This document shows, one piece after another, positions 1 through 64,000 of a DNA stretch of 64,000 bases (positions within the stretch are counted from its first letter, which is position 1; each line of letters opens with the position of its first letter). Under the pieces are notes generated by a model. The model did not search any database. It had not been told where the DNA came from and saw only the letters and a list, made by a program, of their open reading frames with translations. Source of the DNA: an uncultured Pseudomonadales bacterium (GTDB lineage: Bacteria > Patescibacteriota > Microgenomatia > UBA1400 > UBA12028); assembly GCA_964635905.1 (NCBI GenBank), contig CAZWPK010000002.1, positions 77,621-141,620 on the forward strand. The letters run 5' to 3'. The translations under genes and the position numbers were made by a program.

Positions 1-293
1 AAGAGATCTTGATGAAACTTCCCGTCATACCAGCAATAGGCAACCTTCACCCGATGGGATTTGGCAAAATCTAGAATTTCGTTAGGATCACAAGAATGTA
101 GACGAGGAGTATCTTTTCCGATGACGGCATCGATATTGCGATGAATAATCGTTGATCGAATTACAACGACTGGAGTAAAAACGGATCGATTGAGTAAATC
201 CGAATATACTTTAATGCGTCGTGCTCCTCCGCCCAAATCAAGCTTATCTAGGATAAGTAGAACACCGACTGGTGAATTGGTCTTCTTATTCAT
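1..293 (-). CDS. Partial CDS (N-terminal 97 aa; continues beyond window start): glycosyltransferase, GT4-like N-terminus
   Basis: Minus-strand ATG at 293..291. It is open to position 1 with no stop (MNKKTNSPVGVLLILDKLDLGGGARRIKVYSDLL...). The N-terminal ILxxDxLxxGGaeR pattern is typical of GT4/group-1 glycosyltransferases. The ORF is absent from the track because it lacks an in-window stop. It is divergent from the flippase at 335. Confidence 0.4.
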   Translation of the reverse strand, partial: MNKKTNSPVGVLLILDKLDLGGGARRIKVYSDLLNRSVFTPVVVIRSTIIHRNIDAVIGKDTPRLHSCDPNEILDFAKSHRVKVAYCWYDGKFHQDL

Positions 294-334
294 GGTCTTT
301 AGTATGGTAGTGTTCTTCGCTATAATGACTCCAG

Positions 335-1717
335 ATGAACAAACAGCTTATTGTGCGAAATGCAGGCGTCCAAACAGTCTATCAAATTGTCTCAAACATT
401 TTAGGGTTTGTCTTTACCGTTGTACTCATTAAGGCTACAAGTCAATTTGAGTTTGGTGTGTACAGCTATATTTTTTCCACCCTCGTGATTGTGAACCTGT
501 TTATTGAATTAGGAATCCCCACCTATTTCTTACGTCACTGGAGTACGCATCCGGAGGACTTTGAAAAAGAACGCCAACTGTTATTGGGTACTCGAATACT
601 GTTAACCATCCCTGTCAGTATCCTACTCTTTATTTATGTATTCTTTATTGATCGATTTGTCAGTTTAGAATTTTTACTAGCCTACGTTTACTTTCTCCTA
701 GATGGATACTTGCAACTCAATAAAATGTTCCTGTCTGCAAGAGACAAATTCCATCTAACTGCCGTAATTGATGGAAGTGAAAAAGCCATTGCCTATGGAG
801 GCGGAATCCTGATTCTATTACTTGGTGGGAAACTTTTGCAGGTCTTTGTCATCTATATCATCGGAAAACTGGTGGCAATCACCCTTTCCAATATCTGGAC
901 TGGCGGATTCAAACTTCCTCAATTTGACATTTCCAAATCCATTGAAGTTGTACGGAAATCATTGCCGTTGTTCATGTTAAGTGTGTTTGGGATTCTGTAT
1001 TTTCGTGTCGATATGTTGATTATTCGACATTTGTTGGGAGTCGCTGCAGTTGCGCCCTACAGCACGGCGTACCGATTAATGGATGCAGCAGTAATTCTGC
1101 CAGGTATTATTCTGGCTGTGTCCGTACCCACCTTAACGAAACTGTATGCGGACAAGGAAGAGGAAAAACTCACACGGTCACTGTTTTTGGCAACGCGTTA
1201 TCTTTCGGTCGTCGCTTTTTTTATCGCGGCTTGTTGTCTACTCTTTGCTAAAGAAGTCATGCTCACTGCTTTTGGATCGGAGTATGCCAGTGCGGCACCA
1301 GTGCTCCAGTTGTTCGGATTAACAATTATCGTCTTGTATTTAAATGCCCCACTCTCCTATTTCATGTACACCGGTCGAAAAGAAAAAACACACACCAAAG
1401 TCTTGGCACTACTCACAATTCTAAATGTCGTACTCAATGTTGTATTCATTCCTATCTTAGGAGTTGTTGGTGCCGCACTTGCAACACTTCTGTGTGAACT
1501 CATTGGATTCTTCTTTCTGCGCCATTTCGTCGGTCACGCTCTCCCACTGCATGCAATCGTTGCTCCTGCTCTCTGTATCACCGCTTCTGCTCTGGTAGCG
1601 ATGCTCATTAAACCCAATTGGATCATCGCAGTTTTCTTTATGGGACTAATTTACCTCTTGCTTTTATTCGTAACTCGGACTATTTCTTTTAAAGAGTTAT
1701 CTTTTCGAACAAAGTAA
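335..1717 (+). CDS. Wzx-like oligosaccharide flippase (MOP superfamily / polysaccharide biosynthesis protein)
   Basis: 460 aa with about 12 to 14 predicted TM helices and loops rich in R/K/Y. The hydropathy layout matches the polysaccharide-biosynthesis (Wzx/RfbX) family. It sits at the head of a glycosylation operon. Confidence 0.55.
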   Translation: MNKQLIVRNAGVQTVYQIVSNILGFVFTVVLIKATSQFEFGVYSYIFSTLVIVNLFIELGIPTYFLRHWSTHPEDFEKERQLLLGTRILLTIPVSILLFIYVFFIDRFVSLEFLLAYVYFLLDGYLQLNKMFLSARDKFHLTAVIDGSEKAIAYGGGILILLLGGKLLQVFVIYIIGKLVAITLSNIWTGGFKLPQFDISKSIEVVRKSLPLFMLSVFGILYFRVDMLIIRHLLGVAAVAPYSTAYRLMDAAVILPGIILAVSVPTLTKLYADKEEEKLTRSLFLATRYLSVVAFFIAACCLLFAKEVMLTAFGSEYASAAPVLQLFGLTIIVLYLNAPLSYFMYTGRKEKTHTKVLALLTILNVVLNVVFIPILGVVGAALATLLCELIGFFFLRHFVGHALPLHAIVAPALCITASALVAMLIKPNWIIAVFFMGLIYLLLLFVTRTISFKELSFRTK

Positions 1718-1725
1718 GGGATTTC

Positions 1726-2904
1726 ATGGATTACAAAATTAAATTGATTAAATCTTCTTTCTATAATGAAACGGAGACAAAAAATGCGTTGTGCGCATTC
1801 ATTCAAGATGCAAAACAGCTCTCCATTGGAACGGAATGTCTTGCGTTTGAAACTGAATTTTCCGCCTGGCAGGGTCGGAAGTACTCCGTCCTCTTTAACA
1901 GTGGTAGTTCTGCCAACTTAGCCTTAATTCAAGCCTTATTAAACATGGGGAAATTGCAACCAGGCATGAAGGTAGGCTTCTCCGGCATTACTTGGGCGAC
2001 CAATGTCATGCCGCTACTACAACTTGGTCTAATTCCCATCCCAGTAGATATTGAGCTCGATACACTCAATGTCTCCAGTCATACATTGGAACAAACACAT
2101 CAAGAACAGAAGCTTGACTGTTTATTTTTAACGAACTTACTGGGTTTTTCCGACGATATCAAAAAAATCAAGCAATTTTGTTTTAAAGAAAACATTTTAC
2201 TCTTAGAAGATAACTGTGAATCCATGGGGAGTAAGACTTCTGGGAAAATGCTTGGAAATTTCGGACTTGCTTCAACGTTCTCTTTCTTTGTAGGACATCA
2301 CATGTCTGCAATTGAGGGAGGAATGGTCTGTACGGATGATAAAGAACTGGATCGACATCTACGAATGGCACGATCGCACGGCTGGGATCGGCACCTCACA
2401 GAGAAGCAACAAAAATCACTTCGAACTGAACATGCCATTTCAGATTTTTTTGCGAAGTATACTTTTTATGATCTAGCCTACAACTTGCGACCCAATGAGA
2501 TCACAGGATTCCTTGGAAAATATCAACTCAAATTTATCGATGAAACAACGCACAAACGGGAACAAAATTTTAAAGCTCTATTGAAGATCTATGATGTCTG
2601 TGAGGATGTCTATCCTTTAGATATTCGAATGGACTTTGTTAGCAATTTTGCGATGCCACTAGTCTTTAAATCCGAACAACTCAAGGATTCCTATTGTTCT
2701 CGCTGTGAAAAACTTGGAATTGAGGTACGACCAATCGTGGGTGGGGTAATGGCAGACCAACCATTCTTTAAAAAATACATTTCTCAAACGTACAATATCC
2801 CTGTTTCCAGATTAGCTTTTAAACAAGGATTTTACTTTGCCAATAATCCTGAGCTCACCCAAGATGAGATTGAATACTTGATTGCTGCCTTTAAGAGTGA
2901 ATAA
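1726..2904 (+). CDS. DegT/DnrJ/EryC1/StrS-family PLP-dependent sugar-modifying enzyme; ColD/E1-like 3-dehydratase subtype (His-His in place of active-site Lys)
   Basis: 392 aa with a fold-type I aminotransferase signature (FNSGSSANLALIQALL ... LLEDNCESMGS). At the position where true aminotransferases carry SFHxxK, the protein reads SFFVGHHMSAIEGG. This resembles the His-for-Lys replacement of GDP-4-keto-6-deoxymannose 3-dehydratase ColD (about 388 aa) and CDP-hexulose 3-dehydrase E1. Confidence 0.6.
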   Translation: MDYKIKLIKSSFYNETETKNALCAFIQDAKQLSIGTECLAFETEFSAWQGRKYSVLFNSGSSANLALIQALLNMGKLQPGMKVGFSGITWATNVMPLLQLGLIPIPVDIELDTLNVSSHTLEQTHQEQKLDCLFLTNLLGFSDDIKKIKQFCFKENILLLEDNCESMGSKTSGKMLGNFGLASTFSFFVGHHMSAIEGGMVCTDDKELDRHLRMARSHGWDRHLTEKQQKSLRTEHAISDFFAKYTFYDLAYNLRPNEITGFLGKYQLKFIDETTHKREQNFKALLKIYDVCEDVYPLDIRMDFVSNFAMPLVFKSEQLKDSYCSRCEKLGIEVRPIVGGVMADQPFFKKYISQTYNIPVSRLAFKQGFYFANNPELTQDEIEYLIAAFKSE

Positions 2905-4130
2905 TGTCTATGCTAAATATTGCATTAGTTATCTGGCAACTTGATACCTACGGTGGCTCGATTCGTCAAATTTTAGAAGAAGCACGCTATCTGCAAAAAC
3001 AGGGACACCGCGTGGATGTTTTTGCCTATCGCGTTGATAAAGAAAAATGTTTTCCTGAATTTATCAATGAGATTAATGTTATTGCTGCCAAGCCAATTGC
3101 AATTTCCCAAGAATTTTATAATCAGTCCGATCCCATTTTGAAGCGAATAAGGGCATTCCTACGCAATGAGTGGGTACAACTTCAACAAGTACAAGCCATT
3201 GGAAATCAAATAGAAATTCAACACAAAAAGCGTGCCTATGATGTGATCAATTACCATGATCACGGAGTCTATCGATTATCAACGCGCTTCCCAACGGGAA
3301 AAAATGTGTGGATGATGAATGATCCACCCTCCTTTATTGATGCAAAAGAAAAAGGAGCATCCGAGTATGCTCAAACGACTCTCATGAAAGTGCTGGCATG
3401 GGTTGAGAAAATTCGGACAAACATCGCACTCAAAGAGATGGACACTATCGTGGTCTTGGATGAGCGAAATAAAGAAATCGTGCAGCGTCATTTTGGCAAA
3501 ACTGCTAAGGTTATTAAAAGTGGTCTGTCCATCCCTTCCGATTTAAAACAGATGCCAGTCAAAAAGAAGCGTAAGAGTATCCAGTTACTGACAACCAACA
3601 TCTTTTTTCGACATCGTCGCTATGAAGATCTTATTGAAGCTGCCCATATCCTGATCAACAAGCGAAAAGTTAAAAACGTCGCGTTTCATATCGTAGGTGA
3701 TCCTGCGCCTGACATGGGGTACTTTAAAATGATTCAAGGACTGGTACAACGCTATGGATTAACTTCCTACATTACATTCTTAGGAAAGGTAACCGAGGCA
3801 ATACTTGAACGAGAATATCGGGAAGCGGATGTCTTTGTGTTCCCAAACCATAATCAAACTTGGGGATTATCTGTCTTTGAAGCGAGTCTACGTGGGTGTG
3901 CGGTGCTCGTCAGCAAGACTGCCGGGGCACATGATGTGCTAAGCGATGGGAAAAATGCAATTTTCATCCAGCCAAAAAACCCCTCACATCTAGCAAAGCA
4001 GTTAGAACGCGTCATTACCGATGAGAAACTTCGAAACTCGATTGCCAAAGCTGGATACAATTTTGTTCGAAAAAACATATCCTGGACGCAGTATGCCAAG
4101 GATATGGAATCGATATTCAAGCATCCCTAA
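2904..4130 (+). CDS. Glycosyltransferase family 4 (group 1)
   Basis: 408 aa. The C-terminal GT-B region carries the E-x7-E-like motif (GLSVFEASLRGCAVLVSKTAGAHDVL). The ATGTCTATG start overlaps the upstream stop. Confidence 0.7.
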   Translation: MSMLNIALVIWQLDTYGGSIRQILEEARYLQKQGHRVDVFAYRVDKEKCFPEFINEINVIAAKPIAISQEFYNQSDPILKRIRAFLRNEWVQLQQVQAIGNQIEIQHKKRAYDVINYHDHGVYRLSTRFPTGKNVWMMNDPPSFIDAKEKGASEYAQTTLMKVLAWVEKIRTNIALKEMDTIVVLDERNKEIVQRHFGKTAKVIKSGLSIPSDLKQMPVKKKRKSIQLLTTNIFFRHRRYEDLIEAAHILINKRKVKNVAFHIVGDPAPDMGYFKMIQGLVQRYGLTSYITFLGKVTEAILEREYREADVFVFPNHNQTWGLSVFEASLRGCAVLVSKTAGAHDVLSDGKNAIFIQPKNPSHLAKQLERVITDEKLRNSIAKAGYNFVRKNISWTQYAKDMESIFKHP

Positions 4131-4160
4131 GATTTCGTCGCAGTGCTATAATTTCCAAAT

Positions 4161-5022
4161 GAATTACGAACAAACTAAACTTTCTCGACTATCAAGAGCC
4201 TTTGCGCACTCGCACAGAAAACTCTCATCTCTTCATCGAGAGCGACAAGTCCTACCGTATTATGATGTTTCATCTGAAGGACGGAAATTAGCTACTCCTG
4301 ATCGTGGCATCTGGACCAATGTTGCGGAGCATTGTTTTGTAGCAGCTCAAGTCACTGACATCCTGGCTGAGGCATTACGCCTTCCTGCAGACATTAGAAC
4401 CAAGGTAAATGCTGCCGCTTGGATTCATGATTCAGGGAAAAAAGTTGAGAGATTTTGGCAACAGCTTGTCGCTGCTCAACTGACTCAGGATCAAGCATCC
4501 CCAGTAATCCCACAACATGATTTATTGAATAAAATTGCTCAGGAACAATTAATTGCATTGCAATTATTATCAGCTCTGGACAAGTGGGAATACCAAAGAA
4601 TCGGAGTCAAACCTGATATCCTTGAAATTTCTCAAGCGAATATCCCTACCTTAGCTCAATTTAAAGATGGTCATGCTACCCTGGCCGAGAAAATACTGTG
4701 GTTTGCCGATGCCTGTGTAAGTGGAACTGCTATCGTACCGATTCCCGAGCGTTTTGAGAGACTCGTGAATGATCCTAAAAACGGCGCTCAAAATCGAATT
4801 TTTAGTGAGTCATATAGTGAAAGATTTGATGGAGCTTCATTGTATGAAGTTCAGCTGGCTCTCGGAAGAAGGTACGTTAGTGAGTTTGCCCCATTGATAG
4901 GGATGAAACCTGAGGAAATATTTAGCTGGTTACAAGGTAAGATACAGCAAAGAATGGAGTCAAACCAATTACCAGAAATTAATGGTAGAATCGTTTTCAA
5001 TAGAAAAGTTAAACGCTCTTAA
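4161..5022 (+). CDS. HD-domain phosphohydrolase-like protein
   Basis: H...HD arrangement (AEHCFVAAQ ... AAWIHDSGKK) followed by a FADACVSG region. The track ORF begins at 4021 inside the upstream GT4. I prefer the internal ATG at 4161 (MNYEQTKL...), which removes that overlap. Confidence 0.45.
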
Positions 5023-5049
5023 GTTTTATATTTCAGAGGAGATACCGAT

Positions 5050-5325
5050 ATGAGTGATGATGAAAGAAGAGTTAGTGTTTTTTTAGTTGATAATGAGTTA
5101 TCAGGTGTTCCTTTAGGGTACGCAGATGACCTCGCTGTAGATGCGCATCGGTCAGGAAGAGTAATTCATCAAGGATTAATGATCGAAGGAAACTATCTTC
5201 CCGATGTCTCATTTGCAAAGCTTGAAGAGGAGCTTGCGAAGTTGGCTGCAAACTATCCCAATACAATTATCGAGTATTACGCTGACTTCGGTGTCATTGC
5301 TATCTATCCTCTGAAAAGAGAGTAA
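5050..5325 (+). CDS. Hypothetical small protein (91 aa), acidic
   Basis: ORF directly downstream of the HD-domain gene on the same strand. GAGG lies 8 nt upstream of the ATG. No recognisable motif. Confidence 0.3.
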   Translation: MSDDERRVSVFLVDNELSGVPLGYADDLAVDAHRSGRVIHQGLMIEGNYLPDVSFAKLEEELAKLAANYPNTIIEYYADFGVIAIYPLKRE

Positions 5326-5338
5326 AAGTCACTTTTTT

Positions 5339-6451
5339 TTACGAAAGCAATTCTTTGAGAGCCGCGCGTAGGCTTGATGAGAATGCTTGTTGCGAATACG
5401 TAGTCTCTAAACCTTGCATCATGGTGTTTCGTTGTTTCTCCAATTTCATTTGGGGAAACTTACTCATCTGAACCACTATTTTTTCTATTTCTTCAATGCT
5501 GATTGATGACAGTACTTTCCCTCCACTACTGATCCCTGATTCCTTACTTACAATTGGTACAATTCCGGCTGACATCGCTGTTAGCACGCTACCCGCCATT
5601 CCTTCAGAAGCTGATGGGTAGATCATCCAGGCACACCTTGCTGCAATCGATTTAAAGGCTGGTGAGTGTGGATCCACAAATCCAAGTGGGTGAATGTTTT
5701 CGGTTTCATACAGTTCTGTATGATAGGCTGCAGCAAAGTCTTCTTCCTGGGCAAAGGGGCTACAGACCGTTAGCGTCAACTCCGGGTGGTCGCGAAAGAC
5801 TTCAAGAACTAAATCAAGTCCTTTATGAACTTGCCCACCACTTCCGAAGAAAAGAAAGTGTTTAGGATCCTTACGAAGCTTTGCCAACGGAAAGAGTGAT
5901 GAATCCACTGTATTGGGAATAAGAAAAAAAGGAACCGAAAGCGGAGGAAACGTGCGTTGCGTCTGCGTATTTCCAATCAGGAGGACCGCATCAAAGCGGT
6001 TGATCATGGTTGTATTAATTGGTTCCACTTGTCTTCTAGGTTGAAGCTGTACTCCCCGTCTTTTTTTTAAGGCTAGCAAACGCCTACGTTCCGCATCATT
6101 TTGATAATCAGGAAAACTTCCGGTAAAAAAGATAATCTTTCTTGCTCCCGTAGTAAGAAACTTCCAGTACGGTTTATCCACTGTCGGGTGAATATCAATG
6201 ACCAGGTCATAGTTTCGTTTTAATTGATAGTTCGCACCATAATTGACCACATCCACTCGATATCCAAGCTCATCAAGCACTTTGGCAATGGCTTGTACTT
6301 GCCAGTGGCTCTGGTGGGGCTGCGGTTTGAACGGAAAGAGAAAAGGATACGTGATATAGGAAAGCAAACAGACTTTTTTTGCATGGGTATGCGTAACATT
6401 CTCTGCAACTTTTGTGTCCAAGAATTCTAGTATTTTGGCAAAATTGAGCAT
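5339..6451 (-). CDS. Glycosyltransferase, GT-B fold (GT4/group 1-like)
   Basis: 370 aa. C-terminal FFGSGGQVHKGLDLVLEVF ... SASEGMAGSVLTAMSAGIVPIVSKESG matches the nucleotide-sugar binding half of GT4 enzymes. Confidence 0.55.
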   Translation of the reverse strand: MLNFAKILEFLDTKVAENVTHTHAKKVCLLSYITYPFLFPFKPQPHQSHWQVQAIAKVLDELGYRVDVVNYGANYQLKRNYDLVIDIHPTVDKPYWKFLTTGARKIIFFTGSFPDYQNDAERRRLLALKKRRGVQLQPRRQVEPINTTMINRFDAVLLIGNTQTQRTFPPLSVPFFLIPNTVDSSLFPLAKLRKDPKHFLFFGSGGQVHKGLDLVLEVFRDHPELTLTVCSPFAQEEDFAAAYHTELYETENIHPLGFVDPHSPAFKSIAARCAWMIYPSASEGMAGSVLTAMSAGIVPIVSKESGISSGGKVLSSISIEEIEKIVVQMSKFPQMKLEKQRNTMMQGLETTYSQQAFSSSLRAALKELLS

Positions 6452-6468
6452 AGTGAATGGTACTTACT

Positions 6469-8004
6469 CTACCACGTAACTGCGATTACTTTTGAAGGTT
6501 TACATTCCGTTGCTGTCATTGTCCCGAGGAATATCGAAATACATGCTTTTCTTGGATCTCGCTTTGTTAACGGTGTAATCACGTCTGTACCTTCATTCTG
6601 GGTCGTTTGGATGCTTGATTGAAGCTGTGTACCTAAAGAAAGATCATCAGTCGAGTGTAGTGCATGTGATCGAAGGTAGATGCTGTTTGGCAGTTTCTCC
6701 TGTCGAAATTGCACTTGGATGGCGTGGATAATTTCAAGATCATTGATGGAACTCGATTCCAAGATAATGTCAGAAGTCTCCTCGACGTCACGCATGGCTT
6801 CAAGTCCCATGAAATATGATTGTGTCAACGCATGATAAGCCTGCACCCGAGATTTTAGAACCCAGAGTTGAGAACGCTGCCAGACTCCAATCACTATACA
6901 TACTGACACAATGAATAAGGCGACTCTACTGGGTCTAGCTTCAAGACGATCAAGCACCATTCTTTTGAAAAGAAACAACAGGCTTACGACAATCAGTAGT
7001 TTGTAAAAAAGTCCTGGAAAATCGTAACGAATATTGGTTGGCCACTGTCCATTGTAAAAAACGAACTGTGAAACGAATAACGTTCCTGCCGTGATCCAAG
7101 TCCAAGAAAGATGTGCAAAATATCGCTTCCATATCGGTGATGGCACATCTCTAGCTAACCACAGAAAGCCTGCACTACCGATCAACAGTCCGATGACCGT
7201 TTTACTCTGGAGCATGACCAAAAGTAACCCTATTCTTGAAACACCCAAGCTGTTCCCGTAGACGTCGACCCCAACCACTGAAGATAATCGCAAAAGATAG
7301 AGGATGACAAAAATACTAGAGAAAAAACTGACGAGTACTGGAAGAATTGAGAGAAACGGTTGTCTGCTAGTCTGTCGATTGAGAACATACATTCCTAGGG
7401 TGGGAACAACCATAATGATCATATTCTCTTTGGAAAGAATTGAAATGGCGCATCCTACTGAAAGTAGTAGTGTGCTCCAACGATCACGTTTTTCTTGTTG
7501 ATAATACAGTCTAATCACACCCCACGCCCACAACAGAAGTCCCAACAAACTGTAGCTTTCGGATGGTCCAAGCCTGCCAATAATATCCGCCCAAAATGCC
7601 AATGTGAAAAACCATCCACTGATAGTTCCTGCCAGAACTGCTCCAAGGATGCGTTCAAGCAGAAGCCAACACGTATAAACAGAACACGCAAATAGGCAAA
7701 TCCTCGCCAAATACCAGAAGTTTAGATGACTTCCCCACACCAAGAGTTCAAGAGGACGCAACACGTTATAAACTGGTCTGTATCTTCCCGTGCTACTTAA
7801 ATCCCGTTGCCATAAACCAATCACTTGAGAGACAGAAAGTCTCTCTTTACCTTGTAGATGGAGGACTAATTCATGGTCATCAATCGGAGATAGGGCATTA
7901 AAAAGACTTGGAGAAAAAACAAATAGTGCTAACCCAAAACTCAATACCAAAATGACTATTCGTTGCAACCAAGTGTTGGTACTTTTGGAACTCTTAATTT
8001 CCAT
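6469..8004 (-). CDS. Polytopic membrane protein, putative GT-C-fold glycosyltransferase
   Basis: 511 aa, more than 10 TM helices, an acidic motif (IDDHE) in the first extracytoplasmic loop, and a C-terminal soluble domain. This architecture is typical of ArnT/PMT-like enzymes. Confidence 0.45.
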   Translation of the reverse strand: MEIKSSKSTNTWLQRIVILVLSFGLALFVFSPSLFNALSPIDDHELVLHLQGKERLSVSQVIGLWQRDLSSTGRYRPVYNVLRPLELLVWGSHLNFWYLARICLFACSVYTCWLLLERILGAVLAGTISGWFFTLAFWADIIGRLGPSESYSLLGLLLWAWGVIRLYYQQEKRDRWSTLLLSVGCAISILSKENMIIMVVPTLGMYVLNRQTSRQPFLSILPVLVSFFSSIFVILYLLRLSSVVGVDVYGNSLGVSRIGLLLVMLQSKTVIGLLIGSAGFLWLARDVPSPIWKRYFAHLSWTWITAGTLFVSQFVFYNGQWPTNIRYDFPGLFYKLLIVVSLLFLFKRMVLDRLEARPSRVALFIVSVCIVIGVWQRSQLWVLKSRVQAYHALTQSYFMGLEAMRDVEETSDIILESSSINDLEIIHAIQVQFRQEKLPNSIYLRSHALHSTDDLSLGTQLQSSIQTTQNEGTDVITPLTKRDPRKACISIFLGTMTATECKPSKVIAVTW

Positions 8005-8061
8005 AGATCTGTAGCATATACCATTCTTTCCTACTCGTTGTACTAAAAAATATGATAGGCT

Positions 8062-9933
8062 TTGAACATGTGTGGAATCGCCGGTAAGGTAACATTTGAG
8101 GGGTCAGTGAAGGCATCGGATATCAAGAAGATGACCGACAGTCTCTCCCATCGTGGTCCCGATGATGATGGGGTTGAAGCGTTGGAATCGTGTGGACTTG
8201 GCCAACGACGATTGGCTATTATTGATCTTTCTCCAAAAGGTCATCAACCAATGAGTTACGACTCAAAACGGTATTGGATTACCTTTAATGGTGAAATTTA
8301 CAATTATCTTGAACTTCGCAGTCTGCTGCTTAAAAAAGGCTATCCATTCACTTCCCAGTCTGATACAGAAGTCATCTTAGCAATGTACGCCCAGTATCAC
8401 GAGAAATGTGTTAAATACTTTAATGGCATGTTTGCCTTTGCCATCTACGATAAGAAAAAGAAAACGTTGTTCGCTGCGCGTGACAGAATGGGTAAGAAGC
8501 CCTTTAAATATTACTTCTCTTCCAACTCCTTTATTTTTGCCTCTGAGATCAAAGCACTCTTTACCCAACCAGAAGTTCCAAAGGAAGTCGATGAAGAAGC
8601 CATCTCTTCCTATATTTACTGGGGGTTTGTACCCTCTCCTCGGACTGGATTTAAAGCTATTTACAAATTGCCACCGGGTCACTACTTGATCCTTCAAAAC
8701 AAAAAACTAACGATTAAACCGTATTGGTCAGTAACCGTTGATCCCACTTCTTCTCTGTCAGTTGAAGAAGCGAAATCACAACTTCGGACTTTACTTGAAT
8801 CCTCCGTTTCACTTCGAATGATTGCTGATGTCCCGTTAGGCTCTTTCCTATCAGGAGGAATTGATTCCTGTGTCGTAACCGGTTTGATGAGCAAGCTTAG
8901 TGATCATCCAGTTCGTACATTCACGGTTGGAGCAAGTCAGTGGGGCATGGATGAACGAGCAGATGCAAGAATCTCAAGTCAGTTTCATGGGACACGTCAC
9001 CTAGAGCTGGAGATCAAACCAAACGTTAATGAGGCATTGATACACCGATTAGTGACAGCCTATGATGAGCCTTTTGGAGATTCATCCGCAATTCCTTCCT
9101 ATTTTGTCAGTCAACTTGCCCGAAAACATGTTACGGTAGCGTTAAATGGGGATGGTGGTGACGAAAGTTTTTTTGCGTACAGTAACCATACAACATTAGC
9201 GTTTATTAAGCGCATGCACGCCCTTTCGCTACCCGCTAACCTGGTCTATCGACTCCTTCGTCCCTTCACTTCACAAGCAGTGATGCATCCGCTGGTTCAG
9301 CGCGTACTCCGGGTATCGCATCTTCTGTCACAACAATCGCTGGATGGCTACAGTCTCTACGCACGTGGATATACCAACGGGATAGACATGAATGAACTCT
9401 GGAATGATGCCACCAATCAGTTAGAGAAAGAACTTGCCTCAAGGTTACCGCACACAGCAACCGATGATATCAGTAAGGTTCTGTCCCTCGATCTTTCAAC
9501 AATTCTTCCAGATGGGTTGATGACAAAAATGGATATTGCCAGTATGCAGTGGGCGTTGGAGGGCCGTTCACCGCTCCTAGATTACCGAATAGTCGAGTTT
9601 GCCGCATCACTGCCACTAGAGTATAAATATCACAATCACGAGACAAAATGGATCCTTAAGGAGGCCTGTAACGATCTAATTCCACCCTTGATCCGTTCGT
9701 TACCGAAACGAGGTTTTGTCCTTCCTGTAAATGAGTGGATGAAGACTACTCTTCGCAAACAGTTTGATCAGGCTTTTCTTTCTACGAACCATCCAATGTT
9801 TTCAATCCTAAACTTTGACACCACCAAAAAGATGTATGACTATCACCAGCGGGGTGTAGCGGATTATTCTGCGCAACTGTGGAAACTATTTATGCTGTCA
9901 AAATGGTATGACACTTTTTTTAAGTCTACGTAA
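8062..9933 (+). CDS. asnB: Asparagine synthase (glutamine-hydrolysing)-family amidotransferase (AsnB/WbpS-like)
   Basis: N-terminal MCGIAGK nucleophile Cys2 of an Ntn glutamine amidotransferase, then the PP-loop SGGIDSCVV of the synthetase domain. Length is 623 aa, as in the glycan-cluster AsnB paralogs. Confidence 0.85.
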   Translation: MNMCGIAGKVTFEGSVKASDIKKMTDSLSHRGPDDDGVEALESCGLGQRRLAIIDLSPKGHQPMSYDSKRYWITFNGEIYNYLELRSLLLKKGYPFTSQSDTEVILAMYAQYHEKCVKYFNGMFAFAIYDKKKKTLFAARDRMGKKPFKYYFSSNSFIFASEIKALFTQPEVPKEVDEEAISSYIYWGFVPSPRTGFKAIYKLPPGHYLILQNKKLTIKPYWSVTVDPTSSLSVEEAKSQLRTLLESSVSLRMIADVPLGSFLSGGIDSCVVTGLMSKLSDHPVRTFTVGASQWGMDERADARISSQFHGTRHLELEIKPNVNEALIHRLVTAYDEPFGDSSAIPSYFVSQLARKHVTVALNGDGGDESFFAYSNHTTLAFIKRMHALSLPANLVYRLLRPFTSQAVMHPLVQRVLRVSHLLSQQSLDGYSLYARGYTNGIDMNELWNDATNQLEKELASRLPHTATDDISKVLSLDLSTILPDGLMTKMDIASMQWALEGRSPLLDYRIVEFAASLPLEYKYHNHETKWILKEACNDLIPPLIRSLPKRGFVLPVNEWMKTTLRKQFDQAFLSTNHPMFSILNFDTTKKMYDYHQRGVADYSAQLWKLFMLSKWYDTFFKST

Positions 9934-10738
9934 TGTCTTTTCGCTCAATTCGACGGGTGATATCTATTCCTAATAAAATGACTGCATATCCACGTAAGAA
10001 AAAGAAAAACTGCACAAGTCGTTTGAGTGAGAATGGTGACGTATAGGCGGTAGCTAACTTATATGCCTCCCACAAATGTTGACTTGCCTTGGATGCACTC
10101 TTCGTTCCTCCATAGTAGCGCATGTTTGAAATAACAGCAGGAATAACCCCAGCTGGATAGCGTTGGGACAATCGTAACCAGTATTCATAATCCATTCCCA
10201 ACTGCAACGACTCATCAAATGACCCGGCTTCCTCATAGACATTGTTGCGAAAAAAACAGCTTGGCTGACCGATCGTACAGTAATCCAACAATTTGTTATA
10301 GGAGAACATCGTAGGATGAATCACGGAATAAATTTTCCCTACTCGGTTGACATAATTCCATCCACCAAATGCCCATTGAATTTGGGGATTTTGCTCAAAG
10401 AAATCTATAACCTTTCGTAGGACATCTGGTTCATAAAAATCATCCGAATTTAAATAGGTCAGAATTTGGCCAGTTGCAAGTGACAAGCCATTATTAATTG
10501 CATTGGTCTGTCCTTTATCTTTTTTAGAAATAAAGGTTGTGGTAATTCCAGCTCGTTTCAATTTTGGTAGGTACTTTTCGACAATCTTTTTCGTATCATC
10601 TTTAGAAACTGAATCTAAAATCAAATATTCTATTTCAAAAGAGTCGCTTACCTGATCCAAGACACTCTGTAAGGTATCTTTGATAAATTCACCCTGGTTA
10701 TAACTTGGAGTAACGATCGATATCCTCATCTTTTTCAT
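9926..10738 (-). CDS. Glycosyltransferase family 2
   Basis: N-terminal ISIVTPSYNQGEFIKDTLQSVLDQ and a DxD region (LNSDDFY). Paralog of the GT2 at 23829..24605. Confidence 0.75.
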   Translation of the reverse strand: MKKMRISIVTPSYNQGEFIKDTLQSVLDQVSDSFEIEYLILDSVSKDDTKKIVEKYLPKLKRAGITTTFISKKDKGQTNAINNGLSLATGQILTYLNSDDFYEPDVLRKVIDFFEQNPQIQWAFGGWNYVNRVGKIYSVIHPTMFSYNKLLDYCTIGQPSCFFRNNVYEEAGSFDESLQLGMDYEYWLRLSQRYPAGVIPAVISNMRYYGGTKSASKASQHLWEAYKLATAYTSPFSLKRLVQFFFFLRGYAVILLGIDITRRIERKDIT

Positions 10739-11613
10739 ATCTTTTTACGTACTTTATTCTTTTTTAACGTCGCCACAAACAGTTGTCCCCAGAAGATAAA
10801 TGGTCTCCCAAAGATTCCGGCAGCAATCCGAAAAGGCAAGCTTGCCAAATAGTATTTAATGGAGGATTGTGGAGTAATTGTTTCCCAAAGACTTGTCGCA
10901 TCTACCAAGCTCAATTCAGGAAAGGCCCGGGATTCGATGACATCGACAAATAACGACAGATCTGGCTCAATTAACGTGTCATGATCTGGGACATGAAAAT
11001 CAGATTGGTCGGCAATGGGTGTTACATGCTTCCAGCCGAATTGTGGCGATAACATGCGTTGATTGCGATGAACAAATGAATTCCAAAGTCGAGAGAAAAC
11101 AGAATCCGTTGCACACGGTGAACGATAGATTGGGGAACCATAATTCGGACAAATAATAATCACAAAACCACCTGGTTTAGTGACTCGGGTCATCTCATTT
11201 AAGATCTCTTGCGGATCAATCACATGTTCAAATGTGAAAAAACTACAGGTGCAGTCAAACGAATTGTCCGCATAGGGAAGGGTGTCGCCGTCTGCTACTT
11301 TAAACTCTCCCGTTGGAAAATTCTTTTTTGCTAACCGTATCGCTAGACTACTAATGTCGACACCAAACAATCGTGTCTTTTTTGAAAGAACTGTCGATAA
11401 GGTTTTTAGCGCCCCTCCATCTCCACAACCAACTTCAAGGATCGATCGCGATTCTTTAAGATAGGGAAGGATTCGTTGATAGTGCGGCCCCTTGAGTAAC
11501 GCTTCATTCCCCCCTTGTGTCTTGTCGTAATAGTCTTTCTTTTTATTCCAGACTTGAGTGACCATTCTTTTCTTTTGTGTTTCTCTTTCTTGTACATTCA
11601 TTGCAACCTCCAT
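10735..11613 (-). CDS. Class I SAM-dependent methyltransferase
   Basis: Motif I ILEVGCGDGGALKTL and motif post-I LFGVDIS. Has a 4-bp start/stop overlap with the downstream GT2. Confidence 0.7.
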   Translation of the reverse strand: MEVAMNVQERETQKKRMVTQVWNKKKDYYDKTQGGNEALLKGPHYQRILPYLKESRSILEVGCGDGGALKTLSTVLSKKTRLFGVDISSLAIRLAKKNFPTGEFKVADGDTLPYADNSFDCTCSFFTFEHVIDPQEILNEMTRVTKPGGFVIIICPNYGSPIYRSPCATDSVFSRLWNSFVHRNQRMLSPQFGWKHVTPIADQSDFHVPDHDTLIEPDLSLFVDVIESRAFPELSLVDATSLWETITPQSSIKYYLASLPFRIAAGIFGRPFIFWGQLFVATLKKNKVRKKI

Positions 11614-12566
11614 AGTGGAAATGCTCCAAACTGGTATGTGTGTCCTAATTCAATCATTTGGCTTTTTTTCCAATGGGCTCTCTTGGAGAATAAGATCTTT
11701 CGCTTACGAAAGGTTTCAAAAAGGAGTGAAACATAATAATCAGGTCTACCGTGCAAAAGAAATTCAAAAATGATTCGGATTTGACCGATTACAATAAAAG
11801 GGATGCTTGTGATTATTTCAAATGTAGATCGCGTCAAAAATAATGTCCATAACAGGTTGCGTGAGTAGTACCACAATGAGCGTGCAGATCTTTTCCCAAA
11901 CGAAGCAGATTGGAGATGCACTGCCTGAAGCTGACTAAATACAACAGTTTTCCACCCTCTTGACTGAAGACGAAGAGATAACTCTACGTCTTCAGCATAG
12001 CTCCAGAACATTTCTTCAAATACAAACCCATCACTACGCTTGAGATACTTCAGTGCTGACCGGCGAAGGAACATACAAGCTCCATTGACACACTGATAGT
12101 GTGATTGATTGTTTGCCTGAAAAGCTAAACCACTTTTGTAGTACAAAATGCCAGTATTTTCAACTCGACGATAGTGTTCATCAAAGTAAAGAGCTGGCTG
12201 GAAGATTGCAATGGACGCATCGTTATTCACCGTCGAAATGCACTCTCGTAATTTTGTTATAAACGTCTGCGTTATGAACACATCGCTATTCATAACGCAA
12301 ATAAAGTCTAAATCAGACTTTAAAAAATCTTCAACTGCTGCGTTACATCCTCCGGCATAACCTCTATTCTCACTTAAACGAAGTAAACGAACGTTATATT
12401 TCTTGGCTATCGAACGGAGAGGAATCGTAGAGGCATTATCAATAAGCACAATAGCATCTCTGGATACTACTTGAGTCAGCGATGCTAAACACGATGACAC
12501 CAGCTCGGGCTTACCAAAGGCAATAACGTAAAATACGCAGCTAGATTTATGATTAGGACTTCGCAT
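11598..12566 (-). CDS. Glycosyltransferase family 2
   Basis: N-terminal VFYVIAFGKPEL ... VLIDNAST and an acidic DxD-type region. 322 aa. Confidence 0.6.
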   Translation of the reverse strand: MRSPNHKSSCVFYVIAFGKPELVSSCLASLTQVVSRDAIVLIDNASTIPLRSIAKKYNVRLLRLSENRGYAGGCNAAVEDFLKSDLDFICVMNSDVFITQTFITKLRECISTVNNDASIAIFQPALYFDEHYRRVENTGILYYKSGLAFQANNQSHYQCVNGACMFLRRSALKYLKRSDGFVFEEMFWSYAEDVELSLRLQSRGWKTVVFSQLQAVHLQSASFGKRSARSLWYYSRNLLWTLFLTRSTFEIITSIPFIVIGQIRIIFEFLLHGRPDYYVSLLFETFRKRKILFSKRAHWKKSQMIELGHTYQFGAFPLWRLQ

Positions 12567-12570
12567 ACTG

Positions 12571-14373
12571 CTAGGGATTAAAATACACGCAAATCACTTT
12601 ATTTGCATCGGCAGTTTGAATACAGTGCAATGCTTTATCCACTTGTTGATCCTCTACTATACCGGCTATGACTTTAACAGGGGTACTACGATCATTTCCA
12701 GGCACGACCTTGATAGCATAGCGCTGTGCGGTATAAATGAAGGGATACACATACCCTTCTCTTCCTGTAAAGGCAACTTTTTTAACCCCGTTATCATGGA
12801 GGTAGATGATCATTTCTAGATAGGCAGATCTCCAATATGGTCGTGACAGAAAGTAATTTGCCTCATTTCTTCCAAAAAGCACTGACTGCGGAGGCGTATA
12901 TCCAGAAGGTATTGCGGACTTAATGGTGGAAAGAATGGGTTGATACGAAATCAGTGGCCGAGAAACGTTAGAAATAAGTACGATAAAGCCTACACCAACA
13001 GTTATGACGGCAATTATTATTGATGTTTTCTTTGAAGGTTTGAGTACACCGATACCCGCTGTGAGAAGAACAAATAGAATGCTTAAGTGTTGGCGAATGT
13101 GATATGGCTGCCAACGTAGCAGGATACAAAAAAGGAAAAAAGAGCAGATGCCAAGGAAAAAAAGAACAAACGTCATCCCTGTCCTCTTCGCTTTATTTCT
13201 ACCGACGAGGGCAAGGATCATTGCGATCAACGCCAGATGTAATGGCGCTGGCGCTATATCTTCCTGAGGTATTGGGATACTTAGATGAGAGAATGTTGAA
13301 TGAAACCACGAAGATTCTGACAAACGTACTGATACTCCAAGGGGTTCAACGATTGTTACCCACAAATCCAGTGACTTTGAGAAACTAAAAAATGGAACGT
13401 GCATCAAAAGATTTCGATAAATGTTTTCCACAGCTCCAGCGACGCTGAGGGTGTCCACCATAAAGGGAATGCTTTCACCATCAATGGTGTAACTTGTCCC
13501 TAAGTATGAATTGAACAGTCGCTTATTTTGACTTAAAAGAGGAAGACAAAGTAGGAGCCCAAAGAGGCCCCCGATGGCAGCTGCCTTCAGCATTTTGAGC
13601 CTGTCGGAAGAATAAACAAAAAAATGCGAACCTACAATGCCTATGGGCATTACGGCATAGATGACCATCGTCGCTTTAGTAAGGTAACCAAGTACTACGG
13701 AAACTGTGCACAAGAACAGCAGCACTGGGTTTCTATCAATTACATATCGAAGTGCAAAAATGATCGACACCAAAACCCAAATGGCAACCAACAAATCACT
13801 TTGGACGCTGCTCGCTTGCAGCGTTGCAATCGGTATACTCAGACTTAGAATCTGGGCTAATTGCGTTTGTCTTGAGGTGTATGCAAGGAGCTTGGCAATC
13901 CGTCCAATGAAAAAGAATATGAGCACATACGAAATCCACTGCGGAAGAAATAGCAACAAATCAGAATTCGTTAGACTATAAAAAAATGCAAGGAGGATAC
14001 TCGGCATCGGCCCCATAAAGTCGTGTGACGTGTGAATGTCGGTTTGAAAGAGGGTGTGGTTTTGCAGCCAGTACAGCGCGCGCGGAATATGATAATTATG
14101 AGCATCTGTCGTGGTAGGAACAGAAATAAACCCTTGAATAAAAGCCAATGTAGAAAAAATGACCAGCACACCCACAGTTCGCGATACTGTTACCGTATGT
14201 CTATTCAAAAACAGCAATGACAAAAGGACAGCGACGATTGCTAATCCAACCATGCGCACTATATCCGGCGTAAACATGGAGAATGCCGATAGTACATATG
14301 ATAGACTTAACAACAGAATTCCGGCTAAAGCTACTACTGTCTCTAGTGGAATAGCGCGAAATCTAGATTGCAT
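12571..14373 (-). CDS. Large polytopic membrane protein, putative GT-C-like glycosyltransferase
   Basis: About 600 aa with many TM helices. I chose the start at the internal Met (MQSRFRAI...) to limit overlap with the upstream gene. There is no specific motif beyond the architecture. Confidence 0.4.
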   Translation of the reverse strand: MQSRFRAIPLETVVALAGILLLSLSYVLSAFSMFTPDIVRMVGLAIVAVLLSLLFLNRHTVTVSRTVGVLVIFSTLAFIQGFISVPTTTDAHNYHIPRALYWLQNHTLFQTDIHTSHDFMGPMPSILLAFFYSLTNSDLLLFLPQWISYVLIFFFIGRIAKLLAYTSRQTQLAQILSLSIPIATLQASSVQSDLLVAIWVLVSIIFALRYVIDRNPVLLFLCTVSVVLGYLTKATMVIYAVMPIGIVGSHFFVYSSDRLKMLKAAAIGGLFGLLLCLPLLSQNKRLFNSYLGTSYTIDGESIPFMVDTLSVAGAVENIYRNLLMHVPFFSFSKSLDLWVTIVEPLGVSVRLSESSWFHSTFSHLSIPIPQEDIAPAPLHLALIAMILALVGRNKAKRTGMTFVLFFLGICSFFLFCILLRWQPYHIRQHLSILFVLLTAGIGVLKPSKKTSIIIAVITVGVGFIVLISNVSRPLISYQPILSTIKSAIPSGYTPPQSVLFGRNEANYFLSRPYWRSAYLEMIIYLHDNGVKKVAFTGREGYVYPFIYTAQRYAIKVVPGNDRSTPVKVIAGIVEDQQVDKALHCIQTADANKVICVYFNP

Positions 14374-15556
14374 AAAGTGAAAGGAGTTTTTCAAGAGACT
14401 CCTGACCGGTCCATAACTTCGGTTGTTCGGCTTTTTGTGAACGGTGAAAGTATTCAACGATCATTTCGGAGTCTTTTTGTTTGTCAAAGCTTAACTGTTC
14501 TACGATGTCAGCAATTGCCTTGGGGTATAAAGCTTTATTACCGACTACCGTAGGACATCGATTTAAACTTGCTTCATAAACAGGATAACCAAATCCTTCA
14601 TAAATGCTTGGGTGAACAAAAACCTTCGCTGTATGATACAAAGCCTTGAGCATTAAAAAACGTACCTTTGGAAAATATAGTACAGAGCGTTGGTCTCGTA
14701 GCATTTCTTTGACTTTAAAATGATCGTTACCATGTTGCCCTACGAGTACTAAGTATGCCGACGGTTCCAATTGATGGATTTTATTCCAGATTTCCAGCAG
14801 ATATGGTATTCGTTTGTGCGGATAGTGTGCGCTTACACATAAGGCAAACCTCTTGCCTTTTAACGCTGAAGGTAACGATTCAAATGGCCCGTTATACACG
14901 TCCGGTGCAATTATTGGGGGCACCACCACTATTTTGGCTTTCGCCCATGGCAGATGTTCGCTTAATCGTTTTTTTGAAAACTCGCTATCGGTGACGATTG
15001 TTTTACTCTTGAGACAAGCCAGTGTGACCAATACATGGGTGATGATCCCAGAAAGAAATGAAAAATCTTCAGGATGATCCAGCCAATTCGCGTCATGAAC
15101 AGTCACGATTGATTCGGCTTTCAGAAAAATTGGAGCAGTATAGCCAAATGAATGGAGCAGAATGCAGTTTTCCGTTGCAACCTGAAACGGCAGAATGCAC
15201 TGCTCATAGAGTAGGCGTAGAATTCGGTTGCTCGCTCTCACTTTACACACAACTTTGGTTACCGATGATTGTGAGAATTCAAATGTCGAAGCATTTTCTT
15301 CGTTACAAAAAAGAACATACGTATTGGTCGAATCTCTACTCAATTGATTAATGAAGTTACGGGTGAGGTATTCTGTACCACCAACCTGGTTTGGAACTAA
15401 AAATAAAAGGTTTATACCAATTCTTGCCATATGCGCAAATACTAGATCATTGACAGTGTACCTTGAGCAAAGGAAACTCACAATACTTCTGGTTAGCATG
15501 ATATATTCTAAAGATTCAGCTATGCTTACCTCAAAAATAACGGCATGTTTAGTCAT
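14363..15556 (-). CDS. Glycosyltransferase family 4
   Basis: VHPSIYEGFGYPVYEASLNRCPTVV is a classic GT4 E-x7-E motif. Confidence 0.7.
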   Translation of the reverse strand: MTKHAVIFEVSIAESLEYIMLTRSIVSFLCSRYTVNDLVFAHMARIGINLLFLVPNQVGGTEYLTRNFINQLSRDSTNTYVLFCNEENASTFEFSQSSVTKVVCKVRASNRILRLLYEQCILPFQVATENCILLHSFGYTAPIFLKAESIVTVHDANWLDHPEDFSFLSGIITHVLVTLACLKSKTIVTDSEFSKKRLSEHLPWAKAKIVVVPPIIAPDVYNGPFESLPSALKGKRFALCVSAHYPHKRIPYLLEIWNKIHQLEPSAYLVLVGQHGNDHFKVKEMLRDQRSVLYFPKVRFLMLKALYHTAKVFVHPSIYEGFGYPVYEASLNRCPTVVGNKALYPKAIADIVEQLSFDKQKDSEMIVEYFHRSQKAEQPKLWTGQESLEKLLSLYAI

Positions 15557-16340
15557 TCACAACGAAGAAGAGGTTCTCGAGCGATGTTTACAAAGTGTGG
15601 TGAAGCTTACGAAGAATATCTTAGTTCTTCATGATGGACCATGCTCCGATTCCTCCCTTCTAATCTGTCAAAGATTTGGTTGCACAATATTTAGTAAAGA
15701 GTTTATCGGTGAAGCGGAACCGCACCGAGCCTGGTTGATGCAAAAAGTAGAGACCGATTTTTGTCTGCAGATTGATGCCGATGAGTTTCTTTCAAAAGAA
15801 TTACTGCAATACCTATCAACTCCAAAGAATCTTCATAGCAGTGCGTATACGGCTATCTGGCCGTACTGGAATGGAGAAAGATATACAACCCATGGCTGGC
15901 CAAGAAAGCTATTTCTGTACAACATAAACGACATTTGTTTTTTGGGTGCACCCCATGAAGCGGTTCGTGTATCGGGAACGACGGAAAATCTTCCCTTCAT
16001 CCTAGAGCATCGACCAAATTACGATAATCTTAGTCTCCACACATTCTGGAGAAAATGGCGTAAATGGGCATCTATTCATGCGGGTTATTATTTGAAGAAA
16101 CCGACACAAATCCAACAGTACCCAAAATCAAGTAAACATCTTGCGTTGCACTATCACCAATGGATGTCTTTTTCGCCGTTAAGCTCCATCCCATTGGGGG
16201 TGTACCACACCCTTGCGTGTTTAGCGTCTGGTGGTCTGACTCAAGGATATATCGGGATCAAGAGTTGTGTTTTTATGGGCGTATACTATTCTCTAGTATC
16301 TCTTAACGTAGCCAGAGAGAAGTATGCAAAGAATGATTGA
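15519..16340 (+). CDS. Glycosyltransferase family 2-like
   Basis: I prefer the start at MLTSKITACLVIHNEEEVLERCLQSV (GT2 N-terminal signature), with a downstream DADE (DxD). The track ORF extends upstream to 15351, but that stretch overlaps the antisense GT4. Confidence 0.5.
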   Translation, partial: AMLTSKITACLVIHNEEEVLERCLQSVVKLTKNILVLHDGPCSDSSLLICQRFGCTIFSKEFIGEAEPHRAWLMQKVETDFCLQIDADEFLSKELLQYLSTPKNLHSSAYTAIWPYWNGERYTTHGWPRKLFLYNINDICFLGAPHEAVRVSGTTENLPFILEHRPNYDNLSLHTFWRKWRKWASIHAGYYLKKPTQIQQYPKSSKHLALHYHQWMSFSPLSSIPLGVYHTLACLASGGLTQGYIGIKSCVFMGVYYSLVSLNVAREKYAKND

Positions 16341-16875
16341 ATTATTTCTACACATAATCCGCTTTTGCATTCATCGCTATTGTTATTCGTATGCAAGCTT
16401 TGGAAAGAAGATTGCAATTGATGGAAATGTTGTGGTTCGACATTCCTCAGCTATAGCAATTGGAGATGCTGTGCATTTGCAAAATGGAGTCTGGCTAAAT
16501 GCAATTTCCCCCCAGTCAAAACCTTCAATTGAAATTCAAAACGGCTGTGATATCGGACGCTTCTGTTTTATTTCTGCAGTTTCTAGTGTGATTTTGGAAC
16601 AGGACGTTTTACTTTCACCAAATGTGATTATTTCTGACCATTCCCATGAGATTACTATCCTGGATCGATCCATCCTACGGTCTGGTATTACGTCCAGTAA
16701 ACCTGTTCGCCTTAAAAAAGGCTGCTGGGTAGGAGCGAACTCAGTCATTTTGCCTGGAGTAACAATTGGTGAGCATGCAGTTATCGGAGCAAATAGTGTG
16801 GTACGAAAGTCTGTCCCGGATTTTTGTGTCGCAGTTGGCTCGCCTGCCAAAATCGTTAAGAATCTTTCCGATTAG
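16324..16875 (+). CDS. Hexapeptide-repeat (left-handed beta-helix) sugar O-acetyltransferase
   Basis: Tandem [LIV]-G-x4 hexapeptides (CWVGANSVILPGVTIGEHAVIGANSVVRKSV). 183 aa. Confidence 0.75.
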   Translation: MQRMIELFLHIIRFCIHRYCYSYASFGKKIAIDGNVVVRHSSAIAIGDAVHLQNGVWLNAISPQSKPSIEIQNGCDIGRFCFISAVSSVILEQDVLLSPNVIISDHSHEITILDRSILRSGITSSKPVRLKKGCWVGANSVILPGVTIGEHAVIGANSVVRKSVPDFCVAVGSPAKIVKNLSD

Positions 16876-19036
16876 ACCGTTTAACCGGCTTCCTTGCGAT
16901 GCAGGAAACGGCAGAACCCCGATGCAACACCATTTCTAAACTAGAAAGAGGAAATTCAATTGCGTAAAACACCAGTCTTTTTTGATCGTGCAACAAACAG
17001 CGAATCAACTCATTTTTCAAACTTGAGAAATCATAAAGAGCTGCATATGTCCGACAGGACAACAAATGGAAGCCAGTGTCTTTAAGCAAATACGATAATG
17101 ATTTGGGAGAAAATTGAGAAAAATGTTCCTCTGGATATAAATATCTCCAATTTTTACCAGAAAGTGCCCCTTCAATCGATGTAAAATTTGGGCTTTCGAT
17201 AAAAACAACCCCACCCGGTTTTAAATAGTTAAAAATGTCTTTGCACCCTTTTCTAGGATCTTTAAGATGTTCCATTACATGGTTTAGAATCACAACATCA
17301 TAGTTGCCTGCCGATGGTAACCGATCACCGAGATATCCTTTGTACACTTTCAACCCTCGCTTTTTGCACAACTTGACCGCATCGGCAGACGGTTCTAATC
17401 CTTCTGCAGAAAATCCGTGTGTTTTGAGTGCATTTAAAAAGAATCCGAGTGAACACCCGACATCAAGGGCTCGTCCTGAATTTTGATACTTTCGAATATC
17501 TTGCACTCTTCTCGAAAATACATTCTCCAAGTAGACGCGCCATTTCTCGTATTTTTCTACATGCTGATAATCTTCATACGGCTTTTCAAGAACAGATGTA
17601 GAAAAGACGTGGCCACAGTTTGAACATGAAAAATAGCGAATAGTTTTGGCTACAAATTTTTGGGTTGTTACGGGTTTTAAACAGACAATGCATTTAGTCT
17701 TGGTCATATGTTGTTTTTTATTATCCACCAATGCCAGTACGGAATAGATAAATACTGGAAAGGCGAAAAGAAGTAAACGTTGGAAAGAATCTACAATCTC
17801 TTTCCAATAGGTATTGTTAGCAAACAAATAGGTACCAGCCACAATCGCCCCGACGCACGCGAAAGTGGTAATCGTCGCTACAATTCGATGATACGTACGT
17901 CGTTGCCTGAGGATGAGAAAAATGATGATCACGATCCAACCACCCCAAATAGGAGTTGCATATCGAGCTACGTGCTCAAGCACTTCCAGCCAACGGTGGA
18001 AATCCAGAAACGACTGAATGGAAGAGAGCATGTTTCCTCCCTGCTCATAGGTAGCCAGTTCTATAGAATTTTGAGGAAGGACTTGCTTGAGGATGGAATG
18101 GACATAATTATTCCATCCTCTCCAGACGATAATGATGGGAAGTAGCCACAGGGAAACTTTCCACTGCCGAAGGGTAATGCATCCATAGAGTAAGAGCAGC
18201 CCAGCAATTATCCAAAATGGCTCGCTTTGACGAACCCACAGTGAACCGGCGATAAGTAAGGATCCGAGCTGTGCCATCTCAACTTTTTTCGAAAAAATCC
18301 AGGAAAGCAAACAACATATTCCCAGTCCCCAATAGACCATGTAGGGGAAATTGGAATAGGCAATCATGGTGTGCGCAAACAACATAGGTACTGTCAGCAG
18401 CGCTAGTGAGCCAAAAAATGCAGGTAGTCTGCCTAACGTTGATGAAATAAGACTAAAAAAGGTCAAAACGAGTGACACTGCTAGTAGCGAAAATATTCCC
18501 ATTCCATTCCAAGCTCCCAACAGATATTGCATTGCGAGAAGCACAGAGGTATACCACGGGTAACTTAGTAAATAGATATCTTGAATGGATGAGAAAAGAG
18601 GCCGGATTGAACCCACCATTAAGAGTAATCGAGCCCGAAAGTCATACAACGTTATCGCGTCCCAATCCGTATGTGGCCAGAACGCATTCATTAGTATCAC
18701 ATAGCAAAGAATGGAAGTGATTAGGATAAACAACGATTGTTCAGTTCTATTTCGAGGCAAAAAAGAATGAACCATCGCTGATATCTCTATCCAATACCCT
18801 TTTGAAGTCCACGCATAGAGAGCCGACGGCACCAGCACTGAAAGTATCAATCCCAGTGACCGATAGATATCTAAGCCAAAAACTAGAGCAACAAAAAACA
18901 AAAGTGTAGCGACGAACGATCCAATCAAGTAGGCAGAAGCGCATCGAACAGATGAGGCAGGTATCCGTAGTAACGCAACAAGAACATACCCAAACCCATG
19001 TAACGACAGTAGAAAAAGCATTGAAAGAAATGTCAT
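16856..19036 (-). CDS. Fusion protein: N-terminal polytopic membrane (GT-C-like) domain + zinc-ribbon + class I SAM methyltransferase domain
   Basis: 726-aa continuous ORF. Residues 1 to about 440 form multiple TM helices. Then comes CIVC-x18-CSNC (CxxC...CxxC). Then MTase motif I (ALDVGCSLGFFLNAL), post-I (GLEPS) and motif II (YDVVILNHVMEHLKDP). Confidence 0.6.
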   Translation of the reverse strand: MTFLSMLFLLSLHGFGYVLVALLRIPASSVRCASAYLIGSFVATLLFFVALVFGLDIYRSLGLILSVLVPSALYAWTSKGYWIEISAMVHSFLPRNRTEQSLFILITSILCYVILMNAFWPHTDWDAITLYDFRARLLLMVGSIRPLFSSIQDIYLLSYPWYTSVLLAMQYLLGAWNGMGIFSLLAVSLVLTFFSLISSTLGRLPAFFGSLALLTVPMLFAHTMIAYSNFPYMVYWGLGICCLLSWIFSKKVEMAQLGSLLIAGSLWVRQSEPFWIIAGLLLLYGCITLRQWKVSLWLLPIIIVWRGWNNYVHSILKQVLPQNSIELATYEQGGNMLSSIQSFLDFHRWLEVLEHVARYATPIWGGWIVIIIFLILRQRRTYHRIVATITTFACVGAIVAGTYLFANNTYWKEIVDSFQRLLLFAFPVFIYSVLALVDNKKQHMTKTKCIVCLKPVTTQKFVAKTIRYFSCSNCGHVFSTSVLEKPYEDYQHVEKYEKWRVYLENVFSRRVQDIRKYQNSGRALDVGCSLGFFLNALKTHGFSAEGLEPSADAVKLCKKRGLKVYKGYLGDRLPSAGNYDVVILNHVMEHLKDPRKGCKDIFNYLKPGGVVFIESPNFTSIEGALSGKNWRYLYPEEHFSQFSPKSLSYLLKDTGFHLLSCRTYAALYDFSSLKNELIRCLLHDQKRLVFYAIEFPLSSLEMVLHRGSAVSCIARKPVKRSNRKDS

Positions 19037-19968
19037 TGATACTCTCTTTTTAAATGAATCACACCATAAAAACTGGCATAAGCTTCTGGATTGTAATCAC
19101 TATTCTCTACTCTCCATGATTGTAAAGTAAATGGATTATAGAGATCCATCCAAGCAATTTTCTCTTTAGGAATTACAATTTTTGGCCAGCCGAAATCACC
19201 TTGATCAGTTTCACCCCTTGCAATCACTAGATGCGTAATTGAATTGGGGATACCTTGTAGATCACTTTGAAGCATCTCCACATGTCGTGGGGACAAGAAA
19301 TAGAGAACATAGTAGATATTACCAGATTTAATCCAAGGTTCTCCTTGTGGAGGAATTCCCACCGTTACCTCACTGGAATTCGGGATCACTTTACTCCAAA
19401 ACGCACCGACCCTGTAAAACCATAAAGACTCACCCACTCCATACTTTCGTACTGCATATCTCTGATGAGGTTCAAGACTACGATACTCAAGCGTGTACAA
19501 GCCTTGCGAGAGCATCTGAGACCCCACAATTAGGAGTTGTGAAATCACCAGACCAATGAGGATTAGCATCAGAAATGATCGTTGTTTAAAAAGAAGTTGT
19601 GCCTGCACGGATGACATGAGATTTCTCCAACGATCAACTCCTGGGAACACAACGACTAAGAACAGAAGGACAAAAAACCAGTATGGTAAGGTGAAAAATC
19701 GATACAGCTTAAACTCCAGATAATAGGGACTCATTCGGATCTGTGGGAAAATGGACTGAAGACTAAACGCAAAAAGTAGACCAACGGACAGCAAACTTGA
19801 ATAGAGAAGGAGCCGAGATGAAATTTTCGCGTTGACCACCCCAATGAGTAGCAGCACCACTAAAACCGAAAGCAAAATAGAATCGACACGTGGAATGAAA
19901 AGAGCGCAAAAGCATACTGCAGCCAGCAGTGCTCCAGTTACAAATCTCCATATCCAATGAGAAAGCAT
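19033..19968 (-). CDS. Membrane protein with C-terminal extracytoplasmic domain, unknown function
   Basis: 311 aa. N-terminal half has 4 to 5 TM helices and the C-terminal about 150 aa is hydrophilic. Start ATGA overlaps the stop of the upstream gene. Confidence 0.4.
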   Translation of the reverse strand: MLSHWIWRFVTGALLAAVCFCALFIPRVDSILLSVLVVLLLIGVVNAKISSRLLLYSSLLSVGLLFAFSLQSIFPQIRMSPYYLEFKLYRFFTLPYWFFVLLFLVVVFPGVDRWRNLMSSVQAQLLFKQRSFLMLILIGLVISQLLIVGSQMLSQGLYTLEYRSLEPHQRYAVRKYGVGESLWFYRVGAFWSKVIPNSSEVTVGIPPQGEPWIKSGNIYYVLYFLSPRHVEMLQSDLQGIPNSITHLVIARGETDQGDFGWPKIVIPKEKIAWMDLYNPFTLQSWRVENSDYNPEAYASFYGVIHLKREYQ

Positions 19969-19985
19969 ACGATATACTTAGTCCC

Positions 19986-21644
19986 ATGTTGTTGCTATTG
20001 ATACTATCAGTTCTCTTAGCCTCGTCCGCACTCCAGTTAGGCACATGGGTAGATTCTACACTACCAAAAGCTGAGCGTTTACTAATTGGTATTGGCCTGA
20101 TTTTTTCTTTACTTCTCATTATCAACATCCTCTTCCCAATCACTTGGGGACTAAGTCTAGGCATCTTTTTCATTCCATCAATGTACCTTGTTACGCGCCA
20201 TCATCGATGGTCTCTGTTTCAACAATTCGTAGCAGTTGTTAGACAAAACCTTTTCCAGCTGCTTGTGGGGTTGTCGATTGCACTAGGGATTTCTTATGCT
20301 GGAAGTTTCCCAACTACGTGGTATGACTCATTGCTGTATCACATCCCAACTGTCATCAATCTGATACAGTCACCTGTCGTCTCCGGGATTGCATTAATTC
20401 ACATTCGATTAGCCTCTGTCAGTCTCCCATTTGTATTTTCATCGCTACAAGCTTCGCTGCCAAACCTTGGAAGTTATAATTTCCCTTCAGTGTTTTTCTT
20501 CGTCATCTTGGGTCTACTCTATTTTTTTGAAAAACGATCACTCCACCTAAAGAATTTGAAGGCATCGACAAGTTTGTGGTTTTTTTTCATAAACATCGCC
20601 GTATTCTTTGTCGTGCACGGATTAAGTTTATTCTCAACGTTAGCTCCGGAACTCGTGTTATTTGTTTGCAGTATCTTGCTTGTCTATGGTTATCTACAAA
20701 GACGGCTGACACTGGTAGTTGCAGCATTCATTCTCGGATTTGTCACAAAAATATCGATGCTTCTTTTTTTGCCATTTGTGATCATGATGATCGGAGAAAA
20801 GCTGTATTCTCATAGATCTTTGGGAACCCTCATGCAGTTGATAGCCGATAATAAGCGACGATTGATAGCCCTACTCCTTCCCGTTATCATCGGAAGTCTT
20901 TATTCATTCATTGTATCGGGTTGCTTCGTATTTCCGATTAAACAAACCTGTTTACCATTAAAAAATGCTCTTACAGAATTGCAAGTTACTGACTATACCA
21001 AAATTGTCCATACTTGGGCTCGTTTTAATCCTTATCAGTCGATTATGAAGTCGGAAGTCGAATGGTTTAGTAGCTATTTTATTCAAACGATTCCTCCCAT
21101 CCTCAAGATTGTTTTCGCACTTACAACTCTGTTGATGGTTGTGACGGTGGTTGTAGGTGCATCCAAACAAAAGTCTTTCATAAACTATCGAGAAGTTTTC
21201 GCAATAGTCTTTCTCTTTTTTACTATGATCACTGCTTACAAAACGGCTCCCGATTTTCGGCTACTCTGGCCGATGGTGCTTTCGTTTGTGGCGCTTTTTA
21301 CTGCAACGGTTCTTACGCGCTTTCAACGTGTATTTCAATTACAACTAAATGTACTAGTAATCGGTACGTTTCTATTTGTGCTCATTTCCTTGTCAACAAT
21401 CACAGCCACGCTTGAAAAGCCGTTGCGCGAGAGTCAGCTTCTCTACCCCATTGAAACAATTTATAATCAATCAGCCCAAAGGCAAACGAGTTCATTTTCA
21501 TCATTTACTTTCACTGCACCTGTATCGGGGGATGATCGATGTGGAGTAGCATCCTTTCCGTGTATTCTCGATCCATCCGTTCTCTCCTCGTATACCTACT
21601 CCGTTGATTCGTTAGGAAGGCTAACAGGCGTCTATCATCGATAA
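19986..21644 (+). CDS. Polytopic membrane protein, unknown function (possible GT-C/polymerase-like)
   Basis: About 550 aa with more than 12 TM helices and a C-terminal Cys-containing soluble tail. The track start at 19929 overlaps the divergent gene, so I prefer the internal Met (MLLLLILSV...). Confidence 0.4.
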   Translation: MLLLLILSVLLASSALQLGTWVDSTLPKAERLLIGIGLIFSLLLIINILFPITWGLSLGIFFIPSMYLVTRHHRWSLFQQFVAVVRQNLFQLLVGLSIALGISYAGSFPTTWYDSLLYHIPTVINLIQSPVVSGIALIHIRLASVSLPFVFSSLQASLPNLGSYNFPSVFFFVILGLLYFFEKRSLHLKNLKASTSLWFFFINIAVFFVVHGLSLFSTLAPELVLFVCSILLVYGYLQRRLTLVVAAFILGFVTKISMLLFLPFVIMMIGEKLYSHRSLGTLMQLIADNKRRLIALLLPVIIGSLYSFIVSGCFVFPIKQTCLPLKNALTELQVTDYTKIVHTWARFNPYQSIMKSEVEWFSSYFIQTIPPILKIVFALTTLLMVVTVVVGASKQKSFINYREVFAIVFLFFTMITAYKTAPDFRLLWPMVLSFVALFTATVLTRFQRVFQLQLNVLVIGTFLFVLISLSTITATLEKPLRESQLLYPIETIYNQSAQRQTSSFSSFTFTAPVSGDDRCGVASFPCILDPSVLSSYTYSVDSLGRLTGVYHR

Positions 21645-21648
21645 CACT

Positions 21649-23828
<2,180 letters not shown>

Positions 23829-24605
23829 TTATTTGAGGATAGAGTACGCAGCAAGAATACAACGGTTATGAAGGGCATGCAAGCGAAGCAACACACCGGA
23901 AGAGGTGAATCTAGACGCAACTATCTGTTCCTCTTTGAATTGCTTTGCGTAGCTGCTTCCCCCTTTTGAATTTTGATGAATTCTAAATGCAGATAAGGCT
24001 TGATTAAGAAAGAAGGGTGATCCAAATTTATTTTGCAGTCTCCACCAGTATTCATAGTCCATTGTATAGGACAGTGCTTCATTAAATTCCCCGATTTCTT
24101 CATAGGCACTAGCTCTAAAAAAGACCGAGGGCTGTGGAATCGGATTGAGGATGCTCAGGAGGCTTTTAGAATAGATCCGCCGCAACAATGATTTATACAG
24201 CCGGACGTATGACTGGATTTGAGTTCCATTGGCATCAACGATTAGAGCATCACCTACTACCCACTGAACGGTGGGGTTTTCATCAAATACTTTTGCTACC
24301 GCAGAAAATGCACCTGGCAAATAATAGTCATCGGAATTCAGATAGGCCAGAATCTCTCCGCTGGCACGTTGTAGACCTTTATTAATGGCGTGGGCTTGAC
24401 CGTTGTCGGGTTTGCTTTCAACAACAATTCTCTTCCCGAACTTTTTTAACGCAGTAAGTGTGTTGTCTGTCGATCCACCATCCATGACAATGTGTTCGAC
24501 ATCTAATATATCTTGATTTTGGACACTCTCAATAGTTTTGGAAATGAAAATGCCTTGATTGTAGCTTGGAGTAATAATGCTAAAGTGCGGCTTTTTTGGT
24601 GTCAT
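23829..24605 (-). CDS. Glycosyltransferase family 2 (paralog of 9926..10738)
   Basis: FSIITPSYNQGIFISKTIESVQNQ and LNSDDYY motifs. It shows about 40 to 50% identity by eye to the GT2 at 9926..10738, including a homologous shadow ORF. Confidence 0.75.
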   Translation of the reverse strand: MTPKKPHFSIITPSYNQGIFISKTIESVQNQDILDVEHIVMDGGSTDNTLTALKKFGKRIVVESKPDNGQAHAINKGLQRASGEILAYLNSDDYYLPGAFSAVAKVFDENPTVQWVVGDALIVDANGTQIQSYVRLYKSLLRRIYSKSLLSILNPIPQPSVFFRASAYEEIGEFNEALSYTMDYEYWWRLQNKFGSPFFLNQALSAFRIHQNSKGGSSYAKQFKEEQIVASRFTSSGVLLRLHALHNRCILAAYSILK

Positions 24606-24933
24606 CGATAGCTTTCTTTCGAACCAGCTGCTCTAGCTTCTTATCCATTCGCTTTTGCTCAATTCGATTTAGAAAAGTGAGAAATACTACGATCATTAAG
24701 GCAATAATCACAAGTAAATCAAAAACTCTGGCAATATTTAATGTTTGGACCACTCCATTAACAGTTTGAGGAAAAATCGCCAAGAAAATAAAGACTCCCC
24801 ACAAACCCATCCAGATTCCGTATTCCATGCTATCGATATGTTGTTTTCGATGATGGATACGAACCGTATACATCATGAAGAGTCCAAACAGTACGGAAAT
24901 AATCTGTAGTAATCTCATAAACCTACTTTCCAT
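24580..24933 (-). CDS. Small membrane protein, DUF2304-like (GT2-associated)
   Basis: About 117 aa with two TM helices and a charged C-terminal tail (EQKRMDKKLEQLVRKK). This layout and the position next to a Dpm1-like GT2 are typical of DUF2304. The start could be 24951, 24933 or 24918. Confidence 0.4.
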   Translation of the reverse strand: MESRFMRLLQIISVLFGLFMMYTVRIHHRKQHIDSMEYGIWMGLWGVFIFLAIFPQTVNGVVQTLNIARVFDLLVIIALMIVVFLTFLNRIEQKRMDKKLEQLVRKKAIDDTKKAAL

Positions 24934-25571
24934 TCTAGCAAACACCGGCAAATATGTATTCCGTCGATGAGCGTCATTCCTTTATCGGTATCATGATAAA
25001 TAGCTTCAATTTCAATAACTGCATACTGAACGTGCTCTTTGGTTACTCGCATTGCTATCTCAGTCTCCACTTCATATCCCGACGATTTCCATTTCACTTT
25101 ACCATAACCTTTACGAGTAAGAGCTTTGTACCCGGAGGGAATATCAGGAATATAACCGCCGTAGAGCATGTTGAGCAAAACAGATGCGAATTTGTTACCT
25201 AAGAATCGCGATAATGGCATATTAGCGCCCATTTTGCGCACGCCAAATACAACATCAAACTCTCGTAGTGTAGCGATGAATTTAGGAATTTCTTTGGGAT
25301 CATGTTGATCATCAGCATCCATAAAGATGACTGCATCTGCATTGAGAGTCGAGAATGCATATTCGCATCCAGTTTTTAATGCTGCCCCTTTACCTAGATT
25401 TGTCTCATGAACCAGCACGTGTTTTGTATGATTGCCTGCCAAAGAGGCAGTATTATCAGTCGAGCCATCGTCGACAAAGATTACCTGAGGATGAATTGCT
25501 TTCACCTTTGAGAGTACGGTGGAGACATACTGTTGTTCATTATGGCCGGGGATGATGATAAAGACATTCAT
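24915..25571 (-). CDS. Polyprenyl-phosphate sugar synthase-like GT2 (Dpm1/GtrB family)
   Basis: Start at MNVFIIIPGHNEQQYVSTVLSKV; DxD region FVDDGSTDNT ... FMDADDQHDP. It is short and soluble, as in GtrB/Dpm1-like enzymes. Confidence 0.65.
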   Translation of the reverse strand: MNVFIIIPGHNEQQYVSTVLSKVKAIHPQVIFVDDGSTDNTASLAGNHTKHVLVHETNLGKGAALKTGCEYAFSTLNADAVIFMDADDQHDPKEIPKFIATLREFDVVFGVRKMGANMPLSRFLGNKFASVLLNMLYGGYIPDIPSGYKALTRKGYGKVKWKSSGYEVETEIAMRVTKEHVQYAVIEIEAIYHDTDKGMTLIDGIHICRCLLEWKVGL

Positions 25572-27259
25572 AGAACGCCAGATTTGCTGAATCTTGTTAT
25601 ACCCTGCATTCCCAGTGCACACAAGAGCAAGCCAAAGGTAAAGACAGAAAGCAATACGGATAGACGCTCTATCCTACTCATCGAAATCCTCCAAGTAAGC
25701 ACATTCTCCCCCTCTCGAATCATTGCCTTCGCTACGACGACCCTCCCGTTACCTTCTGTGTAGGAAACTGGAACTCCATTGAGTTGGAAAGTATAGATCT
25801 CGGGGAAATAGGACAGGGCTACTTCAAAGTCCGTGCTGACTGTTTGCGGAGACGAAAATGTGATCGTTCCCGTTCGCTCTGTTGTTTCTCTTTGTATGTT
25901 ACTTACGATTGGTAAACTGATAATTTTCTCATCGGAGACACAGGCATGACGGTCATTTCTACTCAAAATTTCATCAGAAACCCCTGTAGAAGTTAATCGC
26001 AGTGGATGCGTTTCTAATGCCGAAAAGATTGATAGATCTTGAACTGGATTCGGACGCATGTAGTTACGAATCGAATACCAGGAAAGCACGGCTAAAAACA
26101 TTGCCAGAAGAAACTGACCACGATGATTTTTAAGACCTGAAATACCAATGGCCGCTAGCACTGCGGCTAGAAATACCAACGGACCAAGTAATCGAAAGGG
26201 AAATTGGATCACATGAAGGATAGGCACAATAGTCCACACTGGCATTGAATACTGTGTTGCCAAATATAAATAACCCAAAAAGACTAGTAAAATCGAAATC
26301 AGTCGTAGACCTTTCTGTTGATGTTTTTGTATTGTTAGGAATGCTGTAACGGCGAATAATCCTACTCCAATCAGCTGGGCGGCACCGATAGAAAAAGAAA
26401 TGCCCGATGGAAAGCTGCCGTCGGTCACACCCGCTTGATAGGTATACCCCCAAGGGGAATAAATGAGCTGCTGGATAGTCAACAGGTTTCCTTCGATATC
26501 TACCTTTTGATCGACTAATCTGGTTTGCGATTGATCCAATAGTGCCGGAAACCAGAAAAAGCCAGACAATAAGAGTGCGCAGAGACCAAGTTTAGCTGTC
26601 GATATCCAGTTTTTAGATCGCACCGATTGGACAATACAGTACGCTGCGATCAATGGTAGAGCAAGAAACACCACAACATTGTGAGACAGCGAGAATGCCG
26701 TAAACATCAAACTTGCAATGAGTAGTCGGAAATGGGACTGGTGGTTTTTGTAGTACAACGAAAATGTCCATAACACGACAGGCAGAAGTGCATATCCAAA
26801 TGACTCTACACTGCCTCGAACATATACATTTAACATCCGATATGGGGCCAGGAGATACAGCACTGCACCTGCAAAACTAGCCCAAACAGTTAATCGCTCC
26901 GATCGAAGCCACCCATACATTCCTAGTGAGGAAACAAAGAAAGTTAACGCATACATCGTGGTGACAACAGAAACTAGCGGAACATTTAGAAGTACTGATC
27001 CACTGGCCGCAAGCCAGTGCCAAAGAGGATAGAAAAATTTGAATACCGGAACTCCACAATAATGATTCAGGCTTTGTGACCAATGGATTGGGAATTCACG
27101 AAATGACAGTGCTTTTGCCGCTACCAAGGAGCGCATCAGCATATATTCACCGTCATGGGAGGCGAAAAAGAGGACTGTTTTCGTATTGTAGGAGCAAATA
27201 GCTGATAAAAGTCCAAGAACTGCGATGGGTAGTAGGGAATAAATCCGTCTAAACGTCAT
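25568..27259 (-). CDS. Polytopic membrane protein, putative GT-C glycosyltransferase
   Basis: 563 aa with more than 12 TM helices and a C-terminal beta-rich soluble domain. ATGA overlap with the downstream Dpm1-like gene. Confidence 0.45.
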   Translation of the reverse strand: MTFRRIYSLLPIAVLGLLSAICSYNTKTVLFFASHDGEYMLMRSLVAAKALSFREFPIHWSQSLNHYCGVPVFKFFYPLWHWLAASGSVLLNVPLVSVVTTMYALTFFVSSLGMYGWLRSERLTVWASFAGAVLYLLAPYRMLNVYVRGSVESFGYALLPVVLWTFSLYYKNHQSHFRLLIASLMFTAFSLSHNVVVFLALPLIAAYCIVQSVRSKNWISTAKLGLCALLLSGFFWFPALLDQSQTRLVDQKVDIEGNLLTIQQLIYSPWGYTYQAGVTDGSFPSGISFSIGAAQLIGVGLFAVTAFLTIQKHQQKGLRLISILLVFLGYLYLATQYSMPVWTIVPILHVIQFPFRLLGPLVFLAAVLAAIGISGLKNHRGQFLLAMFLAVLSWYSIRNYMRPNPVQDLSIFSALETHPLRLTSTGVSDEILSRNDRHACVSDEKIISLPIVSNIQRETTERTGTITFSSPQTVSTDFEVALSYFPEIYTFQLNGVPVSYTEGNGRVVVAKAMIREGENVLTWRISMSRIERLSVLLSVFTFGLLLCALGMQGITRFSKSGVL

Positions 27260-27260
27260 G

Positions 27261-29048
27261 TTAGGGAAAGAGCTTTATCAGAAACATTTCATTCGTAATA
27301 CTTGTCTCACTGGTTAATGGTTGAAGTAAAAAGGTAGTTTTTTTCTTCGCCTGAAGATAGACAATCCCACCTTTATACGTAACGGGCTGCCAATCACTTA
27401 CCGTCCTGCCCCACTTCTCTTCAAATTGTTTTAGGAAATCTTTTCTACGGATGTTATCAATGTCGTCTACCAATAAGAACAGGCGCCCGATCTTCTTGTC
27501 GTCTTTGAAAAGGACGTACTGCGATGAAGCCATATCAAATTCTTTGGAAGGATACTCATCTTTGTACAACTCAATCGTTGCAGGAGTTCCAATCACAACA
27601 TCATCTACTAAGATGTATCTATCTTCGGAGCTTTTTCTTGGATCTTCCCAATAAACTAAGTTCCCAAAACGTTTGGTCGTTGGAGTCTTATCATTCGCCG
27701 GATAAATCAAATGGACAACGTTTAGTGTTTCATCCTGAGTTTTTACCTCAGGGACACCCTTTAACAAATAATTCAATCCAGCTCTATTTAAAGTTTGAAT
27801 ATCAATGGCCACATGAATCTCTGGATTTTCTCTGTATCTCTCTCGTACTAATTTTGCAGCTTCTGCTTGGCTACCAATCATGAGTTCTTTTTGAGAATTC
27901 AATAGAGTCACAAGACCAACGAAATGAAGCGTACTAAACGCAATGACTATTCCGAAAAGCAGTTTAGACACAGGAATTCTGATATGTGAAAGCATGGTAG
28001 CAATCATCCACAAAATGGCTGGAAACTGTATCAAAAAATAATATTCTGGCTTCGGTCCCTGGTATGGGAAGAAAAGCAGATTGATGCTAAAAAACCACAA
28101 AAGTGGAAACCAAGCGGTTTCAGGATTTTTATGTTTTCGTGCATAGACAACCGTCCACAAAACAACAATGCTGCCCGCTGCGATCGCTAGATACTGTTCT
28201 GTCTGCGGAATCAAGAATTTTCCAATGTTTTCCAAACTCACAAAGATATCTCGAATGAATGGGATCATAAAAAACTCTTTATTGGGAACAGCACCCGTAT
28301 TATTCTTAAGGACATCAATCACTCCACGACCGTTAAGCCAGTCATGTTTCAAATCAAAGATGAACGTTGGAAACAATGTGGCTAAACTCCCCAGTATCCC
28401 GGCAGCAACCGCATACTTTTTATTTCGTACCGGGAGACACCCGATAATCAATACAAATAGAATTAAAAATAGCCCTGAAAAATGCGCTTGATATCCCATG
28501 AATACACCTAAGACTAGAAGTAGTGCGTCTGCAATTCGTACGATTTTGTGCGAGATGATTTGACGCATGGGTAAAAAGACGAGGATTGAGGCAAGCATCA
28601 TTAAATTTGGATTCCAAGGAATTCTGTCCAATGTCACTTGGTAGAGAGACACGGCGTAGAACAAGAGAAAGAAAAATGAGATTCTTTTATCAGTCCGATA
28701 GAAAATAAAGAGAGAGCGAATGATCCAAAATGTGATAACGTACAAAACGATCGCCATCCCAACCACCGTCCATGGACTCTTGATGAAAAATGACAAGAAT
28801 GCGGTTAAATAATAGACAAATGGGCCAGTAAACATCTCTACTGGCCCTGTTCGTGGACCAACAAAATTCAAGTCTCCAAGTCGGATTTGAGCAGCATGGG
28901 TAAGAATTTGGATTTGGTCAAACTGTAAAGGATACAGATCATACCGATAGAGACGAAAGAAGAGACCACAAATAAACGCAATAAACGTCAAAACACCCGA
29001 TGATCGAACGAGTTGTCGTCCTAACGCTAATAAATGAACTTTATGCAT
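27261..29048 (-). CDS. Polytopic membrane protein, putative GT-C glycosyltransferase (DQ...GP subfamily)
   Basis: 595 aa. The first-loop motif FDQIQILTHAAQIRLGD ... VGPRTGP resembles the 21649, 53456 and 55016 paralogs. The C-terminal 200 aa are soluble. Confidence 0.45.
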   Translation of the reverse strand: MHKVHLLALGRQLVRSSGVLTFIAFICGLFFRLYRYDLYPLQFDQIQILTHAAQIRLGDLNFVGPRTGPVEMFTGPFVYYLTAFLSFFIKSPWTVVGMAIVLYVITFWIIRSLFIFYRTDKRISFFFLLFYAVSLYQVTLDRIPWNPNLMMLASILVFLPMRQIISHKIVRIADALLLVLGVFMGYQAHFSGLFLILFVLIIGCLPVRNKKYAVAAGILGSLATLFPTFIFDLKHDWLNGRGVIDVLKNNTGAVPNKEFFMIPFIRDIFVSLENIGKFLIPQTEQYLAIAAGSIVVLWTVVYARKHKNPETAWFPLLWFFSINLLFFPYQGPKPEYYFLIQFPAILWMIATMLSHIRIPVSKLLFGIVIAFSTLHFVGLVTLLNSQKELMIGSQAEAAKLVRERYRENPEIHVAIDIQTLNRAGLNYLLKGVPEVKTQDETLNVVHLIYPANDKTPTTKRFGNLVYWEDPRKSSEDRYILVDDVVIGTPATIELYKDEYPSKEFDMASSQYVLFKDDKKIGRLFLLVDDIDNIRRKDFLKQFEEKWGRTVSDWQPVTYKGGIVYLQAKKKTTFLLQPLTSETSITNEMFLIKLFP

Positions 29049-29132
29049 GAAAAGGTATGATACGTTATCTATGTAAGAGACACTACCGTAGGATCGCGTG
29101 AGATGAGGGTAAAGCCAACAAGTAGAGCATTC

Positions 29133-29288
29133 TTAACGCTCAACAGCAGCGTAAGTTCGATTGTCTAGGCTCCTTGGTGTAAAGGCAGCCTGAATTAAGA
29201 GAGCACACAAGCCAACCACAACAAAAAGAGATAACGCCACAATACCGACGATAAAGGGACGTTGAGAGGTGTTTTTTGCAGAATTCAT
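29133..29288 (-). CDS. Possible small single-pass membrane protein (51 aa)
   Basis: It lies in the only sizeable intergenic gap (29049..29346). Translation is MNSAKNTSQRPFIVGIVALSLFVVVGLCALLIQAAFTPRSLDNRTYAAVER. It is below the 60-aa track cutoff and may be spurious. Confidence 0.2.
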   Translation of the reverse strand: MNSAKNTSQRPFIVGIVALSLFVVVGLCALLIQAAFTPRSLDNRTYAAVER

Positions 29289-29346
29289 TATTTCATTGAA
29301 TCTGTCCACACAATCACTGTCAAGTAGTTATTCTGGTTTGACTGTC

Positions 29347-30246
29347 CTACTCTTGTTTCAAAAACCACTCCACCGTGGTTTTAATACCCTCTTCCAGTGA
29401 AACATGAGATTCCCAGTGCAGAATCTCTTTAGCTTTAGAACTGTCGGCAAATAGGAGTAAGGGATCACCAGGTCGAGGTGGGAAATTTTTAATGTTAGCC
29501 TCAATTCCTAGGTTCTTCTCAAGCAATTTAATGACATCGCTGACTTTGGTAGCATTCTTACCTGATAAGTTAAAGTAATGATATTTACCTGGCTCCAGCG
29601 TCAACGCTTGTAGATGTGCCGCAACGATATCACTAATGTAGACAAAATCGCGTTGATGTTCTCCAGTTCCCCAAACAGTGACTTCTTCCCCTTTTCGTAT
29701 CTGAGAGATAAATCTTGGGATCGCATGCGTTTCCGGATCGTGGTTTTCTCCAGGTCCATAGAGATTAAAGTATCGTAACGCTACACAAGTAAAGCCATGG
29801 GTATACGAATACGAGGATGCTAGAGCTTCCATCGCAAGTTTAGTCATTCCATAAGGATTGATAGGCATCGTTCGATCGTCTTCCAAAATTGGAACACGAA
29901 TCGGTTCTCCATACACAGCCGCGCTTGAGGAAAAGATAAATTGCTTGATACCAAGCTTTCGCATCTCTTCTAACAAAACAACCGTTCCAAGTACATTATT
30001 TTGCGTGTATTCATAGGGTTTTAAAACTGACTCCCCTGCTTCAATAGAGGATGCTAAGTGAAATACTGCTTCGATTCTGTCCAACGCCTGTACAACTGTT
30101 TTTTGATCACCGACATCCCCCTGAATAGTTTCAAATTCAGGATTAAAATGACGATCTAAAACTCTGACTTCATGACCTTGTTCCTGAAGAGAGCGACACA
30201 AATGAGAGCCTAAAAAGCCACTACCTCCAGTGACAAGTACGCGCAT
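29347..30246 (-). CDS. NAD-dependent nucleotide-sugar epimerase (UDP-glucose 4-epimerase GalE-like)
   Basis: Rossmann motif VLVTGGSGFLGSHL and the catalytic YxxxK (YGMTKLAMEALASSY) of SDR epimerases. 299 aa. Confidence 0.75.
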   Translation of the reverse strand: MRVLVTGGSGFLGSHLCRSLQEQGHEVRVLDRHFNPEFETIQGDVGDQKTVVQALDRIEAVFHLASSIEAGESVLKPYEYTQNNVLGTVVLLEEMRKLGIKQFIFSSSAAVYGEPIRVPILEDDRTMPINPYGMTKLAMEALASSYSYTHGFTCVALRYFNLYGPGENHDPETHAIPRFISQIRKGEEVTVWGTGEHQRDFVYISDIVAAHLQALTLEPGKYHYFNLSGKNATKVSDVIKLLEKNLGIEANIKNFPPRPGDPLLLFADSSKAKEILHWESHVSLEEGIKTTVEWFLKQE

Positions 30247-30261
30247 ACGTATCCTTTCTAC

Positions 30262-32325
30262 CTAGTTCTTAAATTGATAAACTTTCGCTTCCGTATTTTG
30301 ATATACGAGGCGAAGGTTAGCAAGTAACGGATCAAATGGAAGAGCATCCTGAGTTCGTAAATATAGATATGAAATATTCCATCGAGTAAATGCCTCACGA
30401 TAATCTGCGGGATTATGTGATCCGAACAGTCGTTGAACTTCCAAATATCGCGATTTGGTTTCTTGTGCATGGGTGTCCAACACCTTTTGACCTGCAATAT
30501 AGTTGAATCGATTTGCAAAATAGGATGTGTATGGGGTGTTCATATCCAAAGTATTTGCAAAATGAGACTGAATGATTGCATCACTTTTTGCATTCCGATT
30601 AATGTAGGACAACGCCGCAATTTCTTCACTGGAAATGAGCGTCACATCAATTCGTTCCTGATAAGAAGACAGAATTTTGTAGGTTTCATAGACAATGCGA
30701 GGCATAGTTGCCAGGATGATAATGAGTGTCATTCCTTTCAGGAAATATGATTTTGCAGTCCACCAATTTGTCAGGACAATAGCTGCAGTTATTGATAATA
30801 GAGTCAAACTTGAAGCAAAGAAATTAAATACATTAAACGATCCACTTTTTTGCAGTGTGTATAAACCTAAAAATGTAAAAATCACGCTGGGAAGCCAAAT
30901 AAAACCATACAGAATTTTACCTCCCAAAAGATTTCGAATTTTTTTACCCCCATTAAAACCCAGTAATCGAGTGCCATGGATACAGAGAAGCGTCACCACA
31001 ATTGCTATTCCGTCATACACGATAATTTTCGGGGTATTTTTATAGTATTCAACGATTGCTCGTTTATAGCGCCATTCTCTCCAATCAAGATTTTCCTCCG
31101 CCATAAATAATTTTGGCCATTCTAATGGGTAAAATCCTAATCCTCCGGATCCTCGATTTGGCGGTAAATACACACTCAACGCAACAAAAAGCATTACACA
31201 ACCGATGAGAAAAGACTGAAAAACAAAAGTTTTATTAAACTGTCCTATTGAGTGCTTGTGCTCACGCAATAGAGTCCTAGCATAGGTAATCGCATCGAGC
31301 ACCCAAACAAATAAGAATCCTGTCGCAAACAATAAACCAAAATAAACTTTAATTCCAAATAGCACTCCCCCAAGGATTCCTATAAGGATTCCAAGTTTCC
31401 ATCCTTTTGATCGACGCCAAAGTAGGAGTAACAAAAAAAGCACCAAGAAAACTAATTTCGCCATCGCATGCGGCATGTTTAAAAATTGAGTTGCTCCATT
31501 GTCGATTGCAGACGTATAAAAACCCCAGGAATGATGCAACCATTGCATAAAGACATACGCGATGTCTGCGCCAAAATAAAGAAAAAACAAGCTAAAGTGC
31601 ATCAGAAGCCGTCTATAGGTGTTCGACTGTCGGCTTGCCAATGTCGACACTAGCACCAGTAAAGTGATTCCCGTTAAGACAGAAATCAAAACCGGGGTAA
31701 ACTGAAAAAACAAGTGATGGATGGGGAAATTAAAAATTCTTGCCTGTTCAGCCAAGATCAGATCTGACCAATAATGATAGTTCACTACCGCGGTATGGTC
31801 GGAACCGGGTTCCATCGGTGGAAACTGTCGGACAATACTTGAAATAAGTCCAAGATGAAAGATCCCATCCTGACCATGAACGCGATAGAAGTACATTCCC
31901 TTGGTATCCGTCAGTCCACTGCCAATCATCTGCAAGACTTGAACCAGACTTCCGATCAAGAGCATCATCGCTAAGGAGAAATTGCTGGGCTTACACGCTT
32001 TAACCAGAAAGGATACTCCCCGTAAAATCTCGGATCGACGCAATAACAAGGCGACAAGTAAGACCCCAACATATCCATACGTTAAAAAGCGGAGCTGTAA
32101 GTATCCTACAATGTAACCTTGAATTCCCCAAAGAATCATTCCTGTAACTGGAATAACAACCAATTTTTGCCAAGCGGAAAGCTGAAGTTTAAATCTGTTG
32201 ACTATTAACCATCCAGGGACCACAAAGACGATCAGCACAGAGATCAGATACCCAATCCCCAGGAACCATAGCCTGGGATCAAAAAGTCCAAACATAGCAT
32301 CATTGTACAACCATTCCAACCTCAA
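30262..32325 (-). CDS. Large polytopic membrane protein with C-terminal soluble domain, unknown (GT-C-like architecture)
   Basis: 687 aa, more than 14 TM helices, and a C-terminal hydrophilic domain of about 180 aa. Confidence 0.4.
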   Translation of the reverse strand: MRLEWLYNDAMFGLFDPRLWFLGIGYLISVLIVFVVPGWLIVNRFKLQLSAWQKLVVIPVTGMILWGIQGYIVGYLQLRFLTYGYVGVLLVALLLRRSEILRGVSFLVKACKPSNFSLAMMLLIGSLVQVLQMIGSGLTDTKGMYFYRVHGQDGIFHLGLISSIVRQFPPMEPGSDHTAVVNYHYWSDLILAEQARIFNFPIHHLFFQFTPVLISVLTGITLLVLVSTLASRQSNTYRRLLMHFSLFFLYFGADIAYVFMQWLHHSWGFYTSAIDNGATQFLNMPHAMAKLVFLVLFLLLLLWRRSKGWKLGILIGILGGVLFGIKVYFGLLFATGFLFVWVLDAITYARTLLREHKHSIGQFNKTFVFQSFLIGCVMLFVALSVYLPPNRGSGGLGFYPLEWPKLFMAEENLDWREWRYKRAIVEYYKNTPKIIVYDGIAIVVTLLCIHGTRLLGFNGGKKIRNLLGGKILYGFIWLPSVIFTFLGLYTLQKSGSFNVFNFFASSLTLLSITAAIVLTNWWTAKSYFLKGMTLIIILATMPRIVYETYKILSSYQERIDVTLISSEEIAALSYINRNAKSDAIIQSHFANTLDMNTPYTSYFANRFNYIAGQKVLDTHAQETKSRYLEVQRLFGSHNPADYREAFTRWNISYLYLRTQDALPFDPLLANLRLVYQNTEAKVYQFKN

Positions 32326-33434
32326 ACTGAACTACCAACCTTTTCATATGCTTTTATGGTTTCTTTAGCAGTCTTCTCCCATGAGAATCGTGCAGCTTGC
32401 TCGACCCCTTTTTTAACCATTGCTTGCAACTGCTTATCAGAATATCGCAGCACTTTTTCAATTGCTTGTCGGCAGTCATCCACTTCCATTGGGTGGAAAT
32501 AGACAGCAGCTTCACCAGCGACTTCCGGTAGGCTACCAGCTCGAGAACACACGATTGGCGTTTTACATTGCATTGCTTCTAGGACGGGTAATCCAAATCC
32601 TTCGTAGAGTGACGGTTGAATGTAAAAGCTAGCTAACGAATAGACTCCTGATAGTTCCTCAACAGAATCCCCTTGTAAGGAATCGATGATCAACACTCTT
32701 TTCTCAAGTCCTAGTCTAGAAATGGATTGATGAATCGCTCTGCCTTCTGGAATAGATTGATTATTCATGCTTCGACCAACAAGAACCACATTCAGTTTAG
32801 GAATTTTGGAAACGACATTGAGCAAGAATGGCAAGTTCTTATTGTAATTAATATCTCCCACATAGAGAGCAAAATGTTTCGGCAAATTATATTTTTTCCG
32901 CACCGTATCTAGAATTCCTTGTTGGGGCTTTCGAATATCAGGGGACGCAGCTAAATACACTACGGAGATTTTATCGGATTTGACATGAAGATGATCGACA
33001 ATATCACGCTTGGAACTCTCCGAGTCAGTAATGATATGAGAAACAGATCGTAACGCAAACTTCTGTCTCCAAAAGTTTACCGTACCTTTAATTCCTTTCG
33101 GATAATGCAGTGGAAAGAGCAGCGGGATAACATCATGGATCGTGACCACAGTTCTGGCGCGTTTTGGGATCGGTAGGGTCGGAAAAAACAAATCAAAAAA
33201 AGGATAGTGGACGATATCCACCGTATTTTGTTCGATCGTTTCCGGCGTAAAAATCTGATGCGATGATGAATTCTCCCGTAGGGCACGGTAAAGCTCCGCT
33301 GTGTAGCGACCAATGCCTCGAATGGCACTACCGTTTGTAAGTGGTGAGGTATCAACAAGAATGTTCATTGACTGTACTCTACTCACCATTGTAAAAACAT
33401 TCAATCCCTGCTTATCACAAAATGCCGTGTACAA
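32322..33434 (-). CDS. Glycosyltransferase family 4
   Basis: IQPSLYEGFGLPVLEAMQCKTPIVCSRAGSLPEV is the GT4 E-x7-E motif. 370 aa. Confidence 0.7.
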   Translation of the reverse strand: MYTAFCDKQGLNVFTMVSRVQSMNILVDTSPLTNGSAIRGIGRYTAELYRALRENSSSHQIFTPETIEQNTVDIVHYPFFDLFFPTLPIPKRARTVVTIHDVIPLLFPLHYPKGIKGTVNFWRQKFALRSVSHIITDSESSKRDIVDHLHVKSDKISVVYLAASPDIRKPQQGILDTVRKKYNLPKHFALYVGDINYNKNLPFLLNVVSKIPKLNVVLVGRSMNNQSIPEGRAIHQSISRLGLEKRVLIIDSLQGDSVEELSGVYSLASFYIQPSLYEGFGLPVLEAMQCKTPIVCSRAGSLPEVAGEAAVYFHPMEVDDCRQAIEKVLRYSDKQLQAMVKKGVEQAARFSWEKTAKETIKAYEKVGSSV

Positions 33435-35146
33435 TTAATGTAGTCCTACCTATGAAAATACGACACTGGCCAATTTGGCACTCTCAAACCTTTTACCTGT
33501 TTCTGATTTTTGGCTTGGCTCTCTTCCTTCGAGTATTTCATCTGGATCAGATACCATTTGGTCTCCATGAAGATGAAATGATGAATGGGTATGTCGGACG
33601 ATTTATTCTGCTGAATGGGAAAGATCTGTACGCAAACAAATGGCCGCTTCTATTTTTTGACAATTTTGGTGACTATCCCAACGTAATACCTATGTATATC
33701 TCGGGTATTTTTACCTTTCTGTTTGGAGTTACTGCATTTGCTGTCCGATTTCCGATTGCGGTCATCGGTTCAATGATTGTGTTTCCAGTCTACAAAATTG
33801 CGTACTCAATCTTTAAAAACTCAAAGATTTCACTATTAGCAGCGACATTAATTGCCATTACCCCATGGCATATCATCTTATCTCGATCGACAGCCGAGAA
33901 CATTTTGGCAACAACGGTCTACTTTTCTGGTGTTTTCTTCTTACTGAAGTGGATTCATGAAGAAAAATCTAATCGTACTCCCATTCTGCTTTCAGTACTT
34001 TTTCTAGCTTTGACCTATGTACTCTATCCGGGATATCGTATCGTCTCGCCGCTAACCCTCTTTTTGGGTATCTTCTTTGCTGCCGATAAGAAACAGCGAC
34101 TAATTCTTTCGATCATTACACTCTGTTTCTTTGTGACAACCTTTGCAATATCAAGAACATATTGGGGGCAAGGAAGATTTCAGCAGACATCCATCTTCTA
34201 TTTCAATAATACGGTACAAGGGAGACTCGATGGTTTGGCGGTTGGTGAAGGTCAGATGAATGTCCTGACTGCCAGAATATTTCATAACAAAATTGTTGGA
34301 TATTCCAGAGAATTTCTACACCAGTATGTGTCGTATTTTTCGTTTCCGATGTTGTTTTCCCAAGGTGGTTTACCGGGAAGATATCGGTTAGATGACAGTG
34401 GCTTGTTGTATTATTCGTACTTAATCATTATTGTCGTTGCTTTTCTTTCCGTAACATTCCTTCCCCGTCAACAGAAGTCAAAAACTCCTTGGTCTACGGA
34501 ATCCAAAACTTTCCTTTTCATACTACTTTTATTTGCTATCTCCCCAATCCCTAGCTCCCTAACATTAGATGACGTTCCAAATGTGCATCGCACCGTCACC
34601 ATGTCCGTATTCTTTGTTCTTCTCACCACGTATGCGTACGCACAGATCGGGACGATTCATTGGAAGCGCTTTCAGTTGCGTTGGCTTCTTTTGGTGCTGG
34701 TAGGCATTGAAAGCGTGTATTTTTGGCATCAATGGATGACGCATTCCCCAGCGTCTCAAACAGTACATCGTGGAGATGATAGAACTGCTCTAGCCCGATA
34801 TATCATCGAAAATCAGGATCGTTATGATCAAATTTATTTGCCCCAAGATGCAAAACCTCTGTATTACCTGTTTTACTCCAATAGTTTTGATGCATCGCTA
34901 GCAGGACAATTCCAAAAGAATATTCGCTTATCACAGTTTGGAAAAGTTCACTTTACAAAAAATAATTGTCCTTCTGAGGAGATCCTAACCGCGATGACTC
35001 CACGTTCATTACTTGTTGATCGAGGCGAATGTTCAACGGCTGGACCACTAGAAGGAATTGCAACAATTAAACGAGTGAATGCAACGAACTCCTTTAGGAT
35101 TTACGTCTTAGCAAGTCCACTTCCGACTCCCGTACCATTGCGTTAG
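33422..35146 (+). CDS. ArnT/PMT-like GT-C glycosyltransferase (COG1807-like), paralog A1
   Basis: 574 aa. The first loop FGLHEDEMMNGYVGRF carries the DE...Y motif where ArnT/PMT enzymes have theirs. It has about 11 to 13 TM helices and a C-terminal soluble domain. Confidence 0.55.
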   Translation: MPCTINVVLPMKIRHWPIWHSQTFYLFLIFGLALFLRVFHLDQIPFGLHEDEMMNGYVGRFILLNGKDLYANKWPLLFFDNFGDYPNVIPMYISGIFTFLFGVTAFAVRFPIAVIGSMIVFPVYKIAYSIFKNSKISLLAATLIAITPWHIILSRSTAENILATTVYFSGVFFLLKWIHEEKSNRTPILLSVLFLALTYVLYPGYRIVSPLTLFLGIFFAADKKQRLILSIITLCFFVTTFAISRTYWGQGRFQQTSIFYFNNTVQGRLDGLAVGEGQMNVLTARIFHNKIVGYSREFLHQYVSYFSFPMLFSQGGLPGRYRLDDSGLLYYSYLIIIVVAFLSVTFLPRQQKSKTPWSTESKTFLFILLLFAISPIPSSLTLDDVPNVHRTVTMSVFFVLLTTYAYAQIGTIHWKRFQLRWLLLVLVGIESVYFWHQWMTHSPASQTVHRGDDRTALARYIIENQDRYDQIYLPQDAKPLYYLFYSNSFDASLAGQFQKNIRLSQFGKVHFTKNNCPSEEILTAMTPRSLLVDRGECSTAGPLEGIATIKRVNATNSFRIYVLASPLPTPVPLR

Positions 35147-36039
35147 GTGTGTTGCTGATATGAAGATTCAACGTATTTTAGAAATGCGATCGGCCAGTGA
35201 AGTCCACTTAGTAGTGACCAAACAAACCCACTAAATCCATCTAAATAACCTTTGTGTCGAAAAAAGAGTAGCACAAAGATTTTGAGTGGTTGCCAAACCA
35301 CATAGTGGATAAACGATGGAAGAGACACGGGAACTTGGTTCGCTTGAAGCTGATCCGCAGTTAAACTGGTATAGCGATTTGCGCGCAGTAGGTACCGAGA
35401 AAAAGTCGGGTCAGCTTGATGAATCATCGGTTCGATCAACCAACTGACTCCACCAGTGACATCCATGGTTTCATGAACATCTTTACATGGCCAAACTGCA
35501 GTCCCATTTTTTACTAAGCGAATTACTCCGTCAGGAAAAACACCAGCATGCATCAGATAGGACCCTAAAAACCAATTTTTTCGAGCAATAAAATATGCCG
35601 TAATTGGCGCGGTTGTTTTATACTCTTTCTGATTGCGTAATTCTAGGTTGTGGTAATGGGCGAGGTATGATTTCCGAACGGACTCTGGTAGGTAATCGAA
35701 ATTGGATACAGTGGTTGAAGGGTGGACTCCTGAAATAACCTGCAAGATTTCATCTTTTAGCTCTGGCGTTACAATTTCGTCAGCATCAAGATACAAAATC
35801 CATTCCCCTTTTGCCTTTTCACCCACAGCCTGTTTGTTGAAGTGAAACATCTTTTTATTGGTCATGGGTACTACAGTCGCCCCAAAAGATTTTGCAACTT
35901 TTACAGTGTTATCCGTACTTTCCCCATCCGCTATTAAAATCTCATCTGCAAACCCAACCAAGGGAGGCAAAGAAAGTTGTAAGTTTTCTGCCTCATTATG
36001 TGTTGCAATGACTACCGATAGTTTTAATTCCTTTTTCAT
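35143..36039 (-). CDS. Glycosyltransferase family 2 (WaaE/KdtX-like subfamily)
   Basis: LSVVIATHNEAENLQLSLPPLVGFADEILIADGESTDNT and DxD YLDADEIV. Paralog of 43876..44706 and 45709..46632. Confidence 0.7.
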   Translation of the reverse strand: MKKELKLSVVIATHNEAENLQLSLPPLVGFADEILIADGESTDNTVKVAKSFGATVVPMTNKKMFHFNKQAVGEKAKGEWILYLDADEIVTPELKDEILQVISGVHPSTTVSNFDYLPESVRKSYLAHYHNLELRNQKEYKTTAPITAYFIARKNWFLGSYLMHAGVFPDGVIRLVKNGTAVWPCKDVHETMDVTGGVSWLIEPMIHQADPTFSRYLLRANRYTSLTADQLQANQVPVSLPSFIHYVVWQPLKIFVLLFFRHKGYLDGFSGFVWSLLSGLHWPIAFLKYVESSYQQHT

Positions 36040-36494
36040 AATGCCGAAATATCAATTCGATTAAATAATGCGACACTGGGTGGTGCTAGCTCATAGTCAC
36101 TCAGTTTGTTGATATCAGCCCAGACGAATTCCTGATGTTCATCGCTTAATTTGACAGTAACCGTCAAAGCATCCTGTCTTAATTGTACTGCATAAACCCA
36201 AAACTTCATTTCACACCATACTTTTTCGCCGGTAGGAAGAATCTTTTCTGCTGCAGCACTACCCTGATCATCCACTAATTGAACTTGCTCTATTGGATAC
36301 TCTATTCCGGTTTCTTCAAACACTTCACGGACTAACGCTTGCTGTAATGATTCGTTCGGTTCAGCACCACCCCCTGGAATGTGCCAAGTCGATAAGTACA
36401 CACCCCCATGCACTGGATTCTTTTTGACCATGAGTAACTTATGGTCATGGCTTAAAATTAACGCTGCTACAATCTGACGTGCAATGGTTTTCAT
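36036..36494 (-). CDS. Nudix hydrolase
   Basis: Perfect Nudix box G-x5-E-x7-REVxEExGI (GGGAEPNESLQQALVREVFEETGIE). 152 aa. Confidence 0.8.
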   Translation of the reverse strand: MKTIARQIVAALILSHDHKLLMVKKNPVHGGVYLSTWHIPGGGAEPNESLQQALVREVFEETGIEYPIEQVQLVDDQGSAAAEKILPTGEKVWCEMKFWVYAVQLRQDALTVTVKLSDEHQEFVWADINKLSDYELAPPSVALFNRIDISAL

Positions 36495-36498
36495 AGGT

Positions 36499-38172
36499 TC
36501 ACTGTCTCCAAATGACCCATACGGTCGTCATATCAGGACGTCTGATGAATGCAGTCACTTCTGCCTGAGGTGGAACAGCATCAGGACTAGTGGCGTAGAT
36601 TCCTGTAGTGCTTCCCACTGCGTCAATGAAATGATAATCCCCTACCTGCAGCAGTTCTAATTGATCTTTTGGAAGATCGGACTCGATGTGTTGTACAGCT
36701 TTTGGATCATAGTTTGAAAAGAAGAGATAGTACATTGAAGGCCGACCTTGATACCTGCTTACATAGACTTGTTCACCATCTTTCTTTTGTTTTTCTAAAG
36801 TGGAGAAAAGTTCCTTGTATCCGAATTGCCAATCATTTGCGCTGATCACTGGATACGCTAGTTGAGACCAACTTAGAAAACGGGCACCGTAAAAGAAGTA
36901 TCCACCGATTAAACAGAGAAAGATAATTTTTTGAAGTCGTTTATTGGTGCGTTCAAAAATCCATAGATAACCGAGACTGGAAAGAATCGAGAACGCTGGC
37001 GCTGCAATCAAAAACCGTAAGGCGTGCGGAGATGGAGTGACCAAAGCTGGCGCAACTGCTGCCAGGGCAATCCAGCCGACAATCACGATCATTGAGACTA
37101 GCTTTTGTTGTGCCATCCGATCATCTTGAGTTGTCTTCTCCTTTTTGGATCGCAGCGCTCTTACCAGTTTCAGTGAACCAATCAGAATCACTCCAACAAT
37201 TCCAATACTTTCAATTGGATAGAGTAGGCCACCGTTTCCGATTCCATGACGCAAATTTCCATCCCCTCTAAGAAATAGGAACGGGACGGAAAAATGGGAG
37301 AGCATCTGCCCCAAAAAGACTTCAGCAAAAAATCGATACCGATGAAAAAGGACTCGTGATAGGGTCGAATTTCCATGAGCCTCAATTGCAGCGTTACTTT
37401 TTAAAATTGGGTCAATATCTGAGAAGATTGACGTCTGTGTAAACCGCGACGATACAACGGAATTATTTAAGTTTAGAATAAAGGGCCCGATAAGTGCTAC
37501 CGCAACAATACTAGAGAGTAACGCTGAAAGCCAAAACCTTGGCAACAGTTTCTCTTTCCAATACTGAGTAAAGACAATACTCCCACCCATCGCCCCGACG
37601 AGTGGAGCAAACAAGCGTGCAGCATGATAGATATACATCGATACTCCCAAACACAACGCAGAAAGTAGTAGGTAGGGTGCAGTCTTTCTAGCTTTCAGAA
37701 GAAAATAGGCACCACCCAAAATAAAGGTCAAAGCAAGATTCACTTCCCAGCCTCCTCTCGAAAATTGAATCGCCCAAGGTTGAATTCCAAACAAGAAGGC
37801 TGCCAGAATCGCCGACTTTTTGGTAAACAGTTCTTTTGTGATCAGGTAGACGAGATACATACTGACAACACCCGCAATCGCAGAGGGCAAACGAACACTC
37901 CATGCATTCAGTCCAAGAGTAGAAACAAATGGAACCAGCGCATAAAAATACCCACTTGGTTTGTAGTCTCCAAACGATGGAAAGGCTAAAACAGGCAAAG
38001 TATTCCCATGATGATCTTTTCCAGTTTTTGCGATGGAGTAGGCATCGTAGCCTAACGCAACTTCTTCCCAATATAATGATGGGGGTACGGAATCGAGCTT
38101 ATAGAGTCGCAAAAATGATGAGACAACTAGAATGAAAAAAAGTACGATCGATGAGGATGATAGTCGTTTCAT
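36499..38172 (-). CDS. ArnT/PMT-like GT-C glycosyltransferase, paralog A2
   Basis: First-loop motif PPSLYWEEVALGYDAYSIAKTGKDHHGN is homologous to the A1 and A3 paralogs. I chose the internal Met (MKRLSSSSIVLFF...) as the start, which abuts the stop of the 2H gene. The track ORF extends to 38346. Confidence 0.55.
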   Translation of the reverse strand: MKRLSSSSIVLFFILVVSSFLRLYKLDSVPPSLYWEEVALGYDAYSIAKTGKDHHGNTLPVLAFPSFGDYKPSGYFYALVPFVSTLGLNAWSVRLPSAIAGVVSMYLVYLITKELFTKKSAILAAFLFGIQPWAIQFSRGGWEVNLALTFILGGAYFLLKARKTAPYLLLSALCLGVSMYIYHAARLFAPLVGAMGGSIVFTQYWKEKLLPRFWLSALLSSIVAVALIGPFILNLNNSVVSSRFTQTSIFSDIDPILKSNAAIEAHGNSTLSRVLFHRYRFFAEVFLGQMLSHFSVPFLFLRGDGNLRHGIGNGGLLYPIESIGIVGVILIGSLKLVRALRSKKEKTTQDDRMAQQKLVSMIVIVGWIALAAVAPALVTPSPHALRFLIAAPAFSILSSLGYLWIFERTNKRLQKIIFLCLIGGYFFYGARFLSWSQLAYPVISANDWQFGYKELFSTLEKQKKDGEQVYVSRYQGRPSMYYLFFSNYDPKAVQHIESDLPKDQLELLQVGDYHFIDAVGSTTGIYATSPDAVPPQAEVTAFIRRPDMTTVWVIWRQ

Positions 38173-38825
38173 AAATGAATTGTCTGAATGCATGTCGAAT
38201 ATGCCGGATCTAAGATCCTCTTTTGATGACGATACACTTCCACGGTGGAAATTGACAGCGGACCAAAATTTGTATGCCGATTGTTCTTTAACATCTGAAT
38301 ATATCCTGCCTTCGGAGGATGACAATACCGCGATAAATTCACCCAACCCATGTATTCATAACTCGACAAATGTGTTGTGTAGTCATCTCCATGAATAGAT
38401 AGTTGGCTACGAATGGCCTGTCGAAGTGAAAAGATTGAAAAATTTTGAGGATAGGCTGACACCGAACAAGAATACTGATTGGTTGCCGCCCCCAGAAGCT
38501 CAAATTGCATTGGAACTGTCAGAACGGATTGTAGAACTGCTGCTAATCTTGTCTGGTCATACTCTTCAGGTATTCGACCCAAAATTGTCAAATGGTAGAG
38601 TGAAATTGGATAATAGAACTGATTTGGATCTTCTGCCTCTAGCTTCTCTTGAAACATTTTTAGCATTCCAGTACTTTTGGAGTCTAATCTGCCAACAATG
38701 GTGATGTGAGTAGGTTCAATGGCGAAATCATACGAAACAACATCTGTGGCTTTAAACTCATCGAGTTGTGTACTACTTTGACGGGAAAATTGCTCGAAAA
38801 TGGAAGGGTCATCAACGGTGTTCAT
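38169..38825 (-). CDS. 2H phosphoesterase superfamily protein (LigT/ThpR-like cyclic phosphodiesterase)
   Basis: Two H-x-T-x motifs (PTHITIVG and YHLTILG) about 80 aa apart, which is the hallmark of the 2H family. Starting at the internal Met removes the overlap with the DUF1653 gene. Confidence 0.5.
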   Translation of the reverse strand: MNTVDDPSIFEQFSRQSSTQLDEFKATDVVSYDFAIEPTHITIVGRLDSKSTGMLKMFQEKLEAEDPNQFYYPISLYHLTILGRIPEEYDQTRLAAVLQSVLTVPMQFELLGAATNQYSCSVSAYPQNFSIFSLRQAIRSQLSIHGDDYTTHLSSYEYMGWVNLSRYCHPPKAGYIQMLKNNRHTNFGPLSISTVEVYRHQKRILDPAYSTCIQTIHL

Positions 38826-39036
38826 ATACAAATCTTGGAACCGTTTTTCCATCTAGCTGCACCTGTTCTGTAAACATTGATAGTGGCCGTACCCATACGG
38901 ATGACGTTTTTGATTCGTACAGAGGAACATAGACCACCAATTTTTCCAGCGACTCACTATGCGTTGCAATTGCTAACACATAATAGTACTTCCCTTTGTA
39001 ATGTCGATAGGTTCCACCCACCGTTACGTCCAACAT
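38812..39036 (-). CDS. DUF1653-like small protein
   Basis: 74 aa. The GTYRHYKG...YYV...ATHSE...VVY...LY...WVRPL.MF pattern matches my recollection of the DUF1653 signature. Confidence 0.45.
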   Translation of the reverse strand: MLDVTVGGTYRHYKGKYYYVLAIATHSESLEKLVVYVPLYESKTSSVWVRPLSMFTEQVQLDGKTVPRFVYEHR

Positions 39037-39041
39037 AGCAG

Positions 39042-40580
39042 TTATTGTTTGACAACCCAGAAAGCTGGCTTTCCATCCGGATACCTAATCTCTTTGACTA
39101 AATTTGCGTTTGAAGGGAAATCGTTTTGAGTGCCCACAACAAGAACCTTCCCCTGTCCCTTTGCGTCGTTAAATGGCGTATTGGAGATTGAATAGTTTGC
39201 AAGTGCACCTTGTCGGTATTGAATAGGATTGAGCTGTTTAAAAAGCAAAAGATAGATATAGGCTTGGCCATAGGCGTTTGTAAAATAAATTTTATCCACA
39301 CTGGCTTCCTCAGCTCGAACATACTCTAGTAGTTCTTGATAACCATATCCGAATTCGCTTAACGCAGTTGAGGTTGAATAGGTACGGGTATAGTGTTGTA
39401 CATAGTTAAAACACGAATACAAGGATATGCAAATGATGGCGGCACTCAACACCCGTGGCATCAAGACTGTAGACCTTACGTTGGTTGGTAATTTCAGATG
39501 CGAGAACAAACTGGAACAGCCGATGCTAACAATAATTTGCACCCAAGGAAGCCCTAAGATCGCTCGATTGGCATGGGGAACATCCAATCCAATTGCTGCA
39601 GGAAGCACAGATATCACATACATCGTAGGAATCCACCATAATCTGCGAAAGTCTTTATGCAGCACAATACTACCTACCCCAATCAATAGTAATCCGAATT
39701 CAAGTGGGTAAAGTATCCCAATCTCTTTAGTACTATGTCGGTACGTGATGTCATTTCCAGAGAGTAAATAGGACGGTGCAAACTGCGTTGCGATGTGAGA
39801 AAAGAAGAGTGATATAGCTTGAGGGTTACCAACAATCGTCGTACTCATCGCTCGATCATTCGCTTTCCCAAAAAATGACGCATACCCTAACGGAAGCAGT
39901 AGAATTCCGGCGATAACACCCGAAAATAAAAACCATCTCAATGATTTAGCAATATCTCGGTACAAAATTGTAACCAGTACAATCACAAATAAGGGAACGA
40001 CTACTTTGGCACTATGATACGCATACAGCGATAGGGAAAATGCTAACGCCCCAAGCGTCCAACAGTAGGGTCGGTTTCGTGCCACAAGCCAAGACAAGAT
40101 ACCAAATGAGACAAGAAACGCTGCAAGCATCGATTCAAAACCAATACGAGAAAAATGAATCGCCCACGGAGAAATCGCCACAAACAGCATCGACAAGAGA
40201 CTAAGAAACTGTACTTTTCTATATCCATTGATTCCAGCAAAACGCACCAAAATCTGTCGTGTCAAAAAAAACGTTATGATGACTAACCCGATTCCACTAA
40301 GAGCGATGGGTAATCGGATCAAGAAAGCACTGGGCGAAAAAAATAAAAAGAATACAGAAGTCACATAGATCAGTAGAGGAGATTTGTAGTCGCCAAAAGA
40401 GCGAAACACGATGGGCATTCTCTCCAGCCATTCATCTCTGTGAACAATGGCAATTCCAAAAGCGTTGTATCCTATTGCAGCTTCATCCCAAGTTAATCCA
40501 TTGGGAAACACTCCTAACTGGTAGAGTCGTAGGACACTTGCCAACACCACAATCAGAAAAAAAACTACAATCGTTTTCAC
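39042..40580 (-). CDS. ArnT/PMT-like GT-C glycosyltransferase, paralog A3
   Basis: GLTWDEAAIGYNAFGIAIVHRDEW has the DE...GY first-loop motif. 512 aa. Confidence 0.55.
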   Translation of the reverse strand: MKTIVVFFLIVVLASVLRLYQLGVFPNGLTWDEAAIGYNAFGIAIVHRDEWLERMPIVFRSFGDYKSPLLIYVTSVFFLFFSPSAFLIRLPIALSGIGLVIITFFLTRQILVRFAGINGYRKVQFLSLLSMLFVAISPWAIHFSRIGFESMLAAFLVSFGILSWLVARNRPYCWTLGALAFSLSLYAYHSAKVVVPLFVIVLVTILYRDIAKSLRWFLFSGVIAGILLLPLGYASFFGKANDRAMSTTIVGNPQAISLFFSHIATQFAPSYLLSGNDITYRHSTKEIGILYPLEFGLLLIGVGSIVLHKDFRRLWWIPTMYVISVLPAAIGLDVPHANRAILGLPWVQIIVSIGCSSLFSHLKLPTNVRSTVLMPRVLSAAIICISLYSCFNYVQHYTRTYSTSTALSEFGYGYQELLEYVRAEEASVDKIYFTNAYGQAYIYLLLFKQLNPIQYRQGALANYSISNTPFNDAKGQGKVLVVGTQNDFPSNANLVKEIRYPDGKPAFWVVKQ

Positions 40581-40712
40581 CCAGGTATTGTAGTATATGG
40601 ACAGCTCTTCCCGCTACTAGGGTGTCATTTACCTGTTTCTTTCCGTCCCCGGACTTGACATTTCTCGCTAAAAACGTGACTATTGCTTCTACTTAACTAC
40701 TTGGAGGCTATT

Positions 40713-41315
40713 ATGACCGTCACTCTTCCACCCCTACCCTTTGCACCGGATGCTCTAGAACCACACATTGATGCACAGACCATGCAAATCCATCACTCGA
40801 AACACCACCAGACGTATGTGGACAAACTCAATGCCGCCTTACAATCAGAACCGGGTGTTGAATTTAAAACCGTAGAAGAGTTATTACAACACATTTCTCA
40901 AGTTCCAGAATCAATCAATACTGCAGTCCGCAACCATGGTGGTGGACATAGTAACCATTCAATCTTCTGGCAATTATTAAGTCCGCAACCGAGCCAACCA
41001 ACGGAAGCGGTGAAGTCAGCGTTTGAACAAGCATTTAATTCTTGGGAAAATTTCGTTGAAACGTTCAATGGTGCTGCAACCAATCATTTTGGGTCGGGCT
41101 GGGCATGGGTGGTTAAAACACCGACAGGAACACTGGCAATAAAGTCCTATCCAAATCAGGACTCACCGTACATGGAAGGTAATACACCAGTTCTTGGAAT
41201 TGATGTTTGGGAGCACGCGTACTATTTAAACTATCAAAACCGTCGACCAGAGTACATCAAAGCCTTCTGGAATATTATCAACTGGGAAGAAGTTGATAAA
41301 CGGCTCTCCTTGTAA
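40713..41315 (+). CDS. sodA: Fe/Mn superoxide dismutase
   Basis: LPFAPDALEPHIDAQTMQIHHSKHHQTYV ... GIDVWEHAYYLNYQNRRPEY are canonical Fe/Mn-SOD motifs. GGAGG lies 6 nt upstream of the ATG at 40713. The track ORF starts 30 nt earlier. Confidence 0.9.
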   Translation: MTVTLPPLPFAPDALEPHIDAQTMQIHHSKHHQTYVDKLNAALQSEPGVEFKTVEELLQHISQVPESINTAVRNHGGGHSNHSIFWQLLSPQPSQPTEAVKSAFEQAFNSWENFVETFNGAATNHFGSGWAWVVKTPTGTLAIKSYPNQDSPYMEGNTPVLGIDVWEHAYYLNYQNRRPEYIKAFWNIINWEEVDKRLSL

Positions 41316-41359
41316 CGAAACGCTACATACAAAAGCAATTGCCTGACTGATTGCAGAGC

Positions 41360-41827
41360 TTAGATCGCGATTTTTTCAACACGGTAGGATTTTTCTCCCG
41401 TGGGAAGAGAAATGGTGATGGTATCCCCCACGCTCTTTCCCAGTAAGGCTTGACCAATCGGGCTCTCTTGGGAGATCTTTCCTTTTCGTGGATCCGCCTC
41501 GTATGCGCTTACAATTCGATACACAACGCTTTGATGGTCGTGAGAAATCGTAACGACATTTCCCACTCGAATCTTGTCATTGGTTGTGGTCGATAAAATA
41601 TATCCATATTTCAGTTGATATTGAATCTGACGAAGCTGTCTTGAAATGGAACCTAGCTCGAATTTGCCATAGTGATAGACACCATTCTCTGACAAATCTC
41701 CCATTTCTCGAGCGACTCGAACCCGTTCCTTTACCGCTTCTAGTTCTAAGGTTCGCTGCCCTAATTCTTTGACGAGTTGTTCATGGGCTTCCCGAGTAAA
41801 CGGAATGGCTGGATCTTGTTTCTGCAT
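41360..41827 (-). CDS. greA: Transcription elongation factor GreA
   Basis: 155 aa. The N-terminal coiled-coil ends in the acidic tip (...ARE..DLSENGVYH) and the C-terminal FKBP-like domain is present. Length and pattern match GreA. Confidence 0.8.
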   Translation of the reverse strand: MQKQDPAIPFTREAHEQLVKELGQRTLELEAVKERVRVAREMGDLSENGVYHYGKFELGSISRQLRQIQYQLKYGYILSTTTNDKIRVGNVVTISHDHQSVVYRIVSAYEADPRKGKISQESPIGQALLGKSVGDTITISLPTGEKSYRVEKIAI

Positions 41828-41844
41828 ACTGTGTGTTGACCGTA

Positions 41845-42771
41845 CTACAATCGACTAGGATGGGATCCCAGATGGCCAACCATCGTACCACAGGCCAGCC
41901 AAAAACCCTGCAGGAATCTGCCCTGTGAACGAAGCGATGTAAACACCAGATGGTATGGTAACCAAAGTAAATGAGAAATAAGGTCGAGTCCCTTCGCATT
42001 TTTCCACATGAACAGAATGGAATTCTTGTAGGCCATGATCTCCATCTTCTGCTTTCCAAAGACTGACGCATTTGTCGATTCGTGATTATGATGCACAACG
42101 GACTTCGGTTCAAAGTAAATTTTCCAACCTAATTGCATCGCTCTCCAGGATAGATCGATGTCTTCCCAGTATGCTGGTCGGTAGTCTGGATCAAATCCAG
42201 AAAGCTCCTCCCACATTGATTTTCGAAACGCCGCACTACCTCCCGCTGCCCAAAGAGTTGTGGGACCATCCTGATTTGGCTCTCTGAAGTGAACGAGGAA
42301 ACCGCGTTGAAAGCTCCCTCCGGCCCGCCCATAGGCTGTATTACCTTCAGCCGTTGCGATCTCTTTACATCCCACTGCAAAGACATCTGGGGATTTAAAA
42401 TGCTCTAGAAGTGGAGGTAAAAAGTCTGTTTCTGGGACAACATCATTGTTCAGTAATACCAGAATGGGATAATTAGCAATGAACACCCCTCGATTGCAAG
42501 AAATCGCAAAACGCTGATTAGATTGATTGATCAACACTTTTATGAGCCTATTTTTAAAAACGCTAGTGTATAGCAATGTTCCGTTAACACTACTCTCTTG
42601 GGAAGTGACCAAAAACTGCTTCTGTAACCAGGATAGTGTGTCGTCCGTACTAGCATCATCGACAATGACAATTTCATCTTTTTCGGAAAGTGCATCGATG
42701 AGGGCGGGAAGATTTTTTTCAAGAAGCGTCCTTCCATTAAAACTCGGGATAATGACAGAGACATTGGTCAT
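41845..42771 (-). CDS. Glycosyltransferase family 2
   Basis: VSVIIPSFNGRTLLEKNLPALIDAL ... IVIVDDASTDDT and DxD NNDVV. Confidence 0.7.
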   Translation of the reverse strand: MTNVSVIIPSFNGRTLLEKNLPALIDALSEKDEIVIVDDASTDDTLSWLQKQFLVTSQESSVNGTLLYTSVFKNRLIKVLINQSNQRFAISCNRGVFIANYPILVLLNNDVVPETDFLPPLLEHFKSPDVFAVGCKEIATAEGNTAYGRAGGSFQRGFLVHFREPNQDGPTTLWAAGGSAAFRKSMWEELSGFDPDYRPAYWEDIDLSWRAMQLGWKIYFEPKSVVHHNHESTNASVFGKQKMEIMAYKNSILFMWKNAKGLDLISHLLWLPYHLVFTSLRSQGRFLQGFWLACGTMVGHLGSHPSRL

Positions 42772-43862
42772 ACATTCAATAGTTGGTGGATAGATTTCTC
42801 AAAGTTCTCTTTGGAATATTGTCGTGATTTTGCAATAAGTTGATCGCGTAGTGTGTCCTTTTCATCGGCGTTTCGTGCAACGATGGTTGACATCGTTTCG
42901 ACCAAATCCTGCTCGGTAGTCCAGTACAAGTCGTTATTTCCCACAACTTCTACTTGGCCGCCTTTAGGAATGACGAGCGGTATTGCCCCGCTAGCCATGG
43001 CTTCTAGTGTCGTGATTCCAAAATGTTCAGTGTTCTCCGGGTGTAGTTTTTCGTCAACGTTATACCCTGCAGCATGCCAATAGAATGCTGCTCGTGCATA
43101 ATATGCACGCAATTCATCATAGGAGACATTTAAATGAAGACTAACAGGATATCCTCTGGCAATTTCTTTAAGCTTTTGAACATACTGATGGCTATCAGGA
43201 TTCGGATCAACATTGCCAATGACAGCAAAATGCCAGCCCTTTACATGCTCCTGATCAATCCACTGCTTAAATGCTGAAATCAGCACATCCTGATGTTTAC
43301 TATTGCTTTGAGAATGCGCAAAGAATCTCCCCGTTGTCACGATTAGTTTTTCTTTTTTCCCTGGAGAAAAATCTTTCTGATCAACATAGGGAGAGATCAC
43401 TTGTAGCTTTCGAAGAAGCCAATGCTCTTTAAGGACAGTGGAGACAAAATCCGAATACACCACGACCTTTTTCCAGGAAATTAATTTTGCACGTTCAGCA
43501 ATCTTCAACTTCCGTGTCCATGGGACCTGCATAATTAGGTAGGAATGTTTACAAAGGGTGGGGAAAATGCTGCCGTCTGTCATGGCAAATAAATAATCTA
43601 GAGATTTGGTTTCCTTGACAGTAGCTAGTGGAGAGGTTGAGGTACCGATCAGACTCGCCTTAACGTGAACTTTCGATAGGTCTAGTCCAAACATTTTTGC
43701 ATACCGTGGAAGAGATCGCTTTGTTGCCTCTACTTGTTCTGCAGGAACCAACAGCGTTGTTACATAGGAGTGACTGCACACTTCGGCAATGCTTAAAAGA
43801 TACCGTTCGCCACCGCCAGCGTGCTTGGGAAGATAGGGAGAATAAAGGCCAACTGTTTTCAT
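42768..43862 (-). CDS. Glycosyltransferase family 4-like
   Basis: ENTEHFGITTLEAMASGAIPLV is an E-x7-E-like motif. I chose the start at MKTVGLYSPYLPKHAGGGERYL rather than the track start at 43979, which would overlap the upstream GT2 by about 100 bp. Confidence 0.55.
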   Translation of the reverse strand: MKTVGLYSPYLPKHAGGGERYLLSIAEVCSHSYVTTLLVPAEQVEATKRSLPRYAKMFGLDLSKVHVKASLIGTSTSPLATVKETKSLDYLFAMTDGSIFPTLCKHSYLIMQVPWTRKLKIAERAKLISWKKVVVYSDFVSTVLKEHWLLRKLQVISPYVDQKDFSPGKKEKLIVTTGRFFAHSQSNSKHQDVLISAFKQWIDQEHVKGWHFAVIGNVDPNPDSHQYVQKLKEIARGYPVSLHLNVSYDELRAYYARAAFYWHAAGYNVDEKLHPENTEHFGITTLEAMASGAIPLVIPKGGQVEVVGNNDLYWTTEQDLVETMSTIVARNADEKDTLRDQLIAKSRQYSKENFEKSIHQLLNV

Positions 43863-43875
43863 AAAACACAAGGAA

Positions 43876-44706
43876 CTATGATTGCTTTTCCCAAAGTTTA
43901 AAAATCTCTTTTTCAATACGGGTATATTTTTCATCCAATGACGGTTTCTGTTGAAGCTCCCACACTCGTGCGTACACAAAGAATCTGTTTACCGCCTGTT
44001 GAAAACTTTCAATCCAGCCTTCCATTCCATCTTTATAGCCTTTTTTAAGAACTAACCGTCGAAAAAATTCCATCCCAAATTTTCGGACAAGCGTCCACTC
44101 TGTGACTGGCTTGGCTTTTGCATCAATAAAAAGTTTTGCCTCTAAATCAATCCAGGCGTGGGATTTGAGTAAGCCATCGCGGACGCTTCGATGGCTTAAG
44201 TGGACTAATGGTTCTTTGAGTTGTCCAATCACGCCGTCGACGGTAGCGGACTCGTGAACATCTCCAGTCCATCCTTGTAAATGATCCTTTTTGAAAAGTC
44301 TGACAATAACATCAGTTTCCCAGCCACCGTGTTCAAGCCATTTTCCAAAATGGATGTTATTTCGCTTCAGTTGGTATGCCGCAATAGAAGAATACTGAAT
44401 CGATTCTTGAATTTCTGTTGCTAATTTTGGGGTGACGCGTTCATCCGAATCAATGTATAAAACCCAGTCGCCAGAAGCGACGGAGACTCCTTGATTGCGC
44501 CAATCTTTGAATGTCCCTTGCTTAGCTTCAACTACTTTTGCTCCTTCGCGCTTGGCCAACTCCATCGTACTATCGGTAGATCCGGTATCAACCACAATGA
44601 CTTCATCGCAAAAGCGCAGCGCAGCCACACAGTTGGCAATCATGGATTCTTCATTTTTGGTAATTACGATTGCTGAAAGCGTTTGAGTTGTGTTTGATTT
44701 CCCCAT
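43876..44706 (-). CDS. Glycosyltransferase family 2 (WaaE/KdtX-like subfamily)
   Basis: LSAIVITKNEESMIANCVAALRFCDEVIVVDTGSTDST and YIDSDERV. It overlaps the upstream gene by 43 nt. Confidence 0.65.
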   Translation of the reverse strand: MGKSNTTQTLSAIVITKNEESMIANCVAALRFCDEVIVVDTGSTDSTMELAKREGAKVVEAKQGTFKDWRNQGVSVASGDWVLYIDSDERVTPKLATEIQESIQYSSIAAYQLKRNNIHFGKWLEHGGWETDVIVRLFKKDHLQGWTGDVHESATVDGVIGQLKEPLVHLSHRSVRDGLLKSHAWIDLEAKLFIDAKAKPVTEWTLVRKFGMEFFRRLVLKKGYKDGMEGWIESFQQAVNRFFVYARVWELQQKPSLDEKYTRIEKEIFKLWEKQS

Positions 44707-45707
44707 CGACCCTCCAATGCATGGAGTATACCAAGCTTCATTGCTTCTGTCCCCTGACTGTACTGTCGTCGGGCTTCTAACAGGAGTAACAGCTTTGCTT
44801 TTAGCGATGCATACTTTAAACCAAAGCGTAGACGATTTCTTGTTTGGTAGTAGACGTGCAATGAAGAACCGCTTCCACCAGAAGACCCAGCATTGAGGTG
44901 ATAGAGCGTTGAGCGTGGTTCAAAAACAATGCGTTTTTTAAATTTCTTCAAGCGTAATGAGAGATCAGCATCTTCATAGTACATGAAATAGTTGGCATCA
45001 AAGCCATGTAGCTTTTTCCATAATTTGGGTGTGATGAGGAAACAACAGCCTGTAGCAAACTGGGTATCGTACTCTGTTGCCTTGGTTGATGTGGTGCCGA
45101 CAAGTTGGGGTTGTAGAGAGTCTTCAAACAGTAACCTCTCAAGGTTATGACGTACGCCGTTGGCACTGGACAACGATTGAAGCGAGTTCGTATTTAGATC
45201 AAATTGTCCGCGATCTACCTCATCAACTCCCTTATGAAAGAGAATGACATTCCGCCAATCTATTCCTCCACCGGCAAACCATAACACTTTCCCTTGTTTA
45301 CTGTGGTCATACTCTTTTTTATGAAACTCATACCCTTTCTCAAAATAGATCTTCGGTACGACGATCCCAACATCAGGAGCGCTTTCATGGGTAACAATGA
45401 GCTGTCGGATCATCCCTTTGGTCACCCGAGTATCATTATTTAATAGGAGCAGATAGTCAGGAGTTTGGGATTTAAGCAGGGTTTGTACGGCACGGTTATT
45501 CCCTAAGGCAAAGCCGTCATTTGTTGGGGAGAGTACTAACTGACAGTTAGGAAAATCAGATGGTGATGGACTTTCGACTGACGCATTGTCCCAGATGAGT
45601 ACGTGGTAGGTATCTTGATCATCTTTCGTCGAAAAGAGCGACTTTAGACACTTTTTCGTTAGCCGTGTGGAATTAAAATTGAGTAGAATGATTCCGATCG
45701 TTGCCAT
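44664..45707 (-). CDS. Glycosyltransferase family 2
   Basis: IGIILLNFNSTRLTKKCLKSLF and later DxD-type acidic motifs. 347 aa. Confidence 0.6.
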   Translation of the reverse strand: MATIGIILLNFNSTRLTKKCLKSLFSTKDDQDTYHVLIWDNASVESPSPSDFPNCQLVLSPTNDGFALGNNRAVQTLLKSQTPDYLLLLNNDTRVTKGMIRQLIVTHESAPDVGIVVPKIYFEKGYEFHKKEYDHSKQGKVLWFAGGGIDWRNVILFHKGVDEVDRGQFDLNTNSLQSLSSANGVRHNLERLLFEDSLQPQLVGTTSTKATEYDTQFATGCCFLITPKLWKKLHGFDANYFMYYEDADLSLRLKKFKKRIVFEPRSTLYHLNAGSSGGSGSSLHVYYQTRNRLRFGLKYASLKAKLLLLLEARRQYSQGTEAMKLGILHALEGRWGNQTQLKRFQQS

Positions 45708-45708
45708 A

Positions 45709-46632
45709 TTAGCTTGCTAACTTTCTACGAAGCTTGAGTTTCAATTTGTTGATGACATTGCGTTCTTGATTTATTTCCTCGTTGGCGACCCAATAGGTCG
45801 TATGCGTACACGCCTGATTTACGGATTGTTCGACATCGGAAAGTAACAAAGGTGTATCTTTTTCTTTCGCACCTTCCCAGATTTTCATTGACACAACCAT
45901 GGAATAGACCGCCATCAGCAGTGAAAGGACTAGGCCGTACCGTCCATCCTTATAACCGTGCTGTGCGAAAAAACGCGTAAAAAATTGATCAAAGAAACTT
46001 TGAATGAAATCAAATCGTTGTACGGGTTCAATTTCTTTTGTTTTGACCAATGCGTGGTATTTTTGAGCCTCTAAGGATGTGTAGACATTCAGTCGTAATA
46101 GGAATTCTTCAATCGATTCATAATGGTGATGAATGAGTGCAAATTCTTCATTGGCTTCCAAATTATGAATGGCTCCTTCCACCGTCGGCTGGGCATGGAT
46201 GAATGGAGGATAGCTCCCTTTCCCAGTCTTAAACAACCGTAAAATGTAGTCCGGCCAAAATCCCGTATGTTCGATCCATCGACCAAAAATGAGGTTTTTA
46301 CGCGGCAAGTTATATCCATCAAACGCATCAAGTGACATTACTTCTTCAATTTTGGTTGCTAAGGTCTTCGGTACTTCTTCATCACTGTCGATAATCAATG
46401 TCCAATCAGTTTTTACTTTTTTTAAGTATTCATCACGCACGGGATCGGCAAAGCGATGACTTCCTTTGACAGTAAATATTTTGGTTTTGTGCTTCGTTGC
46501 TATTTGGACGGTAGCATCCGTACTCTCCATATCAACAACAAACACTTCTGTACACCAGGCCACTGATTTTAGACACGCTTCCAGTGTGCGCTCGGAATTT
46601 TTTGTATGGATAACTGCAGTAATGGTCGCCAT
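45709..46632 (-). CDS. Glycosyltransferase family 2 (WaaE/KdtX-like subfamily)
   Basis: ITAVIHTKNSERTLEACLKSVAWCTEVFVVDMESTDAT and IIDSDEEV. Confidence 0.65.
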   Translation of the reverse strand: MATITAVIHTKNSERTLEACLKSVAWCTEVFVVDMESTDATVQIATKHKTKIFTVKGSHRFADPVRDEYLKKVKTDWTLIIDSDEEVPKTLATKIEEVMSLDAFDGYNLPRKNLIFGRWIEHTGFWPDYILRLFKTGKGSYPPFIHAQPTVEGAIHNLEANEEFALIHHHYESIEEFLLRLNVYTSLEAQKYHALVKTKEIEPVQRFDFIQSFFDQFFTRFFAQHGYKDGRYGLVLSLLMAVYSMVVSMKIWEGAKEKDTPLLLSDVEQSVNQACTHTTYWVANEEINQERNVINKLKLKLRRKLAS

Positions 46633-46638
46633 AGATTT

Positions 46639-48141
46639 CTATCTTCGTACTAATGAAAGTAACTCTTTTTGTATCTTCTCAAATCCAAGTAACCCGAGCA
46701 AGCCAACGAAAATACAACCACCGGTAACCACACCTGCCACAAACAGGGGTACAGACTGACTCCACAAGGGGATAAAGCGATACAAAATCACTGCCATACA
46801 CACGGAAGCAACCAGTTGTCTCCAAATTTGTTCAAAAAATTCAAATGGTACTTCCTTCTGTAACGCTTTGACCACAAAAATAACGGTCAATGATATTGCC
46901 ACACTAGCCAAAGCTACTCCATTAAAACCGAAGCGCCAGATAGCAAGTGGGGTGAGCGTCCACTGTAATAGCGTCCAAATCAACATAAACCGTAATGACG
47001 TGTTTATTTTCCCTATCGCATTGAGCGTATTGATCAATGGAGTAGAGATCGACGAAAAAGCGATACTGATACACATTAAACCTAATGTTAATAAGGCTGG
47101 TTGCCATTGCGCATATTTTGGAACTAACGCGGTTAAGGGGATAAACATCACTGAAAACCCTGCTAAAAGTGGGAAAACGGCTAAACTGACAAAAAAGAGT
47201 GTCTTCTCAATCGCACGCTTGAGCAGATGTGAATCGTGCTGCAATCGCGCAAAGGTAGGAAAGGTGATTGCCATAATGCTGTCTACTCCGAAACGATACG
47301 GAAGCCTGGACGCCTGATTTGCCCAGGTAATGTAGCCCAATTCCGGTTTAGAAAGTAAAAAGACGGTGATAACCGAAAATAATTCGTCCTTGATCTTCGC
47401 AATCACGTCATTGGCTTGGAATTTAATTCCGACTTTCATTAAGTCTGAAAACGCAGATTTTGAGAAGGCGAACCCTACCGGCCAGCGTTTAATGGAAAGC
47501 ATGATGACCACACCAATGATGGCTCTAGCCAACACCGCAATCGAGTAACTGGTAATGCCCATTCCTCTCCAAGCGAAAAATAAGACAATTCCATTAAAGA
47601 CCATGGCTTCAACCACAGCTGGCATGGCCAGTTTTCCAAATTCCAATTGTCGTTCTAGTAAGATCGATGAATTCGTTTTCAGGGAAACAATGGGAAACGA
47701 CAGTGCAAACGCCGCGGCAAGAAAGACTGCTGGCATCTCTAGCTTTCCATTGAGATGTAATGTCCATGCAGTTGTAATGATCAGGACACAGACAATCCAG
47801 GCAAGAATTTGCTGAACGGTAAAGACTGTGCGTAAATCGCGAACTGTTGGGGCTTCTTTTTTTTGAATCAGTGAGGCTGCTAAGCCAATGTCCGAAATAA
47901 TGGTAAAGAAGCTACTGATGGAAACGACAATTCCATAGATTCCAAAATCAGTAGTAGATAATAATGCGGACAATAAAAAATAGGAAAGTACCCCTATTCC
48001 TTGGAGAAAGAGTGAGCGAATCACATAGGAAATCGCCCCACGCATGGACCTCTTTTTAATATCTTCAACTTGTAGAACATCTTCTGCAATGGACAATGCG
48101 GGATTTAAATCTTCTGATGGCTGATCTTTCGCTAATACCAT
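46639..48141 (-). CDS. Wzx-like oligosaccharide flippase (MOP superfamily)
   Basis: About 500 aa with 12 to 14 TM helices in the polysaccharide-biosynthesis-protein layout. The track ORF starts at 48180, but I use the internal Met. Confidence 0.55.
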   Translation of the reverse strand: MVLAKDQPSEDLNPALSIAEDVLQVEDIKKRSMRGAISYVIRSLFLQGIGVLSYFLLSALLSTTDFGIYGIVVSISSFFTIISDIGLAASLIQKKEAPTVRDLRTVFTVQQILAWIVCVLIITTAWTLHLNGKLEMPAVFLAAAFALSFPIVSLKTNSSILLERQLEFGKLAMPAVVEAMVFNGIVLFFAWRGMGITSYSIAVLARAIIGVVIMLSIKRWPVGFAFSKSAFSDLMKVGIKFQANDVIAKIKDELFSVITVFLLSKPELGYITWANQASRLPYRFGVDSIMAITFPTFARLQHDSHLLKRAIEKTLFFVSLAVFPLLAGFSVMFIPLTALVPKYAQWQPALLTLGLMCISIAFSSISTPLINTLNAIGKINTSLRFMLIWTLLQWTLTPLAIWRFGFNGVALASVAISLTVIFVVKALQKEVPFEFFEQIWRQLVASVCMAVILYRFIPLWSQSVPLFVAGVVTGGCIFVGLLGLLGFEKIQKELLSLVRR

Positions 48142-48145
48142 AGGT

Positions 48146-49834
48146 CTATTTTTTATGTCGTCGTAGTTGTAACAGCGCAATCAAGAAAGCAGTCGAGGAA
48201 ACTAGAGAAATAAGTTCCGACAGCCCTCGAAGTGATGTCCGTTCCAGTCGAATTAAGAGCTCATGCTCCCCTTTTGGAATCTCTAACTGGTAGGTACCCG
48301 TTGTCGCATGGCTTCGTAACGGTAATGATACTCCATTTAGATACGCTCTCCATCCAGGAAAAGTAAAAATCTTTACATCCAGACCACATGGAGTACTACA
48401 GTGTACCTGTGTAAGTATGGATGAGGGTTTTTCTTGAATTACATTCAAACTTCCCTCGCCGGTTACGATCGCTAGACGATCCTCTGATGGAGGTGGATAG
48501 TTTGTCCCCACAACTTCTGGGGGAAGATAGTCATTGAGCGTACCGCTTAATGCACTACGAATGAATTCCGAGTCCGTTCGATAGTACGAAGACAGATCAT
48601 CCAGATAACGCTCGGGAACAAACAGTTTCGCCTGAAACAGGGCGCACAGAATCAGCACACTTACCAGTAGGAAACGTGCCGATTTCTCGCGAAAAAGAAA
48701 AATCGCCCCACCAGCCAGTAACGCCAGGAAAACATGCGAAAATGCTAACAATCTCCAGGGAAACTGGAGAAAACGCAGCGTCGGCACGTGTTCCCATACC
48801 CAAACACTCTTTGAGGTGGTTAACCAAGTAAACGCAGCAAAGAAAAGTACGATTACGACTACGAACAGTTTTGAATACTTGTTTCCTTTACGTGCGATAA
48901 CCATCACCGACAAGGCAGCAATACCCAAGGCTAACATCCCAAGTGAGAAACTAATCCCGTCCTCGATGCCTGGTATCGATCCACCATATCCCCACGTACC
49001 AGTAAAGAGCTGACGAATAGCCACGAAGTGATTGTGAAAATCGAAATCACCCGTCGTGATTGTTTGTTCGACACGGGTGTACCCTTTTTCAAAATAGGCA
49101 GGGATCACATAAAAGGCACAGAGTCCGATTCCCAGCAACACGGAGACGGCTACCCGTTGAAAAAAGATTCTCTTTTCTTGGATCGTTTTTTGAGAAATAA
49201 CTACAAGTGCCGCAGCAAAAAGAACAAGCAATGGTAGCAGGATCATTCCAAGCAAATTATGTGAAGTTAGGGTGATGGCAATGCAAAAAGCCAACCATAT
49301 AATCCCACCTTTTTTTTGCTTTTCAAGATAGACAACTCCAGCCAGAGCAAATGGTATTGTAACCATCGCAAACACTTCTCCAATGGCACCGCGGACATAG
49401 AGGTCAACCGCTCGATAGGTTGCAAAAGAGAAAAGAATGGCACTAAGAATTCCGCCCTGTTTTCCCCAAAATTCTTTGGATAAAAGATACATTCCGACAA
49501 AAGCGAGGATGGCATTGATGATATACAAAAGTTTAATCGAAATAATCGCTCCAAATAACCAGTTTGGAAGTTGCGCAAGATAGTATGGAAATGGCGCATA
49601 GAAATTGAACAACGGCATTCCGTATCCAAATCCAAAGTTTTCTGACCATCGAACGGGTATCTCTCCAGAGGCAAGACTCCGTTGCATCTCCACAATTCGC
49701 GCAGCATGGGTATAGTCGTGTGGTCGAAAGAAATCTGTACGAAGAACCGCAAAACTTGTCAGCACGACACAAAGAATTCCGATTCCAACGACGAACCACT
49801 TATCGAGCCACTGCGGTAATGTTGTCTTATGCAT
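48146..49834 (-). CDS. Polytopic membrane protein, unknown (possible polymerase/GT-C-like)
   Basis: About 560 aa with many TM helices and a C-terminal soluble domain. Start at MHKTTLPQWL, 4 nt after the upstream stop. Confidence 0.4.
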   Translation of the reverse strand: MHKTTLPQWLDKWFVVGIGILCVVLTSFAVLRTDFFRPHDYTHAARIVEMQRSLASGEIPVRWSENFGFGYGMPLFNFYAPFPYYLAQLPNWLFGAIISIKLLYIINAILAFVGMYLLSKEFWGKQGGILSAILFSFATYRAVDLYVRGAIGEVFAMVTIPFALAGVVYLEKQKKGGIIWLAFCIAITLTSHNLLGMILLPLLVLFAAALVVISQKTIQEKRIFFQRVAVSVLLGIGLCAFYVIPAYFEKGYTRVEQTITTGDFDFHNHFVAIRQLFTGTWGYGGSIPGIEDGISFSLGMLALGIAALSVMVIARKGNKYSKLFVVVIVLFFAAFTWLTTSKSVWVWEHVPTLRFLQFPWRLLAFSHVFLALLAGGAIFLFREKSARFLLVSVLILCALFQAKLFVPERYLDDLSSYYRTDSEFIRSALSGTLNDYLPPEVVGTNYPPPSEDRLAIVTGEGSLNVIQEKPSSILTQVHCSTPCGLDVKIFTFPGWRAYLNGVSLPLRSHATTGTYQLEIPKGEHELLIRLERTSLRGLSELISLVSSTAFLIALLQLRRHKK

Positions 49835-49838
49835 ACAA

Positions 49839-51419
49839 TTAATGAACCTGATAGAACAGTAGACTTGGTCCTGGAGATGGGCGTTTGAATTCAAAGATTA
49901 ATTGAAGGTTATCTTGATTCACCAGTCCAAGACGATGACTATTTACGGCATAGTAGATTTCATCTTGATTCGCCCTAGAGAGAAATTCCTGAGGTAAGGC
50001 AGAAACGGAAACTCCAATCCCCTCAATTTCAATTCCTGGGAGTGCGTTGTCACCTTGAAAGTACATCGTTAAACCATCTGGAAGCGTTCCAAAAGATCCT
50101 TCAGTCAACACGACTATCTTTTTTGAAGAATTTGTAGGGAGTAACGCGTGTCGTTCTTTAATAAATGTAGCAATTTCCAAGTTTCCATAGCCTGCTGACC
50201 ATTCGGTTAAATACTGCGTTCTATCAGCAGCAACAAACGGAATCTGTGCCGGATCCAACAAGGCAGGAAAAATAAATACAGCGCTGCTAAGAAGCGTTAG
50301 AGCAATCATCGCAATTCCAAATAGACGCATACGGGTATGCGCAAGAATGGTTTCAAACGAGAGCACGGACGCAAGAGTATAAAACAGTGCAACTGGAAGG
50401 AAATAGCGTGGCCATAAGACGCGACCGAATCCAATCAGCGGAATCGCAAATAACATTGCTTGAATAATGAGTATTCCGATGGTTTTACGTTTACGTGAAT
50501 AGAATAGCCCGAGCAAAGGAATCAACAGTACAGGAAGGGTTAGATACGATGCCAACCATCCAACCACCCTGGGAAGACTTTCAAGGATGACGTAACGAAA
50601 TTCTCTCATCAGTAGCTCAGAGAAAGTGAAGGTGAAATCTTGACTACGAGAAAATAACGCACCAAAAAATGAGGATACCCGTAGGAACAGAAACAAACAG
50701 CCGCCCAAAAATCCCCCAAATCCTACATACAGCATACTCACCAAAATCTTTTTTACACTGTGCCGACGTTGTTCGTTATCCTCCTCAACTGCCCAAGCCA
50801 AAAGTGGAGATAAGGCCAAACTTGGAATAGCAAACAATGCCGGTGTTTTTGTGTAGAGCGCAGCTCCATAAAAAAGAGCAAGCAAGAGAATATGTGGAAT
50901 CACTTTATAGGGAGTTTTTTTTGCTCGAAGTGTAATCACCGAGATTTGAATGGTTGTTAGAAATGACAGCGCAAGACAGAGCACGAGTAGACCATCCATC
51001 AATGCCACCCGATGATAGAAGAACCAAAAAGGAAGAACGGATATGAATACGACCGTTAATATTGCAGTAGTTGATCGCTTGCTTAGTAGGCGTGTTAACT
51101 TCGCCATTACAGTCACAGTTGCCAATCCAATCAGTAACGCCAGGAATCTTCCTGCAAAGAGCGGATCAGGAATCATGCGAAGCATCATTGACAGTAGCCA
51201 CATGAAGAGTGGCGGTTTCCCATCTGCCATCGAGAAAAAGGCAAAACGCTGTGCATCATCAAGTATCAATTGCGCCCAATGAATATAAATTGCCTCATCG
51301 GCAAAAACTGGAAGAAGTAACAATGCCGGAAGGTGCAGCCCCAAAAATCCAGCAAGTGTCCATGCCCAAAATGGAAACAGTCGGTACACCAAGCGAGTCA
51401 AGTGGATTAATCGTTGCAT
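49839..51419 (-). CDS. ArnT/PMT-like GT-C glycosyltransferase
   Basis: The first loop VFADEAIYIHWAQLILDD carries a DE..Y motif. I use the internal Met MQRLIHL, because the track start at 51638 would overlap the upstream gene by 232 bp. Confidence 0.5.
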   Translation of the reverse strand: MQRLIHLTRLVYRLFPFWAWTLAGFLGLHLPALLLLPVFADEAIYIHWAQLILDDAQRFAFFSMADGKPPLFMWLLSMMLRMIPDPLFAGRFLALLIGLATVTVMAKLTRLLSKRSTTAILTVVFISVLPFWFFYHRVALMDGLLVLCLALSFLTTIQISVITLRAKKTPYKVIPHILLLALFYGAALYTKTPALFAIPSLALSPLLAWAVEEDNEQRRHSVKKILVSMLYVGFGGFLGGCLFLFLRVSSFFGALFSRSQDFTFTFSELLMREFRYVILESLPRVVGWLASYLTLPVLLIPLLGLFYSRKRKTIGILIIQAMLFAIPLIGFGRVLWPRYFLPVALFYTLASVLSFETILAHTRMRLFGIAMIALTLLSSAVFIFPALLDPAQIPFVAADRTQYLTEWSAGYGNLEIATFIKERHALLPTNSSKKIVVLTEGSFGTLPDGLTMYFQGDNALPGIEIEGIGVSVSALPQEFLSRANQDEIYYAVNSHRLGLVNQDNLQLIFEFKRPSPGPSLLFYQVH

Positions 51420-52660
51420 AATGATGACGCAGTCGTTGTCATTGATTGATTGTAACGTAGTCGTTCTCGGATTTGAATGAAGAGCAGTACCAGCATCCAG
51501 ATGGGAACTGCACTCCAAGTAATGATCTGGCTTTGAGTCAATAACGATGACGAATACTCCCCTACCCATAGGAAAGGAATGTATCGAAGTAGACTGGTCA
51601 ACGAGAGCAAGAGTAACAATACTCGAAATTGGGTACATTTGATAAACGGCAGGAAGCTTAATGCCCAGATTAAATACCAGGGATGAAATTGTTGCGAGCG
51701 GCTAGTCAGTAGCGGAAGAAGTAATAAAAAGGCGGAAGTATCTGCCCAATAGTATTCCAACCTCTGGAAAATGCTAGAGAAACGCGACAATCGATTGTCA
51801 ATCAGACTCTTTCCAGAAAAAAACCCAACCCAAACAGGAATGAGAGTGATCGTGGCGAGCTTAATTTGTGTGGAGAGGCCTAAGAAGAGTAACGATACGA
51901 TGGTGGGAAGAGTGCGATTTCTCTTCATTGTAAAAAGGATTGCAAAACTTACGAAAACGAAAGCCATCATCCACACATCATTATGTCCGCTTGAAAATGT
52001 TTCAATTAAAAAAAGAGGGTTAAGATAGAACCATCGCCACTCCATGCTTTTATGGGCACCGTTCTTTACTTGGCTTAACTTCATTTGAGCAACAGCTAAA
52101 ACGACAACCCCAATTGCCATGAATACTTTAAATGATAGATAGGTTGGTAGAAAACGACTAAAGCCCAGGATGAACGGCGCCGTTGTTAAATACGTCCAAA
52201 ATTTTCCGTAGGGCGCGGTGGTGTGGACATTATGCATAAATCGCAGCCACTCATCAGTCGAGGCTATTTCCAGCGCACTTTTTAGATGGGGATCTTGCTG
52301 GTATTGCAATAGCGCTTTCGCATTAAACATGTAGTTAAACAAATCATGGGAAAGAGCGACGTTGCTTGCTATTACAACGAGCGGCACAATCAACAATGGC
52401 AAAGAAAACTTGATCTGCTTTTTTACTGCAAACAGATACAACCCAAACCCTACTAGGATCAGCAGAACATAGGTAGCCACGACTACACTGCGATTCCCAG
52501 CCAGTTGCCAGGCAGACTGTTGCAACGTTACGAACAATGGCTGCGTTGAAAAATAGAGATTAGGATCCGTCTTCAAAAAAGTCCAAACAAAAAAAACAAT
52601 GCTCCACAACACAATTGCTGGGTAAAACCACAGTGGGATAAAAGCCTCTAATCGTCGCAT
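51407..52660 (-). CDS. Polytopic membrane protein, unknown (GT-C/mannosyltransferase-like architecture)
   Basis: 417 aa with about 10 TM helices. It is immediately downstream of a Dpm1-like synthase. Confidence 0.4.
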   Translation of the reverse strand: MRRLEAFIPLWFYPAIVLWSIVFFVWTFLKTDPNLYFSTQPLFVTLQQSAWQLAGNRSVVVATYVLLILVGFGLYLFAVKKQIKFSLPLLIVPLVVIASNVALSHDLFNYMFNAKALLQYQQDPHLKSALEIASTDEWLRFMHNVHTTAPYGKFWTYLTTAPFILGFSRFLPTYLSFKVFMAIGVVVLAVAQMKLSQVKNGAHKSMEWRWFYLNPLFLIETFSSGHNDVWMMAFVFVSFAILFTMKRNRTLPTIVSLLFLGLSTQIKLATITLIPVWVGFFSGKSLIDNRLSRFSSIFQRLEYYWADTSAFLLLLPLLTSRSQQFHPWYLIWALSFLPFIKCTQFRVLLLLLSLTSLLRYIPFLWVGEYSSSLLTQSQIITWSAVPIWMLVLLFIQIRERLRYNQSMTTTASSLCND

Positions 52661-52661
52661 G

Positions 52662-53408
52662 TTAGTTGTATTGACCTTGTAGATCCGCTATTCGAATTCG
52701 AAGGATATCGATAAACATCCTAACGGAATCTTTGATTGGATCAACTCTATCCGTTTTTGCATAGTTCCAAACGATGGGTACTTCCGCAATCGAAAACTTT
52801 TCTTTATTTGCAATGTAGAGTAGTTCCACATCAAATGCTCCAGTGAAAGCACCGCGCATCTTCCCTTTTGAAGAATACACAACTACTTTTGGAGCAAGTT
52901 TCTCTACAGCCTGAGCTGAAAAAAGCTTGAACCCGCATTGAGTGTCATGGATTCCCGGTATAGCGATGAGCTGGACACAGAGGTTGAACACTTTTCCCAT
53001 CCAGTGACGATGAAACGGTTCTTTTTTTCGTTGCGCCCCAGCAATTTCACGTGATCCAATCACAATTGCATTCCCCTTTTTAGTTTCCGGAAGCAGTTTT
53101 TCAATCTCAGAGATAGGAGTTGCTTGATCAAAATCGGTGAAGAGACGCCAATCCCCGGTCGCTTGTAGCAGGGCGTCGATGACTGTGGGTCCTTTACCAC
53201 GATGTGGAAGTGCAAATACACGCACTTCTTTTTTTGTTTTCGCAAAGTCTTTGAGTGATTGCAGGGTACCATCACTCGATCCGTCATCAGCCAAAATGAT
53301 TTCCCAAGAATAGTTTTTTGCTTTCAAGAAACGATACACTTGGTCAAGTACACCTTTTGAAATGTTGGAGTCCTCATTATAGGAAGGAATAACTACCGAG
53401 AGAAACAT
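52662..53408 (-). CDS. Polyprenyl-phosphate sugar synthase-like GT2 (Dpm1/GtrB family)
   Basis: MFLSVVIPSYNEDSNISKGVLDQV ... ILADDGSSDGT and FTDFDQATP. 248 aa, soluble. Confidence 0.7.
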   Translation of the reverse strand: MFLSVVIPSYNEDSNISKGVLDQVYRFLKAKNYSWEIILADDGSSDGTLQSLKDFAKTKKEVRVFALPHRGKGPTVIDALLQATGDWRLFTDFDQATPISEIEKLLPETKKGNAIVIGSREIAGAQRKKEPFHRHWMGKVFNLCVQLIAIPGIHDTQCGFKLFSAQAVEKLAPKVVVYSSKGKMRGAFTGAFDVELLYIANKEKFSIAEVPIVWNYAKTDRVDPIKDSVRMFIDILRIRIADLQGQYN

Positions 53409-53455
53409 ATTGTCCTATTGTACACAAAAGATTCTATTTATGGCTCTACAAACCG

Positions 53456-54991
53456 TTACTGCGTGGTAATGAAGGTATTCTCCATCATATAAACAGTGAT
53501 CGCTCCGAATTTCTTGGTCTCGAGTAGGTTCCCAAATGTTTGATTAGTCGCCAGCCACTCTTCACGACGTTTTGCGTGACCTGGATCATCCTCGACCACC
53601 ATAAAGATGAGTGGTTCCTGCTCGACATGCGGTCCTGGCATACTCTTGGTTTGCTTACCAATCCAATAAAACACGTACCGATGCGCCTGATCTTGTGCAT
53701 CCGGAGTATAGACCCAAGTTCCATAGCGAGTGGTTCCTGCTTTTGACGCAATCCATCGAGTGGCTTCTACCTGCATCTGGAGTGAAAATCGATCGGCATA
53801 GGGGGTCAAAAACCCCTTCCACCGTTCATAATTTAAGATGGCACTACTGAGTAGTAAGACAACCGTTATCCCCGTTAGAAGAGGTTTGGCGCGTGAATAG
53901 ACACTCATTGCCAACCCAATCAAAGCGCCAATCAAAATGTAGAGTGGGACATGTTGAGCCACGGCGTAGTAATCCCAAAAGTTTCCATAGTTACCGGTGT
54001 AGATTGCATGGAAGAATAGCGGAACCAGGAACCAGAGCAGAATAATTCGAAGGCCTCGATTCTGTTGGAAATGTCGACGTAAGACAATCAGGAGCACGAC
54101 CAGAAGTACTGCAATTGGTAATCCCAGGACCACGCGATCTCCTATCATTCCTCGGCTATAGAGTTCAAAGAGTAATCGCAGTCTAGTTGGCAGAGATTCT
54201 GCCAAGGTAATGCTATGCGTCGTTGAAAATGCAGTGATCAGATTCTTGCTGATCAAAAAATTCCACTTTAATTCAAACAACAGCTGCGGAATGAGGGTCA
54301 GACAAAATCCGATTGCCGTAAATACTCCCCATTGGAGGAGGGTAAGAACTTTTTCTTTGAAGGTACCCAATTTCTTTTCCACAAACACTACTTCATACGC
54401 ATACACAAGAATCACCGTGGGAATATACCAAACAGCATTTGCGGCTTCTAACTGCATACATAATCCAAACAACAAACCAGCCACTACAAAATAGCACATC
54501 TTTTTAGATGCGATGGCTTTCCAGAGCGTTATAAACGAAAGCAAAGATAAAAATGGTAATGGGGATGGATTTGATAACCACCGAGAAAACATGATGTTGG
54601 AAAAAGAAATCGTAAAGAGCACCGAAGAAATCACCCCTGCCTTCCACGACGAAATGCGTTTTGCGACGGAATAGATGATTGCGACACATAAGGTGTGTAA
54701 ACCAATCATGCCTACAGCGGGAACGACTGGGTTTCCTTTTCCTATCCAGTACAGAGGAAGAAGTACGAAATACCAAAAAGGACCTAAAAACACACCAGTC
54801 AGCCCCGTTACTGGACCAATCAAGGTTAGATCTCCTTGCATCAGCTTGACAATTTCCCATGCATCGCGCCCCTGATCAAAAGCAAAAAAAAGATCTCTGT
54901 ACAATGCATAGGAACGCAGATAAAAAGCACTAGCGCACAACCCAACAAGAAATACAATTTCAAAGAAGTGTCGCTGCAAGATTGCTTTCAT
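53456..54991 (-). CDS. Polytopic membrane protein, putative GT-C glycosyltransferase (DQGRD...GP subfamily)
   Basis: First loop FAFDQGRDAWEIVKLMQGDLTLIGPVTG. 511 aa. Confidence 0.45.
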   Translation of the reverse strand: MKAILQRHFFEIVFLVGLCASAFYLRSYALYRDLFFAFDQGRDAWEIVKLMQGDLTLIGPVTGLTGVFLGPFWYFVLLPLYWIGKGNPVVPAVGMIGLHTLCVAIIYSVAKRISSWKAGVISSVLFTISFSNIMFSRWLSNPSPLPFLSLLSFITLWKAIASKKMCYFVVAGLLFGLCMQLEAANAVWYIPTVILVYAYEVVFVEKKLGTFKEKVLTLLQWGVFTAIGFCLTLIPQLLFELKWNFLISKNLITAFSTTHSITLAESLPTRLRLLFELYSRGMIGDRVVLGLPIAVLLVVLLIVLRRHFQQNRGLRIILLWFLVPLFFHAIYTGNYGNFWDYYAVAQHVPLYILIGALIGLAMSVYSRAKPLLTGITVVLLLSSAILNYERWKGFLTPYADRFSLQMQVEATRWIASKAGTTRYGTWVYTPDAQDQAHRYVFYWIGKQTKSMPGPHVEQEPLIFMVVEDDPGHAKRREEWLATNQTFGNLLETKKFGAITVYMMENTFITTQ

Positions 54992-55015
54992 AGACCTTCA
55001 CAGTTTAGTTGTCCT

Positions 55016-56542
55016 TTATCGTACCAATACCACCACGTTCGGTCCATTTGGGATGCTGAATGCATCAATAATGTCTCTATTCGGCCAAATAGCCACTTTA
55101 TACTGCGGCGTGTCTAATGGATTTTGTTTGTGTGCCTCATCGATCACAAACAAACGTTTAAATGAGTGGACCTCCTCTTCACTTGCTGGACGTCCGTGGT
55201 TCGTCGTCAAAAAGTAGCGATAATTCATCCCTAAAAAGTCATTATTCTCTGATAGAAGCAAAATATCATACTTCTCTTTGGCGACTGTGCGTTGTTGAAT
55301 CTCTTCTGCTGTCTGTTTGAATACATCAACATTCATTCCCAATACATGCTTTCCCGGGTAGTTATTCAAACTACAAACTAGAATTGCTCCTAGAGCTACG
55401 ATGACTAATGGACGAAGCAGGATAGATTTCCACAGTGCGCTGATGAAGACAGCGAGCAGAAGGATGGAAATTGGGAATAGGAAACCTAAGTAGTGATTAA
55501 AAATTGATTCCTTATACAGTGACAAGACTCCAATTCCGATCACAAAAAAAGCGAACACAACTTTAACTCCACGTCGAATGTCTGGAGACAGGCTTTTTAA
55601 ACTAAACCAAGTCTTTATCAGTAAATACATCCCTACCAAAAGTGAGACAAGTGCAGCAGAAGTGGGAATTTTAATCCCAAAGATTTCACTTAGGTTTCGA
55701 ACTGCCAACGCAATCCAGGAGTAAAAGATGGCTGAGAGTTCACTTAAACCTCTAAAGTGACTTGCATCCTCGCTACTTGATCCACCAACAAAAAAAGAAA
55801 GGAATGCGCGAACGTTGAGAAAATCATGTTTAATGTCGTAAATCAAAATCGGGATCACCGAGAACATGACAATAAGGATTGCCAGTCCCGTTGAGCGAAT
55901 AAAAATGGGACTAACTTCTTTATCTTTAATTTGACGATACAGTTCTACCAACCAAAAAATCCCCGCGATTCCAATGACGATCAATGTCAGATAGTGTAAC
56001 TGCGATAAGATTGCGGCACATAATCCAATCAATACCCAATATTGATATTTACCTTGTAACGTTTTATTTACTGCCCATACAACGAGTAATGAAAACAACG
56101 GAACAATATTTGGATTCCAAGAGAACCTGACGTTCTCAATCACGATGGGAGCAATTGCATACAATCCCATTGCCACCATCGCCGTTCGCTTCCCAACTAA
56201 TTCTTTGCCTAGAAGATAAATGAGTGCCAGCGTCAGGACACCAACAAATGCCACTGCATAGGCCGGACCCGACGGATCCGGATAACTAAACATTAAGGGC
56301 AAAACCATGAAGTAATAATAAAATGGACCTAGATACATGTTGCCGACACTGGTAACAGGTCCAATAAAAGCTGGATCTTTATCCATCAGGATTCCACGCG
56401 CAATGAGAGCGTCTCTTCCTTGATCTCCTAAAAACTGCATTGTGGCTCGAAGTCGGTAAAATCGCAAAAAAGTCCCGATCGCCAAGATGACTAAAAAAAG
56501 AATGAATGCTCTTTTTTTCTTATCAAAAAACCTAGTGACCAT
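55016..56542 (-). CDS. Polytopic membrane protein, putative GT-C glycosyltransferase (DQGRD...GP subfamily)
   Basis: First loop QFLGDQGRDALIARGILMDKDPAFIGPVTS. I use the internal Met as the start to limit overlap with the upstream gene. Confidence 0.45.
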   Translation of the reverse strand: MVTRFFDKKKRAFILFLVILAIGTFLRFYRLRATMQFLGDQGRDALIARGILMDKDPAFIGPVTSVGNMYLGPFYYYFMVLPLMFSYPDPSGPAYAVAFVGVLTLALIYLLGKELVGKRTAMVAMGLYAIAPIVIENVRFSWNPNIVPLFSLLVVWAVNKTLQGKYQYWVLIGLCAAILSQLHYLTLIVIGIAGIFWLVELYRQIKDKEVSPIFIRSTGLAILIVMFSVIPILIYDIKHDFLNVRAFLSFFVGGSSSEDASHFRGLSELSAIFYSWIALAVRNLSEIFGIKIPTSAALVSLLVGMYLLIKTWFSLKSLSPDIRRGVKVVFAFFVIGIGVLSLYKESIFNHYLGFLFPISILLLAVFISALWKSILLRPLVIVALGAILVCSLNNYPGKHVLGMNVDVFKQTAEEIQQRTVAKEKYDILLLSENNDFLGMNYRYFLTTNHGRPASEEEVHSFKRLFVIDEAHKQNPLDTPQYKVAIWPNRDIIDAFSIPNGPNVVVLVR

Positions 56543-56565
56543 AGGAATACAGAAAATAACTTTTC

Positions 56566-57783
56566 CTAACTTTTTGCGGAACGCCAAATCACTTTGGAAT
56601 AGATCGTGTAATTTACGACCATCCCAATTGCTGTTGCACAGACCAACCACGCAGTTTTTGAGAGTGATGTCTGTCCGGTAAGTCCTGTACCAGCACTCAC
56701 AACGGTTAACTGAATTGCCACCGCGGCAAACGAGCTGACATTAAATTGAAGAAATTTGAGAAGCGTTGAAACTGCGTCCGTACTCTGTCGATCCTGAAAT
56801 GTCCAAGAGTTATTCAAAATAAAGTTTGAGATAATTGCAAATTCCGCTCCGATAGCTGAAGCCAATCCAGAAGCATTCACAAACCCTAAGAACGGAAGAG
56901 TGGAAATCGATTCTGCCAAGGTCGAGATGGCACTGATTCTGGAAAGGATGAAGAGCAAACTAAAGTTAATGAGAAAGCCCGTTCCACCAACTACCCCAAA
57001 TTTAAATAAACGGGAGACGACAATTTCCTTATACCGTGCCGTTAAAATATATAGCAGCGCATGTTTTATATAATCCGGACCAAGTTTAGACTTTCCCACT
57101 TTTCGATCCACAAACTGAATTGGGACTTCAACGATTTTAAAACCTCGCCGAACGGCTTTATGCAAAAACCCAATTTGGAACGTGTAACCGGTAAACTGTT
57201 GATCTTCCATCTCCGCTTCAATTGCGCTGAATACGGATTTGCGAATTGCTCTAAAGCCAGTAGTCCAGTCACGAATGGCAAAATGCGTAAGCACAATCGT
57301 GTTTACTAAGTTCCCAACAACGCTTAAAAACTTTCGATCGAATCCCCAATCATCCGGAATAGAACCGCCTTTGATATACCGAGATCCTAGAACTAAATCT
57401 GCACCTTGATCGATAGCAGCAATGAATTCAGGAATTTTCTTTGGATCGTGTGAAAAATCAGCGTCAAACTCGAATATGATGTCTGCTGCAAGTGCGTTGA
57501 AAGCATGTCGCATTCCAAGCAGGTAGGCTACTCCTAGACCTTGTTTCTTCTTATTTGAAAGGAGGTGAACGTTTTTATAGGTATGCTCAAAGTCTTTTAC
57601 TGTTTTTCCCGTTTCATCAGGACTGCTATCGTCTACCACCAAAATATGCATGTCCCAGTGCGGTACTACTTTAAAGATCTCCTGCAAGGCGGGAATCATT
57701 TTCGAAATGTTCTCTCGTTCGTTGTATGTTGGAATGATGATGATGGCTCGTTGTTGTGCCATAAATTGAACCGACCCTATCAA
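56566..57783 (-). CDS. Polyprenyl-phosphate sugar synthase GT2 (Dpm1/GtrB-like) fused to C-terminal GtrA-like membrane domain
   Basis: The N-terminus IIIIPTYNERENISKMIPAL ... LVVDDSSPDETG ... FDADFSHDP is a Dpm1/Ppm1 signature. The C-terminal about 130 aa have 4 TM helices (FKFGVVGGTGFLINFSLLFIL...), typical of GtrA. Confidence 0.7.
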   Translation of the reverse strand: MIGSVQFMAQQRAIIIIPTYNERENISKMIPALQEIFKVVPHWDMHILVVDDSSPDETGKTVKDFEHTYKNVHLLSNKKKQGLGVAYLLGMRHAFNALAADIIFEFDADFSHDPKKIPEFIAAIDQGADLVLGSRYIKGGSIPDDWGFDRKFLSVVGNLVNTIVLTHFAIRDWTTGFRAIRKSVFSAIEAEMEDQQFTGYTFQIGFLHKAVRRGFKIVEVPIQFVDRKVGKSKLGPDYIKHALLYILTARYKEIVVSRLFKFGVVGGTGFLINFSLLFILSRISAISTLAESISTLPFLGFVNASGLASAIGAEFAIISNFILNNSWTFQDRQSTDAVSTLLKFLQFNVSSFAAVAIQLTVVSAGTGLTGQTSLSKTAWLVCATAIGMVVNYTIYSKVIWRSAKS

Positions 57784-57841
57784 TACGGTTCACAAAAACA
57801 TTTTTTTGGGAAGTATTGACGACCAAAAACGCCTAAATTCA

Positions 57842-58810
57842 TTATAGCATTTCTGCTTGTAATTCTGCCTCCACCATAATCTTCACGAGTTCCTTAAAGG
57901 AAGTTTTTGGAACCCATCCGAGCTTTTCTTTAGCTTTCGTACTGTCCCCAATAAGTAGTTCCACTTCGGCTGGACGATCATAACGACCATCGTGTTCAAT
58001 GACGGCTTCCCAATTATCAACACCAGCGACGGCACAAGCTTCCTGCACAAATTCTCGTACAGAATGCGTTTCACCCGTTGAAATGACGTAGTCATCTGGT
58101 TGATCTTGTTGCAGCATCAGCCACATTGCTTCTACGTAGTCTTTGGCATATCCCCAGTCACGCTTAGCGTCCAGATTGCCCAGTTTCACTGTTTTCTGTT
58201 TTCCATATTTCACTCTGGCAACTCCATTTGCAATTTTTCGGGTGACAAATTCTAATCCTCTTCGGGGTGATTCGTGATTAAACAAAATTCCAGAGACAGC
58301 ATACAGATTGTAGGATTCGCGATAATTGACCGTGATCCAGTGACCATAGACCTTTGCCACACCATAGGGAGAACGTGGATAGAATGGAGTACTTTCCTTT
58401 TGTGGAACAGCTTGCACTTTACCAAACATTTCCGACGATGATGCTTGATAGAATCGAGCTTGTGGACACGACACATGCAAAGCTTCCAACATCCGTGTCA
58501 CGCCAATTCCAGTAAATTCGCCTGTTAGGACTGGCTGCTCCCAAGATGCATGCACAAAGGATTGGGCGGCAAGGTTGTAAACTTCATCCGGCTGAATTCG
58601 ATCGAGGGCACGAGTCATGGAATGCTGATCCAATAAGTCTCCAGAAATGAGTTCAAAGTTTTCGTTATGGATTGTTTCACCCAATCGAGAGTAATTGAGC
58701 GTACTCGTCCGACGCGTCATTCCATACACTTTATATCCCTTTTCCAATAACAGCTCTGCCAAGTAGGACCCGTCCTGTCCGGTTACCCCGGTAATAAATG
58801 CTTTTTTCAT
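57842..58810 (-). CDS. gmd: GDP-mannose 4,6-dehydratase
   Basis: KKAFITGVTGQDGSYLAELLLEKGYKVYGMTRRTS ... YNLAAQSFV aligns residue-by-residue with Gmd. I start at MKKAFITG, because the track start at 58852 overlaps the upstream gene. Confidence 0.9.
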   Translation of the reverse strand: MKKAFITGVTGQDGSYLAELLLEKGYKVYGMTRRTSTLNYSRLGETIHNENFELISGDLLDQHSMTRALDRIQPDEVYNLAAQSFVHASWEQPVLTGEFTGIGVTRMLEALHVSCPQARFYQASSSEMFGKVQAVPQKESTPFYPRSPYGVAKVYGHWITVNYRESYNLYAVSGILFNHESPRRGLEFVTRKIANGVARVKYGKQKTVKLGNLDAKRDWGYAKDYVEAMWLMLQQDQPDDYVISTGETHSVREFVQEACAVAGVDNWEAVIEHDGRYDRPAEVELLIGDSTKAKEKLGWVPKTSFKELVKIMVEAELQAEML

Positions 58811-58826
58811 AACAAAGAAATCCTTT

Positions 58827-59783
58827 CTACGTACGCGCTCTCCACTCCTCAATGATTTTTTCTAGTTCCTCATTGATGGAAATCTGTAGCTCCCAACCTA
58901 ATGATTGTATCTTTCTATTGTCGGCAATGAGTTTAGGCACGTCAAGGGGACGTAAGCGAGCTTCATCTTGTTCAACAGTAATAGGTACAGTGGACAATCC
59001 GACAAGTTGGTTCACAATCTCCTGCATTTGGATGCCAGTTCCAGACCCGATGTTGTAGACGTCACCCACTGCTCCCTTCTCAAGAAGTACGATATACGCT
59101 CGGACCATATCTTTAACACTCGTAAAATCTCGAATTCCTTGTAGGTTCCCTACTTCCAATGTTTGCTTTTTTCCCTGTTCAATTTCTACAATTTGCTTGA
59201 CAAATGATGGCACTGCAAAATCACCGGTCTGCCGAGTACCGATATGATTGAATGGTCGCGCTCGTACAATATTTAGCTTGTAACTTAAGTAATAGCTATT
59301 GGAGAGTAAGTCTTGGGTCGTCTTGGAAACGGCATAGGGGTTAACCGGATTGAGACTGACGTGTTCGTCAATATAATCCAAATCCAAGTCAACAACACCA
59401 TACTCTTCGGCGGATCCGATGCTTAAAACTCGCGCTTGCGGACAAATTGCCTTCACTCCATCCAAAAGATTTAGTTGTAAGTTAATGTTATTGGTAAATA
59501 ACTCTCGAGCTTTTTCAAAGCTTTTGCCGACATACGCAAACGAGGCTAAATGGAAGATCCAGTCAGGTTTAACGGTCTTAAGCAAAGCTTGCGTTGCTTC
59601 GCCATTGGAAAGATCAACTTGAATATAGTGATCGTCGGCAAGAAATTTGACGTTCTCCGGAGGGGGAGAAAAGGTTGTAGAGTAAATGTTGGTATATCCC
59701 GAAGCAAGTAGTTCTTCAATTAAATGAGATCCAGCAAAGCCAGTTCCCCCGGTAACTAAAATGCGTGGTTGATCACTTGGCAT
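58827..59783 (-). CDS. NAD(P)-dependent nucleotide-sugar epimerase/reductase; possibly GDP-6-deoxy-D-mannose reductase (Rmd-like)
   Basis: Rossmann motif ILVTGGTGFAGSHL, catalytic YAVSK, and an RPFNHIG motif shared with Rmd-type GDP-4-keto-6-deoxymannose reductases. It lies directly upstream of gmd in the same operon. Confidence 0.55.
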   Translation of the reverse strand: MPSDQPRILVTGGTGFAGSHLIEELLASGYTNIYSTTFSPPPENVKFLADDHYIQVDLSNGEATQALLKTVKPDWIFHLASFAYVGKSFEKARELFTNNINLQLNLLDGVKAICPQARVLSIGSAEEYGVVDLDLDYIDEHVSLNPVNPYAVSKTTQDLLSNSYYLSYKLNIVRARPFNHIGTRQTGDFAVPSFVKQIVEIEQGKKQTLEVGNLQGIRDFTSVKDMVRAYIVLLEKGAVGDVYNIGSGTGIQMQEIVNQLVGLSTVPITVEQDEARLRPLDVPKLIADNRKIQSLGWELQISINEELEKIIEEWRART

Positions 59784-59789
59784 AGAGCT

Positions 59790-61109
59790 TTACAATCCAA
59801 TCCCAATATATTGTAACCCAGTCTTCTCAATTGTACTCCGCCCATATTGATTTCGCGTATCAATTACTGTTGCAGCGGATGAAACGAGTCCTGCAAGTGT
59901 AGCGGCAGTCAGTGCACTGTACTCTTTCCACTCGGTTAATAACAAGACGACATCCGCACCCTTGAGTGTTTCCATCATGTCACTGTTTAAGGAAAAGTGT
60001 GCAGACTCTTCAATCCCTACTTTAGAAAACCACGCTTTCGCAGCCAAGAGAGCCATCGGATCGGTGGCTACGACAAAAGCTCCCGCGTGCAAGAGTAAGG
60101 GGATCACCTTGGTACTGGGTGCTTCCCGCATATCATCGGTGTTGGGTTTAAATGAGAGACCTAAGACGGCGACCTTCTTTCCCGAAAATCCCCCCACTGA
60201 TTCTTCAAACTGTCGCAGTAGTTTTACAATGCGTTCTTCATTGAGCTGATTGATGGTCACCATTAAGTTGTCTTCTTGACCAACTGCGCGTGCATAGGCT
60301 GCGAGTTCTTTGACATCTTTTGGAAAACAACTTCCACCATAACCCAGTCCTGGATACCAATAATGACTTCCAATTCGTTTATCCAGTCCAATTCCTTTGA
60401 TCACCTCTTCAATGTTGGCACCATTCGCTTCACACAAGTTTGCAATCTGATTGATAAAGGTGATCCGTGTGGCTAAATAGGCATTGGCTGCGTACTTACA
60501 CATTTGGGCGCTATCCGGATGCATAACTAAGATTTTGCTCGTTAAGGGCTCATGGAGTTCTTTGAGAATCTTTACCACTCCTGGAACTGTAGCCCCAATA
60601 ATCACGCGATCAGGATGCAAGGTATCGGCAACAGCAGATCCTTCTTTGAGAAATTCAGGTAAGGAGACCACATGAAAGACTGTTGTCTTCCCTGCTAAAG
60701 CCTCTTTCATTTTCTGTTCTACTTTGCCACAGGTACCCGGTGGAACAGTGCTTTTGATGGCTACGATTGCGTTATCCTTCAAGTATGGAGCCATACTCTC
60801 GGCTGCAGCAAAGACAAAACGAAGATCTGCCTGACCATCGGGAGCAGAAGGTGTTCCAACGGCAATCATAATCACATCTGCTTTAGAAACCGCGTCGTTA
60901 TAGGAAGTGGTGAACGACAGTTTTTTCTGGCTCATTCCTTTGAGTAGCAACTCTTCCAAATCTGGCTCAAAGAATGGGACCTTTCCGGTTTTTAAACTCT
61001 CAATGCGTTTGGGGTCAATATCTAAACCTATAACCTTGTTTCCTAACTTGGCAAAGACTGCAGCAGAGACGACACCTACAAAGCCCGTACCTATAATGGT
61101 AATATTCAT
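59790..61109 (-). CDS. ugd: UDP-glucose 6-dehydrogenase
   Basis: NITIIGTGFVGVVSAAVFA Rossmann motif and catalytic GGSCFPKD. 439 aa. Confidence 0.9.
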   Translation of the reverse strand: MNITIIGTGFVGVVSAAVFAKLGNKVIGLDIDPKRIESLKTGKVPFFEPDLEELLLKGMSQKKLSFTTSYNDAVSKADVIMIAVGTPSAPDGQADLRFVFAAAESMAPYLKDNAIVAIKSTVPPGTCGKVEQKMKEALAGKTTVFHVVSLPEFLKEGSAVADTLHPDRVIIGATVPGVVKILKELHEPLTSKILVMHPDSAQMCKYAANAYLATRITFINQIANLCEANGANIEEVIKGIGLDKRIGSHYWYPGLGYGGSCFPKDVKELAAYARAVGQEDNLMVTINQLNEERIVKLLRQFEESVGGFSGKKVAVLGLSFKPNTDDMREAPSTKVIPLLLHAGAFVVATDPMALLAAKAWFSKVGIEESAHFSLNSDMMETLKGADVVLLLTEWKEYSALTAATLAGLVSSAATVIDTRNQYGRSTIEKTGLQYIGIGL

Positions 61110-61147
61110 ATGAAAAGGAATATATCAATAAAAAGAATACTTGTCAT

Positions 61148-61837
61148 ATGCCAGTCCTTAATGGTCTCGAATCTAGCTTCGGTGCGGAAGTAGAAGCAAA
61201 TAATCGAAATGAACGAGCAAAACAGTTGATCACAATTGCTTTGAAAAAACTCAAAGATAGAATTGACGCAAGAATTCCGGATGCCACTCGCCGAGAACTT
61301 GATGATCCTTTGCTTCGACATAATCTATGTCATTTAGTAAATGGTGGATCAGTGATAGAGATGATGAATAATTTCAAAGTCCCAGGTATTGCTTATCGAG
61401 TTGATGTCAATAAAGGAGCTAGTCCATTTCATGAAAAGTCGTGGGCATTTCATGTCGTAGGACTTTTTTGCTTGGACGAGAATGCCGATGATGAGAATGC
61501 CCTCTACGCAGTAATAGATCAATCGACAGTTGATCCAGCTACTGGAGAATATTTCATTGCGACAGGGACACTAGATGAGATTCAAAAAACTACTGAGAAA
61601 ACATTTGGAGGTTTCTGGGAATTTAAGAAACAATTAAAAAACAGCTCAGGAAGAACCTTTAGTGTACAATCAAAAATGAAAGGGTCTGCAGAGTTAATTG
61701 CTCAAGGTAAACCAGTGAATTTTGATGCTGACATGTATACATACCACTATGATACTCAAACGCAAAAACCTCTTGGAATACGTGCAAGTTACATGCTCAA
61801 TACTAAAGTCCCCGTAACCTTTTTTGAAACAATCTAA
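61148..61837 (+). CDS. Hypothetical soluble protein (229 aa), translationally coupled to trmD
   Basis: No recognisable motifs. There are conserved-looking Cys/His positions (NLCHLVNGG, SPFHEKSWAFHVVGLFCLDEN). Its stop TAA overlaps the trmD ATG (TAATG). Confidence 0.4.
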   Translation: MPVLNGLESSFGAEVEANNRNERAKQLITIALKKLKDRIDARIPDATRRELDDPLLRHNLCHLVNGGSVIEMMNNFKVPGIAYRVDVNKGASPFHEKSWAFHVVGLFCLDENADDENALYAVIDQSTVDPATGEYFIATGTLDEIQKTTEKTFGGFWEFKKQLKNSSGRTFSVQSKMKGSAELIAQGKPVNFDADMYTYHYDTQTQKPLGIRASYMLNTKVPVTFFETI

Positions 61838-62502
61838 TGACAATTCATTTCTTAACTCTCTTTCCATCGATCTATGAAGGTCCCTTATCGGAAAGCATTC
61901 TCAAGCGTGCTGTGCAAAAAGGTATTGTTTCCTTTAACCTGATTAATATTCGTGACTTTTCTACGGACAAACACAAAACGGCTGACAATCCCCCTTACGG
62001 CGGTGGACCAGGAATGGTGATGATGATCGAACCGATCGACAAAGCACTTGCATCAATTGGGGCAAAAAAAGGAACACCAAATCAAAAGATCATTTTATTA
62101 TCTGCCAAGGGCACACCGTACACCCAGCCTGTTGCACGGGAACTTTCTACCATCGATACCTTAATTTTTATCTCCGGCCACTACGAAGGGGTGGACGAAC
62201 GCGTTGCGCTACATCTAATCGATGAGGAAATTCGGATTGGTGACTATGTCCTCACGGGTGGTGAATTAGCGTCCATGGTAATTGCCGACAGTGTCGTGCG
62301 CTTGCTTCCAGGTGCACTCGGAGATGACAAAAGTAGTGTTGAAGAATCGCATTCCAGTGCAGGGTTTATAGAATATCCACATTTCACACGACCAGCTACC
62401 TACAACGGCTGGCAAGTTCCAAGAATACTGCTCAACGGAAATCATGCTGAAATTGCCAAATGGAGAGCGACAGAGGCTGCTAACGCCACGAAAACTTCTT
62501 AA
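61837..62502 (+). CDS. trmD: tRNA (guanine37-N1)-methyltransferase
   Basis: MTIHFLTLFP ... NPPYGGGPGMVMMIEPIDKAL ... ISGHYEGVDERV ... IGDYVLTGGELASMVIADSVVRLLPG are canonical SPOUT/TrmD motifs. Confidence 0.9.
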   Translation: MTIHFLTLFPSIYEGPLSESILKRAVQKGIVSFNLINIRDFSTDKHKTADNPPYGGGPGMVMMIEPIDKALASIGAKKGTPNQKIILLSAKGTPYTQPVARELSTIDTLIFISGHYEGVDERVALHLIDEEIRIGDYVLTGGELASMVIADSVVRLLPGALGDDKSSVEESHSSAGFIEYPHFTRPATYNGWQVPRILLNGNHAEIAKWRATEAANATKTS

Positions 62503-62860
62503 TTGCAGCCCACATTGCCAGCATCCCGACACTATCAAAACCAATATCCATTAGATGGGGTGTCCGACCCGGAACGAAGGATTGGTGAAACTCATCGCTT
62601 ACGGCAAAAAGAATGGTAAAAATGGCAGCTCTAGTAAACTGCTGTCTACTGCCAGTTGAAAAAGCACGCACTGCAAACAGATACAGCAATGCATAGACAG
62701 TCATGTGGGCAGATTTTTTGAACACAAAATCTAATACTCCACTGGGAGCTCCAGGCAAAACTGATTGTGAGGAGAGAAAAAAGATCAGTCCACACCAAAG
62801 GATCAATGTCAGATAACGAATATACTGATGCTCACTAATGTTGTTGAGTGTTTTTCGCAT
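62480..62860 (-). CDS. VanZ-like family membrane protein
   Basis: 126 aa with 3 to 4 TM helices and a VanZ-type motif (FKKSAHMTVYALLY; DK/K..H...Y). Confidence 0.55.
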   Translation of the reverse strand: MRKTLNNISEHQYIRYLTLILWCGLIFFLSSQSVLPGAPSGVLDFVFKKSAHMTVYALLYLFAVRAFSTGSRQQFTRAAIFTILFAVSDEFHQSFVPGRTPHLMDIGFDSVGMLAMWAAIKKFSWR

Positions 62861-62864
62861 AATG

Positions 62865-64000
62865 TTATTTTAGGAAAGGGAGTGGAAACGGTAACTTCCC
62901 ATGCATTCTGGTAAACCAATCTAACCCCAAATAGAGCATTGAACCGGAAAAGAGAACGGTTCCGCTGCCAATGGCAATGACTGCGGGTACGACGGTCGCT
63001 TTCGCAGATGAACTAGCTTCTGGGATCTCTTTTTCACGATGTGCTTCAATCTCACTTGTCCCTAGAATCTGACCGAATGGCTCAATTGTTTGAGCACTTT
63101 GACTGCTTCCAGGGGTTTGTTGTGTAAGAGCTGCTTGCGTGGGTGATGGAGTAGAGGTCGAGCTAGGACTTAATGATGCCGACGCTGAAGCTGTTGGGGA
63201 GGGTGTCGGCGTTGGAGTTGTCACCGTATTTGGCCCATTTTTAGTCGGGGTTCCAGTCTCTTTCCAATCTGTTCCACTCTTTGCAAATGAGAAGCCTTTC
63301 TTGCAACTGACAGTATAGGAATACTCATCTACCTTTTCCTTTGCCCCATTGTGTAGTCGAACTGTGTCCCCGGTGTTCGTTAACATGCCGATATCAAATT
63401 CCAAAATCTCAATGATGCGATACGATTTTGCAGGAATGAGTAATTCTTTGATCGGTTGGGTGTGATTATCTTTATCTTTTATTTCCCAGTTGATTAACTT
63501 CACTTCCGCCTCATTTCCGTTATAAACCTCAATCCATTCGTGCTCATCCTCCATCTGACAGGCATAGACTTCAGATAAAGAGATCCCGGTTGGTTGGATG
63601 ACGATAGTGGGTGTCGGTGTTGGTGTCGGTGTGGGAGAGGAAGCAGGGGTTGCACTGGAACTGGGTGTTGGAGTTCCAACGAGTAAAGTGACCGGTTCAC
63701 TCGTTAGGGTAATTGGAAGTAATTGGTCCGAAGGGACATAGGACTGTTTGCTATCTGTCTGGATCCAGGTAGTTCCTGAACGTTGCCAAGAATTGGACAT
63801 GAAGTCACAGCCTTTAAACAAGTTTCCAGTTTCTCCATAGGAAAAACTCTCGACAGTCGTCCCGTCGCGCTTTAGATACACGATATCGGTATCGGCATTA
63901 TAGATGCCTCTGGTTGCCGGTATCTCGACATAGATAATCTTTCCTGCCGGGATCACTGCATTAAGATAATAGGTATTGGTCGCACTACCCAACTCATCTG
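62865..64000 (-). CDS. Partial CDS (5' end beyond window): secreted/surface protein with lamin-tail-domain (LTD)-like repeats, Pro/Thr/Ser-rich linkers and C-terminal TM anchor
   Basis: The frame is open to the window edge; the track M at 63992 is really TTG and the frame continues upstream. There are two LTD-like beta modules (EWIEVYNGNEAEVKLINWEIKD ... NTGDTVRLHNGAKEKVDEYSY, and IYVEIPATRGIYNADTDIVYLKRDGTTVESFSY). Between them are PTPTPTPT and S/T-rich linkers. The C-terminus has a hydrophobic helix (VVPAVIAIGSGTVLFSGSMLYLGL). Confidence 0.5.
   Translation of the reverse strand, partial: DELGSATNTYYLNAVIPAGKIIYVEIPATRGIYNADTDIVYLKRDGTTVESFSYGETGNLFKGCDFMSNSWQRSGTTWIQTDSKQSYVPSDQLLPITLTSEPVTLLVGTPTPSSSATPASSPTPTPTPTPTIVIQPTGISLSEVYACQMEDEHEWIEVYNGNEAEVKLINWEIKDKDNHTQPIKELLIPAKSYRIIEILEFDIGMLTNTGDTVRLHNGAKEKVDEYSYTVSCKKGFSFAKSGTDWKETGTPTKNGPNTVTTPTPTPSPTASASASLSPSSTSTPSPTQAALTQQTPGSSQSAQTIEPFGQILGTSEIEAHREKEIPEASSSAKATVVPAVIAIGSGTVLFSGSMLYLGLDWFTRMHGKLPFPLPFLK

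Follow-up and report, generated by a model that had tools for sequence, protein, structure and literature searches.

A Nudix hydrolase and a 2H-like protein encoded in one operon with glycosyltransferases in a Woesebacteria-like genome

Enzymes with a 2H fold include the ThpR/LigT RNA 2',3'-cyclic phosphodiesterases (E. coli ThpR and Pyrococcus PH0099, PDB 1vdx and 2fyh). The distal histidine is essential in ThpR, and the H125A mutant is inert (PMC4201822). XanP is a 2H phosphoesterase which hydrolyzes the sugar phosphodiester xanthosan, a non-nucleotide substrate made from UDP-Gal, so that 2H chemistry also serves sugar-phosphate metabolism (PMC12807533). In the Appr>p network, a 2H enzyme processes a 1'',2''-cyclic phosphate on the ribose of an NDP-sugar, and Nudix enzymes cleave the diphosphate (PMC9503650).

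The operon and its surroundings

Six genes of the window (the whole stretch of 64,000 nucleotides that was analyzed) form one translationally coupled operon on the minus strand, in the order GT-C paralogue A3, DUF1653, 2H-fold protein, GT-C paralogue A2, Nudix, GT2. These genes and their neighbors are:

33422..35146, plus strand: GT-C paralogue A1, 574 residues, convergent neighbor outside the operon (PF13231, 5e-7)
35143..36039, minus strand: GT2 glycosyltransferase, 298 residues, last gene of the operon (PF00535, E 1e-15)
36036..36494, minus strand: Nudix hydrolase, 152 residues, MutT/NudG/NudI-like (PF00293, 2.6e-17)
36499..38172, minus strand: GT-C paralogue A2, PMT_2/PMT, 557 residues, ATG at 38172 (PF13231, 2e-11; PF02366, 1e-6)
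38169..38825, minus strand: 2H-fold (LigT/ThpR-like) protein, 218 residues, with W-x-N-x-x-R for the distal HxTxxR (family profile, AlphaFold)
38812..39036, minus strand: DUF1653 small protein, 74 residues (PF07866, 3e-26; PDB 3be3, 1e-7)
39042..40580, minus strand: GT-C paralogue A3, 512 residues, GTG start, first gene of the operon (ORF, BLASTP to A1 and A2)
40581..40682, no strand: divergent intergenic region between A3 and the SOD gene, presumed promoter region of the operon (sequence)
40683..41315, plus strand: Fe/Mn superoxide dismutase (SOD) gene, divergent from A3

The junctions, read from the sequence, range from a 14-nt overlap (DUF1653/2H-like) to a 5-nt gap (A3/DUF1653). The start codons of A2, refined via homologues, and of GT2 lie on the stop codons of the 2H-like and Nudix genes, respectively (ATGA, overlap of 4 nt in both cases), and A2 and Nudix are separated by 4 nt (TGAacctATG). 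The gene order and the tight coupling described in the earlier note are thus both present; its "stop/start overlaps or gaps of 4 nt or less" is nearly right, the largest gap being 5 nt and one overlap 14 nt. A consensus promoter scan of the A3/SOD intergenic region (40581..40682) gave no more sites than expected by chance.

BLASTP shows A1, A2 and A3 to be true paralogues (E 1e-16 to 1e-38; A3 matches A2 at 9e-38 and A1 at 1e-16). A3 has no match in the Pfam search and matches TIGR03663 (Agl23) weakly, at 8e-7. The acidic motif after TM1 reads "WDE" in A3, "WEE" in A2 and "EDE" in A1. Orthologues of the same length as A3, and A2 orthologues of 557–558 residues, are present in L001 and L003. 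The GT2 and GT-C family calls made previously are correct (PF00535 for GT2, PMT_2 for A2), but the "operon of three ArnT-like paralogs" contains only A3 and A2: the third, A1, lies on the plus strand and converges on GT2, the stop codon of which overlaps its own (TTAG).

At least five further PMT_2-type paralogues are found elsewhere in the window, which also contains gmd (57842-58852; PF16363, 3e-134), a second SDR gene and a UDP-Glc/GDP-Man dehydrogenase gene, all at 57.8–61.1 kb; gmd is about 21 kb from the Nudix gene, with several genes and gene blocks between. The best explanation is that the operon belongs to an extensive island of genes for cell-surface glycosylation, in a genome that is Woesebacteria-like (CPR/Patescibacteria). 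The genes of SOD and GreA, plainly unrelated, are interspersed in this island with conserved synteny (the divergent SOD/A3 arrangement is also seen in L001-L003); the embedding of a gene there therefore proves little.

The Nudix, 2H-like and DUF1653 proteins

The motifs discussed below are:

36303..36371, minus strand: Nudix box G42 to I64, GGAEPNESLQQALVREVFEETGI (translation)
38328..38345, minus strand: distal W161-V-N163-L-S-R166 motif, replacing HxTxxR (codons read, profile alignment)
38586..38594, minus strand: proximal H78-L-T80 motif, whose His corresponds to the general acid of ThpR (alignment with the HxT of PH0099)
38706..38708, minus strand: H40, the unconserved His of the first "HxTx" of the earlier note (alignment of homologues)

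The Nudix box, G42-x5-E48-x7-R56-E57-V-F-E60-E61-T-G63-I64, fits GX5EX7REUXEEXGU at each specified position, which together with the PF00293 match bears out both the family call and the "perfect Nudix box" reported from the sequence. Among the NCBIfam models, PRK08999, NudI and pyrimidine (d)NTP diphosphatase come nearest, each with a score far under its equivalog cut-off (e.g., 46.6 vs 95 bits for NudI). The best matches are 2rrk (NudG, 9e-10), 6dt3 (NudI, 4e-8) and PRK15472 (2.6e-12), and 3grn is also among the nearest PDB entries. By these similarities the protein is MutT/NudG/NudI-like. A Pro 15–17 residues past the Nudix box is typical of ADP-ribose pyrophosphatases; unlike in these enzymes, it is absent at this position of the window Nudix sequence.

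A Gmm/WcaH-type function had been suggested but is not supported. The NCBIfam model of GDP-mannose mannosyl hydrolase (NF011963), which does detect another Nudix, has no match to this one at E<=0.01, no chain of that enzyme occurs among its 46 PDB matches at E<=0.001, and the nearest structures and NCBIfam families are those of the NudG CTPase, NudI and MutT.

The 2H-like protein starts at M10 of a long open reading frame, as set by its homologues. The single window sequence has no match in Pfam, NCBIfam or the PDB. An exhaustive HMM search for relatives yielded 190 clusters; the family profile matches PH0099 (2fyh/1vdx) at E 1e-12, 40 of 133 relatives match PF13563, and on TIGR02258 relatives reach 28–38 bits versus a cut-off of 65.7 bits. 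The AlphaFold model (pLDDT 96.4) shows about 40 additional N-terminal residues that include a long helix, and all 40 Foldseek matches in the PDB at E<=0.001 are 2H-fold proteins, 1vdx being the top one (E 3e-8, TMt 0.72). The assignment as a "2H phosphoesterase" holds at the level of the fold, but not as regards a canonical two-His site. The clade of this protein is uncharacterised, and its named members are all Candidatus Woesebacteria. The protein is usually stand-alone, with no recognisable output or interaction domain, and fusions to three different enzymes (Nudix, cupin and Asp/Glu racemase) occur.

H78 and T80 are invariant in the 133 sequences. On the distal side, the "gWinilR" of the family aligns on the "aHITLGR" of 2fyh/1vdx. 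The column of W161 contains Trp in 98 sequences and His in 23, that of N163 Asn in 79, Thr in 35 and Ser in 13, while R166 is kept in 127 and a second near-invariant arginine, R135, in 124. The protein has lost one of the two catalytic histidines, Trp taking the general-base position. The distal W, N and R are invariant among the 32 closest sequences, which share only about 30% identity, and this argues for a selected site rather than decay. Since Trp-x-Asn stands where ThpR has its water-activating His-x-Thr, the chemistry or the substrate must differ from those of canonical RNA 2',3'-cyclic phosphodiesterases. Residues that typically contact sugars include Trp and Asn, which may play that role here. 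The "two HxTx motifs" noticed previously are the literal strings H40-I-T-I and H78-L-T-I (numbering of the 218-residue protein), and not the two 2H motifs; only the H78 string is one of these, the proximal motif. The H40 position is Phe in all three close homologues (P0002, P0003, P0004) and variable across the 32-sequence alignment.

The DUF1653 protein had been correctly recognized (PF07866, 3e-26). Stand-alone homologues, some of them proteobacterial, are 55–66% identical to it. In other settings, genes of the family adjoin MoxR, transglutaminase, BatD or HSP20 genes, not Nudix or 2H genes. Only this Woesebacteria clade has a 2H-like gene as the neighbor, and DUF1653 would be a lineage-specific passenger here.

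Gene context in relatives and possible functions

The context of the 2H-like gene was compared in a small sample of about 10 divergent lineages. The exact trio beside GT-C genes, the conservation of which the earlier note had named as a check, occurs only in relatives with 63–72% identity in the 2H-like protein, and in these the whole 20 kb examined is syntenic, SOD and GreA included. In contrast, the Nudix/2H-like pair recurs: the two genes are linked in 4 of the roughly 10 lineages (29–43% identity, scattered on the tree), in one operon in the window clade, as a Nudix::2H-like fusion (P0038), as Nudix then 2H-like with a gap of 19 nt (L022) and as 2H-like then Nudix with a gap of 4 nt (L024). 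With a strict Nudix-box regex, the matching ORFs of loci L001-L025 lie only adjacent to the 2H-like gene or one gene from it. The partner Nudix proteins are of differing types (MutT-like vs NudE/YffH-like) and are not mutually orthologous. The link with the flanking glycosyltransferases and with DUF1653 is confined to the window lineage.

The 2H-like gene has an NDP-sugar or glycan operon context in four lineages, including the window clade. It lies between GT4 and GT2 genes with gaps of 1–13 nt in L010, with Wzx and PMT genes close by and no Nudix gene near it; L007 has it with SDR epimerase, NTP_transferase, UDP-Glc dehydrogenase and GT2 genes; and in P0053 a CapF-C/FdtA-type cupin::2H-like fusion adjoins two SDR sugar enzymes. 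The context is housekeeping in three lineages (PheRS/TyrRS/ThrRS, IF3-L35-L20 and PBP1A genes), and in another the gene is beside cas1-cas2. In L024, where the partner Nudix is of the NudE/YffH/AdpP type, a NadD gene (TIGR00482, 138 bits, over cut-off) is 3 kb away. Genes for KptA, RtcB or Macro proteins were not encountered in any of the loci examined.

We tentatively favor, as a possibility somewhat short of probable, a two-step module in which the Nudix and 2H-like proteins process a nucleoside-diphosphate-linked, probably sugar-derived compound inside a glycan operon. A3, A2 and GT2 would be the glycan enzymes. The Nudix protein, whose catalytic box is intact, would cut the pyrophosphate of the compound, and the cytoplasmic 2H-like protein would then bind and process the resulting phospho-ester, or a diester or cyclic phosphate formed from it. 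This protein retains the proximal His-x-Thr (general acid in ThpR), the phosphate-clamping Arg166 and a second arginine, Arg135. Likely substrates are side-products formed from NDP-sugars, or donors that the glycosylation pathway leaves in excess, and the role may be clean-up, salvage or pool control. XanP offers a precedent for a 2H enzyme with a sugar substrate of this general kind. The nucleotide or ADP-ribose-type metabolism tied to surface glycosylation, which the earlier note had envisaged, is thus plausible, but unproven, as an NDP-X/glycan link, considering the recurrence of the Nudix pairing and of sugar operons; its association of the trio with GT-C genes does not extend beyond close relatives, which, with the other neighbors of DUF1653 and the housekeeping contexts of three 2H-like lineages, largely refutes that part in the note's own terms. 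The housekeeping and cas1-cas2 contexts and the non-orthology of the partner Nudix proteins count against the module.

The three housekeeping contexts rather fit a housekeeping metabolism of nucleotides, RNA ends or ADP-ribose merely located in the glycosylation island, which we consider doubtful. The substrates of the 2H-like protein would be 2',3'- or 1'',2''-cyclic phosphates (RNA>p, 2',3'-cNMP, Appr>p), and the nucleotide or ADP-ribose so released would be broken down by the Nudix protein, by analogy with the KptA-2H-Macro-Nudix network. That the genes are co-transcribed with those of GT-C enzymes would reflect the compaction of a CPR genome. Archaeal and bacterial LigT/ThpR-type enzymes are indeed the best sequence and fold matches, 2H and Nudix proteins co-occur in RNA-repair and ADPr systems (PMC9503650), and the Nudix type and NadD gene of L024, the aminoacyl-tRNA synthetase and translation genes, and the presence of SOD and GreA in the island all agree with it. 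However, the water-activating distal His is Trp in 98 of 133 sequences and in 32 of the 32 closest, while ThpR H125A is inert (PMC4201822), two independent fusions or contexts relate specifically to sugar nucleotides (the CapF/FdtA cupin fusion and the SDR-NTP_transferase-UDPGlcDH neighborhood), the GT4 and GT2 genes of L010 flank a translationally coupled 2H-like gene without a nearby Nudix, and the KptA, RtcB and Macro genes were not seen in the loci.

The inertness of H125A ThpR also means that the 2H-like protein may not be an enzyme at all. It could be a non-catalytic ligand binder that senses or holds a phosphorylated sugar or nucleotide in the old active-site cleft (His, two Arg, Trp, Asn) and that regulates or chaperones its partner enzymes, for instance the Nudix or the glycosyltransferases. 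One catalytic His is gone while the other cleft residues are strictly conserved, the fold matches include non-enzymatic proteins (the AMP-binding central domain of AKAP18, 2vfk, and trypanosomal mitoribosomal ms64, 6hiw and 7aor), and the three kinds of fusion would suit an accessory domain. This is nevertheless unlikely: the proximal His-x-Thr and both Arg are at or near invariance, beyond what binding usually needs, the protein is usually stand-alone, and AKAP18 retains both HxT motifs and hence provides no precedent for the loss of a His. Finally, a Gmm/WcaH-type Nudix tuning GDP-sugar pools for the adjacent GT-C enzymes, alongside a canonical two-His cyclic phosphodiesterase, would fit the glycan operon and the presence of gmd, the second SDR and the dehydrogenase in the window, but it is highly improbable considering the silence of NF011963, the 0 of 46 PDB matches, the distance to gmd and the absence of the second His.

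Comparison with known systems

Like Gmm/WcaH/NudD of colanic-acid loci, the window Nudix has a Nudix fold and belongs to a polysaccharide gene cluster, but its gene is not beside gmd/fcl and its box is canonical. It resembles the NudG/NudI/MutT (d)NTP pyrophosphohydrolases in size and in its perfect box; it differs from them by an insertion of about 25 residues C-terminal to the box, and it scores under all equivalog cut-offs. The DUF1653 protein is a clear member of its family (PF07866; 3be3), whose other members are stand-alone beside unrelated genes, whereas this one adjoins a 2H-like gene.

XanP, compared by description, works with a transporter in nutrient uptake in Xanthomonas, and it has and needs both HxT/S motifs, unlike the 2H-like protein. 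The Arabidopsis CPDase (1fsi/1jh6) is among the fold matches, but 2H enzymes of the Cpd1/plant CPDase type keep both His, and, unlike in the Appr>p network, KptA/Tpt1 and Macro are not seen in the loci examined. With the ThpR/LigT enzymes, the 2H-like protein shares the two-lobed fold, the proximal HxT and the Arg of the extended distal HxTxxR. It differs from them by the Trp and Asn which replace the distal general-base His and Thr (WxNxxR), by Gly83 in place of the Phe of the proximal HxTxxF, by the extra N-terminal region, and by its gene contexts, in which Nudix and sugar genes take the place of RNA-repair genes.

The operon and the glycosylation island around it

The six minus-strand genes between 40580 and 35143 form one translationally coupled operon. 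Neighbouring genes are 5 nt apart at the first junction (A3 to DUF1653) and 4 nt apart at the fourth (A2 to Nudix); they overlap by 14 nt at the second and by ATGA at the third and fifth.

Genes of the operon and the convergent ArnT-like gene
40580..39042, minus strand: A3, ArnT-like polytopic membrane protein, 512 aa, GTG start, first of six consecutive ORFs
39036..38812, minus strand: DUF1653 protein, 74 aa (PF07866, 3e-26)
38825..38169, minus strand: 2H-like soluble protein, 218 aa, without Pfam match; start at Met10 of the long ORF, set by homologues
36499-38172, minus strand: A2, ArnT-like membrane protein, 557 aa (PMT_2, 2e-11; PMT, 1e-6); ATG start at 38172, set by homologues
36494..36036, minus strand: Nudix protein, 152 aa (PF00293, 2.6e-17)
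36039..35143, minus strand: GT2, 298 aa (PF00535, 1e-15)
33422..35146, plus strand, opposite to the operon: A1, third ArnT-like paralogue; its stop codon overlaps that of GT2

A 102-bp divergent region upstream of the operon is common to it and to the gene of an Fe/Mn superoxide dismutase (SOD). A scan for consensus promoters and terminators over 34.8-41 kb gave site counts equal to the shuffled expectation.

The earlier note described an operon of three ArnT-like paralogues. A3 and A2 are indeed inside it, but A1 lies outside, on the opposite strand and with overlapping stop codons, so the operon has two ArnT-like genes and not three. A2 scores 44.6 bits on PF13231 (cut-off 26.1 bits). A3 is without any Pfam match and is a predicted GT-C member by paralogy only: BLASTP gives 9e-38 against A2 and 1e-16 against A1, and A3, like A2, has an acidic W-D/E-E motif that follows its first transmembrane helix.

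CPR bacteria (Patescibacteria) have large genome islands given over to surface glycosylation, the biochemistry of which is, to our knowledge, almost wholly uncharted. A literature search on the GT-C biology of Woesebacteria returned nothing. Glycan-related genes are in the majority from about 12 to 61 kb of the window, where a giant glycosylation island spans 12571-61109. Its content includes at least eight PMT_2-type GT-C paralogues, numerous GT2 and GT4 genes and, besides the GDP-mannose dehydratase gmd, further SDR enzymes.

Selected genes of the island
12571-14457, 21649-22899, 33422-35146, 36499-38172, 39042-40580, 49839-51638, 53456-54991 and 55016-56650: PMT_2-type GT-C paralogues
46639-48180: Wzx-like flippase
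48146-49894: YfhO-like protein
56566-57783: fusion of GT2 and GtrA domains
57842-58852: gmd, GDP-mannose 4,6-dehydratase (PF16363, 3e-134)
58827-59783: SDR enzyme
59790-61109: UDP-Glc/GDP-Man dehydrogenase

The SOD gene (plus strand) and the GreA gene (minus strand), at 40683-41827, stand between two glycosyltransferase blocks, a placement kept in the loci L001 and L003 of two relatives. Unrelated housekeeping genes such as these are interspersed in the island, so that position among glycan genes is by itself no evidence of function.

Four large predicted proteins of 563-687 aa, encoded at 27261-29048, 30262-32325, 25568-27259 and 19929-21644, have no Pfam match. The products of 27261-29048 and 30262-32325, the two sequences inspected, appear polytopic, and the former (TM595) resembles A3 and A2 only faintly (E 0.003-0.035). 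All four may be additional, diverged proteins of a GT-C-like or polymerase type. At the island edge, a 726-aa protein (16856-19036) ends in a class I methyltransferase domain (PF13489, 8e-27) after a long N-terminal part without Pfam match.

The glycosyltransferases, the Nudix and the DUF1653 protein of the operon are ordinary members of known families. The Nudix reaches 63.5 bits on PF00293 (cut-off 21.1 bits), and its residues G42 to I64 fit every specified position of the Nudix box, GX5EX7REUXEEXGU. Its nearest solved structures are the NudG CTPase (2rrk, 9e-10), an archaeal MutT-like protein and NudI; its nearest NCBIfam models (PRK08999, NudI and pyrimidine (d)NTP diphosphatase) all score far below their cut-offs. 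The earlier proposal that it is a GDP-mannose mannosyl hydrolase of the Gmm/WcaH type, as found next to gmd and fcl, now looks very improbable. None of the 20 NCBIfam matches of the Nudix at E<=0.01 is to the corresponding model, NF011963, which does detect the Nudix of the locus L022 (5e-7). No solved GDPMH structure is among the 46 PDB matches at E<=0.001, and gmd/fcl do not adjoin the Nudix gene: gmd is about 21 kb away, with several other genes and gene blocks between.

In Nudix proteins of the ADP-ribose pyrophosphatase type, the Nudix box is followed about 16 residues on by a conserved proline. No proline is present 15-17 residues past the box in the window Nudix, where residues 79-81 are Ser-Ala-Ala and the nearest proline is P86. 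The sequence singles out no particular substrate.

The DUF1653 protein scores 91.9 bits on PF07866 (cut-off 23.5 bits) and also matches the 3be3 family. Its stand-alone homologues, several of them proteobacterial, are 55-66% identical to it; P0275, P0309 and P0381 come from Gammaproteobacteria, Geobacteraceae and Cytophagaceae. Such identity is unusually high for a CPR protein and suggests very strong constraint or horizontal transfer. Two of the stand-alone homologues have a transglutaminase/MoxR cluster on one side of their gene and an HSP20 gene on the other. Outside the window clade, no link of DUF1653 to 2H or Nudix genes was found, and a literature search on its function returned nothing.

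Fold and active site of the 2H-like protein

As a single sequence, the 2H-like protein has no match in Pfam, NCBIfam or the PDB (phmmer). A word-indexed search of 5.8 billion proteins gives only four close homologues, and an exhaustive profile search gives 190 clusters (at 50% identity). The AlphaFold model used here was built with a 133-sequence alignment (pLDDT 96.4, pTM 0.91); a model built with 4 sequences (pLDDT 62) was set aside. All 40 Foldseek matches in the PDB at E<=0.001 are 2H-fold proteins, with a probability of 1.00, and the matches include PH0099, AKAP18, LigT/ThpR, ASCC1, CPDases and Usb1. The family profile matches PH0099 (2fyh) with E 1e-12, and PF13563 matches 40 of the 133 family members. 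Model and profile thus strongly support a two-lobed, internally duplicated alpha/beta 2H fold, and on this point the earlier reading is borne out.

The choice of two HxTx motifs that went with that reading did not survive alignment. The first, H40-I-T-I, has Phe in place of His in all three close homologues. The proximal motif is H78-L-T80, which is invariant in the 133 sequences and aligns to the HxT of PH0099. The distal position is occupied by W161-V-N163-L-S-R166, "gWinilR" being aligned on "aHITLGR". The column of the distal His contains Trp in 98 of the 133 sequences and His in 23, that of the distal Thr contains Asn (79), Thr (35) or Ser (13), and the Arg of the R166 column is kept in 127. 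The fold and the proximal motif are therefore those of a 2H protein, but the second defining motif, the distal His-x-Thr/Ser, is not present.

Identity among the 32 nearest sequences is only about 30%, and yet none of them departs from H78, T80, G83, P126, R135, W161, N163 or R166. The invariance of the Trp, Asn and Arg at this level of identity argues that the altered site is under selection and not decaying.

Work on E. coli ThpR assigned the role of general acid to the proximal His and that of general base to the distal one; the H125A and R130A mutants are inert, and T127A is harmless (PMC4201822). By analogy, the 2H-like protein would retain the acid and the phosphate clamp and lack the water-activating base. 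The missing distal base, considered together with the inert H125A mutant of ThpR, argues against a canonical activity on RNA>p or 2',3'-cNMP.

One of the closest relatives of the 2H-like protein comes from a genome of Candidatus Woesebacteria, and the other named relatives are all from the same phylum. The clade appears to be uncharacterised and, as far as members are named, centred on Woesebacteria; a limited literature search, with the 2002 superfamily classification outside it, found no description. Scans with the single protein detected 2 loci in genomes and 5 in metagenomes, and none in viral contigs. One family member, P0136 (470 aa), has an Asp/Glu racemase (PF01177, 1e-15) as its N-terminal fusion partner, and in the locus L006 a racemase-like ORF (7134-7697) is about 5 kb from the 2H-like gene. 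Distant relatives with HxT/HxT motifs occur in Flavobacterium and related Bacteroidota (P0175, P0191, P0235 and others; 7001-7684 in L018), and carry the annotations "2'-5' RNA ligase family protein" or "mutarotase". Their only NCBIfam match is a sub-threshold one, to TIGR02258, and no sugar genes were found at the Flavobacterium locus; the name "mutarotase" was given no weight.

Gene neighbourhoods of the family

In L001 and L003 (GCA_018060955.1), where the 2H-like protein is 63-67% identical, all 20 kb fetched are collinear with the window, SOD and GreA included, which shows genome closeness only. Contexts were compared in a small sample of about 10 further lineages, at 22-43% identity. A Nudix is fused to or adjoins the 2H-like protein in four lineages, and an NDP-sugar or glycan operon surrounds it in four.

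Contexts of the 2H-like gene, in addition to the window clade
Nudix partner, P0038 (protein): Nudix::2H-like fusion
Nudix partner, L022: Nudix then 2H-like, 19-nt gap
Nudix partner, L024: 2H-like then Nudix, 4-nt gap
NDP-sugar/glycan operon, L010: 2H-like between GT4 and GT2, with Wzx and PMT close by
NDP-sugar/glycan operon, L007: SDR, NTP_transferase, UDP-Glc dehydrogenase and GT2 around the 2H-like gene
NDP-sugar/glycan operon, P0053 (protein): fusion of a CapF-C/FdtA-type cupin and 2H-like, beside two SDRs

In three other lineages, the gene is among those of PheRS/TyrRS/ThrRS and IF3-L35-L20 and a divergent PBP1A, and in one it adjoins cas1-cas2. The loci L015 (5582-8657) and L017 (5552-8636) have the 2H-like gene divergent from a class A PBP with transglycosylase and transpeptidase domains, and in both the 2H-like gene is flanked by PheST and TyrRS genes. 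This second conserved arrangement could hint at a link with the cell wall rather than with translation.

The earlier suggestion that the Nudix, 2H and DUF1653 genes are coupled as a trio to GT-C enzymes holds in part: the adjacency to GT-C genes is lineage-specific, but the pairing of Nudix and 2H-like protein recurs in four lineages. The recurring element is this pair, and neither the trio nor the GT-C genes. On a star-like tree, the lineages with a Nudix partner lie scattered, and a strict Nudix-box regex applied to L001-L025 matches only ORFs that adjoin the 2H-like gene or are one gene away from it. Three lineages have MutT-like partners; that of L024, in which a NadD gene is 3 kb away, is NudE/YffH/AdpP-like. 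The partners were rejected as orthologues, since their similarity is confined to the Nudix box.

Other neighbours are worth recording. A YdjC-like carbohydrate deacetylase (6706-7539; PF04794, 2e-34) is directly upstream of the Nudix/2H-like pair in L022, a sugar-related neighbour in a locus without glycosyltransferases. In L013, a 111-aa ORF (1645-1980) between two SDRs, upstream of the cupin::2H-like fusion, has a faint MazG match (E 0.05) and, if real, would give the family one more partner of pyrophosphohydrolase type. In L007, the Nudix::2H fusion has a neighbour of 218 aa that was considered as a paralogue and rejected, as it has no match to the family HMM.

A defence-system reading was rejected, being supported neither by PADLOC nor by the viral contigs. 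The PADLOC models have no match to the 2H-like, DUF1653 or glycosyltransferase proteins, and the Nudix matches only the generic single-gene candidate PDC-S07. A literature search for a 2H/Nudix/glycosyltransferase module found nothing.

A candidate Nudix/2H-like module

The pairing occurs in opposite gene orders, with varied Nudix subtypes and once as a fusion, and is best explained by sequential action. We propose that the two proteins act in turn on "nucleoside-diphosphate-X" compounds of a single class, with the Nudix cleaving the diphosphate and the 2H-like protein binding or processing the phospho-ester moiety. In the window operon the substrate would most likely be sugar-linked, because of the independent occurrences in sugar-nucleotide operons, the cupin fusion and, by inference, the replacement of His/Thr by Trp/Asn, residue types that are usual in sugar-binding sites. 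This reading is our preferred one and is held tentatively, with a probability somewhat short of even. The main alternative, possible if doubtful, is that the pair is a housekeeping module for RNA ends, cyclic nucleotides or ADP-ribose derivatives that merely resides in the island. The LigT-like ancestry of the 2H-like protein, and its contexts with aminoacyl-tRNA synthetases and with NadD/NudE all point that way, but the general base is missing. A non-catalytic binding role of the 2H-like protein seems quite improbable.

A more specific version of the sequential, sugar-linked module is rather unlikely as a whole. The HxT/WxNxxR proteins would be a new enzyme family of former RNA cyclic phosphodiesterases, now phosphosugar-specific, with Trp and Asn gripping the sugar; they would, for example, open or form hexose cyclic phosphates, or cleave sugar phosphodiesters or NDP-sugar-derived intermediates. 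Partnered by the Nudix, they would provide a hitherto unrecognised step of proofreading or salvage for cell-envelope glycosylation, serving the supply of nucleotide-sugar or polyprenyl-phosphate-sugar in ultra-small bacteria.

What is apparently new here is a clade that combines a putatively selected, half-degenerate active site with a recurrent Nudix partnership. The repeated pairing of this conserved site with a Nudix points to an unassigned step in the handling of nucleotide-linked metabolites, and, in a field where little is understood, offers a definite pair of proteins for experiment, with a mechanism proposed from sequence. Even if the link to NDP-sugars is false, the 2H-like protein is no canonical two-histidine enzyme, the Nudix is not Gmm, and the adjacency to GT-C genes is lineage-specific.

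In relation to known systems, the 2H-like protein is predicted to be a 2H-derived variant and not a ThpR/LigT orthologue. It keeps the Arg (R166) of the HxTxxR motif of ThpR/LigT (TIGR02258) without the distal His, and Gly83 takes the position of the Phe of HxTxxF. It has no match to TIGR02258 even at E<=1, and its relatives score 28-38 bits on this model, compared to a cut-off of 65.7 bits. In XanP, 2H chemistry is directed at a sugar phosphodiester derived from a UDP-sugar (PMC12807533). If the link to NDP-sugars is true, the present family would be the second case, after XanP, of 2H-fold chemistry beyond RNA and nucleotide substrates.

Follow-up and report, generated by a model that had tools for sequence, protein, structure and literature searches.

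The window, that is, the whole stretch of 64,000 nucleotides that was analysed, contains about 54 genes, of which 12 are GT-C-like and about 11 encode GT2s. The open reading frames (ORFs) that an earlier note on this DNA had named are all present where it had placed them, on the minus strand, which carries every gene described here. Translation probably begins at 57762 (ATG), 56542, 25571, 24918 and 51419, the last being taken from the gene call in L009. The overlaps of 49839..51638 with 51407..52660, and of 55016..56650 with the ORF beginning at 56566, are artefacts of choosing the longest ORF.

Two of the three modules under study (modules 1 and 2) form a single operon with the order ugd-rmd-gmd-DPMS-GT-C-[GT-C]-GT2-MptA_B-PMT-YfhO-Wzx, which is conserved across Patescibacteria. 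Its first gene encodes a UDP-glucose 6-dehydrogenase (Ugd; 59790..61109) with the N, central and C domains of Pfam UDPG_MGDP_dh and an NCBIfam nucleotide-sugar dehydrogenase score of 425.7 bits (cutoff 189.8). A promoter-like site, a consensus match only, lies near the Ugd start (61147->61119), and a Ugd homolog also heads the commonest gene order among related loci. Next come an Rmd-like GDP-6-deoxy-D-lyxo-4-hexulose reductase of the GDP-D-rhamnose branch (58827..59783), whose closest solved relatives are 2pk3 (GDP-6-deoxy-D-lyxo-4-hexulose reductase, E=2.5e-60) and then 6x3b (GDP-6-deoxy-D-mannose reductase), and a GDP-mannose 4,6-dehydratase (Gmd; 57842..58852), which exceeds the cutoff of the NCBIfam equivalog TIGR01472 gmd (448.8 against 415 bits).

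Synthase 1 (56566..57762, 398 aa from the ATG; ORF to 57783) joins a DPMS-type GT2 catalytic domain, by way of two interface helices, to a four-helix GtrA/DPMS transmembrane (TM) domain. It is followed by its conserved partner, a PMT_2/ArnT-type GT-C (55016..56542; Pfam PMT_2, 33.3 bits, above the cutoff of 26.1), and by a second PMT_2-type GT-C (53456..54991; 24.9 bits, just below the same cutoff), an optional paralog insertion found in only a subset of related loci. The families of these two proteins match each other in hhalign at 100% (BLASTP, 31% identity, E=5e-16). Synthase 2 (52662..53408) is a Dpm1-like GT2 of 248 aa which lacks TM segments and stops at the second interface helix; it is translationally coupled to an MptA_B-family polytopic membrane protein (51407..52660), a putative GT-C resembling mannosyltransferases. 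The operon continues with a PMT/PMT_2-type GT-C of 526 aa (49839..51419; PMT_2, 35.8 bits; PMT, 29.5 bits), which is kept downstream of the MptA_B gene in related loci, with a YfhO/PTPS_related GT-C-type membrane protein (48146..49834; PTPS_related, 36.6 bits; YfhO, 28.7 bits), and with a candidate Wzx/MOP-family flippase (46639..48180; Polysacc_synt_3, 134.5 bits; Polysacc_synt, 77.1 bits), which also comes after the YfhO gene in related loci.

Module 3 contains a PMT_2-type GT-C paralog (27261..29048) with about 10 predicted TM segments, which has no Pfam match and is assigned by the HMM of the 55016 family (70 bits, E=5e-22) and by BLASTP to 55016 (E=1e-9). Beside it lies a YfhO-like GT-C paralog (25568..27259; YfhO-family HMM, 182 bits) that is 25% identical to 48146..49894 over 556 aa (BLASTP, E=3e-33). 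Synthase 3 (24915..25571) is a PpgS/GacI-like, TM-less GT2 of 218 aa; its best NCBIfam match, PpgS, covers 2-216 of 226 positions at 99 bits, below the equivalog cutoff of 370. Its gene overlaps by ATGA that of a small DUF2304 membrane protein (24580..24918, longest ORF to 24951; PF10066, 63.8 bits) with three predicted TM segments, a candidate activator or anchor of the GacJ/Rv3632 type; GacJ is a DUF2304 member and Rv3632 its homolog (10.1101/180810). There follow an ordinary, non-Dpm1-type GT2 (23829..24605), which is closest to TuaG in NCBIfam and to chondroitin synthase in the PDB, with no match to DPMS, ArnC or GtrB, and a GDP-L-fucose synthase-like epimerase/reductase (22878..23825; NCBIfam Fcl, 279.8 bits, below its cutoff of 500; PDB GDP-L-fucose synthase, E=1.1e-62).

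All three synthases match Pfam Glycos_transf_2 (52662..53408, 88.5 bits; 56566..57783, 92.9 bits; 24915..25622, 85.4 bits). Among the GT2s of the window, only these three group with the polyprenyl-phosphate glycosyltransferases (P. furiosus DPMS, ArnC, GtrB and PpgS). Their best NCBIfam matches are PgfS, ArnC, dolichyl-P-hexose transferase, AglJ and PpgS, with an equivalog cutoff reached by none of the three, and the best PDB relatives of each in phmmer are DPMS (5mlz), ArnC and GtrB. In contrast, control GT2s from the same window match chondroitin synthase, GmaR or SunS, and none of the DPMS, ArnC or GtrB structures. The DPMS-family HMM gives 81 bits for synthase 3 and 73 bits for synthase 2, against at most 22 bits for the other GT2s of the window. 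The DxD motif is in register in the three sequences (DAD, DFD and DAD), as are the equivalents of the two phosphate-binding arginines, Arg117 and Arg131. The equivalent of Ser135 is kept in the fusion only, the two small synthases having Gly and Asn, and that of Lys178 is absent or not alignable in all three; the roles of the DxD motif, Arg117, Arg131 and Ser135 have been described for DPMS (PMC5526996). The Dpm1/GtrB signature that the earlier note had proposed for the three GT2s is thus borne out, and by their best matches they fall neither with processive synthases nor with ordinary soluble GT2s. The same note had described one logic duplicated three times within an island. The three GT2s share only 22-28% pairwise identity and are members of distinct old families, and the modules are not duplicates.

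The C-terminal domain of synthase 1 is GtrA-like, as had been predicted: PF04138 (GtrA_DPMS_TM) matches residues 261-400 of 56566..57783 with 58.8 bits (cutoff 26.1). The protein aligns with 5mlz over residues 9-352 (phmmer, E=1.2e-39), and a Foldseek search with its AF2 model (pLDDT 88.8) returns 5mlz first (E=9.5e-23, 395 columns), then ArnC and then GtrB. The fusion of GT2 and GtrA domains had been considered noteworthy, but this architecture is already known and very common. The solved archaeal DPMS (PfDPMS, 5mlz) has it, both domains occur in 120/120 of the closest homologs listed, and Pfam itself names the domain 'GtrA/DPMS'.

No TM segment is predicted in synthase 2. Its best NCBIfam matches are PgfS, ArnC and Dol-P-hexose transferase, and its best PDB matches are 5mlz (E=4.7e-15), ArnC and GtrB. 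The phmmer alignment to 5mlz ends at residue 166; only the profile-profile alignment to the DPMS family (hhalign, 99.6%, 227 columns, 4-243 against 7-247) carries synthase 2 through both interface helices, ending where the DPMS TM domain starts. The GT2 at 52662 had been described as flanked by GT-Cs on both sides. This holds for 53456, whereas for 51407 the direct comparisons are weak (best Foldseek E=0.38; hhalign at most 26% to other GT-Cs). The latter protein has no match in the local Pfam copy or in the PDB profile search, and its putative GT-C status comes from the precomputed match to PF26314 (MptA_B_family) of the identical database protein P0121 and of 117 of the 119 other listed homologs. 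Its AF2 model (pLDDT 91.6) is all-helical and polytopic, D32 and N34 are conserved in the first loop, and D106, D136, E220 and HND226-228 are invariant. The GT-C families otherwise match one another in hhalign at 79-100%, against less than 1% for the Wzx control; the 55016 family, for example, gives 96.6% to the YfhO family, 92% to the 49839 family and 0.7% to Wzx, and the 48146 family gives 96-97% to the PMT_2-type families.

Gene order was compared in 80 Patescibacteria loci from species-level genomes with 33-69% protein identity. In 78 of 79 loci, the MptA_B gene is immediately preceded by the ortholog of synthase 2. Of 66 loci, 62 have the DPMS gene, and in 60 of these 62 the next gene encodes a GT-C; Gmd immediately precedes DPMS in 61/61 loci, and an Rmd-like gene lies at most 2.6 kb upstream of DPMS in all 55 evaluable loci. 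Neighbouring genes in related loci run into one another, with stop and start codons overlapping or abutting (the median gap between ORFs is -4 nt), and the operon lies beside trmD, at the same chromosomal position in distant Patescibacteria. For module 3, the conserved core in three distant relatives is GT2-DUF2304-GT2-epimerase: the GT2-DUF2304 adjacency and the following 23829-type GT2 are found in 3/3, whereas the GT-C neighbours are lost in two and ambiguous in the third. Accordingly, of the third module as first described, the DUF2304 partner and the adjoining YfhO- and PMT_2-type proteins stand, but not a conserved link to GT-Cs, and the module is better likened to a GacI/GacJ (PpgS/Rv3632)-type synthase pair.

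Taken together, the homology and motifs, the architecture of the proteins and the conserved gene order make it quite probable that this region of an uncultivated, ultrasmall, Woesebacteria-like bacterium (Patescibacteria) encodes machinery for extracytoplasmic glycosylation that follows a known multi-component transmembrane scheme; from these we infer enzymatic activity, the identity of the sugars, flipping, the choice of donor by each of the 12 GT-Cs, and the acceptor. In this scheme, polyprenyl phosphate would receive a single sugar from a nucleotide-sugar donor through an inverting Dpm1/GtrB/ArnC-class GT2 that faces the cytoplasm; the resulting lipid-P-sugar would be carried to the outer leaflet, and polytopic GT-Cs would take it as donor for an acceptor outside the membrane, possibly a cell-wall polymer, a lipoglycan or a surface protein. 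The GtrA-like TM domain of synthase 1 may translocate its own product; a 2026 crystal structure has flipped Dol-P-Man within this domain (PMC12992685). GDP-mannose or a GDP-6-deoxyhexose is the most probable donor for synthase 1, because its gene is co-operonic with Gmd and Rmd. The MptA/B-family protein probably both uses the product of synthase 2 and holds this enzyme at the membrane, and synthase 3 and its DUF2304 partner probably make a polyprenyl-P-hexosamine-type donor; for synthases 2 and 3, a dedicated flippase could not be identified. Precedents are CsbB/GtcA/YfhO (PMC5836110, PMC7389260, PMC8035078), GacI/GacJ/GacK/GacL and PpgS/Rv3632/Rv3779 (10.1101/180810, PMC3485146), and Ppm1 with MptA/B (PMC13223929). 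The pairing of lipid-P-sugar synthases with membrane glycosyltransferases is therefore a correct observation, but one ordinary in kind, as loading a sugar onto a lipid carrier and transferring it outside is a well-known strategy.

It may be argued that lipid-P-sugar synthesis is confined to the DPMS-type fusion, and that synthases 2 and 3 are ordinary cytoplasmic GT-A enzymes which extend a polyprenyl-diphosphate oligosaccharide or glycolipid, later flipped by Wzx, their polytopic neighbours being polymerases, ligases or anchors. The absence of TM segments and of the Ser135 equivalent from both, the missed equivalog cutoffs, and the restriction of the phmmer match between synthase 2 and 5mlz to the GT-A core are in keeping with this, and the two Wzx-like flippases and many GT2s and GT4s in the window would suit a parallel Wzx-type pathway. 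It is nevertheless unlikely, considering that the closest NCBIfam and PDB relatives of the two are exclusively polyprenyl-P glycosyltransferases, unlike those of the other GT2s, that the profile alignment spans both interface helices, and that the small GT2 is so regularly coupled to the MptA_B gene. Moreover, PfDPMS truncated to remove its TM domain is still membrane-bound and active (PMC5526996), and there are established cases of TM-less synthases that work with a partner in the membrane (Ppm1/D2 with D1, PpgS with Rv3632, and GacI with GacJ; PMC3485146, 10.1101/180810).

Adjacency in the window is not by itself decisive, since 12 of the about 54 genes are GT-C-like and all three synthases would adjoin a GT-C by chance with P ~0.06, which is close to random expectation. 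The neighbourhoods could then reflect a dense glycan island with a common donor pool for GT-Cs anywhere in the genome, as the unsteady surroundings of module 3 and the ratio of 12 GT-Cs to only three synthases would allow. Modules 1 and 2 are nonetheless real by virtue of cross-genome synteny, which module 3 does not share; the retention of the DPMS to GT-C and small GT2 to MptA_B order over such protein divergence, together with the codon overlaps, renders meaningless adjacency improbable. Least credible, by far, is an origin of the region as a gtrABC-type serotype-conversion cassette brought in horizontally from phage. The likeness to gtrABC drawn in the earlier note survives in the synthase/GT-C logic, which homology and synteny support, and in the membership of the TM domain in the GtrA Pfam family, but it does not extend to a phage context or a free-standing gtrA gene. 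GC content is uniform across the window (40-46%), no tRNA gene was found in it, no phage or integrase domains occur in the ORFs scanned, the position beside trmD is shared by distant Patescibacteria, and the synthase has its nearest relative in the archaeal DPMS rather than in GtrB.

All ORFs named in the earlier note are present in the window, which forms one long glycan-biosynthesis island, chiefly on the minus strand, with a GC content of about 42% along the whole 64 kb. The ORFs named in that note lie on the minus strand, and start coordinates are used as gene handles. The overlaps between the long ORFs are start-codon artefacts, and the likely starts are at 57762, 56542, 51419, 25571, and 24918. 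A scan for promoters and terminators yielded nothing beyond the shuffled expectation.

Three GT2 proteins of this island had been proposed to be Dpm1/GtrB-like lipid-P-sugar synthases: synthase 1 (56566..57762; longest ORF to 57783), a fusion of a GT2 domain with a GtrA/DPMS TM domain, and the TM-less synthases 2 (52662..53408; 248 aa) and 3 (24915..25571; 218 aa). The GT-A fold GT2 domain (PF00535) scores 92.9, 88.5, and 85.4 bits in them, respectively. Their top NCBIfam matches are PgfS (top for two of them), ArnC, dolichyl-phosphate hexose transferase, AglJ, and PpgS, whereas the remaining GT2s tested in the window best match the TuaG, arsenosugar-type, MftF, or rhamnosyltransferase models, or match any model just weakly. 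In a sequence search of the PDB, the DPMS of P. furiosus (PfDPMS) came first for 56566 (E=1.2e-39), 52662 (4.7e-15), and 24915 (1.6e-11), followed by ArnC and GtrB. In contrast, the control GT2s 23829 and 43876 retrieved chondroitin synthase or GmaR/SunS, and none of DPMS, ArnC, and GtrB. Similarly, the small synthases scored 81 and 73 bits with an HMM of the DPMS-fusion family, and none of the other GT2s of the window exceeded 22 bits.

The DxD motif is in register across the three synthases (DAD, DFD, and DAD). The acceptor phosphate in PfDPMS is bound by Arg117, Arg131, and Ser135 (PMC5526996). Equivalents of the two arginines occur in all three proteins; that of Ser135 is kept in the fusion only, and 52662 has Gly there and 24915 has Asn. 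By these alignments, the acceptor-phosphate residue set is full in the fusion and partial in the two small synthases. NCBIfam, PDB, HMM, and motif evidence thus agree on the Dpm1/GtrB-like class, which the control GT2s do not match. The modules around the synthases had also been regarded as duplications, but their GT2s are only 22-28% identical, and a recent tandem duplication was rejected on this ground.

Synthase 2 aligns with the fusion family at 99.6% probability over 227 columns of a profile alignment, and it stops behind the putative second interface helix, precisely at the point from which the fusion continues into its TM domain. PfDPMS truncated at the start of its TM domain is still membrane-bound and active (PMC5526996).

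As the earlier note had expected, the C-terminus of the fusion carries the GtrA_DPMS_TM domain (PF04138; 58.8 bits, cutoff 26.1), which spans the complete profile (positions 1-117 of 117) and lies at residues 261-400. The AF2 model (pLDDT 88.8) contains long helices at 251-273, 297-321, 330-362, and 366-392, and, as candidate interface helices, 141-158 and 229-249 bordering a low-confidence A-loop at 222-225. Foldseek placed 5mlz, 9ep0, and 5mm1 first, and then ArnC and GtrB; the match to 5mlz has E=9.5e-23 over about 395 aligned columns at 28% identity. In sequence, the fusion was aligned to PfDPMS over residues 9-352, TM domain included. It is a full-length homolog of PfDPMS, a type III DPMS (5mlz, 5mm0, 5mm1, 9ep0) with the same GT2 domain, two putative interface helices, and 4-helix GtrA-like TM domain, and its architecture is therefore already known. 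It is also very common: the fusion has 7,989 candidate homologs at E<=1e-10, and all 120 best listed ones have both domains. Many of these homologs bear the JGI label 'dolichol-phosphate mannosyltransferase', and Pfam's own name for the TM domain is 'GtrA/DPMS'. The fusion, which had been singled out as noteworthy, is thus a solved and abundant architecture.

The strict definition of type-III DPMS comprises 89-DADxQHPP-96, Arg117 (SRY), Arg131, Ser135, Lys178 (KIL), the polar-pocket residues Asn248 and Asn277, and the gating Phe338 of the TM domain (PMC12992685). The fusion keeps DAD, GSRY (Arg117), Arg131, Ser135, Arg202, Lys208, Asn248, and Asn277 of PfDPMS. However, it has DADFSHDP in place of DADxQHPP (Gln93 -> Ser, Pro95 -> Asp) and Thr (GYTFQ; residue T194) in place of Lys178, and by these two differences it falls outside the strict definition. 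For its last TM helix, which would hold the Phe338 position, no alignment to PfDPMS was obtained. Within the fusion family, D100, A101, D102, H105, and D106 are invariant, and S104 and P107 are conserved at 90% or more; in the CPR family of the fusion, Thr occupies the Lys178 position in at least 90% of the members, and N313 is invariant. Lys178 of PfDPMS contacts O6 and O4 of the mannose as well as the phosphoester oxygen. The Lys178 -> Thr and Gln93 -> Ser replacements may be a sign of another sugar or of a changed metal geometry. The two proteins also differ in that the host of the fusion is bacterial while that of PfDPMS is a hyperthermophilic archaeon, and that the fusion presumably uses an unsaturated polyprenyl phosphate as its carrier, and PfDPMS dolichyl phosphate.

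At least 12 GT-C-like proteins of the PMT_2, YfhO, and MptA_B types accompany the three synthases in the 64-kb window. Profile matches above threshold were obtained for 12571..14457, 21649..22899, 33422..35146, and 36499..38346, and Pfam matches above threshold for 55016 and 49839 (PMT_2/PMT) and 48146 (YfhO/PTPS_related). For 53456..54991 the PMT_2 match is slightly sub-threshold, and hhalign links it at 100% to the 55016 family. The ortholog-built families of 55016, 53456, 49839, and the YfhO protein are connected by hhalign at 79-100% probability, versus less than 1% for each against Wzx, the polytopic control. BLASTP detects 39042..40580, which forms a separate paralog group with 33422 and 36499 (E=1e-16 to 1e-36). 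A local Pfam search at E up to 10 gave no match for 51407..52660, 25568..27259, and 27261..29048, and these were assigned instead through paralogy, custom HMMs, and precomputed Pfam annotation: 25568 as a YfhO paralog (BLASTP E=3e-33; family HMM 182 bits), 27261 as a PMT_2-type paralog (family HMM), and 51407 as an MptA_B-family protein. The last assignment comes solely from PF26314 (MptA_B_family), precomputed on the identical database protein and on nearly all its homologs. A profile search of PDB sequences with the MptA_B-like alignment gave nothing at E up to 1, and Foldseek with the model of 51407..52660 found nothing significant in the PDB. MptB, for its part, is a GT-C that depends on polyprenyl-P-mannose (PMC13223929).

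The window counts 12 GT-Cs in about 54 genes, so that a GT-C beside every one of the three synthases would arise by chance with a probability of about 0.06. The pairing is therefore barely above chance from the window alone, and for modules 1 and 2, the groups around synthases 1 and 2, it is comparative genomics that settles the matter. By the names of its homologs, the source of the window belongs to Woesebacteria/Microgenomates. Scanning species-representative genomes with the MptA_B-like alignment recovered at least 503 relatives, and the best 80 loci, mostly bearing Patescibacteria titles, were analysed. In 78 of 79 loci the gene immediately 5' of MptA_B is an ortholog of synthase 2, which stands 437 nt away in the remaining locus; the median ORF gap is -4 nt. 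The DPMS fusion is found upstream in 62/66 loci, with a GT-C directly 3' of it in 60/62; Gmd (GDP-mannose 4,6-dehydratase) directly precedes it in all 61 loci (61/61), and an Rmd-like gene is nearby in 55/55. The commonest order among the 80 loci is ugd-rmd-gmd-DPMS-GT-C-GT2-MptA_B-PMT(-YfhO-Wzx), in which 53456..54991 is an optional additional paralog; in the window, 48146 is the YfhO-type gene and 46639..48180 the Wzx candidate. Therefore, modules 1 and 2 are two halves of one conserved operon, of which no description was found in the searchable literature on Patescibacteria/CPR.

Among the relatives, dozens of MAG records titled 'uncultured Pseudomonadales bacterium' (loci L011, L013, L014, L018, L020, and others) carry the Patescibacteria-type operon, and one such record each is titled Limisphaerales and TM6, the identity of the MptA_B-like protein to that of the window being 33-49%. 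The taxonomy of these records looks wrong or like a placeholder.

Module 3 (22878..29048) follows a different pattern. Synthase 3 is followed by 24580..24918, a DUF2304 protein (63.8 bits in Pfam), with an ATGA overlap indicating translational coupling, and the mini-membrane protein beside this GT2 is indeed DUF2304-like as had been suggested. Three relatives keep the GT2-DUF2304 pair (3/3; 54-62% identity) and share GT2-DUF2304-GT2-(Fcl-like epimerase) as a core, but not the GT-C neighbours. Hence the proposed pairing of each GT2 with GT-C enzymes holds for modules 1 and 2 (60/62 and 78/79 loci) and does not hold for module 3. The best NCBIfam match of synthase 3 is PpgS (NF058614), at 99 bits against an equivalog cutoff of 370, so that it is a relative of PpgS and not an ortholog. 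The DUF2304 family includes GacJ of S. pyogenes, to which Rv3632 of M. tuberculosis is homologous (10.1101/180810), and these two proteins bind or stimulate the TM-less synthases GacI and PpgS (10.1101/180810; PMC3485146). These relationships suggest that the sugar of synthase 3 may be of the hexosamine type.

Genes 5' of synthase 1 encode UDP-glucose dehydrogenase, an SDR, and Gmd, the last scoring 448.8 bits, above the NCBIfam equivalog cutoff of 415. Among solved structures, the SDR is closest to Rmd, the reductase that forms GDP-D-rhamnose (2pk3, E=2.5e-60). From the Gmd/Rmd linkage, the likeliest donor of synthase 1 would be GDP-mannose or a GDP-6-deoxyhexose. The ugd gene raised an Arn- or Rgt-like donor derived from UDP-GlcA; this found no support because the adjacent SDR is Rmd-like, and not UXS-, ArnA-, or GlcA-epimerase-like. 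The Gmd and Rmd-like genes (57842..59783, GDP-D-rhamnose route) stand directly 5' of the DPMS, and module 3 ends in an Fcl-like gene (22878..23825) resembling GDP-L-fucose synthase (E=1e-62); two GDP-6-deoxyhexose branches thus border lipid-P-sugar synthases.

What the analysis shows is homology, shared motifs, architecture, and a linkage kept across genomes; the reading best supported by these is multi-component transmembrane glycosylation, an established scheme (reviewed in PMC8035078). The GT2 synthases would charge polyprenyl phosphate with single sugars, the lipid-linked sugars would cross the membrane, and the GT-C enzymes would transfer them to putative extracytoplasmic acceptors. For the crossing, the fused domain is the candidate in synthase 1, and Wzx possibly serves synthases 2 and 3, as GacK does in S. 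pyogenes. [quoted passage not shown]

The scheme was previously likened to phage gtrABC. Indeed, phage and Shigella gtrABC and ArnC/ArnEF/ArnT work by the same three steps, ArnC and GtrB rank next after DPMS among the structural relatives of the three GT2s, and the PMT_2 Pfam family includes ArnT. However, the closest relative of the synthases is DPMS rather than GtrB or ArnC, a separate GtrA or ArnE/F is absent, and no aminotransferase, formyltransferase, or deformylase adjoins them. Neither a stand-alone GtrA ORF nor phage genes nor tRNA were found in the window; on this lack of phage genes and tRNA and on the uniform GC, a prophage gtr cassette was rejected, and the locus is a conserved chromosomal operon. 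The Gram-positive systems CsbB/GtcA/YfhO and GtrB-type PgfS with the GT-C PgfM1 likewise bring together a GT2 that makes the lipid-P-sugar, an element of the GtrA family, and a YfhO or PMT_2-like GT-C transferase, and YfhO-like proteins are found here at 48146 and 25568. In those systems the GtrA-like element is separate, whereas here it is fused, the GT-Cs are more numerous (12 in 64 kb), and LTA/WTA pathways are not evident.

The TM-less GT2 adjoining a DUF2304 protein in module 3 is shared with GacI/GacJ/GacK/GacL of S. pyogenes and PpgS(Rv3631)/Rv3632/Rv3779 of M. tuberculosis. In systems of this type a Wzx-type protein (GacK) acts as the flippase for the product and a GT-C as its transferase, whereas module 3 keeps a second GT2 and the Fcl-like epimerase as neighbours, and no GT-C. 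Modules 1 and 2 in turn resemble actinobacterial Ppm1 with MptA/MptB/PimE/PMT, which serves polyprenyl-P-mannose-dependent lipomannan/LAM assembly and protein O-mannosylation: in both, a Dpm1-like synthase stands beside a PF26314 protein and PMT-family GT-Cs, and the TM-less synthase 2 presumably depends on a membrane partner, like Ppm1/D2. At about 410 aa, the MptA_B-like protein of CPR is shorter than the actinobacterial one, and neither Foldseek nor hhalign nor the profile search confirmed that it is linked to solved GT-Cs; PIM and arabinan genes are absent, and the organism is without a mycomembrane.

A more specific reading, which we regard as rather improbable, is that the whole operon from ugd to YfhO and Wzx is a Patescibacteria-wide pathway that assembles, outside the membrane, an envelope glycan or lipoglycan of the mannan or 6-deoxyhexan type, and in which the DPMS flips its own product, perhaps polyprenyl-phospho-D-rhamnose and not -mannose. 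Such a product is pointed to by the unbroken linkage to Gmd and Rmd-like genes and by Lys178 -> Thr, and we know of no described lipid-phospho-D-rhamnose donor. The same two observations leave open an unusual lipid-linked 6-deoxyhexose donor.

As a mechanism this is the known sequence of synthase, flippase, and GT-C; systems of this kind are familiar, the fusion is solved and abundant, and the finding, though correct, is of an ordinary kind. What it adds, modestly, is the recognition of a strongly conserved operon in Patescibacteria, whose surfaces mediate an episymbiotic lifestyle and whose envelope chemistry is, to our knowledge, almost unknown. With two lipid-P-sugar synthases and 4-5 GT-Cs, MptA_B-like relatives in at least 503 genomes, and an order kept in the 80 loci examined, the operon is a candidate for the main surface-glycan pathway of Patescibacteria. 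It also brings thousands of mesophilic bacterial homologs combining DPMS with a GtrA-like domain, which could be easier test material. Type-III DPMS was concluded in 2026 to be a trait of hyperthermophilic archaea (PMC12992685); thousands of mesophilic bacterial proteins, mainly from Patescibacteria, share the GT2 plus GtrA-like TM architecture, and miss only the strict motif definition.

Several other genes of the island were recorded. The 726-aa protein of 16856..19036 (-) begins with a membrane domain of about nine predicted TM segments (first 440 residues), for which Pfam has no match, fused to a C-terminal SAM methyltransferase (Methyltransf_23, 94.5 bits); it may be an extracytoplasmic glycan-modifying enzyme. 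Between ugd and trmD lies 61148..61837 (+), encoding 229 aa without a Pfam match, whose position is kept in two relatives (L004, L007). The position of 62865..63992 (-), which encodes a Lamin-tail-domain (LTD) protein, is also kept in relatives, where a VanZ-like gene then follows, and this protein is a candidate surface protein or acceptor. Finally, genes for an AsnB-type glutamine amidotransferase (8062..9933, +; 282.8 bits), an RfbH/DegT-type aminotransferase (1726..2904, +), and a hexapeptide acyltransferase (16324..16875, +) suggest that a parallel Wzx-type pathway handles amidated or aminated and acylated sugars; a second Wzx-like gene is found at 335..1717.
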